DNA from: Sarea resinae
Taxonomy: Eukaryota
Assembly (NCBI GenBank): GCA_026026165.1
Contig: JAPEUD010000047.1
Location: forward strand, 124,001-188,000
Direction of reading: 5' to 3'
Length of the DNA: 64,000 nucleotides
In this document: piece by piece, positions 1 through 64,000 of the stretch
How the letters are laid out: every line of letters starts with the position of its first letter
How positions within the stretch are numbered: the stretch's first letter is position 1
Notes under the pieces: generated by a model
Databases searched by the model: none
What the model was told of the DNA's origin: nothing
What the model saw: only the letters and a program-made list of their open reading frames with translations
Translations under genes and position numbers: made by a program

Positions 1-3000
1 ATCTATTCCGAGTGCCGACAGGAAGGTGTCGGATTCAGCCCACGCGACGATGCGATCGTAACGCAAGTCGCGCTCTAAACGGCTTCTCTAGTGCAAAGCA
101 GTGCAGAGATGACGACAAAGATACTGACTCCGAAAAGATAGGAGTAGTAATAGAGATAATGGGGGAAGAGAGTGAGGAGAGACGGATGCTGAAAGAAAGG
201 AGGAAAGGAGAGAGATAGCAGCAGGAGCGCTCGTACTTATTGATTGAGTGGCAGCAAAAAATTTCTTAGTCTCTCGCTTGAACGATGAATGGAAGTCGGC
301 GGAGTACTTGCCTGAGGTACCTGAGGTACCAGTCGGCCTCGTACCCTTGCCGGCTCTACCTGACACTAAGCAGGGCTCAAGCCAAATTGGTTGGTCATCG
401 GAAGGCCATGGTGCAAGTCGATCTACTCGCTGTGTACTGCCTGATACGCAGTGCTCCGGGCTTCAATCAATGTATATTGCAGTGCCCTCTACCGCCCCAG
501 CCTTAACTCAGCCGAGGAGGGAAAAGGATGAGATCCAGGATCTTATTCATCTCATCTCACCGTCCCAATCATGTCCCGTCCCATCAGACATGGGCGCCCA
601 CTCTCTATCGCAAGACCGCGGACGGAGTACTTTGTGGCAAGTCACTTATCAGTTTGCCCCAAATTTGTAGGACGATACCGCAGGGCAGCCTTGAACTTTT
701 CTCTCCCTTTGAATTATTCGCTCATCGCTCATAGATTATCATCGATGCTCTCAGCTCACTGTTTCCACTTTCGTAGGAACCCTCTCCTATGAGATACTAC
801 CAAAGTGCACCTTGGCTATGCCGTGACCCTGTTTGGAGGATGCTGTAAGATGGATGGATGCTTTCCATCGGTCCTCTAATACTGAGTAGCACCGCGAACA
901 GAACGAAGTTCCTGTACCTACCGCAGTACTATCTTTCGCCCTTCTCATTTTTTTGCCACCTCAGCCCCCCCTCGTTCCCTTTCAACCCAAGGTACCTACA
1001 GTACATCTACCTCTTTCAAGTTTCATGCGTCAGGCTTCAGGCTAGACATTAGTCGCGTCGCTCTTGGTTGCCCTAGCCAACCAATTACAGGTCCTCAGAT
1101 GTAACCTTCTGGAACCCCGGCAACCCCCCTCGTCCCTCTCGTCGTTGCCGTTACTCGAATATTGTCAACAGGCTCGAATATCCCATGCCCTCCCAAATGG
1201 CCCTGCGTACTGCGCCGTACTCTGTACTCCCTAGGCCGGATCTTATCCCTTATCCTCCGCAACATGACAAAAGTCAATCGTTCGTCGGACGTGGCCCGAA
1301 GTATCTCCCCCGCCCTAGTCATGTCTCCATTCAACGGATCGAGTACCCGGTCGTCGTGGTCGACACTTAAGCCCCAACCAAAATAAATGCGTCATGCTAG
1401 TACCTTGTCGCCCTTCTACATTACACGCACGCCAAGGTACCCTCTTTGTCCTCTGCATTGATGATAATCTTAGTACTGGACGAGTACCCGTTGTTGTTGT
1501 GGGCGGATCCAATACTCAACATCATACCTTAACCGTTAGGTTGTTGATTGGTATGGGTGTCCCGAGGGCGCTTACCTACGACTGCAAGATGCAGGGCAAC
1601 ACATCACAGCGAACGTCCCTCATCCGCAGCATCCCATGATTGAAGCAGACATCTCCTTTACCGGAAAGCAATAAAAGCCACCAATTCTCGCTACAAGCCA
1701 TTGAGCCAGGATGCAAATACCGGAATGAACGAGATCCCTTTGATCCGGTCAGTCGTTGGGTACGGCAGCATCCATGGATCGCCGTGAACGAACCCTCCGT
1801 AGTCATTGCGTCGCATCAAATCATCTCATCTCAACCTTGAAGAGTCTAGAGTAGGTCAGATTTCCCCACGAAGAGCAAGCAGCGGCTGCAACAGAACACT
1901 CGTACTAGGCCGGAAGCATGTCTATCGCCATCTTACTTTGCTTCCCTCCTGTACAACCCAAATAGCCTCAAAGATGCCTGTCTGTCACCATTCCAGATCG
2001 GCGTGCCTCTCATTTCTGCCAGTTTCATGCGCCCTGCCTGACTGATGTCTTTCACTCAAGGGAAGCTGCATCGACCTCGGCCAGACATCCGCCCGCTGCT
2101 CTCCGAACCCCTAGGGGAGACAAGTTCCCTGCCAGGATCCATACTTTCCATGGATGTACAGGTAAGTACCTGACGTTCTATGCCATTGCCCCATACTGCG
2201 CAATACTCGGACAGACAAGTGCTGTACAAAGTACCGTCCTAAGTGTATCCGTACAGTACTGAATACCCTAGGTATGTACTCGCAATCACACTGCAGCGTT
2301 CTTCCTAGCGGTCCGCTATGCAAGGGCCCCCGTGATCGGGCGGTCTGGCCAGCCTTACCGGTGTCACCGATAGCCAGCGATATGAACCCATCAAAACAAC
2401 AAGAAAATGTGGTCGTGGCACTCGTGGACTCCACACCGCTGGCCGCTGGCCGTGACCTGTCCCCAACTGCTTCCGTTTCCACCCTATATCCACCTCGCCC
2501 CGCCACCTAGCATGGTTGTTGTCGTCGCTGATCACCCGCTTTACGTCTCGAAGAACTCGCTTTCAATATCGACCATCATCTAGACATCCTGTCGAAGTGC
2601 CGTCTTTGTTGATGAATGCATCATCAGCTACAAAAAGCATCTTCGTATCCAAACACCCTGTGTTGCTGAGAAACGTTGTCGAGGAGCAAAGGAGGATGCG
2701 TGCTTACTTCGCGCGCCCAGCTCTTTCCAGGAAGCCTTCTTCCGTCCTCGAAAATCCCGCGAGATAACAAAGATAGTGCAAAGTCCGAACGCGAATACCA
2801 GAGCTCTGCGAATGCGAACTCTTGGAGATAATTGATCAGCAGCGATGCGGTTCCAGAGAAAGCGCGGCTTCAACCCCAGATCTCAGGACGCAAAAGACGC
2901 AAGCGGTAACATCCCCGCCTTCCGCCTTCGCACCGCGAGCTCCAATCAATACCCAGCAACAGGTTTCTTCTTCTTCATGGCGCGCTGCCAGTACAAGGCC

Positions 3001-3845
3001 TACTCTTCCCACATAGGACCATCAAATATCTCAAGCCCAGCAGCCCGACAGAGGCATCACCACCATCAAGGCCCGATTCACTCAGCGCCCTTCAAGCCAT
3101 CTCTCTCCAACGCAAACCACGAAAAAAAGGCCCAAATCACAACCTTATACCTGGATCAGATATCAATCCATACCAATACCCTATCCATTCAACGCCATAT
3201 GTAATCGGCAAAGCTGCCAAGCGAGCGAGCACGACCGTACTAGCTACCCCTAAATTTCAGATGGCTAGCCCTCTGTACTGAGATTATACTTTTCATAGTG
3301 AACCATGCCAATTGCTGCAAGACTACAGTATTGTCCCCGTCTTCAGCTTTGTCTTTGGCGGCGGCGAGATGATGGAGCGGCCAAGGTTACCCAGGAACCG
3401 AAGTAATCACGTTCGGCGCTCGTCTACAATGGCTGATCTGCTTTGATTGAAGCCTCTGCTCACCGGATACGCGAGGTTGATGTTGATCCACTCTCGAGCC
3501 ACTGACGCCAGCCTGATTTTCTACTGAGAAGAGATACTTCACCAACATGGTCGCGCAGCATGCAATACATCTCAGCGTGCAGACGGAGACGTCTCCTTGA
3601 AGAATCGAAAAGAACTCCTGCTGGGCCATGAATCACGTAAAGTATATCACAAGCGGACTAGGTAATCATCAGGTGATCATAAATTCCATGCGTATTCGTC
3701 AAGTTACATGATGATAATATGGAGACAAAAAAATACCATGAAATAATGCCGGAACCAACACTTCCCTCCAATTCGTCTTCAACGTATTAGTACACGCTAC
3801 TGCTCGCCCAAAGGCGGACATTATGGAATGACCTGGACTCTTTGT

Positions 3846-5031
3846 CTAATCCGAATCGCTGCTGCTCCCCGAGCCATTCAGTCCGCGACTTCGGCTACGC
3901 GAGTGGTGATGGTGCTTCCGATGATGGTGGTGGTGGTGTCCCGAGCCGGAGGAGCCATTCGACGATCCAGGATACAGCCCTCCTACAGCTGCGGAGCTCC
4001 CGTAGGATGATCCTGGGCCATAGGCGAGGTCGCTCTCGTCGCGTCGCTCCTTCTTTTGTTTCTTCTTCCTACAGTGTGCGTAAGTATTCGCTCAATGGGA
4101 ATATGGGGTTGGGGGACGTTAAATGGGAGAAAATGAGAGGGATTCATACTTGTCATGACGGTGCTCCAGCGCATTTGCACCGACTGCGCCCGCAATGATA
4201 CCACCCAGAGTACCTAGAGCGCCACCACCGACTTCATGTCCAAGAAAACCGCCCTACATATAGTCAGTTTCTCTGGCTTTTCTTGCGAGATGTCCGCGTC
4301 GTGAACAGGGCAGATGAGCCAACTCACAGCAGCAGATCCAACCAGCGTAGCTCCCAAACCTCTTTCGCCCTCCTTGCCATCCGGTCCCGGTGCTCCCGTA
4401 GGCAGCGCTCCATACTCCCCACCTCTATAATCTTGCCCGTACGGTGGTTGCTGCTGGGGCGGATGTGCATACCCGCCGTGCTGCTGCACTGCGGAACCGG
4501 AGTAGTCGGAGTAATTGTTTTCGTAGCCTGGTTGGGGCGCGAGAGCTTGATTTGACCCGGATGGCGGCGGGCCGCTGTAGTAGTTTGGTGGTTGGTGTTG
4601 AGGCGCGTTTTGCTGATAAGGGTCATAGGGGCTTGGCTGATGAGAAGGATGATATGTTAGCTTCTGTCTGCTGATACTTCTTGCTTTGTTGCTCTCGTGC
4701 TTGCATGCTACGAGATTTCGCTTTTTCTTCCGTCAAACACTTCATGGGCAAAGGAACAACTTGTGCAAAGAACCCATTCTGGCGCTTCTTTTCGAGTCAT
4801 TCACAAACACGAAAGTTTAAATCTTGAACTGACCTGTCCCTGATAGCCCCCACCATGACCATACGGCTCTTGGGGCGGTCCTCCGTATCCGCCCCCGCCG
4901 TATCCACCTGCGCCGTATCCTGGGGCTCCTTGCGGAGGAGCGCCATATCCGCCGTGCTGTTGAGGAGGAGGACCGCCCGCGTAGCCGCCGTCATAGCCGC
5001 CGCCGCCGCTTCCGTAGTAGGGGTCTGACAT
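3846..5031 (-). CDS. Gly/Tyr/Gln/Pro-rich low-complexity protein with glycine-zipper (2TM-like) segment and His/Ser-rich tail, ~277 aa, 4 exons
   Basis: Exons 5031-4834, 4636-4328, 4253-4150 and 4068-3846 are joined by GT-AG introns into one frame: MSDPYYGSGGGGY…ERGLGATLVGSAA/GGFLGHEVGGGALGTLGGIIAGAVGANALEHRHDK/KKKQKK…GHHHHHHRKHHHHSRSRSRG…DSD*. Confidence 0.8.
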
Positions 5032-5687
5032 GTCTTCTTGTTGCTGTTGTGAAATGGGTGTCTATGTGTCTTGATAGTTGTGGTGAGGTGAGAAAAAGTG
5101 TCGAGAGTCGAGGGACTGAGAAGATGGATGCAAAGAGGAGTGTTTTGCTGTGATGTGATGGGTATCAGTGCAGATGATGGTGAAACGAGCTGAGCTCAGC
5201 TGAAGGTTCGAGTTGGTACGGTAGGTGATGAGGTGGATGAGGTAAGGTAAGGTGTGGTATGTATGGAACCAACGTATGTAAGGTAGGCTGCAGTATGTAG
5301 ATTAGGCAGATTAAATTGAAAAGGTAAGGTAGGTAAGGTAGGTAGGTAGGTCTGCAAGTGAGCAGCTTTATTTATTGGCAGAGGAGTGGTCCGGAGTACG
5401 CTTGGGAGGGAGGCCGGCGGCGGGGGAGGGGTAATCTTCACGTCAAATCACTGGCATCACCTGCAGACGTCACCTCGGCCATAGTGGTGGCGCCAAGCGC
5501 ATACTGTAGGCAGTCAGCACCGCCCGCACCTGGATCGATCACGACAGCCGTGGTAGGGCAACCGTGGCGCGGCCACCGAAGTATCGATGTGAAAATTCCT
5601 CTTAGAGATCACGGCGCCGATCAAGGCATACTCGAACTTTCCATGGATGCCGAAGATTGCCTCAGGTACCGACCTTAGGCAGGCACC

Positions 5688-5735
5688 GGCCAGACAGGCA
5701 AGCAGGCAGGCAGGCAAGCAAGCAAGCAGACAGGC
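5688..5735. repeat. Imperfect (CAGG/CAAG)n tetranucleotide microsatellite
   Basis: The sequence reads cagacaggcaagcaggcaggcaggcaagcaagcaagcagacagg. Similar (AGGT)n and (GAAC)n tracts lie at ~5323-5351 and ~5819-5854. Confidence 0.8.
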
Positions 5736-7137
5736 CGCATGCACGTATCACAGGTGCGGCTGAGCTGAGTCGCTTCGTCACTACTGCGGAATACATACAG
5801 TCCGGAGTAGTTGGGCCGGAACGAACGAATGAACGGATGAGCGAACGAACGAACTCTGCATCTGTGAATACTGTAGATTAATGCAACTCATCATCGATCT
5901 GGGCTGGTCCGGCACCGTGCATGGCATGGCATGGCATACTATTACTGCGCAGCTCGGCTCGACCGTCAACCGTCGCCCGTCGCAGCTGGAGGTGTCCTCC
6001 CTTACGGAAGACTACGGCGTGACTAGAATAGTACGGAGGAGAGTAAGGTAAGGTAGCCTGGAGTCCATACTCGTTCATAGTGCTCTAGAGGCAAGGCAGG
6101 CACTGGCCGAGCCAAGCCAGGCGGGGCCATGTTGGGTACGGTAGGAGTAGGCTGCTGAGCCACCACCCCACCATCCTACCTACCGACCTGGCCAAACGGC
6201 ATCAAGAGGAAGACGAGAAAGGTCCCGAGAATTCGAGTCTTCATGGCCTCGTTGCGTGCTCCCGATCCGTGCACAGCCTTACCACCTCCGAACGAACAAC
6301 TCTCCCATCGTCAAATCCGCCATTATCGCCATCGTCATTCTGTCCCTCCACCCTCTTTCCATGGTGACGATGATGGTGACGAATCATGGGACCGGATCGG
6401 ACCCTGGATCCCTGGACCCCTACGTTTAGTGCGCGGCTTCCAGAGTAGAGTACCGTAGCCTTGGACGAGATTACCTAAGCCTCTCCGTGGCTGTGCCCTG
6501 TCGAATCCGATGGAGGGAGGCGCACGACCAAGTCGGGCCGAACTTACTCGTCGAACTTCTCTTCAACAATGGAGATTTCTATTTTCATTCTAATATCATT
6601 TGGCCTAGCGGCGACTCTCCTTCCAATTCTGGTTGCATCGTCCAGACGGTCCTGACGGGGTCTTGTTTGGTGATGTGTTTTTCAATATATTCGAGGGCGC
6701 CACTACACATTCCCTTGTTGGCGATGCCTCATCAGTTCCCCATGTCGAGCAAAGCTGTTGCAATAATCAGTCGTGCACCGAGTTAGGTTCAGTGCACAAC
6801 CACCCAAGCAGTGTCACGGGATTTCGCAGCATATGAGATTCCTCAATGCTCGATTTGAAGGACGTGATTCAATGGATAAGATGCTAAGAGAAAATTACTG
6901 ATACACCGTGAAAAAGAGCTGATCAGGGTATCTGACTTGACGCCGACAAGGAAGCAACAGCTTCAACGCCACCGCATGACCTCCACCCATGGTAAATAAT
7001 GAATTGTCATGCTCAATCTCATGACGGGTCCTACGGGTCCACGGCCTTCTTCGCAGACCCCAATGAATCCGTACACGGACTCGACAATACCAATAAGGAT
7101 AAATGACTCGACAACTGGAGATGATCCTGCCGATAAG

Positions 7138-9351
7138 CTAGCAAGCACTCTTTCTAGCGCTCCTCCTTGGTGGTGACACGTGAAAGGTCTCTTCCCCTCC
7201 GGTATCCTTGTTTGGTTCTTCGGCATCGTTGTCCACCCAAACTTCCAAAGCCCCCTTTCTGCGCTTACTGGGGCTAACGGAAGGGGCATGATCACGTTCG
7301 GGGCAAAGATAGCGTCGCTTGGATGGAGTGGATCGCCCACTCAAAGCACTGTCACTTCGCGGGGGAGTTGGGAACTGCAAGCTTTCGCGATCTTCCTCCA
7401 GCCTACTCTTTGTAGGAGTAACAAGAACTTTGTTCGTCGAGTCGGCGCCTCTTGCACGCAAAACAGTTCGACCGGCTTGCTCAGCAGGTACCGCGCAAAG
7501 CAATTCTGCTCTGATCTCTGAGACTGTTTTACGTGCTGCTCGTTTGGCCTTTTCTCGCTCCACTATCTCCTTCATGGACTCTTCTTCTCGGGCCTTCATC
7601 TGACCTTCGGGTTCAGCTTTTTGCTTAATCTGCCTCGACTGATTCTTCTTCTCCACCACACCTGTGACCAGTACGGACGCGTTTAAGGATCGTCTAGACT
7701 TCCTCGGCGCCGCTTTCCTTACAGCGTCCTTGCTCTCCACTATGGAATGTAAACCAGGCTCTAGGTCGATACCATTGAGGATAGCTATTCCTCCTGGGCC
7801 GAACGGCGCTGCAGTGTTGATTGCCGATGCGTTCGAGGTCTCCTGCTTCGGTTGTTTCCCGCCTGGCGCACCTTTCTGGGGGGATTTCCTTACTAATGTC
7901 TTGTGCATAGCGGGCACTTTCGGTAGTATGTTGGCAGCTTTCTCGGCAATTCTCTTCTCAATCACCTCTTTCATGGTCGGCTTTCTCGCAATGCTTATAG
8001 CCTGAGCCGGAATATTCTCTTTGTCGCTCTCTGAAATTGACTTCGTACGGTCTGCGGCTCTGGTCGGATCCTTCCCTCCGTACTTTGTCTTCGGCCGCTT
8101 ATTTCCGCTTGCGGTCTCCAATTTCAACTCGCCCTGCCGCAACCACAAATCTCCTCGACGTTCTTTGAGGTCAACTACCCATGTATCGCAATCCATTTCA
8201 ATCCACCAATCAATCACGTCATTCCAAACACTCTCAGGTGGCTTGGTGGCGTTGACGAAAATCACTTTCCCCTTTCCACGTCCACGAGCGTGAACTGATT
8301 TTGCGAATTCTCTCACTAAAACTTTTAAACCATGTACTCGGAGTGATGTCCCGAGGATCAGTAAGAGATCAGGCCCAAGGCTCAGGTCGCTGGTGGTCAT
8401 CGGTGAGAGTAGGCTTGCCATTGGATGTTCCTCCCCGTAGAGTACTACATTTGGCCGCAACAGCCCCACTGCAGTCCCCCTCTTACCCCGACCTCGGCGG
8501 TCATTGTCCTTCGAAGCACAGAATTGGCAGGGCGGTGATTTACCCCGTAGGAATGCCTCTTCTCGATCCTCATCGTCCCAACTGCACAACCGATGGCAGA
8601 GGCTGCAGCGAAGAACCTTCAGATCACCATGTAATTGCACAACCTCACAACCTCCATCCATCTCATGCCCTGGCAGGATTAGTGCATCAGGCCTAGCTTT
8701 CTCCACTACCTTTTTCATGAATCGAGCCTTGTTTCCCTTGCCCCGATTGAGGTCGAGATTGAGGCCCTCACGTGATTCGAGCCCGTCAATGTTCTGCGTA
8801 TAGCATCTGACCAATTTCCCTCCGTCTCGAAGCGTCCGTATGAACTTATGCGTCGGCGTAGTGTGCTGAACATCGAGAACCTTCCGTCGCAGCGACGTGA
8901 TAAATTTGCAGAATATCGACGTACTTTCTTCGCTCTTCCAAATCACAGAGTCAAAAAGGTCCTTTCCTTTGATGTTGCCGGGTAGACTATCTTTCCGACT
9001 GCGTTGAGAGAGTGTGGACTCTTGGGAAGAGCTGAACGTGTCATAAGTGTCTTCCAATGGAGTGGTTGGTCGCGTAGGATCGGGCGCAGAGAGCTTGCCC
9101 CCGAAGGCCGAATCATATTGGGACTGAATCAATGAATATAGGCCATCCTGGGAGCGAAAGTCCTGTTATGACTATCAGCACAGGGAAAAGTACCAGGACA
9201 TTCGCAGGTTTGATCATCTACTTACCGGAATGCCACAATTAGTGCTGATTCCTGCACCCGTAATCATAACGACTTTCTTCGCACCAGCCAAAGCGTCAGC
9301 AACATCTTGTAGATGTCGGTCATCCGTAGACTTGACGTCCAGGGTAGGCAT
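7138..9351 (-). CDS. HST3: NAD-dependent protein deacetylase, sirtuin Hst3/Hst4 type
   Basis: Exon 1 (9351-9226; MPTLDV…TGAGISTNCGIP), a 63-nt GT-AG intron, then exon 2 from 9162 (DFRS…). Sirtuin motifs present: GAGIS, YTQNIDGLE, QLHG, Zn ribbon CSLC…CQFC, LRPNVVLYGE and GTSL. Long basic C-terminal tail. Confidence 0.9.
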
Positions 9352-10958
9352 CTTTGACCATCTATACTCCCAATTTAAAGATGTTGCAGAGGCCCAATTG
9401 CACTAGGGTCGGTGCGCCGTACAGAGAATGTCTGAGAAGAGACTTGACATAAGACGAGACTTATAACACCATAGATGGCTTGTCCGTGATCCAGCAAAAG
9501 TATAATTGGTGATGCGTGAACGCGTCCTAGGTCGGCATATATAAACGAAATCAAGACCAGCTTGAAGAGTGGGTTATATCCATCATGATAGTAAATGGCA
9601 GGAGTGATGGCGAAAGTGAAGGCGATGACTGAGAGTAGCAGGAGGGACGAGCACGAATTGACTCCCTTGCAACAAACACAGTAAGGTAGCCGCGGTTTGT
9701 TGTGGAGGGTGGTTGTGGTGATCATGCATGGTTGAGCAAGCGTGCCCTGGGTTGGCTATCAGGGTAGCGCGTGTAAGTTTCGCGTGTGGGACGTGGGGTG
9801 CGTGACGAAGTCCGTGACAGCCCGAGACACAAAATAGACCACGCCCACGCCCTCCCAAGTACGGCCCATTGTCGAGACTCAGGTACTTTAAAGTAAGGTA
9901 TGATTTCACCTGCTAACTCTTTAGGCGTCAAATCACTTCCCAGATATCCGTATCAGCAATTAAGCGGTAATCGCACAAGTGTCTATATAACTATTACGAC
10001 GGGCTGCATCCTCTATTGACTGCATCCGGATGTGTGTGACACAGTAACATCTACCTAACGTTCGTGGCAGCTGTTAAACATGGGTGCAGGTTGCATCCTC
10101 ACCGCCAGTGTCCAGTATCCGTCCCCACCTCCAGCAGAGTCGTATAGAATCATAGCTCACCGAAGAGCCTCAAGAATGGCCGGGCTAGAAGATGCATAGC
10201 GATGACCTCTTCGCACAGACTGACCTCATGAGTGTCTCGGGCCGGACTAAAGATTTGGAATACATAGACATGGAAGACACCGGAACGGTAAAGATGGCTG
10301 CCCAGTAGCCGATCCAATGTGGCTTCCAATTGTTTGGGGACGAACGCACTTCTATGCCTTTCCTTCCCAAAGGGCCCCAAGGGATCCAGATCCCAGTGAG
10401 TATGTGTGTATGGAAGGCGTTCGCGAGCAAGGAAATGCCCCATATGTCTTCAGGCCCCTCGTCTGCACGGCTGCCCGAGTCCGATTCGTGGGGTACAGAT
10501 GAACAGAGACTGCAGGGCGAAAAGCAGCAGCGGAAGACATGGTCGAACAGCGAACAACGAACAACGAACAAAGAGCTGTCTGTACCTCATTCCGTACCTT
10601 ACTCCAGGGCTTGCAGCTTCAGCTGTCACCCAAGGTCCAGATTGCCCTCCTGAGCCGTCACAGGCCCTGGACTAGCGCAGGCATCGACTCCGCTGGCATT
10701 CATGTGCTACAGTAGTAGCATCCATGCAGTGAGCGCCACGCCATGCAATGTGATGCCATGCGGGTCAATTCCACTTCCATGCAGTGCAGGGTAGCGGTGG
10801 CGGTGATGGTCCAATTGTGTCTAGAGTTGTAGGTGTGCGTGCATCGATATGTTGAGCCCGAGACAAAAGAGAGGCTGAGAAGATCATTGATGCTATTGGG
10901 GGGAGCCGATGTTTCTCACGTTCTGGGACAACCTAGGACGTTGTGGATTTCCTTTTCT

Positions 10959-11025
10959 GGATGCAATGACGCATGGACGCATGGACGCAATGGACGCAAT
11001 GGACGCAATGGACGCAATGGACGCA
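10959..11025. repeat. Tandem repeat of 8-9-bp unit GCA(A)TGGAC, ~7 copies
   Basis: The sequence reads gcatggac gcatggac gcaatggac gcaatggac gcaatggac gcaatggac gca, ~360 bp upstream of the hydrolase ATG. Confidence 0.9.
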
Positions 11026-11386
11026 TCAATGATCCATGTATCCCAATCGCACGGATTCATCTGCTGCAGTGAATCTGCTCTTCATGTATCTGGATCCCAG
11101 AAACTATGCTATCACCTCAATCCCTCACCGGAAGTTCATCTATGTTTTTTTCCCTTCTTCCAGTGAATGGTGCATTTTCGTCTATATTAATGGCCTGCCA
11201 TCGCCATTGTGGCCCTCTTCTCTTCTCTTCTCTTCTTCTCTTCATCTTTACATCTTCTGCTCTCACAACTGTGCTCGTCTTTGGAATCGATTCCAATATT
11301 TATTGGCTTGAACAAGCCTCATCAGTGCCCGAGGCGGACAGTATCTTTCTCTGAACCCACGTCCACGGATCATCAATACTGCAATC

Positions 11387-12798
11387 ATGTTTCTTCATCT
11401 GCTTCTGATATTGTTGCTTATTGCTATCTTTGGCACGGTCGAGGGCAAGACATGCACGAACCTCACCATCCCTGTGCAGATCTCAGCTCGCACCGGTATC
11501 TTCAACATCCCCACTCTCGCCAGTAATCTGGATGCAGTGGCGTTCTCTTTGAACGTCACGAACATCCAAGGCAACTTCTCACAGACCTCACTTTTGGGAT
11601 ACAGGACCACAACTGGCGAGTACAATATTAGTGCCAAATTGTGTCAGCCAGAGAAAGCGAATGCATCCACGAGGGAAGTCGTTCAGTTCTTGACTCATGG
11701 CATTGGGTTCGATAAGACGTAAGTAGTCCTTTTCTGCATTTCGTTGATTTACTTAGCTAAGCTCAGCGCCGACTAACCTCACATTACAGATATTGGGACC
11801 TGCCGTTCAACAACTACAATTATAGCTACATCGACGTAGCAGTAGATCAATTTGGCTTCAGCACCCTCAGCATCGACCGCCTAGGCATCGGTAATTCCTC
11901 CACCGGTGATGCTCTTAACACCATTCAAGCTCAATCCGAACTCTCGGCCATCTACGAGATCACCAAGATGCTTCGCCAAGGCACTCTCCCTGGCACACCA
12001 GAATCATTCAAGAAAGTAGTACACGTTGGCCACTCCTTCGGCTCAGCCCTCTCATACAGCCTCGCAAATCAATACCCCAATGAGACTGACGGCCTAATTC
12101 TTACTGGGTTCTCCCTGAATGGTACATGGCTTCCGGCGACCGTCGCAGGCTGGAACTCCAAGATCGCCTCCCTGGATCAACCCCTCCGATTTGGCAACGT
12201 CAGCGCTCAAACGCTTCAATACCTTAGCTCAAAGGTTGGCAATAATGCCACCTACACGGCAATTACGCAGATCTTCAAGGACCTAGGCCTCTCATACTCG
12301 ACCCTAAAGCAGCTGGCCACAACCTCTGACATCCTCGATTTCTTGGCGGGCGCCAACTCAACGCCTCCTGTGGTCCCGGCCAATCTACCCACCGGCTACC
12401 TAACCTGGTCCGACATCACCGCGAATCTGTACGCCTTCCTCGCCCCGCGCTACTTTGACCCGGCCGTCCTCACCTACGCCGAAACCCACAAGCAACCGTA
12501 CACGCTGGGCGAAGTGCTCACGCTGCCTTCTGTGCCAGCATCGGCGCCCGAATTCAAAGGCCCCGTGCAGATAGTTACAGGAAACCAGGACGCCATCTAC
12601 TGCGGTGGCGACTGCTTTTCCACCGGCGTTAGCGATATCACTTCCATCCCTGCGGCAGCCAAGAAGTCCTTTCCCCACGCATCCGTCTTCGAAACCCTCA
12701 TCCAGCCGAACACTGGGCACGCGCTGAATATCCATTACAACTCAACCGCTGCGTTTGTAGCGATCCAGAAGTTCGTGAAGGCGCACGTGTGTGCTTGA
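11387..12798 (+). CDS. Secreted alpha/beta-hydrolase fold protein, ~446 aa, 2 exons
   Basis: Hydrophobic signal peptide MFLHLLLILLLIAIFGTVEG. Intron 11719-11789 (GTAAGT…CTAAC…CAG) gives THGIGFDKTYWD. Nucleophile elbow GHSFG, acid in TGNQD, His in NTGHALN. Confidence 0.88.
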
Positions 12799-13224
12799 GC
12801 TTGAGCTTGACCTTGGCTCGCTCGTTGCTTTCGAGCTCACTTTGTTTCTCATTTTGCTCCTCCTTGCTCTTGCATAATTCATGACCTCATTCGACCGCAC
12901 AAACCAGCCATCCATACATTTGCCATTAGATATATGGTGGGTATATGCAACGTCGTTTGGAATCACGAGCCCTGGTTGACCTGGACAGACAGCACGAGCT
13001 AGCAAGTTTAGTAAAGAAAACAGGAACGAGATAGAGAGGAAGACCAGATAGCTAGCTAGCATTGGAAGTAAATTAGAGAGATTGAGGGAGGGGGAGATGT
13101 CACCTTGGTAAATTAGAAATCAAAACATAATTCAGGCTGTTCAAACTCAGCTTTACAACATCAAGTAAAATAGGTAATTGCAAACGTGTATGACTGGCAA
13201 CCTTCCCTTTCGAGTCTCTCGATC

Positions 13225-13548
13225 AAAAATCATCGAACATCTCAAGCCGGGATTTTATCTCCGCAGCTGACCTTCCTTATTTTTTATGCCAAAATCGTCG
13301 AACGCCTCAGGCAGATCACCTCGGCGTCCGGCATGCTCCAGATTCACCTCGACCGAAAAATCGTCGAACGTCTCAGATCGATCACGTCGCGTCTCCCCAA
13401 GCCCTCTGTTTACTTCTGCTTACACCAGATGAATTCGGAAAGCGCGTGAGGTAATCAGACTGCTCATCCCGGAGTCGTCAGGGGCGACGGGTGCTCCAAT
13501 CCCAAGTTCGTCGAACGTCTCAAGCCCGTCTGAACAAGCCCGTCTGAA
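13225..13548. repeat. Spaced repeat array: 4 copies of core TC(G/A)TCGAAC(G/A)(T/C)CTCA plus a 14-bp tandem duplication
   Basis: Cores start at 13230, 13295, 13361 and 13508, and the first three follow A4-5. CAAGCCCGTCTGAA occurs twice at 13521-13548. Confidence 0.75.
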
Positions 13549-14316
13549 CCAGATCGGTCACATCTCCTCACCATCTGTCTCTGCCGCCCTTCACTAGAAT
13601 AACGAGTCTACGACACATCAAGAGAGCTGGCCAGGTAAATCCGCCCAAAGGCGCGGCGCGTACAGCCCCATAACAGCCTTCGACGAAATCGTCGCTAACG
13701 GAGCACATGCTAGCCGGTATCTCGGAAATTTCACATCAAACCAACTCACTTATCACCGAATGAGATTCTGGACTTTTCTTGTTTTGTTTTGTTTTGGTTT
13801 TGTTTTTTTTTGGGGGGGTCCAATCTTCCGAAAATCTGGCTTCCAGGTTCCAGGCAAGAGCCGGCAGGAAGGCAGATCGGGTTTATCTCTGATGGCTCTA
13901 AATGAAATATAGTGGAACGAAATCTATGTAAATGGCAGACCTCACGAATGGTCGGCGAAAGAGGAAGGGAAAAATATGAAAAGGAAATGAAAGATCTGAT
14001 AGGAGTCTGTATCTACACTGATTGACTAGGGTAGAATTTTGAGTGAGTTTTGAAGGAAATTATTTGTGTGGCCGGAAAAAATGTTGGACCAAGAGCCGCA
14101 CCATGTGCGAGACAAGGCAAACGGACAGACTCGCGAGGAGTAAACCCCGTCTGAATTTGAAAATCGAAAGGGTAAAGAGACTAGACGGGAACCATGACGA
14201 GGTTTCCGGTGGTAGCAATGCAGAGAAAGATGGACAGACGCTCGAAGGGGACCATAATCATCCGTCTACCAGACTATTTCGACCCCACAATACATCATCA
14301 CATGTTCATTATCCAT

Positions 14317-17300
14317 CTACTCCGTCTTGCTCTTGGCCGACTTCTTCGGCACACGAGCGACCCAGTAAATAGCGACGGCGGCGCAGATGTTGAAGATGAT
14401 GTAGATCCACATGAAGCCAAAGTTCCTCCACCGTTGAGAGTAATGGGCGTTGATTGAGGCCAAGAAGGTATTCGTGGAAGAAATGGCACAGAATTGGCAG
14501 TCAGAGGTAGCAGACGGGTTGGTGACATAGCCACCATTGGTGCTGATGTACTCGGAGAGGTATTTGGCGCAAGTGGAACCGTTCGGGGGGTTGAAGTGCC
14601 GATATTCAATCGAGGAGCAGACAACCTTCGTGTTTGCGACAGCGGTCGAAAGCATGGCGCTGACGAGATAGGTGAAAGGTGAAACGCGGTACATGAAGAT
14701 CCAGAACCCAGGGAATGTGCCGGGAGCCGCGATGACACCGCAGAAAATCAGAGTCAGAGAGAAAAGAAGATTGGCAATGTTGCCTCCAGTCTCAGCAGTC
14801 TCGATACCAGCAATAATCATGTTGGTAAAGGTCGACGTGAAAAGCATGAAAGTCCAGATGAGCAGGAACATAAGAGCTCCACGCTCATGGACAGCGCCCG
14901 TAGGTTCTGCATTTCTATACAGTCCAATAGGATAGTACCAGCAGAGAAACATGACGACAGCCATCAAGCTGTTCCAAGGCAATTCAACAAGAATGTTACA
15001 GAGCATGAATGCTTTCCAGGAATAGGCCTTTGACGGTCGCTCCCGAACTTCATACAACGCACGTTGAGTAACAAAATGAGGCATGATCTGTTGGACGAGA
15101 TTGCCGAAGATGGTCATGAGCATGAAGATGGAAAACATCTGATTCTGAAGACCTTGTTGACTGTTCTTGGCTTTGAAAAATGAGAAGCCGACGAATAGAG
15201 AAGTAGAGAGGCAAAGGGCGAACTTCGAGTAGATGTACGACGGTGTGCGCCAGTATTGCTGGAATACACGCTGCGTGCATTCATACACCTGAACTGTCAT
15301 CGGCGCCGCGAATTCGCTGAGGGTAGTCTTGTCTGCAGGAGCGGACACGGTCTTATGAAGAGGAAGGTCTGTCTTCATCCGAGCAAGCTCATTCCGAACT
15401 TCAGTTCGTTCAGGACTGTTATTCCAGGTTTCAGGCCAGTTGATATCACTATGAGATCCAGGAGCAGCACCAATAATTTCCAACATCCACTCCGCAGGGT
15501 TAGCTTCGGGTGGACATGGCGGAGCGCCGTTGCTCTCAAAGTAGTTCGTTAGAATCTTCGAGTTCTCGCCAACTTCACCGAAGTATACTGTCCTACCACC
15601 TCTTGCAAGGAAAAGCAAACGGTCGAAACGCTGAAAGAGCATAGCTGAGGGTTGATGAATAGTGCAAAGAATGGCTTGTCCGTGATTCGTGAGCTTTTCC
15701 ATGAGATCGCAAATTGACCAAGAAGTTTGACTGTCAAGACCAGATGTAGGTTCGTCCAAGAAGAGTAGAAGCTGGGGCTTTGCAGCGAGTTCCACTCCGA
15801 TAGTGAGACGCTTGCGCTGCTCGACGTTGAGACCTTCTCCGGGAACACCGACAACAGCGTCGGCGTACTCTTCCATTTCTAAGAGCTTGATGACCTCATT
15901 GACGTAATCCATCTTCTCTTTGCGGCTCACATGTGCAGGCTGCCGCAAGACCGCACTGAAGTTTAGCGCTTCTCTGACCGTCGAGGTTGAAAGATGCAGA
16001 TCCTGCTGTTGGACATATCCTGTTTTGCGTTGGAAGGAATCGTCACGTTGACGACCATCGACCAACATTTCTCCCGTAACGACACCCATTGTCACACGAG
16101 TTGCGAGTACATCCAAAAGAGTTGTCTTACCGGCACCAGAAACACCCATCAGTGCTGTAAGAGTCCCGGGCTTGACCCAGCCGTCGACATGGTCCAAAAG
16201 TCTTCGAGGCTCGCCTTTGATCTTGATGTCGTAGCACACGTCTTGCCAGTGAAAAATCGCAGTTTGCTTCTGGATGACGGCAATAGCGTCATCTGATCCA
16301 TTGCCTTTTTCCGCAACAACCGGAAGCTCGGCCGTCGCTTCGATATCACCGGATTTTGCGGCGGCCTTGACAGACGCAGGTGCGTGACCACGACGGAACA
16401 ACAACACCTCGCCCTTCGATTTTTTGGCTTGAATAAACTCGGTAGCAGATAGGTAGGTGAAAGTCAAGAAGAGGAAATATCCAATCAGAATACCAAAGTT
16501 TCTCCACTTGTGGGCTTGGTAGTACTCGAAGCTTGCGTTGATATAGGCGTCGCCATTGACAGTGGGTGAACCTGCTACTGCTCCAGCTACAGAGCACGCT
16601 CTAGACAGACCAGTTACAGTCTCGTAGCCAGGACCACTAGGTACGAATGCAGCACAGTCGAAGGTACGCTTGTGGAATTCGTTAACCATCAAACTTTCGA
16701 AAGAATATGCCAGAGGGTTGAGGTAATTGATCCATCGAGACCAACCCAGCATGTTCCTTGTCGGAAGAACGAAACCGGTGTAGATGACAAGTGCGAGAAT
16801 CAAGATCGCCGCCGGTGCCATGGCCTCGGAGATAGACCTGGAAGCTGATCCAATCGTACGGAAGACCTGCGACATCACCATGGTAGAAGCGAATGATATC
16901 AAGACGTAGAAGAAGAACGGGCCCGGTTCACGTCGTAGATTTGTCAGAAAATACAGAGGCAGATTGAAAGTGAAGGCGTTCGTAATCTTATATGGCATGT
17001 CGCAAAGCATGGATGCTATAGCTTCGACAGACGGGTGATATAGCGCATACCTGGCCTGCTTCTCAACAATCGGTCGTTGGGCGTAGAGTGTCAGAATCTC
17101 CAAAGCGCTGGAGAATGCATTGAGCAGGACTGCGAAGAAAAGCAAGGAACCCCTCTGGAAAAAGCTGGCCGTGGTATGCGGCATATTGTAGAACACACTT
17201 CCGACGATTAGGGACATGGCAAAATTTCCGAAAAGAGCAGTGAAAGTTAAACTTGGATCACCCCTCAGTCGCTGGAAACCACGAACGACGCAAAGGCGAA

Positions 17301-18996
17301 TTTGTTGACCGAACGAGAGAGTATAGGGAGATTTGACACGCTGCCGTTTCGCTTGTTGTGCCCTTCGAGAAGCAATGAATTTCTGAAGCTGCTCGCCACC
17401 AATGGGATATTGCTTTTCGTAAGACTCGATATCACGCATCAATTGCGCATGAGTTTCACTTTTCTTCCAGGCTTCGGCAAACTCGTCCGGAGTGCGGGGA
17501 ACGCGATCTTCCCAGCCAGGTTTCACGACACGCTCGGTAGCACTGGTCAAAGAAGTAAGGAAATCTGCAGTCGTTTGGCGATCGGGACAATGGAAGCCCA
17601 TCGTGGTGAAAAATTCCTTAGCGTCAGTTGTGCGACCAAAGTAGATCTGGCGACCCTCGTAGAGAAGCACGACTTTATCAAAGACATCGTAAGCACTCTG
17701 GGATGCTTGGTAGATAGCCACGCAAGCCGTAGCTCCGAGCGATTCGGTGGACATCTTGAGCGTCCTACAGAACTCGAGAGCGTTTGCACTGTCCAGACCA
17801 CGTGTGCTGTTATCCCAACACTGCAGAGGGCTACCGCAAAGAGCAGCCTCAGCAATACTGACCCGCTTGCGTTCTCCTCCCGAGACACCTCGAATGTAGT
17901 CGTTGCCAACCCTTGTGTTGATGGTATGGCCTAAGCCAAACATCGCCATGACGACATCCCTAAGGTGAGATGCATACTGCTTTTTCGAAACGCCCTCAGG
18001 TAGGCTGCGAGGAGCTCTAGCTTGAGCCGCGAATGAGAGAGTATCTCCTACACTCAGCTGGGGGAAATGAACGTCCGTTTCGGCAGTGTAAATGGCCTCT
18101 CCACGAAATTGGCTATGCATTTGCTTGGCGCTGATGCCTATTTAGATATATCAGTTAGAATTGTAATCAAACGGAATCACTTGCACTGCGCATTTCGACA
18201 TTGCTCACCTTGGTAGTTTATGTAAGATTCCGAGTCAACGTAAATGCCATGAGTCTCTCCAGCGATTGTCTTTAACAATGTCGAGCATCCACTGATAGCC
18301 ATCCGTAGTCAGCACCGCGAATCCAGGAGTTGAGAACTTCACCACTTACCTTCCCGGTCGTCCAAGCACGACAAGCATCTCACCGCTGTGGACGAGACCT
18401 TCAAAGTTCCTCAGAATCTGAATCTTTGTCTGGCCTAGTCCCAACATCTTGCGGATTACGGCAGGGCCTTCCAGCAGAACATTTCCGACGTCCTTCTGAT
18501 AGTCGGTCGGCGTCCCGTATCCATGGACATTGAGATTTTTGTAAGCGATACCAGCTGTTCGTTCGGGAAAAAGGTCGGGGTCACGAGATTGGAGCTTCAG
18601 TAGAGCCTTGACCCAAGCCTTAGCACTAAAGTTCGGAGAGTTGGGGTCCAAAGCGCTATCCTTCTCTCCCGTGAACGGGTTCGTCCATTGACCGGAAGCC
18701 CCCGACTGCTGGGTCAATTGGCGTGCCAATCGACTGACTTGTCTCGTCGCTCGTGAATCGGGGTCGAATTCGGGCTCCTCATATTCACCATCCTTCTCTT
18801 CTAACACACCACCTTGCTTTGCCTCGGAGTAAGAGCTGTCTGATCGACGTTGGTTGGCGGTGGCGCCAGACGCGAGGGTCGAGGAGTCGGCGCTGTAGGG
18901 ATCATGACGGGGAATGAAGGCATTCCCGTCGTGGCCCGTGCCCTGAAGATGAGACTCGCGATCATAGTTGATCCCGACGTTACCGACGAGAGCCAT
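14317..18996 (-). CDS. Full-size pleiotropic drug resistance (PDR/ABCG) ABC transporter, Pdr5/Cdr1-like, ~1516 aa, 3 exons
   Basis: Exons 18996-18350, 18291-18209 and 18137-14317. NBD1 has the degenerate Walker A GRPGSGCST, signature [13 protein letters not shown] and Walker [14 protein letters not shown]2 has [16 protein letters not shown] and [11 protein letters not shown]. Topology is NBD-TMD-NBD-TMD. Confidence 0.97.
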
Positions 18997-21900
18997 TTTG
19001 AAATATTAAAGTAAAATATATCTATTATAGTGATTTTGGGATTCCAAGTCTAGATTGAAGAAGAAGAAGGGGGCGAGAGAAGTGGCAAAAGGGCCGAAAG
19101 AATGGAGAGAACAGCGATGATCTGGCACTACACGATTGTGTAGGAGACCAGTCACGTAGCTGTGGTCGGGCGAGATGGCAGCGGATAGAAGACGGACAAA
19201 CAAGAAAGAGAAGGAGAAGAAAGATTGATTAGGTGTAGAGAGAGAAGATGAGAGGAGATATAACCAACGGATGGATGACTGGAGAGCAAGGAACCGGGGC
19301 ATCGATTGGGTCTAGGGCTGGTGCACTGTAAGGAGCTGGAGGGCGAGAAAAAATGTGGCCAATGGGCATCAGGACCGCGTGGTGTCTACTGCCTAAGCAT
19401 ACGGTAGGTACGAAGTACTCAGAGCCCAGCCGTGTAAACAATAAGTACCGAGTACCGTCGACTTCTCTCCGCTTTGCAGTACTACTACTACGGGTAGAGG
19501 AGAGTCCTGGTAGCTATCTGGAATCACTGTGTGCTAAGGTACCGTATGGATCCATCGATGTAGGATAATACCTACAGAGAGACCTGCTCGTCGATCAAAC
19601 AAACCGTTCCGGGTTCTTTAGTCTGCTGGGCTATCTACGGGTCAGGTACTCCAAATGGGTAGGGGGTACTTCGTACATTCGCCCATTCGTTCCCCCACCC
19701 CACCTGGAACGGGGAGTCCATGCAACCAGCAGTAGAGTACTCTACGGAGTACGTACGAAGTACCTGGTCATCGATAATCAATCGCTTATCTCATCTCCCT
19801 CTCAACCACATGCTTGCGGATACAGGTAGTCTGTACTTGTTCTCGTTGGAAGCATTCGGGATCAGAAGCCTACCGACTCAGTGTACCCCTGACTTTGAGT
19901 GGGGGCTGCAAGAGGGAGCAGAGAAATAGAGAGTGAGAGGGACATTTGGACGGGCGCGGGAAAGGTCTATCGGAAGATAACGTTCCCGGCCGCCAAGTCG
20001 TTCCGTCGCCTTCGACCCGGTTCGGTCAAGTTTCTCCACGTAGCGTATCCGTACCCGTTGTCGAGGACTCACGATCGAGGGCATCCTAGGGCAAGCAAGG
20101 CCAATGTCAAAGGTCAGCAAGCTAGCCGACGTACATACTATGGTACTGTGCTGTCGGTTTTGCCTGCGGATGGACGAACATCCGCCTTCCGAGGCCGTTG
20201 CTCCTGCTGGCTCCAAGGTACTACTTGGTCCGAGGAGCCCCTCTTCGGCCTCATCCAGATGGAAATCTCACTTTCCGCCGCTGCTAGGGTGCACTACAGC
20301 TCGTTGCTTGGTAATATCTAATGTAACTTCCTTGAGGGATCTACTTTAGGGTCCGCACAACAGGCTTGGTCACCCCGTCCGTACCAATCGAAACCGTCCG
20401 TGCTTTTTTCGTGACGCAAGCTTCTCTGACCGGTGCCTGAGTCGTTTCTCGCTATACCCAGACGGAAAATTGGTGTCAACTAGAGGACCGTGTCAAGCAG
20501 ATAAGAGTATTGGAGGGACGAGCTGGCGGCCGCACGCCCGCACGCTTTGCATGCTTTGCACCCGCCATCCATCAGCAACCCAGACACGAGTTAGGCGCAA
20601 CCACGTCGAATTGGCAAATCGCCATCCGAGCTGACATCAAGTTCTTCGTACCAAGATCTACTAACGCTGCACATACTACGTAGTACCCACTGGCACACTA
20701 CTTGCTTCGCCACCTTACTCATGTCCACTGTTCCTCCTTACTCGAGTGATCCCTGCAAACTCATTTGCGGCAGTCCTTCCCTTGATTGTACTGTACTCTT
20801 GGCGTACTCTTCACAAATGCCGTAGATGCAAGTCAGATAATATTCCACCCCAAAAGACAGCTCCTCGTGCTGTAGAAGTACTCGTATTGCTAGTATATCG
20901 GAGCACGACACTACTGCGTGCTACATACGGTATCCATGGAGGTATCTCCCCCCCCTTCCTCCCCACCGCCCCTGTCTGCCTGTCTTCTCAATTGACTCAA
21001 CTGATAGGAGAGGACATAGAGTCCGATGCGGTGTATAGGGCCGCATAAACTGTCGATCAAGCTGTACTCCGTACTCCGTAATATGAAAGGTGGCGACCGA
21101 GGGACCTGCAATGTACCACAACCAAGAAAAAGACACGATAAATCAGGAGCCTTGCTATTCTAATCTTGACGACCAAAGTAGCAGATGGTGCATAACATAT
21201 CTGTATGAAATCATCAACTTCTATCTTCTGCCTAGAAAGGAACGTTGGGATCATAGAACCTACTGCATTCAAAATGATATCAAGACACGAACCAATAATG
21301 AAAGTGCGAAATCCCGGACAGAGATCTGGTGGGGTTTTGGTCGGCTACGCATGTCGCACGATCGGGGTTGTGAGTCTTACTACTGGGATAGCGCCGGGTA
21401 ATCGGAGACGAACAACTCTTTTTACACCACAGGAAGTTGATCCCGAGAATATTCAGCAACAAATCAATACTATGGCATGTTTGAGCAGTACAAGCACAAG
21501 ACAAATGAGATGAGTATTCCTATTTATAGAGCATACGAACGAAAAGAAATGAAGCAATCAATTTTCATTTCTTTCTTAAGCTCTATGGATCATTATGGAA
21601 CTTATTTGGATATAATTATCGTATAGTCACAGGTCTCTAAATTGCCAGGGACCGACCAGTAAGGAATCGAGTACTGATCTCGACGAGGATGAATCACGTT
21701 CGTTTTCATCGTTTCCTCTTCTGTGATTGCACCAAATGCGCTGCTTACGAAGTTGTTTGTAGTCCCTTGATTTCGGAAAAGCATTCATGATACTGTTCTA
21801 CGAACGTTGGTAGCAATTGGTGCTGAAAACACCGCTAGAACCTGTGCGTATTGCTTACTCGAACTCCCGTAGAAATGAGAACGGTCACCCAAACTTTGAA

Positions 21901-23825
21901 CCCGGGCTGAATCACGAATAGCTAACATTTATTCCCCGACTTCGGATAGTCAGCTACTTCAAACCAAACCACACTTTTTTGCCATGAACCTTACAAGAAG
22001 GATCCAAGTCGCCGGTCATAACAGGCTGCGGTACAAGTCTTGACGACAACGAGATTGGTTAGGAGTCTGTCAGAATTGTGAAGGACAGGTCCTGGCAGGT
22101 GTTTCAAGAACAGGGCCTGCCGCGATGCTTTCGACGCCTCTGGATTAATGAAGCGGGTGTATTGCCAGAAAGATCAGATGATAAACGTGAGTCGTGGACA
22201 ATGAGGTCTATAAGATTTGTAGAAAGGTGGGGGTAATATTCCAGGTTGGCTCATTCCGAAGAATGGTGGCCAAAAGCACGATCATTCCCTATCTTGAGGT
22301 ATTCCGAGCCCTTTGTCGTGAACGATTCAATTTTTTTTTAAAATTATAAAGATTTGTATAAACGATAAGACCTTAACTCAAAAAATGGTCCGCTAAAAAT
22401 TAGGCAGATGCTGCCAATATCAGAATTGTCAATGGCTCGACTCGGCTCGACAACATGGCAGATTCCGATATGAGGTTTGCTGCTTGATCACTGATGTCGA
22501 AATGACTGATGGGACCGGAGATCAAGGCTACTTTCACTATTTCAGTTTGATTTAAGGCTGGGATCGCTGGGCCCTGAGAGCATACCTTATGCAGTACAGA
22601 CCTGGGGATATTATTTGCGAAATATGGATATGGATATTCTGCATCTGGTAGATCAGCTAAATGTTAACAGTGGCGCAGTACAAGCAAGCGCTCACGCTCC
22701 GGACAATTTCATCATAAGGCTTCTCAAAGGCCAGTGTATAGCTTGGGCAATGCTCCCGGGATGATGTGACCCTGCAGCGATGCCGAAAAGAGGCCAGAGG
22801 GGTACAGTATTGGAAGGAAACCCTTTCAAGCTTTCTGCGATGACCTGTCATGTCCGTACTGATCGATATAAGGCTAGCATGATCGGCTGATGGGGTATTG
22901 CGTATGGCAAAACGACAGACGTATGACACCAAAGGAGAATCTAGAAATCGATTGGCAAGCAGATGTGGAGGGTATCTTTCGACCCATCAGAGTTGCCTTG
23001 CTGTAATGTAGAGCGAGCTCCTCCTCGTTCACAGCATTACTCAAGCAAGACATTGCGAAAGGGGGCTCTGCAGCCAAAGAGGGATCCTTGGAGACCAAAA
23101 GCGTTGATGATGGTTCCCAGAGTCTTCCGAGGGGCATCCGATGTCATGAACCCTCAGGGCCATAGTGGGGTCTGTTCCAGATGTGATTCCCGCTGGATGA
23201 TATACCTCTCGTTCAAAGAGACAACTTCCAGATAGACCATGATAGCTTGGATCAGAACAGCTTAAGCCCTTCCATGAGCGGCACTCGTAGGGTGATTGAA
23301 TCACAGCCGTGACAGCATACATTGCTAATGATTTAGATCCCCGGGCAATGGTGGACCGTACGAGGTACCTTCGTACTTCGTACTGGTATCAATGATCCAT
23401 TGGATACATCCATACGAGTGAGCTGTCTGACACAGCTCTGCTGCCTAAGATACTCCGTAGACCCTGGCGCTGTTACCTTCCAACGTTCCAACACCACGCG
23501 CGGAGAGACACACCCCAACCGTGACACACAGCACAGACACAGCACAGGCTGCGCGGCACAACATGCATGGGCAGACCTCTACTATGTAACTCTCCTCCAC
23601 CTCTGCCTCTGCGAGTAGCTCATGGCGATTGTTATTACCTGCCAAGCAAGACAGCATTATCATATTCTTCTGACTTCCGTCTCGCACCTGGATGAGTTAT
23701 GATCAATCATCGCGTTCTTTATGTTACATGAATGCCTCTTCATTGGAATTAAAGAGGACCAACGTCGTAATCTGAATATCTCGAATATTTGAATAGCCAC
23801 CCTTCCTCCGTCAAGAGTCAAGACC

Positions 23826-25391
23826 ATGCACGACACATCAAATCTCGCAATCCGCCTCGCAAGTACTTCCGACGGCCCCGCCGCCGAATACTTTCATCAC
23901 TCCAGCGCCCAAAGAGTCGACACTGACGCCGTCATAATTCAAGCCATCGAAGCGCAATACCCCAACAGCAGCGTCGTCATTGTACCCGAATCCGGCTGCA
24001 ACCTATTGGCTTATGCAGCATCTGGCCGCGCAACGGCCGTTCCCCTCCGCGAGGACAGAGATGACAGCGGCATTTCGACATCGTTGAAATGGCGTCGGTA
24101 TGTCCCACCCTCCCGAAGGATTGATGGCGCATTTGGCGTCCTTGTTGAGCAGGTTCGGTTTGGCAAATACCAATATACTTGGCGCGATCATGTTTTCTTT
24201 CTCTATGTCGTTGATGGCCGAGACGGAGGTGGTGCCTTTCCGCACGTGAAGAACAATTACATCATCGGAGAGGAGAAGGAAATTAACCAGCTGATCTCTT
24301 GGGTCGGCCAATACGATTCTCAATTGCATGATGAGGTGTGGGTTTTTTATGGAGGATTCTGGCAGAAGGACGCGGCTTTGTATCAAAGTGTGCAGAAGTC
24401 TTCGTGGGACGACGTCATTCTCGACAAGAACATGAAAAGGACTATCAGAGGCGATGTGGAGAGATTCTTCAATTCGAGGTCTACATACGCCAAGCTGAGG
24501 GTTCCCTGGAAGAGGGGCGTCATTTACCATGGCCCACCGGGAAATGGCAAGACGATATCTATTAAAGCAATGATGCACAGCTTGTACAGCAGACTTCCCG
24601 CTGTTCCCACTCTATACGTCAAAACACTAGCAAGGCAAGTCTCCTCCACATGCTACGAGGCTTGAATTCAGGGGCTCAACGTCTACAGCTATGCTGGTCC
24701 CGAAGCCTCCCTACACCAGATTTTCTCCAAAGCACGCCAAGAAGCCCCTTGTCTCCTCGTCTTCGAAGATCTCGACAGCATAGTAACCGACGGAGTGCGG
24801 TCCTTCTTCCTCAACGAAGTCGATGGCCTCTCCTCGAATGATGGCATTCTAATGCTAGGAAGCACCAACCATCTCGACCGCCTCGATCCGGGCATCTCTA
24901 AGCGCCCCTCCCGCTTCGATCGCAAGTACCTCTTCCCGGACCCCGACCTGCCCCAGCGCGTTCAGTATGCCGAGTACTGGCGCGGCAAACTGAGCGAGAA
25001 TGAGGAGATCCAATTTCCGACGAGGCTTTGCGGAGCGATAGCACGGATTACCGACGGCTTCAGCTTCGCGTATATGCAGGAAGCATTTGTGGCTACGTTG
25101 CTGGCTATTGCTGCCCGTGACGGTGAAGATGATGAAAGTGGCGACGATGAAAATGAAGGTGCTGAGAAGGACGAGGCTGATAGAGCAGGTGCTAAAGTTG
25201 AGGCCCTGGCACGAGAGATGGATCTTTTGAGTTTCTGGTACTCGGTGACAGGACACCCGTATATATGCTACTCCGCCGACAAGGACCTCGATCAGTATGT
25301 TCTTTGGCGAGAGATAAAAAAGCAAGTGAAGATCTTGCGGGACGAGATGACGGACGAGGTTGAGAAAATTAAGGTCGGTATACAGGATTAG
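23826..25391 (+). CDS. AAA+ family ATPase, 2 exons
   Basis: Walker A GPPGNGKT, Walker B LLVFEDLD, sensor/SRH STNHLDRLDPGISKRPSRFDRK. Probable GC-AG intron at 24635-24688. Confidence 0.92.
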
Positions 25392-28300
25392 GAAGGGCAG
25401 GTTATCTCGTTGATTCCTTATTTTGACATGGTCGATTGATTGACCCTTCATGTATCACCTCGCATAGTATTTGCCACCGCGCACAGTGAACATCTCGGCC
25501 TTCAGATATGGGTCCTGTGGTTGAACTTATGTCTGTTCTTCTGAGGCGGATGAGCATAAAGGGTTGGGCTGTTCATCGAGCATTGTGATAGCGAGAAATG
25601 GTTCTGCGAACGGCCTTTTTCCCTTCTCCTTGAGTGTGGGCATAAATAACAAGCCCGATGCTATGATGTTCAATACTTAAATCTGGTCTATTTGCTCTGC
25701 ATATCAACAAGACGATAAACCCATGATACCTACCTTCTTTCTATCGAGCGGGATCCAAAAGATGTCCTGACGTTTCAAGTCAGTACGGACTTTCTTGGCG
25801 ATGTCATTATTGTTGATATAGTGGGCAGGCAACACCCATCTCTTGTCCCCTTACTTACACTAACCTGACATATCTTATCTCATATCCACCTTACCCCACA
25901 ATCGGACCGACTACAGTACTCCGTAGCTACTGTACCGCCCTGCCCTGCATTAGCGTACCCTAGACACGCGGAATAAACTCGCGGGGTCCTCTCTCCCGCT
26001 CTCTCATCTTCAAACTTCCATTTCCCATCATTTGTTTCAGCGCGGCACCAGCTCTCTTCTGTCTCTCTCTCCCCCTCGTCGACTCCTATATGACGTATTG
26101 GCATTATCCCTTCTCTCATTCCCTCCCATCTCCCGTGGCTCATACCGGCAACACCACCCAGAGCTCTCGCATCCTTTCACCGACAGAAGCGTAGGCTAGC
26201 TCTTATTCGTCCAGAGAACTCGAAACACGGAAGACATGTCCGCTTTCTTGGATCCATTCCGCAATCCGCACTCCCTATCACATCTACCATCCACACCACC
26301 CACACCATCCCGGGAAGCGTTCATGTATGCAGTACGCCACGACCCATGGTATCGAACCGCCTGCATGCCCGAGCCGCGCGCGGGGACGATCCGTAGGCAC
26401 GGGCCAGACTGGACTGGACTCGAGTACATAGTCAATTGGACAGAGGCCTGGGGTTCCATATTCATGCTTGGAAGAAGCAGAGGCAAAGATAGGGGGTAGA
26501 CATCTAATAGATAGGTAGGTAGGGTGACTAATCTGGCTTGGTGGGCTACCTAGTCGGGGTAACATTGTAGAGAAGATGGGAAGAGAGGGGAACAAAGGAA
26601 AGTCGCAAGATGGGTGAGCTTGGCTTAGCTTGGCCGACGCTGTAGACTCCGAGTAGAGTATGCAAGCTTGATAAGAACTGGAGCGTACTATCCATTTTAC
26701 CAGTAAGATACGTAAGCAGATGGCTACCGAAGTAGTGATGATGGGATCACTGTAAGATAGGCCGGCTATTGTTCTCTAATCCTTTCATCAAGTTACGGGA
26801 CTCATCATGAAACAAATCGCTAAGACCAAGTGGCCCCGTCCCCTTCCCCGCCTTCTGACGTAAGCTACCAAGGCACTGGGGACGAGGCGGGACCGGAGAT
26901 GCCTCAGCAGCAAATGAACGCACTCGAACGATCTTATGCATAGATGTTTTCCAATCCAGTGGCTTAACGGGACGGTACGAATAAAAAAGATGACCAGTTG
27001 GGCAGAACCAAGGCAATGGGCAAGCCATTTCGATTCCCTTCACGTGCGACCGTAAGGCCAATTGGTACGGTATTTGCTGGGATTGTGGAGGGTGTTGGAT
27101 GCCTGCTGACTGTGTGCTTCTGTGGTGAGAGGCGCTGGCTGGCTGGCTGGTTGGTTGATTAGTGCGGCTGGGAATACTGGACTGGTAGAGTGGAGTAAGG
27201 TGCGGAGCACGAAATACAAGTAGGGAATGGTATGGTATGGTATGGGAATGAGATCGTTAAGAAAGTTGGTGGCTTGGCTTTATGAAACTCCGTGTGCCTG
27301 GGCCCCGAGGTCTGGATCATATACCGCGTCCGTACTGTACTCGCAAGGCTCGTACCGCTTGTGATATGATGAGGTCAGGTATGTGGGAGGTCTGTTGACG
27401 GGAAAATTGTGGATGCTTCGAAAGCATTACCGGATTGAACCGGGGCTGGATGGTTCATGACGATATACGTCGAGGTATCCCAGCACCAAGGTCAAGAACG
27501 TTCGGGAAGCAGGACGATAGTACTGAGATTCGATAATGGGATTGAATTTGGGGTATCATCTAACGACTGCAAACACATAAGAGAGGAACAGGAACCCCAC
27601 ACACGCCAGAGTGAAGCAGAGCGATGCCCGCATCCCGAGCCCGAATGGCATCATTAAAGATATCTACCTAAGTAATATAATGCAGGGAAACCACCAACCA
27701 CCACCGATAGTAAGCGAAACCAAATCCCACCGCAGCCGTGATTAAAAAAGAGCCGCGAAAAGCCGACACGGTGGTGAGAAGTAGACCAGCAGATGACGCA
27801 CGACGAGGAAACGAGGCGCGCAATAAATGGAACCCCCATGCAGATCGAGGCAGACAGGCTGCAAGATAAAGATAAGCAGATATGGCGAGTGGAGAAAGGC
27901 TGAGCGTATCGCGCGAAGATTGATACGGAATGGAGACGAACGGGAGGGGCGCGGATATGAATGCGCGCCGAACGCCCTGTAGTGCTATTATTTTTGGAGT
28001 TGGTGGTGAAGATCCATTCTTGTTTGCTGTTGTGCTTGGCGGGCGGTAAAGAAGAACTGCAGCCACGTGCTGGTTGTGCAGGGGTATGTCGGGGTCATCT
28101 CGGATGTTGGAATCGAGCTGAGCCCAGACGATGACCCTGATACAAGGAAGACCATCTCGTTGTGACCTGCTGTGCCGCGCCGTACAAGGGCTAGAACAAG
28201 TCCGGATCTTGCAAGGCGTTACGCGCGTTGCTGAGCTGAGCTGAGCAGACACGGTGCAGTTGCGGCATCCGACCAGACCGAATGCACAATTATTGCAGGG

Positions 28301-28981
28301 CCTGTAATGAAGATAGATAGCCGAAGTGGATGAAGTCGTGAAGCAAGCAAAAGCAGGGCAGCCAAAGCAAGCAAGTAATCGAAATAAGCAAGCAAGCTGC
28401 ATATGTCCGACGATCGACGTTCCCGACTTGTTTCGAGATCCTCGGAGCAGTGCCCCTCCTTTTGCCTCCCCTCACCACCGGTACCCTTGTTGGACTAAAT
28501 GAATTATCCCATGTCGAGCTTGTTTCGTTCTGTTCCGAAAGGCGTATCCATTCGCAACCGGTGCCCGAAGAGATTGGGAGGGAGAGATGATAGGGAGACT
28601 GATCCGCGAATGATCGTAGCGAGTGGAATATCGGTAAAAACCGGTGCCGGGGTCGTCATTGACGTCGACTTTGATTATTGAGCAAGGGAAAAAATCCCAT
28701 CATCACATCACATGGCTTGCGCGATTCGAGCTTTCGATCATGCCACGCTATCATCGATGTCGTCGAATGTACGAGCCCCGGTATCTCTGGAACCGGTTCT
28801 CTCTGGGACACGGCGCCGCGCAGCAAGGCGCGTCAGATCGCCAATGTCGACGAGTGAGGGGTGGTTTGGGGGTTGATTTGGAAGCGAGTGTCTGATTGGA
28901 GCTTGAAATTCCGAGGAAACTTGTTGAAACCGCCATTGGGATGCCTGTGAGCGAGGAAGGTTGCTATCGATGAGCACCAAT

Positions 28982-29068
28982 TTACTTTGGCACTGGAGGC
29001 AGAGGCCTCGTTGGCGGCGGGCCCGGGCAAGGCGGGTATTGAGTAGAGCCATTGTAGTGGACAGGCAT
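28982..29068 (-). CDS. Putative proline-rich microprotein, 28 aa (MPVHYNGSTQYPPCPGPPPTRPLPPVPK)
   Basis: The ATG is in a strong fungal context (TTCAAAATGC), after an A/C-rich ATG-free leader with a CATAAATA TATA-like element ~170 bp upstream. The peptide contains RPLPPxP. It is below the ORF-track size cutoff. Confidence 0.6.
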   Translation of the reverse strand: MPVHYNGSTQYPPCPGPPPTRPLPPVPK

Positions 29069-32000
29069 TTTGAAGTGTTTGGGTTGGGGGACTTGACTCG
29101 AGAAGGCTTCGAGGTAAGAATGGATTATGAAGTTGGAGCTATAGACGTGCAAGTCTTGAATGTTTGTTTTGATGCGGACTTTGGAATGCTAGACGTGCGA
29201 TGAACTACGAGCAGACGGGGGGCCGGGGATTCCACAGGTATTTATGCTCTCACTCTCCTCCTCATCTCATGGAAATGAGTCTCCTCCCAAGCCAAATGAT
29301 ATTTTACGAGCCGCCTGTAACAGGATAGAGTCATAGAAGAATTAGTGGGCGGACTATTTGCGGCGCCATCGGCGGCCGGATCCAAGGAACTGGACAGGGC
29401 TACGGGTATGACCAGGTACGAAAGTACGTACCCAGCTGAGAGAGTACCACGTACCGCACTAGTTGCTTGGCCCATGTCAGGTAGGGCAGGCAACAGACAC
29501 ATGGGACGATATTGGGGGGGAAAAGGGTGGGAAACTATTGAAGGTATGAGGTATTCAGGGGTGGGGTGGGAGGGTGTGTTTGCGACTGGCGGTTCGATGG
29601 TTAGCTGGAGGTGAGATAGGTCAGGTCAGGTACTTCGTACCTTGGTACTAAAGGTAGGTTGACCGAAATTTGACAAGAGCCGGCTTATTCGAACTAGGAT
29701 TTAGGGTACGAACACGTAGGTACGAGTACGCGCACGAAATTGATGATGCACAATGGAGGTTACCAATCTCCATGATGGACTAACGTTACGAACGCAAGTC
29801 CCGTTTTAGGATTCTGTGACACCTGAGACACACAAGGCTGAGCAATCCGTCCATCTGCTGGACGCTGCCCTGGAGTCGGAGCTGGAGATTTGGAGTACTC
29901 GACGAATAGAGCACTCTTTCGTAGCTGAAGACAGCACCTGAGAAAGGAATCAGAAGCTTCGAATCACGAGAGCCATGGACTGGGCTCCTGGGTTATCTGT
30001 TGCTTTGCTACTATGCAATACTCTCCTCTACTCGTACTCTACTCGACTGCGCACAATACTCCGTGCGCCATCCTTTCCATTCCTATCAAGTATTGTAGTC
30101 TACCTAACTCTGCACTGCCCTGTACAATGCTGCCCTGGCTGGCCCTGACATGGCCTCGTTCCTCTTTGCGGCCTACTACACAGACTACTTCATACACCCA
30201 CGCACTGGCCCGATCGTGCCTCGTGAATACATAGTAGAGACAATACTTCGAATTACTCTCGACGAATCCCACGCGCCTTGACCCTTGCATACCGCCTAAA
30301 TGTGGCTTTGAACTCGTATCATCACTGACACGGCATGACAACTTTGACTGTTCCCCTCATGGCTGTGTAACCGCTGGCTGCTTCTAATATTGTGATCTGC
30401 CCTCTCCGCCCCCGTAACCAATATGCGTGCTCTGATTGTATCATCCCGGATCGGCCGTGACCCGCAATGAAGATCCGTATCACGAACGAACGACGACTTA
30501 CCAGGTACACCGACAAGGCTGATAGTGGAAACATGTGTTACAAGTAGTGAGAAATGGCCAAAAGGCGGCGAAGGTACTTGGCGGCATGTCTCCTGCACCC
30601 AGCAAATTGCGATCAGACGGGCAGAACGGGCAGACAGGTCTCGCCGAGCCATCGCGTTGCGCGGCTGCAAACGGAAAATGAGGATTTTCCTTCGAGTTGC
30701 GTCACCGCCTTTCAGAAAAGGGTGGATCTCAGCTGAGGTGCACCGTACAAGATTGGACGGGGCAGGGGTCGAAGACACTGAAAGGGATGTTGAGCGCACC
30801 AGATGACCCAGCCTCTTTGCCCAACTGGGCCCAGCTTGGCCCCAACTAACGACCAGTACGGTATCGTCGCTCCCGTACTGCCCCTGTCTCAGCAAAATTG
30901 AATGGTGGCGATGAGTTTGAGCTCTGAGCCATGAACATCCGCGAGGTACCTTTTTCCCAGCACTCACGGTGTCACAAAGGAGACGAAGAAGAAAAAGAGA
31001 TGATTCGAAAGGAAGTTTCCGTTCCCCAGAAAACGTGGCTAGCGCGAACTAGTCAAGGGGAAGGGCACACTCTGTCCGATTTACACCCTTCAACCTTTGC
31101 TAGCAGCAGTCGAAGGGCGTTGAAAACGTCTGTCTGACCCGAGAGCCCGAGTTCTCCTTCGGAGCCTAACGGCTGTCTGCATGCCACGACCACGATCTAG
31201 AGTAGGGAGAACGAGCAGCTTTAGAAGAAAGTAATCGCTACACCATGATGACGATGGTAGTTGAAATTTCATCCCTTCTGCTTTCTGCCACGTACTAGGA
31301 TAAACAAACAGATACAGTCAGGCAGGTCAGCAGGCCGAGAGGCGGTCAACGACAATCCAGCCAGCACAAGATGATAGGCTGGGATTGGTGACCACCGAGC
31401 CTCCTTTCCCTGGTTTCCATCTTACTCCGTATGCTCCGAGTCTCTGTCTCTTGCGCAAGCCGACTCGGACTCGGCGGCGCACCCAAGAAAATTGTTTGCG
31501 GTGTGTGGAAATTACCTGCAATTTGATCGCTATTCGCTAATCTTAATAATCCTACGTCCCAACCTATTTTCTTCTCGTCTCGGCCTGGATCATCCCACTA
31601 GCAAGACTTTGCACAAAGAGATCATTCTCTCTCCTCTTGGCATTCTAACGCCCGAGCCTCATGGTTGAGTCAGGTGCTTGTATCAGATATTGCGAAGAAA
31701 GATGCTAGGAATTATCTGGTATCATCGAATGACCTTGTTCTCCATTCCTTGCAACGAAGGTAGCTGACGACTGTCGACAACAATCCCTACCTTAGATTGT
31801 TGGACAAGATCGGCTCTACCGGCAGTAGTGTGTAGACGTGCCGGCCGTAATGTCCTGAGTCTGCCGTTTACAGACTACAGTCTCCCGAGCGTATCGCCCG
31901 GCTCATCATCTTGCCTCGACATGGGATGGTAACGGTCTCTAACTTCATTTGCATCCCACGTCCGAAGTAGAGTAAGTGGTACAACGCATTCATATTCAGT

Positions 32001-34637
32001 TGCCGCGTTGACTGTCTGATGAGCTTGAAGACCATGCGATCGCCAGATCATTCTCAATCTAATATATCGATTCAAGGCACCAACTATAGGTTTGTACGTA
32101 CGTGCTCGTAACGGTCAGAGCAACGATCAACATCTGCCCTGCCCTGCCCTGAATGAGGTGTGTGCAAGTATGCAAGTGTGCACGGCTGTGTCACGCAGAC
32201 CGCCACATCCTCTCCAGAACCAGGAACAGAGACAGCCGCACACACCTTTTCGGCAGTATGAAGTACTCCGGCGTAGAGTACTCTACCTTGACCCGAGAAC
32301 CTCCAAAAGCTAAAGACTACGTACTCTTCTCTCCTTACCCTCTCCGTTCACACCAGCGCGATCTCCGATCCTTTCAATCCTCGACGATGATCAGCCGGCC
32401 AATCTCTTCTCTCCAGAAGCATCCTAGATGGCGTACCTGAAACGCCGACTTGGCTTCGGTGCTTGCCACCCATCCAGACAAGCACTGCACGGAGTCTCCG
32501 TTCGATCGAGTACGTACCCTCCAAAAAGATTGCTTTGGAAGTTTCGACGTTTGGGCGTTTTGGAAGACGAGCGAGCGAGCTCTCGTAGCGCCCGGCCGGC
32601 CAGGCCTGACAACGACTTAATGCGACTGATCCGACCAGGGCCGGTCATAACTCACCGCCTTTGCCTGTCTCCTCCGCCCCTAAACTACCTGAGGTCACCG
32701 GACTTCCTTCGGCGAGACTACCTAGCCACTGGCAGACGAGACAATAATGATGATGTCTTTGTTGTTTTGGAAGCAAACACTCTATGCCGACTCGGAGCTT
32801 GCCTCTCTCCTTCCCTCTCCTACGGGCAGCAATTAAGCAATTGATTGTCTTCTCGTGCCTAGCAGATCGTCTAACGCATCTTTCTCATTGTTCTCATTTC
32901 CCTCAGGGCTATATCCGATGGAATAGGGTAGAGCAATCTCCGCCATGTATTCACGACTTCCGAGTTCCGAGCAGCACCAGCATCACCAGCTGCAATCAAA
33001 CCGACTTTGTCCATATGAGCATCTCATCCACAGGTACAGTACAACTCATACCCGATGATACCATCCCAGGCAGGCAAGGCTTTGTATATGGAAGGCCAAT
33101 CAACCAGCATATCGCCCTTGACAATCTCCATGCCTGTCCTCTGCCGTGCGTAGTATGTGCCATACCTCATACATCCACCCATAACACTCCTCTCTTGTTG
33201 CCAATGCCAAGCACTCACGCACGACATTCATGCATTCCGACGTACAGGATCAATCATTCTCGAAGGATTCAACTTACAGCGACCACCTGATCTACAGATG
33301 TTGTGCTCCCTACATACTGTGCCCCTGCCTCCCCCCCGTTTGATTTGACCCCGCATGTGGGTCCCGAGGGATTGAGCGAGGGGTACAACCCGATACTGAA
33401 CCACTATTGAGTATCATGGCGATGAATGTACTATGAGTAGGCAGCATGTAGCAGACAAGACTATGCGTCCTGCAAGTCACAGTGCACCACGATGCCGTTC
33501 GTGGAGCAGCCCATTCAATGGACTGGGGCACAAGGATAAAGAGCATATCCCACTCTACCTCGTCTTACTTGGTACCTCATTGACGGAACTGAAACGCAAT
33601 TCACGGATGGCGCGGAGTACGGATGAGATTGGATATGCAGGTATGGACTCATAGCGATAGAGTACTATGTAGTGTGTGTATGCTTTGCTGTTTTGTTTTG
33701 GGGGCGTGTGCTCGGATCATTCCGGTTTCAATGCTCCTCTATCATGGCACCCCCTCCCTTCTCCACCCCCTAGTTTCAGGGTTCCTCTTCCTGTGCTTCA
33801 TCCGCCTAGAGCGATATGTGTATGTACACACTCTTTCTGATGGATCATTATGGATGGTGCATGGTGCACGGTGCATAGTGGGATGGAAGATGGGGGATAA
33901 CACCACATTGCATTATCGTTCTGCCTAACCAGAATCGCATGATCGCGCGAGTCAACGCCATGGCTTTTTAACATATATTGATTTTCCCCTGAGAAGTGGA
34001 GGGCGGAAAGAGGTAGTTTGGTCCGTGTCCGCGTCCGTGTCTGCATCTGTGCCTGAACAAGCAGCGGTCCGGGCGTCTGAATTTCGTTTGCTTTGAGCTG
34101 GCTTTGGGTTGTCTTTGTCTATTGACATTCTCGTCTTGTGAAGCATGCCACGTTGTCTGTTGCGCTTTTTATGATCTGTTTGCTTCTATGGTGGCACATT
34201 TCACCTCTATGCGACAGTGTCGGACCACCCCACGTCATGGCTGAGCCACTATCATCATCACCACCACCACTACCACCATCCAAGGTTGCACGGAACAGTT
34301 GTAAGGGCTAGGTTGGTAGCCGAAGTGCAATGATTCTACGGTGGTGAATGCATGCCCAATCCGGTAGATGTCGTGGGGTTCTGAGCACGCATCTTAAGCC
34401 GATAGATGCCAGGGCTGTCTGTCAGAGGCGTAGGTAGAAGCGTGTGCAGCTCTAATACATGATGTGAGTGTGACCTAGTGCATGGGGTCGCATAGTTGTG
34501 GTCGAACGATAAGCTCATCAGGAAGCTCACGGTCATTGCCACACAAATATCTCGGCAGCTGCGGCGCGACGAAACAGTTCTTGGCGATGTTCAACGAGCC
34601 AAAAGCAAAGCTCGTGGCTCTGTGATCATCGATCTCG

Positions 34638-35556
34638 TCAACCATCGTCAGCTTCCTGTTGCGCTTGCGTAGAAATCCATTGCTCCATCATGGCTTGTCC
34701 GCCTGTGATACCTGATCCACCTGCAGCAGTTGTTTTACTCTGTCCACCTCTGCGTTTGACGACGAGACAAAGGACACGGCCATAGATGGCAAAGCCATCA
34801 TAAAGAGTACTCAGCGCGAGCTTCTTCTTGTCGTCTGTTGAGCCGACAATACCCGTATATGAGCCATCGCGGGGGCCACCTTTGCTTCTTTTCGCCGGGG
34901 GGGAATCTCGCTGCAGCTGGATGGCGTCGTCTTCCGATTCTTCAGAGTCGTGTAGAAATAGACTGTCGCTGTTGTGACGCGGTCTTTTCCTCTGTCGGCT
35001 AGAGGGACCTTCTTGCTCTTCTGTTTCGTTTTCTGTGACGGCTGGAATGTCGGCCAATCTGATATTTGCCTCGCTTTCGTCGCTCTCTTCCCGGATTACT
35101 ACTGGTGCCGCATCGTCCTCAATTTCAACAGGCCCCTCTTGCGTCCCAGTCAGCTTCGATGAGTTGCTTTCCAGTCGTTGGGGCTTGTCTCTGAATATTT
35201 TCTGCTTTGTCAAAAGAGAATGGCGGGTAGAGATATCGGTCAAGAAGATAGACACTTCGAAGTCATCTATCACGCAGCATCCAGTCAGCTGGATTCTAGA
35301 TTCTTTCACATTTGAGCGGCACACCTTCAACGACAATATCCTTGACACCCTTGTTCTTCTTCTTCGCTTTGGACTTCTCGTTCTCTTCTTTGAGCTTGGG
35401 TAGGATAAGCGGTCTGACGCTGTCGAAGACTCGAGGTAGGACTGGATCGCGCGGATTCAATAGCCATGAGTTGGCGATTGCGGGATTATCTAGATAGATA
35501 CGACATTCGAGGACACTATATTTCGAAATTCGCATGTATCGCCGGATCGGCGCCAT
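34638..35556 (-). CDS. Fungal hypothetical protein, likely conserved and nuclear, 2 exons
   Basis: Exon 1 (35556-35325; MAPIRRYMRISKYSVLECRIYLDNP…KDIVVE), intron 35324-35267, exon 2 (DDFEVSIFLT…YDGFAIYGRVLCLVVKRR…MMEQWISTQ). Basic clusters RKRPR and PAKRSK are present. Confidence 0.8.
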
Positions 35557-35947
35557 GGTGGTGGTCGTGCTGTGTCGTTTAATTGTTTGATATAATGAAT
35601 TGCGATGCATGGATCGCGAATTCAGTAGCTGTAGCCGTAGCTGTAGCTGTACTACGTAGTTGCAGCTGCCTTGAGATCCGTCATGATACTGTACCTAGGT
35701 ACCTACTCGGTAGGCGGCAAGATTTGTTCTGGAAGGTTTGCCGAAGCCTCGGTACGAAGTACCTCGTATTTTGTAGATCCGCGACGCCATACTCGTAGAA
35801 CTCGAAGCTTCAATGAAAGACGCCATTTCGTACGCTCGACAGCCCAACCCATGCAATAAGCGCAGCAAGCGCACGAGCTTGATAGTTCATTCAATTCAAT
35901 CGAAACGCATGGATCAACCATCTGGCTGGTAATTGCAGAAGACAATC

Positions 35948-37529
35948 ATGGCGCTGGAGCTCCACGTTTGGGGTCCGGCCTTCTCTCTCCCATCAATAGA
36001 CGCAGAATGCATAGCAGCAATAGCATACTTCGCCCAGACCGTGCCTAAAGACGAATGGGTCATCATCGCGGACAGTGACCCAACAACGAGTCCCACAAGT
36101 TAGTCTCTGTCTCTCTTCTATTTGTTCGTCCTGAAGCATGCAATTAACGGTCAACTTCCCCAGAACAACTGCCCGCGCTGAACCACAATTCGACCTGGAT
36201 ATCGGGCTACCAAAACATAATCATCTACCTCGCACATATCTCTCACGGCGCGTGGGACTTGGACGCTCATCTGTCTCCTTCCCAGCGCGCAGATAGCTCC
36301 GCGTAAGTGCATTATATACCCGTCCTCTACTCCTCATCTCTTCAGCTGAACTAACGCCCATCCCCAGCTTCTCCGCCTTCCTGCGCTCCTCCGGCCGTCC
36401 CCTCCTCGACCTCTCCCTTTACGTCTCCACAGAAAACTATGCCAGAACCCGCACAGCACTGACCGCGCTCCTCCCCAGCCCGACACAATACATAATCCCG
36501 CCCTCCGTGCGCGCCGCCGCCCTCGCTCGTACCGACCACCTCGGCCTCTCGTCCCTGGACCTCGACACCGAACAGCCGGCGCCGAGCACAACGGCATCAA
36601 CAACACCAGGATCCGAAAGAGGGCCCGAAACAGCAGCAGGAGCAGGAACCGAAAACATCCCCGCGCGCCTGCTACGTCGAAATCCACAGAATACACTCAC
36701 GTCGCTCTTGCGCCGGCCAGAACACGCCTCTCAGTTCCGGCTCAACGCACTCACCACGCCCTTCTTCTCGCCTCTCCAAGATCTCCTCGGCACTAAGTCC
36801 TTCCTCCTCCATTCCTCCGAGAAAGGCGGCGTCTCAAGTCTAGATTGTCTAGCCCTGGGCTACCTATCCTTAGCGTTATACCCTGACCTCGCGCACCCGT
36901 GGCTATCGGAAACGCTCAAGAGGTCTTTTGCGCGCCTGACCGCCTACGTGCACGAGCTGCGCGATCTATGTTTCGGATCAGGCGGTAGAGGGGACGGCGA
37001 GGGAGAAGGAGACGCAGCACATACGTCATCCCTGCCGTGGACGTCAAAGGGCGGACAGCAAGCGGGCGACAGGCTAGGCATGCTAAGCCGTCTCCTGATG
37101 ACCCAGATCGCGGACGCTTTACCAGTCCCGAAGCCTTACAGCCAGCGCTTCGTGACATCGTCTTCCCCGTCGTCTTCCTCAGGTATCTCGTCGTCGATCT
37201 CGGCCACCGGCACTGCTGCATCGTTATCATCACCACGGTCTTCTTCTGAGCATCCCGCCACCCGCACCACAACCCCGACCTCTTCGACAGCAGCAAATCT
37301 CACGGCCCTCCTCACGCTCGCAGCAGCTGCCACGTCCGCCGTTCTGGCTTTCGCCACATACACGCACTTTAGCCCCTCATCATCATCGCCCTCGCCGACT
37401 TCGTCATCGGCATCGTCATCATCACCATCCTACGCTTCTCCCCAGGCAGAGGTAGATCAAACCAATGCCAACAATCTCTCCAACATGGGCGAAGCAGGCG
37501 CGACACTGGCTTCTATATTCGATCTCTGA
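35948..37529 (+). CDS. SAM37: Mitochondrial outer-membrane SAM complex subunit Sam37/Tom37 (metaxin family), 3 exons
   Basis: N-terminus MALELHVWGPAFSLPSIDAECIAAIAY. Introns 36099-36163 and 36303-36367. Contains LLDLSLYVSTENY, the metaxin GST-C-like SSLDCLALGYLSL and a C-terminal hydrophobic anchor. Confidence 0.85.
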
Positions 37530-38145
37530 ACGACCTGTGCGCGCAAATCTGACGGACAAATATGCATATAACGGTGGTGGGCAAGTTGGATAAGATAGTG
37601 GCTCGGCCTTTGCTGATTTGCATTTTCCAATCGCCTACTTCTTCCAGAGATACGGGTGAAAGTTTCAGACCCGTGAAAAAAGATATCGGAGTAGGCAGAG
37701 CACACACAGTCATGTAGAGGCGTTATCAGATGAAGAAAAAAATAACTCCATTGCTGACTAGACCCATGAGCCCTTCGTTCCGCTGTCCGCTATCATCCAT
37801 GATAATAAACCTATGTGACGTAAAGAGAAGGGAAAAGAAAAGAAGAGGGGGAGAGGGCCACGTGTTCAACCTCTCCGCTCCTAGGAACGTCCATCCACAC
37901 CCGCTGTTTGCTGTATCTGGCCTTGTGAGGGAAAGGAGGAGTAGAGGGCATGCATGTGTGATAGACAGTGAGAAATGTAGGAGATATATGGGCTCCTTCC
38001 AGACCAGACCAGACCAGCCACGAAGCAAACAACCTTATGATCCACCAACCACGAAAAACCCTAGGGTAATGCCTAATGTCCCATAATGGCCATCCGCCGT
38101 CGCATCTAGCTCATCGATACGCCCTGCATGGAAAAGACGAGAAAA

Positions 38146-39104
38146 CTAAACGGCGTACTTGGCCTTGGCTCTCGTGCTTCCACTATGCGCGGAATCAGTA
38201 TGGCCAGAGAACTCGACCAGCTCGCCCTCCCGTAGCCTCAAGACCTCCTTGAACCTCCTCCCAATCCCCTCGAGCACTTCCCGGCCCTTCTGCTGGCTCC
38301 GGCCCTTGCCACCCGCAACATCGCCCTCACCTCCACCAGGCACGCTCTTGCCCACAGTGCGGGTCCACAGGCCCAAACGGTAGAAGCCCTTGCGCACGTT
38401 GACGACCACGCCCATGACTTCGCCATCATCGTCGGAGTTCTCGAGCGTCTCGCCGATGGCGGCCAGCATGACGTGCAGCCAGAGGTCGTCGATGGGAACG
38501 GAGCGCTTCTCTTTGAACTGGTAGGCCCATTTGCCGCCGTGCTTGTTCTGAGGGTCTTCCCATTCCGGGCGGACGCCTTTCTTGAAGAGATGGTAGTCGG
38601 ACTTGAGGGCCAGTTCGGAGGTAGGCGTGATGTTGTTCTGTTAAAAGATGTGTTAGCGATATGAGTTTGTTGGGCGTAAGAGAGAGATAGATGAGAGAAA
38701 GCCTCACGTAGATGCCCCAGAATTCTTCGACAGAGTCAAAAGTGACAACTTCCTTGAGGAGTTCATTCCAGTTGTCGCCCTGTAAGTAGAAGATATCTCA
38801 TGTCAGCACCCGCAGTCAAACCTGCAAACGCACATAGACAGAAGAGGCCATTCACCTTTCCGCTTGGCGGCTTGGTGAACCAGAGTGTCCACTCGTGCAT
38901 CAACGGGTGCTTGACGTTGAAGTTGTCACGGTCATGAAAGACAGTGATGTTCTCGTTCTTGGTATCCTTCTTCTCGCCATTGGGTGGTGCGTTTTCATCG
39001 TTGGTAGCAGCGCCGCCAGCCGGAGAGATGGGGATCGTGTCAAGCGGTACCGGGGACTCAGGGTTGGCTGCGCCATTGCTCGCGGGGGCCTCGAGAGTCG
39101 CCAT
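38146..39104 (-). CDS. TIF45: Translation initiation factor eIF4E (class I), ~270 aa, 3 exons
   Basis: Exons 39104-38856, 38779-38708 and 38637-38146. Motifs HPLMHEWTLW, TFDSVEEFWGIY, DYHLFKKGVRPEWED…GGKW, LWLHVMLAAIGE and RLGLW. Confidence 0.95.
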
Positions 39105-39893
39105 CTTGAATGAATGAGACTATCAAAGGTAATGAAGGTTGAGGATGTGAGAGGCGATGAAGAGGTTTGCGAGTCTCTCGTGTCTTGGACTGAGTAAATT
39201 GAACGTGTATGAGTCCAGAGAGAGGACCAGGATGATTAGGTGGTGATTGCTCTTTGCACCGGGCAGAGAACAATGAAGTCGAAGGTTTTACGTCGGTGGT
39301 AGTCGCGGCAAGTGATGTGAATGAGATGCTGTCAATGATGAATTTCATAGGCGAAAGTCTAATCAATGGTAGGCGCCAAGACTGACGATATTCGAACAGT
39401 GAAGGCCCAGTCTCCCAGATATCGCCTAAGGCTGAGAGCGGTCACATATTCACTGCACAGACATTTGCTGCCTTACCGAACGGCGACTGACTTTAGCTAT
39501 TTACCTTGGACCCAGATCAATCATGTCCCACTTCTTGCTATTCTGATTCCGTTTCCATTCCAAATTTCAACCCAGCACTCGCTGAGTCGCTGCCATATCA
39601 TGTTTGAAATTAGAATGCTTATACTTTCAATTATGCAAAAATATCAAATTTTTCTCACTTCCTCCTGATTCCTGATTCCTGACCCAATTCTATTATTCTT
39701 TTGGTTGGAAAAAAAAGTCCATGATGGCTGAAGGGAATGCGGCCCATGAAAATGAGAATGAGACCCAACACGTGCAATAGATCACCAGCAGCCCCAGATA
39801 CCAAGCCCACAGACCCCAATGCGAGGGATTCGCCCGCACGACAAACATTGTAGAAAGATGGACACCGAGAAGACCAATAATGACACAAATCCT

Positions 39894-40840
39894 CTACTCG
39901 ATTTTCTCCTCGATCTCCTCGATGATCCTTCCCTTCTCGCTGCTGCCACTCTGGCTGTTGATATAGCTCAGATAGCAATTCCATCCTGCCAGAAATGCCA
40001 GAAATCAGCCTTTGCACTTTGTCCGGACCAAAATCATCTGCTGTTCAGTGTACTCACCGAGTGAAATGACGTTGACAACCAAGACACGGTAATCCAACGG
40101 CACGAACTTGAAATTGGCCACCTGCACGAACGGCCAAAGCATCCAGTTCTTCTTCAATGCTGTCCAATAAGCCTCGTCCAACTTCTTCTTCGGGTCGCTG
40201 CCTTCCATGATAGACATGCTAGTGAGGAAGCAGAACAAATTCGCCCCAGCAAAGAGACCTTGATCAAGGCCAACGCGGGCAAGGATCTCGGCGTTCTTAT
40301 TCGGCAAAGTGATGCGGTTCTGGAGGAATTTGAACCATGTGGTGGCGGCGGGGCCGAAGATAGCTTCGAAATGTCAGCCCCCGATGCTTGCGAGGGACGG
40401 AGAGGACATACCACCACCGTACAAAGCCATGCGACCGGTTCGCGCATAGTCGTGCTTTTCCACTTTCTCTACGGCATGCTGTGACAAGACATCACCGGCT
40501 GCGAACAGGACCTGTGACCAGAAATGCCATTAGCATGTGTAATCGATGTGCGATCGAGTAGCGGGAGCCATTGGAGACTCGACACGCTCCCGAGGCGTAC
40601 AACCGTACAGGAACGGCGAGAGAGAAGATTCTTCCATGAGAGGGTAGAAACTTACAGCAGTCGTTACGCTCTGGGTCAAGAGTGGCCGCGTGGCCAACTT
40701 CATTTGATACCTACGACGGGCTCACGATCAGCATCGAGACGGGAAGAGTCTGTGAAAGCATGATGCTTCGATGGCACAACGAGCGGCTGCGACCATGGGC
40801 GGACAGGCCACGTAGGATAACACACTTACCACCGCAACAT
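39894..40840 (-). CDS. SYM1: Mpv17/PMP22 family mitochondrial inner-membrane protein Sym1, multi-exon
   Basis: Spliced reading: [33 protein letters not shown]…[20 protein letters not shown]…RVGLDQ…[40 protein letters not shown]. The first coding exon is 11 nt. Confidence 0.92.
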
Positions 40841-42487
40841 GATGAACTTGGGCGATGTGCTTGTGATGGTGGGAGGTGGGATTATCGCAATTGAGATCTG
40901 GCCAGACAGGCAAGACGGCAGAAGGCCAAGATCGAAGGAGGTGAACTGGATTGGAATCGAGACGCTGATGGATGGACAAGCAGAGAGAAAGTGGCAGCTC
41001 GAGGGAACAAATAGCTGGTGGAATTACGCTACGACCAAGTGTTCGAAATCTTCACAATTTGTGAATAGCTCGAATAGCTCTCGAATAACTGCCACCCACG
41101 CCCGCAGTCTCTGGCCCCATCCCGCGGCTCCCACAATTGACTGCTACTCCGGACTCCCTGCGCGGTGGATAGATGCTAGCTGCAGGACTCGCGCTTACTC
41201 TCGTACAGCCAATGATGACACGACACCCATAAGGCGGTGAGAGCAAGCGAGAGGACGGACCCTGGCGGATCCTGACGGATCTTCACGAGACGAGAAAGAA
41301 CATGAGCAAAGTGGAGGCACCTGCCAGTCTTGCTCGAGTACGGAGTAGGGTGGAAACATCCTGACTGCCCTACACCGATCATTGACCATCTCTAGCAACC
41401 AGCGTAGTCGAGGAGGAGAGATGGACTCACCCCTTCGATCACCCTACAATCAAATAAAAATAACCGATTTTCAGGAGACCCCATCGTGCTTGCCGGCGAG
41501 AATAATCGCTCAGTCGCAGACGTCCAACTTTAGAATTGATCACGGGAACCCCACAAGCTCACCTGGGCAGACCTTGATCCATGGCCTGTCCGCCCGCGTG
41601 GGCTGACGCCTCGTAGTCGGGAGCGGTAACGCCACACGGGTCAATTGCCCACAATAGGAGGATCAGGAGCAAGGTCATCGGCACGAAACAGTAGAGCAGT
41701 CATGTACCGTTGACGGGGAAAAGCAAAGATATCCGCATCCGTCCAGTTCATGATTCTGCTATGCGTATGCAACTTTTGAGCACAGACGGAGAAGTTCCGC
41801 CAACATCTCCATGGGTGACGGGACCCACCCCAGAGATCCCTGGTCAAGCGGCACAAGGTGTTAGGTCCTCGCTTCCCCTGGTTTGCCCTTTCAAGGTGCC
41901 CCCCCCAAATACTCCTCCAGTAGCAAATGCTCGATCTACAGATCTTCATCCTCTCGGGCTACAGATAAGCATTTGCTCGCTTCCGGGGCAGACGGGCGGC
42001 TAGAGCTACTGAACGAAGAAGGTATTGAATTGTCTATCGGCGGGAAGGGCCGCCACCACAAGAATTAACAAGACGCGGGTTTTGGGAGGGAGCTGCCGCC
42101 CACAATGAACGAGAGAACAAAGGGAAGGAGATGCCAAACCATCCATGTACGAGGAAGCAAGTGACTTGACAAGAGAAGCGGGAACAGTTTGATGACAAAG
42201 AAGACATTTCGACCCGCTAGGTCGGCCAGTGAAGAGACCACACTGCCACGCACAAAATAAGAAAATTCAAAAGCCGACAAAGCTCCTGTGCCGCCGACTG
42301 AGTCATCGCCATGTGACACCCTCGATCCAACTTAGATCAGGGGTTGCGATTATTCCAATCAAGCGACTCATAGTCGCTTCATCAACGCAAAGAACTCCAA
42401 AGGAAGACGCCTTAGATTGACTACTGAAACACATCCCAAAAGACTCGATAGAGACCAGAATGATCGGAAAGGGCCAGCTTTCAGGAT

Positions 42488-43901
42488 TCAGTTATTTTTG
42501 TTGTTGTTATTGCTGCTGCTGTTGTTGTGTGTCACCACCACAGCCACAACGATGACAATGATAATGAGGATCAGGACTGAATGACAATATTAGCTCACAA
42601 AGTCCAAATCAATGGCATGTCCGACTTACGACCAATGCCCAGGCACATCCACTTCTTTCTTCTTGCGCTGCGAGCCTTGGTAATGGCTCCATCAATCTCG
42701 ACGTTGGCTTGCTGGACATTTTCGTGCACGTCATCACCCTTCGCCTCGATATTCATAACCGCTGGCTCCTGCTGGACGACCAAAGCCTCCATGTCTTGAA
42801 ACAGCTGTCCCAGTTCAACAATCTGCCTCTCTATCTTCTGGATCGCCTCGTGTCTCTGTTCGACGTTCCTACGAGCTATTCCAGCTTGTCCACGACGATC
42901 GCTTTGCATGAGCTACAATCTCGGTCAGCGTCCTCACTCACTGTCGTTAGAGATATTAACATACCGCCTGGCTGAAAATCTGCTGGCCGGACGTGTCTTC
43001 GCATGCCTCCTGCACTTCCGTCTCACTGGCTTCCGGCCTGACGATTCTATATTGCCTCTTCATCTGCTCCTGGACTTGTTTCCGGAACGTGCTCTCCAAA
43101 GTTTGATACTCGTTGATCTTGGCCTTGAGATTTCGGTCGACCTTGCCGACCTGTGGTGCACACCGTGGGCTACCCGATTCCGGCATGGATTTGATCTTCT
43201 GAATTCGGCGCGCAAGTTCGCGATACAGGGTCATTGTCTCTCCGTTGATCTCGTCGATTCGGCCATTGTAGGCGTTGAAGTCCGCAGCGCTGAGAGCTTC
43301 TGTCTGCAATCTTCGCAATCTTTGCAAATGGCCATCCAGGTCTTTGATCTCTCCATCGATCTGGCTTGTCCGGGAAAGGATGTCATTGTAGTCCCCACGC
43401 GAAGGTGTCGAGTACCCATCCGTTTGCGCATTCAAAGGAGCCATCTCGAGATCGTTCGCTGTAGAGCAAACTCGGCGTCAGACGCAAATGTAAACCGTAC
43501 CTAAGGTCTTACCACTCACCAGGAACTCCATGGCCCATGCGGTGGTCATTATCGTATTCATTGTAATTGTCTCGCGGTGGCGGGCCTCCGTAGCCGCCTT
43601 GGTCGTACCCACCCTGTCCATAACCGCCGCGGCCATATCCGCCTTGCGAAGTTTGCGCCGAAGCGTATGGATTGGCAGACTGTTGCGATGCATATGGGTT
43701 GCTCTGGCCGTAGCCACCTCCTTGGTTGTAACCCCCGTACTGTTGAACAGTCGCCGTCAGTCAGAGGTCATACAGTAGGCCAGAAAATTTGATAGCGCCT
43801 TGAGTTCGTCGGAGCTCTCCTTTCAGATGAGGCGACAGAGACTTGGCTATCATGATGGCTTCTCCTCAGCTTCATCGAGGTGTCGTTCAACTTACACTCA
43901 T
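42488..43901 (-). CDS. SSO1: Plasma-membrane t-SNARE syntaxin (Sso1/Sso2 type), multi-exon
   Basis: 6-nt first exon ATGAGT|GTAAGT, GGYGQ-rich N-terminus and Habc region. SNARE motif RHEAIQKIERQIVELGQLFQDMEALVVQQ, followed by ARSARRKKW and a C-terminal TM (VLILIIIVIVVAVVV). Confidence 0.93.
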
Positions 43902-45432
43902 GGTGAAACCCCAATTACCCCTAAGTAGGTTCTGGTGAGCCTGCGTAGAAAGAACTCCTCGACGGTGGACCGATTCCTTATGCCTCGCGCTGCGAATAAA
44001 GGCTTGACCTTAGGGAGAACCTCTGATGGTAATGGCTCTGGAGGATAAGACAAAGTCGTGGGAGTGAGAGGAGATTCTTTTGTGGATGGGGTAAAGGTAC
44101 GGAGCAGGCACGACAATCGAGCTGGTATGTTCACTTCTGTTATGGGGTTCTGCCTTAAGGGTAAGGTACTTCAGTACTTTAGTGGACCAGGGTACATCTC
44201 TTGGTGCCTGGCGCGAGAGGCGGCGCAGCTTTCAGGTTCGCTCCGAGAGTCTAGCTCGACTGAGAAGTCCAAGATACCCCAGCCCAGTACGTTGCCCACA
44301 TATTCTTCCGAGTCCGTACCTCGCTACTGCAGTATCGTGTACTTAGCCTACTCTACCTACGCTTTCAAGCGAAAAAGGGTCCTCTCCCTCCCGCCGCCCC
44401 TCTGCCGCCCCCCTCCAACGTCCCAGCGGCTCTCCCCTTTCGTGCTTCGTCTGTGGCTGTAACGTATCTGAAACGCGTCGAGTGCGCAGTAGAGCGCCAT
44501 TGCGCGCACTGTACTGTGGAATAAGGGCTGCGGCATAGTCTTCTAGAACCACACAACATGACAATCCAGGCAAGTCCAATATCGTCAAAGGCTCAAGATC
44601 CCCAGCTACCAGGACAAGCTACGGAGTAACCTTGAGTACATTTGAGCGTCCACGGTACAGCCCAAAGCGTCGAACAGATACGAATACGGTTTGTACATGG
44701 AGGTATTTCCAACGTTATTTTTAGAAGCATACCTACATAGTAGTAGCAGACGTGCTGTCCCTCGAAACCCTGCAAGATGCAGCACTCACGGCCACTGCGA
44801 TCCTTCGCCACCCCGAGTACGGCACTTGACAGCTGATGGCCTTCGATCGTGTTTTCGAGACTTCAACGAATAATGATGGTATTGGTTGACAAAAGGCTGG
44901 TATGCACGTAAGCTTAGATGTATTCGTCATCGTGACGCAGAGCCATTCTGGTTTCGTGAAATGCATCATCCATGCTCGCTCGCTATCACAATCGCGAGAT
45001 TCGAGAAAAGCATTTATAGTTCCAGGGGAGAACAACCAAGAGCAGCAACGCATACATCATGCCAGGCAGTTTCATAGAGTCTCCAAGCTGCGCAACGCCT
45101 CAGTCGCCTCAGTATCCAAGTCCGGCGGTTCTCGGCCAATGCTGGGGGTATCACAGAATCACCAAGCTCTACACTCTTATTTTCTGTGCAGAAATTCCAT
45201 TCACTAGCATTGCTCTTAGGAGAGATCACTAGAGAAGAAAGTGATGATTAAAAACAAAGAAGTGAGGAAAATGGTCAGAGAGTAGAAACTTCTATACCTC
45301 GAGGCAGCCTTTCGCCCCAAAGCAAAGGGGATCGCAACTGCTTTCGGTAAGTCGCATGCTGTTGACCATTAACAGCCATTGATAATCCTCGCCGGACTCT
45401 CCAGCCGTGCGACGGGCCCTCCGTCCCCCAGC

Positions 45433-46945
45433 CTAAGCTCTCCAAAGCCCCTTAGGTCTTCTAACTGTCCAGGGTCCTGCGCTTCTGTGATTGTAATTGA
45501 CAGGACCAGAATCAAAAGGGCAATTATCTCCGCACATTATCGTATAGCGATCCGTGCAGCATTGTTCTGGCTCTTCAGCAGTGACTCCAAGAGCCCATTC
45601 TCCCCAAGCTTTTGCCTCGTGGGAGCACATTGGTATCATTGAGAACATCCCCCACAGAGGTATCCAGATTTGGAGGCTCTCCAAAGAAGGATGGAAGTTG
45701 TTCAGAATCCGACATACTTGTACCCAGGGATTTTCGTCTCGGTGAGCACCTGTTGGCCACGTAGGTCCACGGTCCTCTTTGAACTCTGGGCCTTCGTCAA
45801 TTATCATGCACTTTTGAAAGCTGATATGATTCAAAGTATGTCGGTGAAGGTGGAGGAAAGATATCAAAAGATCATTCTCAAAGCAGGCAAAAGCTAGCTT
45901 CACGCTTCGCAGCCGCGGCCAGTATTGGCTTCGCTGGCCTGGTTCTCCTTCCGGCATCTGAACTTCAACAAGATCATTGAACTCGAACTGTGGTTGTGGT
46001 ATGATTCTTCCTAGTCTCGGGTCGAAATTGAATCCCATATCAATCGATTCCAGTGACTCCATTTCCCTGAAGAGGTGCCCTAGAGTCTTGAGCCATGCTA
46101 GATCCGGATCATTCACTATATGGGCAAATGAAAGCTTTAGTGACTTCAGGTCCCGGAAGCCGGAGATGGCTTTGGACTTCAAAAGGGGAGGAAAGATCAA
46201 GCAGCGCTGATCAAGCCCAACGACTGTGAGGTTTTCTATTGGAGCGTATTCTGTCTTGAGTAAGCTCCGTTTGTAAAGAGCTAGTATGACAGCTCTGGCC
46301 ATCTCTAGACCCCATGCCGGACCGAAAACAGTGACAGATTTGTGGCCAATGTTTTCCGATATAGAACAACCTGGAGGACAGAGAATTTCTATTGATGACA
46401 AGTTGGAGAGTATCGCCAAGTATTTGGCGTGGAAGTTAAACAAATTCTTGCAGATCGTAGTAAATCTCGCGTCCCCCCAATCTTGCATACAGCGCAGAAT
46501 TTCCTTATCGAGTGGATCTAGCAATTTTTCTCCCGCATTTTTGGCTTGGATACGCACGTAGCCCGCTAAGTGTCCTATATTGAAGTCTAAGCTTTAAGTA
46601 ACAAGGGCTCTGAGCAGGACACTTACCGACAAGATTGGCAATCTCCTCTTGCATTGTGAACACGTATTTTTTGACAAGCCCATTCAATTTTTCGCTTTTG
46701 GAAATCATTTTCAGTCGCTTCAGGTTGGTGTACTGGAAGCTGCGGAATTCGATACTCCGATATACTAGCGGTGTCGCGATAGCACTAGATCTTCGGTCGA
46801 CAAGGCGGAGATAACAAAGAGTCTTCCGTTCCAGGCCAGAAAGGAAAATCTGCTCAACTATCTCCGTGGGGAGTTTATCCATCGGACAGACGCCCAAAGG
46901 CTGCTGTGGCGCAGCGACGTCTGCAGGGGCCTCTGTTGGGTCCAT
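45433..46945 (-). CDS. F-box domain protein with degenerate LRR/RNI-like C-terminus, 2 exons
   Basis: F-box-like MDKLPTEIVEQIFLSGLERKTLCYLRLVDRRSSAIATPLVYRSI. A GTAAGT…TAG intron at ~46626-46576 joins it to the 374-aa ORF, which has LKSLKLSF, LESIDM and WPRLRSVKL repeats. Confidence 0.75.
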
Positions 46946-47519
46946 CTTCAATAAAGAGTGGTGGGCAGGAATGACACTGGGATTGAAGCCCGTTGACTTT
47001 CTTGTTCGAGCAAGAGAACTCTCTCTTTCGTAATCGCAGAAGCTCTGAAGCGATAGGTAAGGCTTCTTTCAGAAGAATCCGCTGATGCTAGGTCTGGTAG
47101 GTGAGGCAAGGCAGGGTTCTTAGGGAAGCAGTGTAATAGGTGAGGAAAGATCAAAAGACTCATACTATGCAGAGAAAAAGTAGACATATTGGTGGAGAAG
47201 AGGCAAAACCAAGGCATTGTGTGAGGTAGGTGAGGTTGGTAGACAGTTGCCCATCGAAGGTGAATGGTATTAGAGTCATATGCTTATGCACCAAGAACAT
47301 GCATGCCATGGCCTGGTGATGGCCTTGATTCTAATATCTATTGAATGACAACAGGCAGTGAATCTAGCGGAAAATGCGTTGAGAACGCTGCCGTACTCGA
47401 GACGCCAAGAAAACAAAAGCTCATGAGACATACCATCATCAACTCCCCCCTCTCCACGACACGCCCTAAGGCATTTGAGACCCATCGAGCACCCAATTTC
47501 GCCTTACACGTGGTCACAT

Positions 47520-49251
47520 TCATTGCCCAGGAGCCCCATCGTCTTTGCCCCAGCGATTGCTCTCATCGCCGTCTTCCCATTGATGCTCCACATAGCCTAG
47601 ACGTCGCTTCACCCAGTCAACAGTCTCCTTGTCACCAGTGTTTTTGCCGATGTTGTCACTAATTTTGATGGCCGGTCTACCGGCGGCAGAGGAGATCTTC
47701 ACAACGATATTTAAAGGCGGTGATTTCTCGCCGTCAGAAGCGCGAACAAAATCATCTGAGAATAGTTAGCAGATTATCTCTTAGCGCTCTAAGCCAGAGG
47801 ATAATCACTCGTGAGGAAGGTGCCAACGCCAAATACCGGATAGAATCCGGCTTCTTCTGCCTCCTTCCTATACTCTATACAGCGTTCGACGTTTAATGAA
47901 TCAGAGAAGACGATGGTCTTTCTCTCTTTGATATTTTGGCTATCGTAGAATTCTCGCATCACCTTGATGAAGCCAGAAGGGTCTCCAGAGTCTTGACGGA
48001 CACCGGTGAATACCTCAGCATAGGTGGGTTCCCTATTTTCGGTTCCATCGACCCCATTCGGTGGTGGGGCTTCAATTGGTGGATTAGTTCCACTTAGGCT
48101 TTCCGCAGCAGGTACGGTAGAAGAGGCAGCTGACGCCATAATTGTGGCTCCGCCGGGCGGGGCACTGGTGTACTTAGGGACGGGCTGCTTGAAACCCTCC
48201 AGAAACGTTGATGTCCCGAAGGTGTCAGTCAATGCAATCCCGAGAATCTAGATCCATGCATCAGCATCGAGAGCACTGGCTTTCGCAGAGATGGCATACT
48301 CCTTTGCCGAAAGTTCCAATCCAATAGCGTAGGGCTATCTCGTTGACGTGCTCATAGTCGTTGGTTATAGCCCCAATGGCCATGAACCATTCGTGCGCAA
48401 CAGTGCCCACCGGTGGAATGCCATGCTTCATCGCGAAATGCACGTTGCTTGTTCCAGATAGTTTACCTTTCCAACCCTTCCTCATTCCCTCCTCTGCAGC
48501 CCTGTTCAATCCTTGGATGACTATATCTTGGGTGTGATAGTCCCGCCTCCGTCGACTTCCAAACTCCGAAAAAGAGCATCCGCTCTCAATTAGAGCAACC
48601 CCTTTCTCGTAAGATCGCTCCTCCTGCCCTACATACGTCCAGTCTCTATCGCAGAATTTGAAGTATGCCTCGCTCGTCAAAGCCAGTAGGGGAATTTCAT
48701 AGAGGATGGTTTCCACCCATAGTCCTTTGGTGTCAATATATAAGTCACCTTCATCATCATCGCTGCCAGTGTCTTTGATCGGCTCAAAGGACAATTTGAC
48801 TTGTTCTGAAGGCCGCAGGTGAAATTCCGAGAGATACCTGAGGTACGGATCGTGAAGATAGGAGCAAGTCTTCCTCAGGTACTGCAATTCTTCATCCGAG
48901 ACGCGAATGTTCCCAAGCTCTAATGGGGCGAATGATCAGCAAAGGATGAAACGAGTAGTCAATGCTCAGGAAAACATACTGGTGATCTGCTCTTGCAACC
49001 ATCGAACCGCCCGTCGAGTCAAGCTCTTGTTCGGCGTGCGATTGTGATATGTGTAGGACACTTCTGCAAAGGCGCCTTAGCAAGGCAAATCTCTTAAGAC
49101 GACGCACAAAGGTAGACCTACCAACATCTGGGAAGTACTTCAGCACCCCGCACTGCATAGTAAGTTTGTAGAGGTCCGTATCCAAGAGGGAGAAAATTCC
49201 CTCGGGGAGAGTGCCCCGAGAAGCGCCATTTGGTTCTCCGTCAGCAGCCAT
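47520..49251 (-). CDS. NPT1: Nicotinate phosphoribosyltransferase, multi-exon
   Basis: Motifs SLLDTDLYKLTMQ, ILYEIPLLAL, FSEFGSRRR, GTSNV, GTVAHEW, ALTDTFGT, GVRQDSGDP, IVFSDSL, FGVGT and AIKISDNIGKNTGD. Confidence 0.97.
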
Positions 49252-49546
49252 GTGGGGCCTATGAGGATTTCGAGAATCGATTGACCCTCGCTGGCGGTCG
49301 TCGAGGATCTGACCCGCACTTATGAAGAAGAGAAGCTGCCGGTGACACGACGCAAAGTGAGCTGTTCGAAAGCCGGCCGAGTCGCACAGCAGCAGAGGGA
49401 GGGGCAGCCGGGATGTTGTATTTTTTGATTATCGCGATCTCATTTTAGATGAGGGACAAATGACGATAAGATTGACGAATGCTTGGCGCGTCATGCGTGC
49501 AGATTGTCCGATTTGCCGTGCCGAGTAACGTCGGGTACTCGTAATA

Positions 49547-49674
49547 CCTGCGTTTGCAAAATTCTTGACCCTCGGATTCTAGCGAAAATCGCCTACTTTT
49601 TAACAGCTGATTTTTTGCCTAGTATGCCTACCACTAGGCCTGCCTGCCTGCTAGCCATCAACAACGCGTTATAT
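49547..49674 (+). repeat. Left terminal inverted repeat (128 bp)
   Basis: CCTGCGTTTGCAAAATTCTTGACCC…CAACGCGTTATAT is the reverse complement of 52332-52459, with 5 mismatches that are all transitions. Confidence 0.95.
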
Positions 49675-49704
49675 CAGTCATAAATCATTATAATTCAACT
49701 CGCT

Positions 49705-50730
49705 ATACCTCTAGCACTCTTAGATCACTAAATAGAGGTTATATTAGCCTCTATAACTGCTAGTTATAGCAACTAAGACATAGCAGATGTAGTAGGCATC
49801 TTATTATTATTAGTCAAACGAATTCAACGCAATATAAAGCTATAGGATTAACCTAGGCTGCCTTAGGTTATAAAAAGAGAAAGGAAGACTGTTCTAAGCT
49901 ACCTAGAGGTGTTAGTCAGTATAAATTCTCCTATATAGCGATTCTAACTAACATCCTAGGCTCTGTTACAGCACCTATTAACAAAGTTATACCTATACCT
50001 TAATAAGATACAACGATTTATATAGGATAAGTTTAATATTATTGCTAATCCTTCTACTATATAGAGAGCCTTAAAACAGGCTAGATAGACTAGAAAAGGC
50101 CTTTAAAAACGTGCTGCAAAGAGAGACACTACACTTTACAATGCCTAGATAATCTGATTAACTAATTAGACTGCAGATTAACTAGTCTTTGTTAATAAGA
50201 GTGCTGCTAATAAGTATATAAAGGATAGAAAGTATAGTTAGTCTCTAAGTAGCACACAGCTAATTATATACTGTTTAATTAAGCGTACTAAACAGTAGAG
50301 CATCCTTCTTACATATACTATTAACAGCTATATTGCTTAGACTATGCTAAAAGGATTAATAGATTAGCCTACATTTAACAACTTTATCTATAAGAAGGTC
50401 CTACTAAATTGCAACCTAGTGCTAGGTCCTAGGTTAGTATTAGTTATAGACAATGCCTCTATCTATAGGAATAAAGAACTGCAAGAGATATACATGTTAA
50501 AAGAGGTTGAATTAGCCTATCTACTACTTTATTCGCTAGATTTCAACCCTATAGAGGAGTCCTTTTCTGTTCTAAAGCACTAGTTAAAGAGGAACTTTAA
50601 ATTAGCAGACAAATTTAACGACTTTAGTGGCTTCCTATTGACTGCAGTAGAACGACTAGAAGAAGATAGAACTAGCACACCTAGAAAGCACTTTTTAAAC
50701 GCAGGAATTAGTATAGAGGCATATATATAG
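49705..50730 (+). pseudogene. RIP-mutated Tc1-like DD34E transposase
   Basis: In one frame: HTH-like IADVVGI….VKRI.RN and a probable 45-nt intron 49915-49959. TTT GTT AAT AAG AGT reverts to FVDES (50188-50202). VIDNASI has D at 50449. YL(P)(P)YS(P)DFNPIEE has E at 50554, 34 residues after the second D. The stops read are TAA/TAG. Confidence 0.9.
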
Positions 50731-50732
50731 CA

Positions 50733-52232
50733 CTAATTCGCCTCCTTTAATACCTCTAATACTTCTACCACTGCCTAAGTCTTTCTATTAACATAGAAAG
50801 TCTTAATATCACGAGTTAATTAAGCACTAAGGCTAATAGGAAGCTCTATAAAAGACTAATGCTAATAAGTAAGCTTCTTTATACCTTCTAGATTAAACTC
50901 CTCCTTTATAAGCTATGCCTTTACTATCTTAAGCTGCCTGATATTAACTTTCCTAGACTTCTTAAACCACTTAATATACTTCTCTACTAACGCTGTTGCA
51001 TCTATATTGCTATAAACAGGACTGCTAGGTATAGGAAGTAGTAGAGGTGTCTTTATTCGCTCCCCTTACTAGTAAAGAGAAATAAGAAGAGGTTAAGAAG
51101 GTGTATAAGGTGCTTATTACTAAGGCAACACAGGATATAGCTGCTGCAGCAGCAGCAGCAAGGGTATAGGATGCGAATATAAATGTAGAGAAAGGTATTA
51201 AAACAGCAAAGAGTATGCTTGCTAATAATATAGAGATAGTAGAGGCAGAGGATAGCTATATTAGAGAGGATATAGATGTTAATATAGTAGAGGAGGCTGT
51301 AGAATTGCTAGTGCAATTGCTGCAGTAGGTATAGGAGGAGGTATAGCAGAAGGAGGTATAGGAAGAGGCATAGGAAGTGTCTGCTATACCTCTATAGATT
51401 TTATGCCTTTACTACCTCTTTTAAGAGTCCTTAGCATAGGATTTAATAACAGCAGAGGGTAATAGATCGTTGTCTTTCCTAGTAAGATCTCTTAGTTCTA
51501 GGCAACTAGATCCTAGTAGTTTAATACAGCATGCTTATCTCTTATAACCTAGCAGGTCTTGTTATAGTTAGGACAGACCTTTAACATGCATCTATAGAGT
51601 GCTATTATTGCTGCTAACTTGCTACCTAACTTAGACAACACCTTAATCCTCCTAACTACCTCCTCTTACTATACCTCTTAAACAGTAGTTTTGCTCTTCT
51701 TTCTTATTAGTTTATTAGCTTCTTTATTAGAAAGCAAGGCCTCTATATTATACTAAGGAGACTAAGGAGGTCTAGAAGCCTTAGGAATAGCTGTATATTG
51801 TAGCACTATATCTACGTTAATATTAGGTGCCTTGTAAGCAGTCTATTCCTATATAATATCCTCTATATTATCCTAATTGTTAGGTCTATCCTCTAAGAGT
51901 ACTATCACTGCAGCTAGCTTCTTTAAATCATATAATATAAGGTAAGAAGCTCTCTTCCTAGTAGGATTAACAGCCTAACTGCTGATTTTATATATCCTAC
52001 AAGCGTTAAAGTTATAAAAGTTAAACCTCTTTACCTAGAAGTTGTAGTAGCTAGCAATATAGTAGACTACCTAATTATTAAGTATGACTTTGCCTTTTAT
52101 TATAAATTTAGCCTAAGGAGTAGAAGGCTAAGAAGGCACCTCTTAACTAGTAGAGAGGTCTATAACTAACTTAATAGGTTTAAAGGTTGTAGCACAAGGT
52201 GTTTTTGCAGTATGCTTCTGTTTTAGCGCTAT
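50733..52232 (-). pseudogene. RIP-mutated second (cargo/accessory) gene of the transposon, 499 codons, with C-x4-C-x6-C-x6-H motif
   Basis: The putative start ATA GCG CTA AAA CAG AAG CAT reverts to MAPKRKR at 52232. It is in frame with the Cys/His motif at 51590-51531 and the terminal TAG at 50733-35. The intervening stops read are RIP-type TAA/TAG. Confidence 0.75.
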
Positions 52233-52331
52233 AGCACATAAAAGGTGTGCTTTTTGTCTTAGCAATCGCGATATACACAGGTATAGCATATATAATTGAT
52301 ATTAAGGCAATTCAGACGATTATTATAGATA

Positions 52332-52459
52332 ATATGACGCGTTGTTAATGGCTAGCAGGCAGGCAGGCCTAGTGGTAGGCATACTAGGCAAAAAATCGGC
52401 TGTCAAAAAGTAGGCGATTTTCGCTAGAATCTGAGGGTCAAGAATTTTGCAAACGCAGG
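52332..52459 (-). repeat. Right terminal inverted repeat (128 bp)
   Basis: ATATGACGCGTTG…TTTTGCAAACGCAGG followed by TA. Confidence 0.95.
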
Positions 52460-52794
52460 TAACGTTACACGACTATTGCTTATCCGAGACGCATCCTGCC
52501 TGCACAGTACGAGGTATGCACGGCGCAGTAAGGCATGAAAAACGGTCCAGTATTCTGTACCACCGCGATCTACTATGTACAGATCCAGCCATGATGATCT
52601 AGGAGACTTGTAAATCTGCCACGGGGGGGATTTCCCTTGATTTTGGTCTATTTACTTTTCCACACTCTTGATGGGTATGGAGAGGCGCTATCCAACATCC
52701 ACAAATAATTGGAAGCCAGCTCGCTCTAGATTGCTTTAAGAGGGAGGCATGGAATAGACGGACAACATCATACAATCCGTCCGCTCACGTGCAA

Positions 52795-54845
52795 TCATTT
52801 TGATATCTCGTCGCCGAATATTTGCTTCAAAAGGGTCTTTTTGTTGACTTCGAGCCGGTCAGCATCGATATTGCCAGTTGAGGTTCTCGTGCTTACTTTT
52901 CCCCATCGCATTTCGCGGTATTGGACCTTCAATCACCTTCAGCTCTTGAGGGATCTTGTGATTGGCCAATCTATCCTTTAATGCGCGCCGCAGGTCCATC
53001 ATACCCCACTTCTTCCCACCTCTCCCGCTATTCGCTTCGCCAGGTTGCATCACTACGACAGCGGCCACCTTCTGGCCCCATGCCTCGGATGGGAGACCAA
53101 GGACAGCCGCTTCCGCAATCTGTGGCCTGAGGAGGATATTAGCAAGATGATTTGTGGTAACGTTGCTAGATTTTGCAACATACAAGGAGAGTAGCTCGCG
53201 CTCGACCTCCAAGGCGCTAATTTTCTCTCCACCACTTTTGATAATGTCAACACTCTTTCGGCCGCGTATAAAGTACATTGGTCCCTTTGCCCATTGTTGT
53301 GAGGATTCACCAGCCCCTTTAACTAGAGATCTTGCTGCAATATCCCCCGTCTTAAACCACTTTCCCCTTCCGTCCTCGCCTTCGACGAACTCCTCGGCTG
53401 TTGCCTTCGGATTGTTCCAATACTCTTGAAATATTGTTGGCCCGCGTAATTGGATCTCACCTTCCCTAAGCTTGCCATCCTTACCGACCTCTTCCCCATC
53501 CTTGATAATCTCGTGCGAGTCCGAATCTACCAATCGCGCTTCCACAAATGGCAGAGGCCAACCAACACTGCCATCTACCCGGTCATTGAAGCTAAGGCCG
53601 CAACTTAAGGCCATTCCAACTTCGGTCATGCCGTATCTTTCAAGGAGAACATTGCCGTCACTTAGCAATTCCCATGCAGCCTTCGTTGGAGTAGGTAGAG
53701 CCGCCGACCCGGACATGGTGAGTCGCATATGCGTAGGAGATATGCCCTTCTTAGCCGCTTCCTGTGTGGCAGGAGGGAGATCTTTGTGACCGGAAAGCAG
53801 ACGAGTGTAAATGGTTGGCACAGCAGTGAGGATATTAATTTTCTCTTTTTGCTTTGCGTTCTCTTCGCCTTCTGATAGGAAAGGTGCCGCTAATCGCTCC
53901 CACACGGCGGTAACATTAAAAGGGAACATGAATTCGATCGTTGAGCCGGCCATCAACGGCGCCATAATGGCGTTGACAGTACCGTGAATGTGATGGAGTG
54001 GTAAAAGGTGAAGGAGATGGTCTTTCGGATTGTAATCCCAAGCATTTTGGAGAGATCTCGACTGCGCTGTTACGACAGCCTGCGGGATCAGGACGCCTTT
54101 CTACAGTATCCATGGATCAGCCAGAGTTGAAACGTCGCCCAATGCCACAATATTCCTTACCGGTCGATTCGTGGTGCCCGAGGTATATAGCATTAACCCC
54201 CCAGTTGGTCGGCCATCATCTACTAGCTCAACAGATGAACTCGATGTACCGTCACCAAGCTTCTTCTCCACCTTTCCCACTATAGGCTCTTTCTCCAAAC
54301 CTTCTTTGACCACCTCATGCGCCTTGCTCCTGAACTTTTCGGATGATAGAAGCATGAAAGCCTCGCTGTTTTCCAGTATGTATCTGAGCTCGTTCGGTGG
54401 AAACTTGGAAGACATCGGCACCGCAATTGAATGGTTGCCTAAAATAGCAAGAAGTGTCACTACCGCATGTAGATAATCAGTCTAATGTAAGCTTATTTGT
54501 GGCTAAGATAAAGCGTGAGTGCGCACCCACGTAGTCATAGCTATTTTCCACGAGAAATGCGACCCTCTCTCCTTCAATGCTCTTGCGATTGGCAGAATGG
54601 AGCATTTTCTCCTTTGCTTCGGCCACATCATTGAGAAGCTCCGCATAAGTGAATCGACGGCCGGAGTTGGAATGTATGACCACTGTACTGGAGGGATCAT
54701 GTCGGGCAATCGCCTCAAACACGGGCAAACGAGGAAGCGTGGAAGACATGCGAAGGAATCGGAAGATGTTGCTCGTTCGTAGGGGAGCAGAGTGGACAAT
54801 TGAAGATCTAGCGAATATCCGCCGGCGGGCAAGGCGGGAAAACAT
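52795..54845 (-). CDS. AMP-binding acyl-CoA synthetase, ACSF3/malonyl-CoA synthetase-like, with probable mitochondrial presequence, multi-exon
   Basis: Motifs MLYTSGTTNRP/KG, LHLLPLHHIHG, SGSAALP, LERYGMTEVGM (ACSF3-like), WFKTGD, GRKSVDIIKSGGEKISALEVE and IPRNAMGK. Arg-rich N-terminus MFSRLARRRIFARSS, with a second in-frame ATG at 54749. Confidence 0.9.
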
Positions 54846-55393
54846 GATGAAGGAGGAGGGTCCAACCAAGGGCTAAATACGAGTGGACCTCCGGGCCCTG
54901 CATTCATGCTACCTGCCTGGGTAGATGGCTTTGTTGTGTTACCCTAGTGGAGGATGGGTATCATAGCCGCAGTAGTCGAGTAGTGATCGCTGTCATCATC
55001 AACATGACCTTCCAGTGGAATCGGTGGATGTTGCAGGCCAAAGTGCCCAAAAGAGACAAGTGGCATATCAATGCGCCGTTCTGGTCTCCTTTCGGTTTTG
55101 CGGGATTGCGGGCAAAAGGTACCAAATGTATGGGGATCTCATACTACAGATACCGTCGATCGTTCTCTAATGCTTGCCGCAAGCCACAGATGCCCCATGA
55201 ACGGGACCGAGGGACTTTTCGGCGGCGGTCCCTCGACAGAGACGACGAGATCTGTGGCGGTGACTGTGGCTGTCAAGGAACTTGCCTCGTAACATTGACC
55301 CTTCTTCAGCTACGTTTGGGACGATTGTGACCGACCTCGTGGCCTATTCAACTCGTTCGCCGCATTATACAATTGGGCGTGTTCGCGACGGTA

Positions 55394-55913
55394 ATGCTTC
55401 GAAGGGCCTTGATCAGCAAAGGGTGGCGGTCAATGTCGACGATGGCTTCTCAGTCAGTGACTCCCGTGGAGGACGCCGTTCGGGCCAAGGTACGCGCTGC
55501 TGTCATTGACCGCAATCCACCGCATGAAACTGAAAGGACTGGCTAGATCATCGAAGCTATGCACCCTACAACTCTGGAGATCTACAATGACTCCCACATG
55601 CACGCACATCATAAAGCCATGGAAGGCAGCACTTCCAAGGAAACCCATTTCAGGTACCAGACTCCCGATATCGAGCTGAAGACAGTCTTCCTGACAATAT
55701 CTCAGGATGGTGATTACGTCTGATGTTTTCAAGTCGAAGATGCAACCAGCAAGACATCGAATGGTCTACGCGCTGCTTAAGGATGAAATGGACAGAGCGG
55801 GAGGGATCCATGCCCTGCAGTTACGGACAAGGACGCCCGAAGAGGAGGAAAGGCAGCTTGCTCGGGAGCGGGAAGAAAGAGGAGAACCCATTACCGAGAT
55901 TGAGAAGAGTTGA
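55394..55913 (+). CDS. BolA-family protein (Bol1/Uvi31-like) with probable mitochondrial presequence, 3 exons
   Basis: Spliced reading: MLRRALISKGWRSMSTMASQSVTPVEDAVRAK/IIEAMHPTTLEIYNDSHMHAHH…ETHFR/MVITSDVF…ARHRMVYALLKDEM…GIHALQLRTRTPEE. Confidence 0.9.
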
Positions 55914-56558
55914 GGGTCTGATTGGGAGCGTAGACATGGACACGGATGTCGAAGACAGACAACTCCACCAAAGTCCCGGCTGGCTGATGCCTAAAGAACA
56001 AACAGCAGAGGCAACCCCGCGAAGAAGCTCTTGGACAGCCGGGCGTTGCGGAGATCGATGTCCTGGACTTTTGGCTTCTACATAGGACGGTGTGAAACAC
56101 GCAGTGTCGAGAACGGAGGCACGGCTTATACGGGCGCAGTCAGTTGAGTCTGGAGTGCCATCAATCGAGGCACGCTCTCGGTTGCCGCCGAGTGACATTG
56201 TTGCCGCACCAAAGGAGGGTCGCAATAGAATACTCCTGACGTCAAATGGAATCTGAAATCTGTGTCTTTGAAGTATTAGATCGTATCCTTGTGCTGATCA
56301 AACCAACATGTAGAATTGAATGCTATCGTCGCATTTCCAGTAGTACTGCGGTAGGTAATCCGCTTCGGCCAGCATCGCGGGATTGCGCGAGGGTTTCCGA
56401 AATCCTAGCCCTCGCTTAACTTGGTCACACTAGCGCGCACACAATCAACCACCATTTCGAGATCTCGCGAAGCCGGCAACCACCAAAACGATCGCGACGA
56501 CCAGCAACCTCCAACGGCCTCAACACCAAAGGAAAACGCCCAGTCAACCAGCACAATC

Positions 56559-57525
56559 ATGGCCGACGCACCACGTGGAGGAGCAGGAGCAGCCCGAGGC
56601 GGATTCGGATCTCGTGGAGACCGCGGTGGTGACCGTGGGCGAGGCCGTGGCCGCCGTGGCCCTCGTCGCGGCGCCGGCAAGAACGAGGAGAAGGAATGGC
56701 AACCCGTCACCAAGCTCGGAAGACTGGTCAAGGCTGGCAAGATAAAGAGCATGGAGGAGATCTACCTTCACTCGCTCCCGATCAAGGAGTACCAGATTGT
56801 GGACTTCTTCCTGCCCAAGTTGAAGGATGAGGTTATGAAGGTAATGCCCTGTGATAGTCTCTTATGGCTGGCGTTGTTTCCACTCAAGATACGCTTCGGG
56901 AGCGGGCAATTGTTATTCGAATAAATTCTGATCCAACTACGACTCCTACAGATCAAGCCCGTCCAGAAGCAAACCCGTGCCGGTCAACGTACCCGTTTCA
57001 AGGCCATCGTGGTCATTGGAGACTCTGAGGGCCATGTCGGTCTCGGCATCAAGACCTCCAAGGAAGTCGCAACTGCCATTCGTGCCGCCATCATCATTGC
57101 CAAGCTCAGCGTTCTGCCGATCCGAAGAGGTTACTGGGGTACTTCCCTCGGTGACCCGCACTCTCTGCCCACCAAGGAGAGCGGCAAGTGTGGTTCCGTC
57201 ACCGTCAGAGTAAGTCGACAGAGTTCACGAACAGGTAGCTTTCAAAAGAGGCTAACCTGAAATCTAGCTCATCCCCGCTCCCCGAGGTACCGGCCTTGTC
57301 GCCTCGCCGGCCGTCAAGCGTCTCCTCCAACTTGCTGGTGTCCAAGACATCTACACCTCATCCTCCGGTTCGACCAAGACCCTCGAGAACACCCTCAAGG
57401 CCACCTTCGTCGCAGTCGGCAACACCTACGGTTTCCTTACTCCCAACCTGTGGAAGGAGACCAAGCTCATCCGGAGTCCGCTGGAGGAGTATGGTGATGT
57501 CTTGAGGGAAGGCAAGAGATACTAG
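56559..57525 (+). CDS. RPS2: 40S ribosomal protein S2 (uS5), 3 exons
   Basis: RGG-rich N-terminus, [30 protein letters not shown] and LIPAPRGTG. Introns 56841-56951 and ~57210-57268. Confidence 0.98.
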
Positions 57526-58560
57526 AGGGATGTTCATGAGGGATGGAGAGATAGGGGAGCAAATCATATGCGGCTACTGGCTTTTGCTTTCATGAGACTC
57601 AAATCTTTGTTCTGCACGTGCACACGGAGCTGGGCTTGTAGAGCATAGGGGCTGCTGCCTTGGGCAGCACTGAAAATTACAACCAATTCCAATTCAAAAT
57701 CGTGTCTGAATCCGTGATATATCTGTTTGGTTGTCCGATATGGACGAGGAAAACCGTTCCGACTGGTTTATACCACTTCAGAGTGGCATTCCATGTGCAG
57801 GGGCTGTTGCGAGTTTGCAACTCAAGCATTACGCCATTATATTACTTACCTTCTCATCACTTCAACACTACATGCCCTAGCTCCACCGCTTGCACGTATA
57901 CCCAAGTCATACCTTACAACAGCATCAACCGAACAGGCTAAGAACCCCATTCTCTATTCAGAAGTCCAAAACGCTCATTTTATTAAGTTTAACGAGAAGA
58001 CTATAAAGATGGCTTAAACCAAAAACAAAGAAGCAGGCATGGAAATATAATCAAGACTATAAGACAAACAAATGACCCCTTGAAATCAGCTTGGTCCATC
58101 TTCTGATTACTTGCCTATCCTCCTCTCGATTTACTCCGTACTCGCCGACACCTTTAACCCTCGAACTCTTTGAACTCTCTCAAACGCTTGTCACGTTTCG
58201 CCAATTCGTGGGCCACACAATCAAAATCAAACGGCCGCGCTCTTTTCTGCCTCCGTTCACTCCACCTCTTGCTCCTCTTCCTGTTCTGCATCCTCTACTC
58301 CACATTAACGGCCCTGGTTCATCTGCCTCGTTTCATGGAATTTGATCATGGGGGAGGAGGACTCGTATCCGGGGGTCATTTCCATAATCCTTCTCCAGCG
58401 CTCCTTTCGTTCTGCCAATACCGCTCTTACGAAATCTCGCTCCTCATCATTCTCCTCTTTTTCCTTTCCCTCTTCCTCCAAGGCTTCATCGATCTCAATC
58501 TCCTCCTGATCCACCCCGTGCGTTAAATTGAAAGCGGTCGGACCGATGGAGGGAGTACGT

Positions 58561-60717
58561 TCAGATGTCCCCTTGCGACGCCCTTTTTATCTGGTTCTTG
58601 AAGACAGGCGGAGCCGGCTTGAACAGGAGCTCAGACCATGGCTTTTGCGGCCGCGAATGCGACTGCGACGACGCCCCCCAAAACGGCGGTGCCGATGCTA
58701 ACGTTTCCTTGGCCTGTGCCTCAGCTTCAGTTGGAGGCTCGCTCACCAGCTCCGGAGCTCCCACAAGAAAGTGCTCCTCTGACAGGCGGCTGGGGCTCCA
58801 GTTTCGGGGCCAAGAAACAGTCCTTGACTCCGGCCCATTCCAGGGTCTCCACTGCACACCCTCCCTCGCCTTTCCCCTGCCCTCATTTTCGTAGTGAGAC
58901 GCAGAGCTAGAACCAGACGCATTTGGTAGAGCAAAGAGAGGCGGCAACGCCGTTGGAGGCGAGATGAACCGGACACGAGAGCGGGGTCTAAGTGAACCTG
59001 CTTCTAAGGGTTCCGAGTTTTGCTTATGGAGTGCTGAGCGGAGGTTCGAGGTCGGCATGGGTGAACTTCTAGGGCTCAAAGCTGCATCGAAGAGCGAGCG
59101 GGTGGCTATGGCCGAGGAGCCGAACGGTAGCGGGGGCGGTGGCAGCGAGCGCCCCTGGGAGGGCCGCTCCAAGAGAGACGTCGGATATTTCGGGCGTGCG
59201 TTTGTTCTAGGTGATAGAGGTACACTTTCTAGTGTATGGTTGAACCTTGGGCTTGTCGGGCTTTGGAGACTTTTGCTTCGGCGATATCTCTTCGCCGGTG
59301 GGGTCAACAGTGAAGGATCTAATAAACGCTTTGGCGATCTGGGTAGGGAATCAGACGCGCGAGTAATATAAATCATTGGCGCCCGTGCATTTGCTGAGGC
59401 ATCTAAGACGCTAGGGGCTGGTATGAGTGAGGCCGCGGATATTCTTTTCGAATGCGGTGCAGAGCGAATCTCCTCCGCGTCGTTCGACGAATTAGATGGC
59501 CGAAAATACGAAAGCACTCTCTCCGCTAGCGATGCTGCCGGTGATGATAAATACGACAAGAGTCCCCCGACCAGCGATCCTTCTGTGTGATCATCATTGA
59601 TAGTTGGGGCTGATGACGAAGAAGAAGGCCCGGCATCGAAAGATAGCCCCGTATCCATTTGCCTGGTCCCAAAAGAAGCCATACTTGAGGACCGTGTGGG
59701 GTGCGAATTTTTGGAGAACAGTCGTTGTCGGGCCAAGGAAAGGGTGGATTGCGCTTGTTCCGTGGTGCTCGGTGGGTTCATATTCTCTTGGTCTTTTGGA
59801 CCTGGAGGCATCTCCGGGATACCAGACACAGGGCCTGTTGCTCCTGCAGCACCAGCAGAGTAGGCCACGGGCCAGCGATCGACGGAAAAGAGCTTTCGGT
59901 CTTTCTCCGCCTGAGATTGTTCTGCTGCGAGTGCCCAAAGCTTGCCGTGATCCAGCCTGGGATCCAGCCTTTGATGACAAGCTTCAAGGTCATGTTTATT
60001 ACCTGGGGACGCAATATCCATCTGCGGCAGAAAAGATGGCGCAGAAACGAAAATGGAAGATTCAGAGGACTCTGGAAGCCCTTGCTCGGGATCACAATCA
60101 TGCAAAACATCAAGCACTTCAAGTGCAGCAGCTACAAATTGCTGCGTCGCAAAAATGGAGTCATCCTCCTTTTCTGCTTTTCCCCTAGTTTCTTCTAAAA
60201 CCATTTCTTCGTCTTCATCTGAATATAACACATCCAGCCAGCCGGTCTTGTTTTCTTGGCCAGCCGATTCGAAGGGACCGTCAAGAATATGCTCGGGGGT
60301 ATTCTTCCTATATTCATGAACCTTTACCATCGCATTCACTTCATCGTAGAGTCTCAAGTCGCATTCTATCCTCTCCTGACTAAGCTCTCGAAGAAAGTCA
60401 TCGATAGCTTTCAGTTGCTTAGCAAAGGCAATGTCGGTTTTCGTATCTTCGACACTGAGGTATTGACGAGCTTGCATCAATTGCTGATCCGGTTGTGAAT
60501 CGAGATCGCCATTCACTATAGAGGGTGCAATTTCTGTTTCATTTCTGTCGCTTGATCCATCCCTGTTCTTAAGAGTTCGGGGAGGAAATCTAATTTCATA
60601 ATTAGCCTTCTAAAACGCAACCCGGCAGTCACCTCTCGAAACGACGCAGTTGTGAGCGGAGCGGAGATCTTACAGGGTGAACGAGGAAAATCCTCTGAGT
60701 GACGAATTGGTATACAT
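58561..60717 (-). CDS. Hypothetical Ser/Pro-rich, largely disordered protein, ~690 aa, 2 exons
   Basis: ATG at 60717 (CAACAATG), a 44-nt exon and intron 60673-60590 (GTAAGA…CTAAT…TAG) join in frame to the 651-aa ORF. No recognisable domain. Confidence 0.6.
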
Positions 60718-61908
60718 TGTTGATGTTTATCAAAGTTTTATCGAGGGATTAGTTGAGCAATCATGCGATTTCTCAGCAGAATGTTCGAGACTGAGAACTT
60801 TTTGTGGAAGACCAGAAGAACACTGTATCTGGCACTCGGACATCTTTATGGAATGTCGAACAAGTTTTTGAAGTCGAAGAGGTTGCCGTCGGAGAAGACA
60901 AAGGGCGTTCAAGCGAGGGTTTCTTGGTCGCTGCTTGCGTCGAACACCAACAAAGTGCCTACCTTGTAATCTCATCATTTTCTTTGAAGATCATGCCTCT
61001 TACCATTGAGCGGACAATTCATCCAAATGACTTGCGATAGTGCACAAATAAAAATGCGCCGATCGTAAAGCAGTAATTCAAGCCCTCTCACACCAGAAAA
61101 GGACTCTGCAGTCTTGAGTAGCTTGAGAATAATATCTATTGTTATAGTCCGTCATACGAAGAAATTCAGCAGCGAATGCGGAGCCATTATTACGCCCACA
61201 TTTAAGAGAAAAGTTGAACCTGGAATCGACGCTAGGGCGCTTCAATAGAGCTATAGCGTTTATTTTTCCATTTCGACCCTGGCAGTCACAGACCCTGGTG
61301 GTCATTGGCCATAATGGTCACGACAATATGGGTATCATAGACCAAGTAGGGTTCGTCGAAGATTCAAGCAAATCCTGACTCAAGGTTGGCAACAGATCAG
61401 TTGAGTGAGGACTGCTGTTTGGCCCTGGCTGCCCGAATTAAGAAAGGGGCCCTATTGTCCTAGTGGTCGCCTATACCAATAACACAAATCGGCGAGCTAT
61501 TGGGGTCAGTGAGCCATAAGACAAATTGCCCCGTGATTCGGAGACATGCAAGGGCCTTCGTATGTGCGAATTCTGGTATAAAAAGTCAGAAAACAATTAG
61601 TGAATATCCGCGGCGGGTGAGGAAAGCGCTGTGAAGCAGTCACTTACCTATAATCTTAGTCCAGAACCTGGCTTTGCATGAAGATCCCTGTTTATTCATC
61701 AGCAAAAACCCTGAAGCTGCTTTCCTTCCAGCTATCTACCTTTCTTGTAGGTTCAGGTCGTCGAATTTCAGATTAACTAAAACGTTTCTCTTCAAGCGCC
61801 GAAGAACAAAGGCCCCTTCTTCATAACAATCTCCTGTACCCCCTCTTTAAACTCCGACGAATCGATATCCTCAAATCTGTTCTAGAGAAGATCTTCTGAC
61901 TCATTGAC

Positions 61909-63569
61909 ATGGCTCCGCCCTCATCTGCCCTACGCAGGCGCATATTGAAGGATTCGGGCCTTGAGAGGCCTATGGATGCCGCTTACCTTGCCTTGCGCGA
62001 TGATGTACGAACGAAGATACAGCAACCACTAGACGGGAGCGAATCTAGGCATTCGCGAAGAGACAGAGACTGCACGATTATGATCAATACAACACCCACC
62101 ATGCTCCACCTTAGTGAATTCTATCATCATGGTTTGGGACCATCTCAGCAGTCAGTGGTCTTGATCACGGACGCAATCAGTCAGGATCTCGATAGGCCTC
62201 CAGTCGCACGAGGGCCGTCTTTTGTGCCGATTAAAAATTTCATTGTCGCTGGACATTGGCTGAGTGCGGAGGAGGCATCTGGTGAGGAACGTTACGATAT
62301 ACGCCCTCACGAGTTTCAGGTCGTCATCCCGACTGAGGGCGAAAGCAAGAATGGCGACAAGAACGGAGATAGCTGCAACAGCAAGGACAAAAGTGATACA
62401 GAAGGTGGAGTACCACTTCCATCAAGCCAAGGGCCCCACGGATGCAATTTAAAGGACAAAGATACAAATATCGTAAACAAAAATCTCGAACATTCTGTCT
62501 GTGATTGTCTTGGGGAAAAGTGTACCAACTTGGTCAGAAGAAAGAGTCAAGGAGAGCTATTGGAAGAGGCTCGTACTGTGCAGCACATCGTGAAGGCTCT
62601 GAAACTGATGCCCGACCTCGAAATGTTCAAGTAAGATGAGACTTCCCCCCAGCCCCCCTCACCCCCCGCGGGACCAATACTTACGGATTGTCAAGATGGA
62701 CATCCGATCTTCCTATCACAGGAGAGGTTCTATCTATTGTGCTGACCCAACGCACCCTCGGCGAGCTTTGGCTGGACCTGCTACGTCCAGGCATCCGTTG
62801 TCATACTCTCGATGGGGATGAACTTCCGAGGATATGGCTAGCTCCGGCCTACCAAATCGGTTGTTTGCGGAAGATCACCCTGACCGGCATGCTCGACTCG
62901 TACCAGTTCGAAATCTGGAAAATCGCGTTTCTGAGTCCAGCCTTGAAGGAGCTGATACTGGAAATGATTCCAGAGCCAAACATCCGCAGTGATCATGCGA
63001 ATGATTGGCCATTCATTCAGGGCGACCACTGGCTCAAGAGTGAAGAGGAAGTCTCGATGAGTTACCAGTATGGATCTGATCTTCAAAAGGGTGATCGTCA
63101 TTTGCTAATGAAGACTAGCGGGGACAATGGTTCAGGAAGAATCCATTATCGTCTTGGCTATGGTGAGTACCTAGATGAAAAAGCGATGCATGACGCTCGA
63201 GAATCTGCAAAGCAGACTAGACGCGTCGGCAAGGTGCTCTCCATTGAGGTCCTTCGCCTGAAGGGGTTCGTTGTCGACGCGAGACCCTTTTTCAAGTACT
63301 TTGATCCCACACAGCTTCACGTCCTGGAGCTCGAGCACTGCATTGACGCAGGACTCGCACTGCCAAGAGACATGTGGGAGCGCATAACAATAATATGTCC
63401 CGAGGATGGCCGATCTGGGTATGAGGCAGTCGTAGCAATGGGGAAATCAACAAAGGAAGAGGTTGCGAGAGTTCGATCGTCGAGAGCCAGCCTAGTGACG
63501 ATCGGAGACGGGCTGGGTTCCAAAAGGCAGCCGGCTTCTGGAGAAAACAGGGGGTACACGACCGCATAG
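61909..63569 (+). CDS. Hypothetical protein with RNI/LRR-like segments
   Basis: ORF 61909-62630, intron 62631-62695 (GTAAGA…AAG) and the next ORF give MPDLEMFK/WTSDLP…LRKITLTG…LKELILEM…IEVLRLKGF…LHVLELEHC. A second, in-frame intron at ~63068-63118 is possible. Confidence 0.65.
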
Positions 63570-64000
63570 AGTCGGGCGAGATGTCTCAGCTAGTGGAACG
63601 TCGAGATGGGGAGGTCATAGCTACTTCGCCGACCTTCGACCACCGGAATATCCTAAATAACGAAGCAGCCCCCCACGACGAGGGTTCTGTCGATGCAACC
63701 AATGAGGAAGCTATGGAATTTTCGAAAACCCGGGAGGAGCTGCGATCCATGAAATGGTGCACGATTCTTTGGCTGGCTTGGTCATACTCGAAGACGTTCA
63801 TATCGTGAGTGGTTAGCACCCATCTAACGACACTCCGATCATGCTCGATCGCGAGCTGGCTCGGCAACCTGAAGACAGCTGGAGAGAGACTCTCGGTGAC
63901 GTAACAGCATCCGATTTATCAAACCCGCTCAGCCGTTGACATCAAGCTCTCGAGTACCAAGACCCGACGATCATGGAGGATCTTTTCGTCGATCGTGAAC

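Follow-up and report, generated by a model that had tools for sequence, protein, structure and literature searches.

A 28-codon open reading frame (ORF) on the minus strand of a 64-kb window, the whole stretch of DNA analysed here, shares a sharply bounded block of 26 residues with a small hypothetical protein of the lichen fungus Lichina confinis, and the most conserved run of that block holds a class I SH3-ligand motif. Our tentative reading of these sequence comparisons is that the ORF may supply both the beginning and the conserved core of a disordered protein that is small, restricted to its lineage and longer than 28 aa, and that it is more likely to be an exon than a finished 28-mer.

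The open reading frame and its surroundings

Four features define the locus.

28982–29068, minus strand: ATG-started ORF of 28 codons with a TAA stop, from translation of the window
28988–29008, minus strand: RPLPPVP, residues 21–27 of the ORF, which fits the class I SH3-ligand pattern [RK]xxPxxP
29069–29238, minus strand: A/C-rich leader with zero ATG, from base composition and an ATG scan
29239–29246, minus strand: TATA-like CATAAATA, 178 nt upstream of the ATG of the 28-codon ORF

The ORF translates as MPVHYNGSTQYPPCPGPPPTRPLPPVPK, followed by the stop, and its start context is CAAAATGC (CAAAATG). The minus-strand leader, taken from 29260 to 29069, is ATG-free and consists of 36% C, 27% A and 14% G. 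Translation and base composition thereby bear out the preliminary description of this DNA, which had claimed a 28-aa minus-strand ORF with a CAAAATG start, an ATG-free A/C-rich leader and a TATA-like box, all of which are present. The canonical class I SH3 consensus that it had reported within the ORF is present too, as RPLPPVP satisfies [RK]xxPxxP. Three features were absent from that description: a GTAAAT lying over the stop codon, an overlapping ATG-started ORF of 104 aa and a stop-free frame of 101 aa. The 104-aa ORF (28738–29052, minus strand) lies in another frame and overlaps the 28-codon ORF; its ATG is found 16 nt downstream of the leader's first ATG, in the context ACAATGG. Scored for codon usage, the 104-aa ORF reaches 0.054 per codon. 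The 101-aa frame (28833–29138, minus strand), which lacks any Met, spans both the ORF and the candidate second exon described below, with codon scores that are mildly positive throughout. It starts just past a TAG that is also readable as an acceptor AG.

The window is fungal. Pfam families identify one of its long ORFs as an ABC transporter of the PDR/CDR type (14317–19005, minus; ABC2_membrane 8.9e-93, PDR_CDR 4e-38), and ordinary fungal genes lie elsewhere in the window: a Sir2-family protein (7138–9165, minus), a Tom37/GST_C-like protein (36297–37529, plus), an AMP-binding enzyme (52859–54100, minus) and an AAA ATPase (23793–25391, plus). Across the approximately 9 kb around the 28-codon ORF (25.5–34.6 kb), a Pfam family was found in none of the three tested ORFs of at least 250 aa (27668–28471, 30296–31048 and 34638–35456), and an Rfam search over 25000–35000 returned nothing. 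The stretch from 25500 to 34600 is also marked by a strong strand skew, with an AT skew of 0.38 at 27500–27999. No family was assigned to the 267-aa stop-free frame at 27668–28471 (minus), whose codon scores are low and whose strand is poor in A; it is probably non-coding.

An ORF of 28 codons, taken alone, is no more than chance in this window, which holds 518 ATG-started ORFs of at least 28 aa, 331 of them between 28 and 59 aa. The loose motif is likewise common: [RK]xxPxxP is carried by 20 of the 518, and the six frames of the window contain 83 class I matches, compared with 71.7 ± 8.4 in 100 block shuffles. In proline share, the 28-codon ORF ranks first among all 518 (39%, with the runner-up at 33%), whereas local C content predicts a share of about 13%. 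The strict form of the motif, RxLPPxP, was found three times in the six frames of the window against a shuffle mean of 0.46, and only one of 100 block shuffles reached three. The other two matches in the six-frame translation are RYLPPLP and RSLPPPP.

Codon usage does not decide whether the 28-codon ORF is coding. Its codon score of 0.076 per codon lies between the mean for 28-codon pieces of seven real genes (0.121, sd 0.09) and that of the 331 short ATG ORFs (−0.018, sd 0.091), 12% of which reach the score of this ORF. Scores at the site are alike in all three minus-strand frames (0.08–0.10), suggesting that the codon score there points to composition.

A block shared with Lichina confinis

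An exhaustive HMMER search of 1.84 billion representatives, with the 30-aa frame 29074–28985 as the query and E values up to 0.001 accepted, returned a single match, KAI9750389.1 (E 2.1e-4, 36.6 bits, 77% identity). This 73-aa protein, annotated as 'MAG: hypothetical protein M1815_001830 [Lichina confinis]', contains SPGPPPTRPLPPLP and is the sole member of its own 90% cluster; L. confinis belongs to the Lichinomycetes, within the Pezizomycotina. When KAI9750389.1 was compared with the window by tblastn, the match covered 29062–28985, with 20 of 26 residues identical and 25 of 26 positive.

28985–29062, minus strand: 26-residue block common to the ORF and KAI9750389.1, from HMMER and tblastn

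The consensus of the block across both species reads V[HN]Y[NS]GS[TS]QYPP[CS]PGPPPTRPLPP[VL]P[KQ]. Its most conserved run comprises 11 consecutive identical residues, PGPPPTRPLPP, and over the block as a whole 10 of the 15 non-proline positions are identical between the ORF and KAI9750389.1. The motif, RPLPPVP in the ORF and RPLPPLP in KAI9750389.1, was thus kept in one of one relative found, a retention that lends thin support because of that count. The edges of the block are sharp: it begins two codons after the ATG of the ORF and ends at its last codon, and in both species it sits in an ATG-started frame. Residues 1–15 and 42–73 of KAI9750389.1 had no convincing match in any frame of the window, indicating that the similarity is an island and does not reflect a general closeness of the two genomes. 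Conservation of the block in L. confinis, RPLPPxP included, argues that the frame is coding. It also gives substance to a suggestion in the preliminary description, that similar peptides occur among hypothetical proteins of filamentous ascomycetes; one such protein was found, the 73-aa L. confinis protein, and it has RPLPPxP. The proposal that the cysteine of the ORF is lipidated or redox-sensitive fared less well and loses its basis, as KAI9750389.1 has serine at that position.

The strength of this match depends on how its proline bias is handled, a point on which HMMER and BLAST disagree. The HMMER score and the E value of 2.1e-4 already include a bias correction of 8.4 bits, and in a local phmmer comparison the ORF match scored 35.2 bits, whereas the runner-up among 1,991 six-frame segments of the window reached 8.6 bits. 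When the ORF was shuffled 20,000 times with its composition preserved, the score never exceeded 81, compared with the observed 127, and Gumbel extrapolation gave P = 6e-8 per pair for the ORF and KAI9750389.1. Under composition-based statistics (modes 2 and 3), BLAST left the match between the ORF and KAI9750389.1 unreported at E values up to 10, and with SEG masking just 9 residues aligned (E 1.4). We consider homology between the ORF and KAI9750389.1 to be probable, not certain, on this evidence.

The kind of constraint acting on the block was gauged from its six amino acid differences. Five of these are BLOSUM62-positive, compared with 17–20% of possible single-base missense changes (binomial P of around 1e-3), a test that is biased because the match was itself selected by score. 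Each of the six differences is reachable by a single base change, and a non-coding piece about 90% identical between the two species could therefore give the same picture. In the reading that we tentatively favour, the 26-residue block would be the only part under constraint.

Other searches for relatives yielded little. A word-index protein search with the 68-aa stop-to-stop frame (residues 29–68) found no match among proteins of 37–119 aa or of 120–2,000 aa, and when KAI9750389.1 was the query it returned only itself. The same search missed the 73-aa KAI9750389.1 despite the 11-residue identical run, so its blanks are unreliable for proline-rich queries and carry little weight. Metagenome DNA scans produced 597 and 592 pattern matches, of which tblastn confirmed none. 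Exact look-ups in a collection of 15 billion proteins were negative for all ten translations submitted, namely the 28-aa ORF, the 104-aa ORF and eight ATG translations of neighbouring or long ORFs, four of which come from the Sir2-family, Tom37/GST_C-like, AMP-binding and AAA ATPase loci or from loci next to them; ORFs as short as 28 aa are rarely annotated.

These results have to be weighed against the possibility that there is no gene here, and that a chance ATG ORF has arisen in a C-rich, gene-poor stretch. The likeness to KAI9750389.1 would then stem from proline-rich sequence of low complexity or from a short non-coding piece that is conserved, with the Lichina entry being an automatic gene model that lacks support. 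Such an account sits comfortably with the 518 ATG ORFs in the window, with the lack of a Pfam family in the three ORFs tested from the surrounding 9 kb or so, with a codon score that is not frame-specific and with the loss of the match in composition-corrected BLAST. It is also compatible with the six single-base differences, which nucleotide identity of about 90% could yield without coding constraint, and with the recovery of one match among 1.84 billion representatives, itself an uncharacterised MAG gene model. It has more difficulty with an HMMER E value that is already corrected for bias, with identity at 10 of 15 non-proline positions and with a similarity that is confined between the ATG and the stop of the ORF itself and that, in L. 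confinis as in the window, occupies a frame opened by an ATG. The ATG-free leader, in which the first ATG to appear is in a CAAAATG context, likewise speaks against it. Taken together, we regard the absence of a gene as unlikely, if a serious contender.

Product length and a candidate intron

If the ORF belongs to a small protein, as we tentatively suppose, its length becomes the next question. The preliminary description took the 28-aa product to stand alone, a status that is put in doubt by two findings: the annotated length of the sole relative is 73 aa, of which 32 aa follow the block, and the stop codon of the ORF overlaps a possible splice donor. The features concerned are as follows.

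28945–28985, minus strand: candidate 41-nt intron, GTAAAT...CTCACAG, with GT...AG borders and a frame that stays open
28833–28944, minus strand: candidate exon 2, comprising 36 codons plus a split Lys codon, with a TGA at 28833–28835, proposed from codon score and tail likeness

The donor-like GTAAAT (28985) overlaps the TAA of the ORF, and the acceptor, CACAG, ends at 28945. Excising the 41 nt would create an AAG codon across the junction and extend the frame by 36 codons, for a product of about 64 aa. No other segment nearby scores as high in codon usage as candidate exon 2 (28944–28836), at 0.178 per codon versus 0.121 in real genes. Its similarity to the tail of KAI9750389.1 (NGG..K..PR) was matched by 137 of 2,000 shuffles at gap costs of −11/−1; at more lenient costs, which were tried after the alignment had been inspected, the numbers fell to 20 of 2,000 (−8/−1) and 10 of 2,000 (−6/−1). 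Exon 2 may thus weakly resemble the KAI9750389.1 tail, with p ranging from 0.005 to 0.07 by gap cost.

The splice signals of the 41-nt candidate are weak, with no G at +5 and no CTRAY branch site. Reference introns were taken from the ABC transporter gene (18349–18292 and 18208–18138, both canonical), where removal of the first restores a Walker-A stretch across the junction. These introns are 58 and 71 nt long, with donors GTAAGT and GTGAGC and branch sites CTGAC and CTAAC located 17 nt from the AG, and the candidate is unlike this sample of two in donor, branch and length. In the ABC transporter gene, the upstream open frame likewise ends at a TAA inside its GTAAGT donor.

Alternative ways of extending the ORF were also explored. 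All 46 donor/acceptor combinations failed to yield a convincing match to the tail of KAI9750389.1, and comparison of this tail with the three downstream frames remained at chance level (431 of 500 shuffles reached the score). A 185-nt alternative intron that uses the only CTRAY (CTGAC at 28836) and yields 75 aa was rejected: its tail is unlike that of KAI9750389.1 (approximately 1,000–1,290 of 2,000 shuffles reached the score) and has a codon score of about 0. We also set aside, as chance, a 10-residue likeness of the KAI9750389.1 N terminus to a frame at around 29254, where an in-frame ATG is lacking and the position is already upstream of the TATA-like box.

Should the gene be real, we would give the 64-aa form roughly even chances, regard the 28-aa form as doubtful and consider some other form less probable again. 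Across all explanations, we judge it rather improbable that the TAA is used, splicing does not occur and the ORF encodes a stand-alone SH3-ligand microprotein of 28 residues. Conservation that stops exactly at the last codon, weak signals in the candidate intron, tails that are not robustly alike beyond the block and a conserved motif are each in keeping with such a product. The annotation of the sole relative, which reaches 32 aa beyond the block, weighs against it, as does a candidate exon 2 that combines a high codon score with a weak tail likeness. The exact 28-aa sequence is absent from the collection of 15 billion proteins, a point softened by the rarity with which such short ORFs are annotated, and the cysteine proposed to be functional is not conserved.

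The SH3-ligand motif and comparison with known systems

The motif inside the most conserved run is the only functional clue to the ORF, which makes docking on an SH3 domain the best available reading of its function, and we infer from the motif that the block docks in this way. The preliminary description had gone further and proposed that the peptide competes for or regulates proteins with SH3 or WW domains, a role for which motif resemblance is the basis. A Pfam scan of 13 long ORFs in the window found no SH3 domain, and Pfam assigned no family to the 28-codon ORF, the overlapping frames or KAI9750389.1. PDB chains gave no match at E values up to 10; in the Atlas, the best score was 0.79 for KAI9750389.1, and the ORF was without a usable match. 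A search of the literature on SH3-binding fungal microproteins found nothing relevant.

In the reading that we prefer, that of a small disordered protein longer than 28 aa, we infer translation, splicing and SH3 binding of the product. The transcript would begin on the downstream side of the TATA-like box, and the leader's first ATG, in its CAAAATG context, would open the frame. Removal of 28985–28945 would then join the ORF to 28944–28836, producing a protein of about 64 aa. Within this protein, the 26-residue block would form a polyproline-II stretch and its RPLPPxP core would dock on an SH3 domain, so that the protein could serve as a small adaptor or competitor. A bolder proposal, to which we attach little probability, is that a free peptide of 28 to approximately 75 residues, with a class I SH3 ligand as its only conserved feature, might act by diffusion, as a decoy or an adaptor, to modulate SH3-dependent processes. 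The processes envisaged in this improbable scenario would be actin patches, endocytosis and osmosensing in filamentous and lichen-forming ascomycetes.

A conserved-peptide upstream ORF, in which proline runs would stall ribosomes and thereby control a downstream main ORF, is very improbable: runs of PPP and PP, which pause ribosomes, do occur in the conserved peptide and the ORF opens at the leader's first ATG, but no credible minus-strand main ORF follows within 3.5 kb downstream, where the stop-free frames have codon scores around zero or negative and belong to no Pfam family, and the relative is itself annotated as a small protein.

As a small disordered protein, the product of the ORF would be an addition to the broad class of PxxP-bearing disordered proteins, and its novelty would be modest. 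If translated, it would be little more than one docking motif, providing a simple test case for free-standing short linear motifs in fungi, and it would illustrate that conserved genes can hide below the usual annotation cut-off of 60 aa. If not translated, the locus would be an example of proline-rich chance frames that mimic ligand motifs. No long-standing open question is directly touched, and one relative is known in either case.

Among known systems, the arginine attenuator peptide is a conserved-peptide upstream ORF of fungi. The 28-codon ORF resembles upstream ORFs of this kind in having a conserved peptide of approximately 25–28 codons that begins at the leader's first ATG; unlike them, it has no downstream main ORF. 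Its closest counterpart is KAI9750389.1, with which it shares the 26-residue block and its RPLPPxP core, small size, the lack of a Pfam family and the position of the block near the N terminus. KAI9750389.1 differs in its 15 extra N-terminal residues and its 32-residue tail, neither of which is recognisable in the window, and in having serine where the ORF has cysteine. In yeast, a motif in Pbs2 is bound by the SH3 domain of Sho1. Known class I SH3 ligands are short motifs within larger proteins, whereas in this ORF the motif would account for much of a tiny product. In sequence, RPLPPVP of the ORF and RPLPPLP of KAI9750389.1 both fit the type I SH3-ligand consensus, which is given as RPLPPLP in a passage of PMC11842026.
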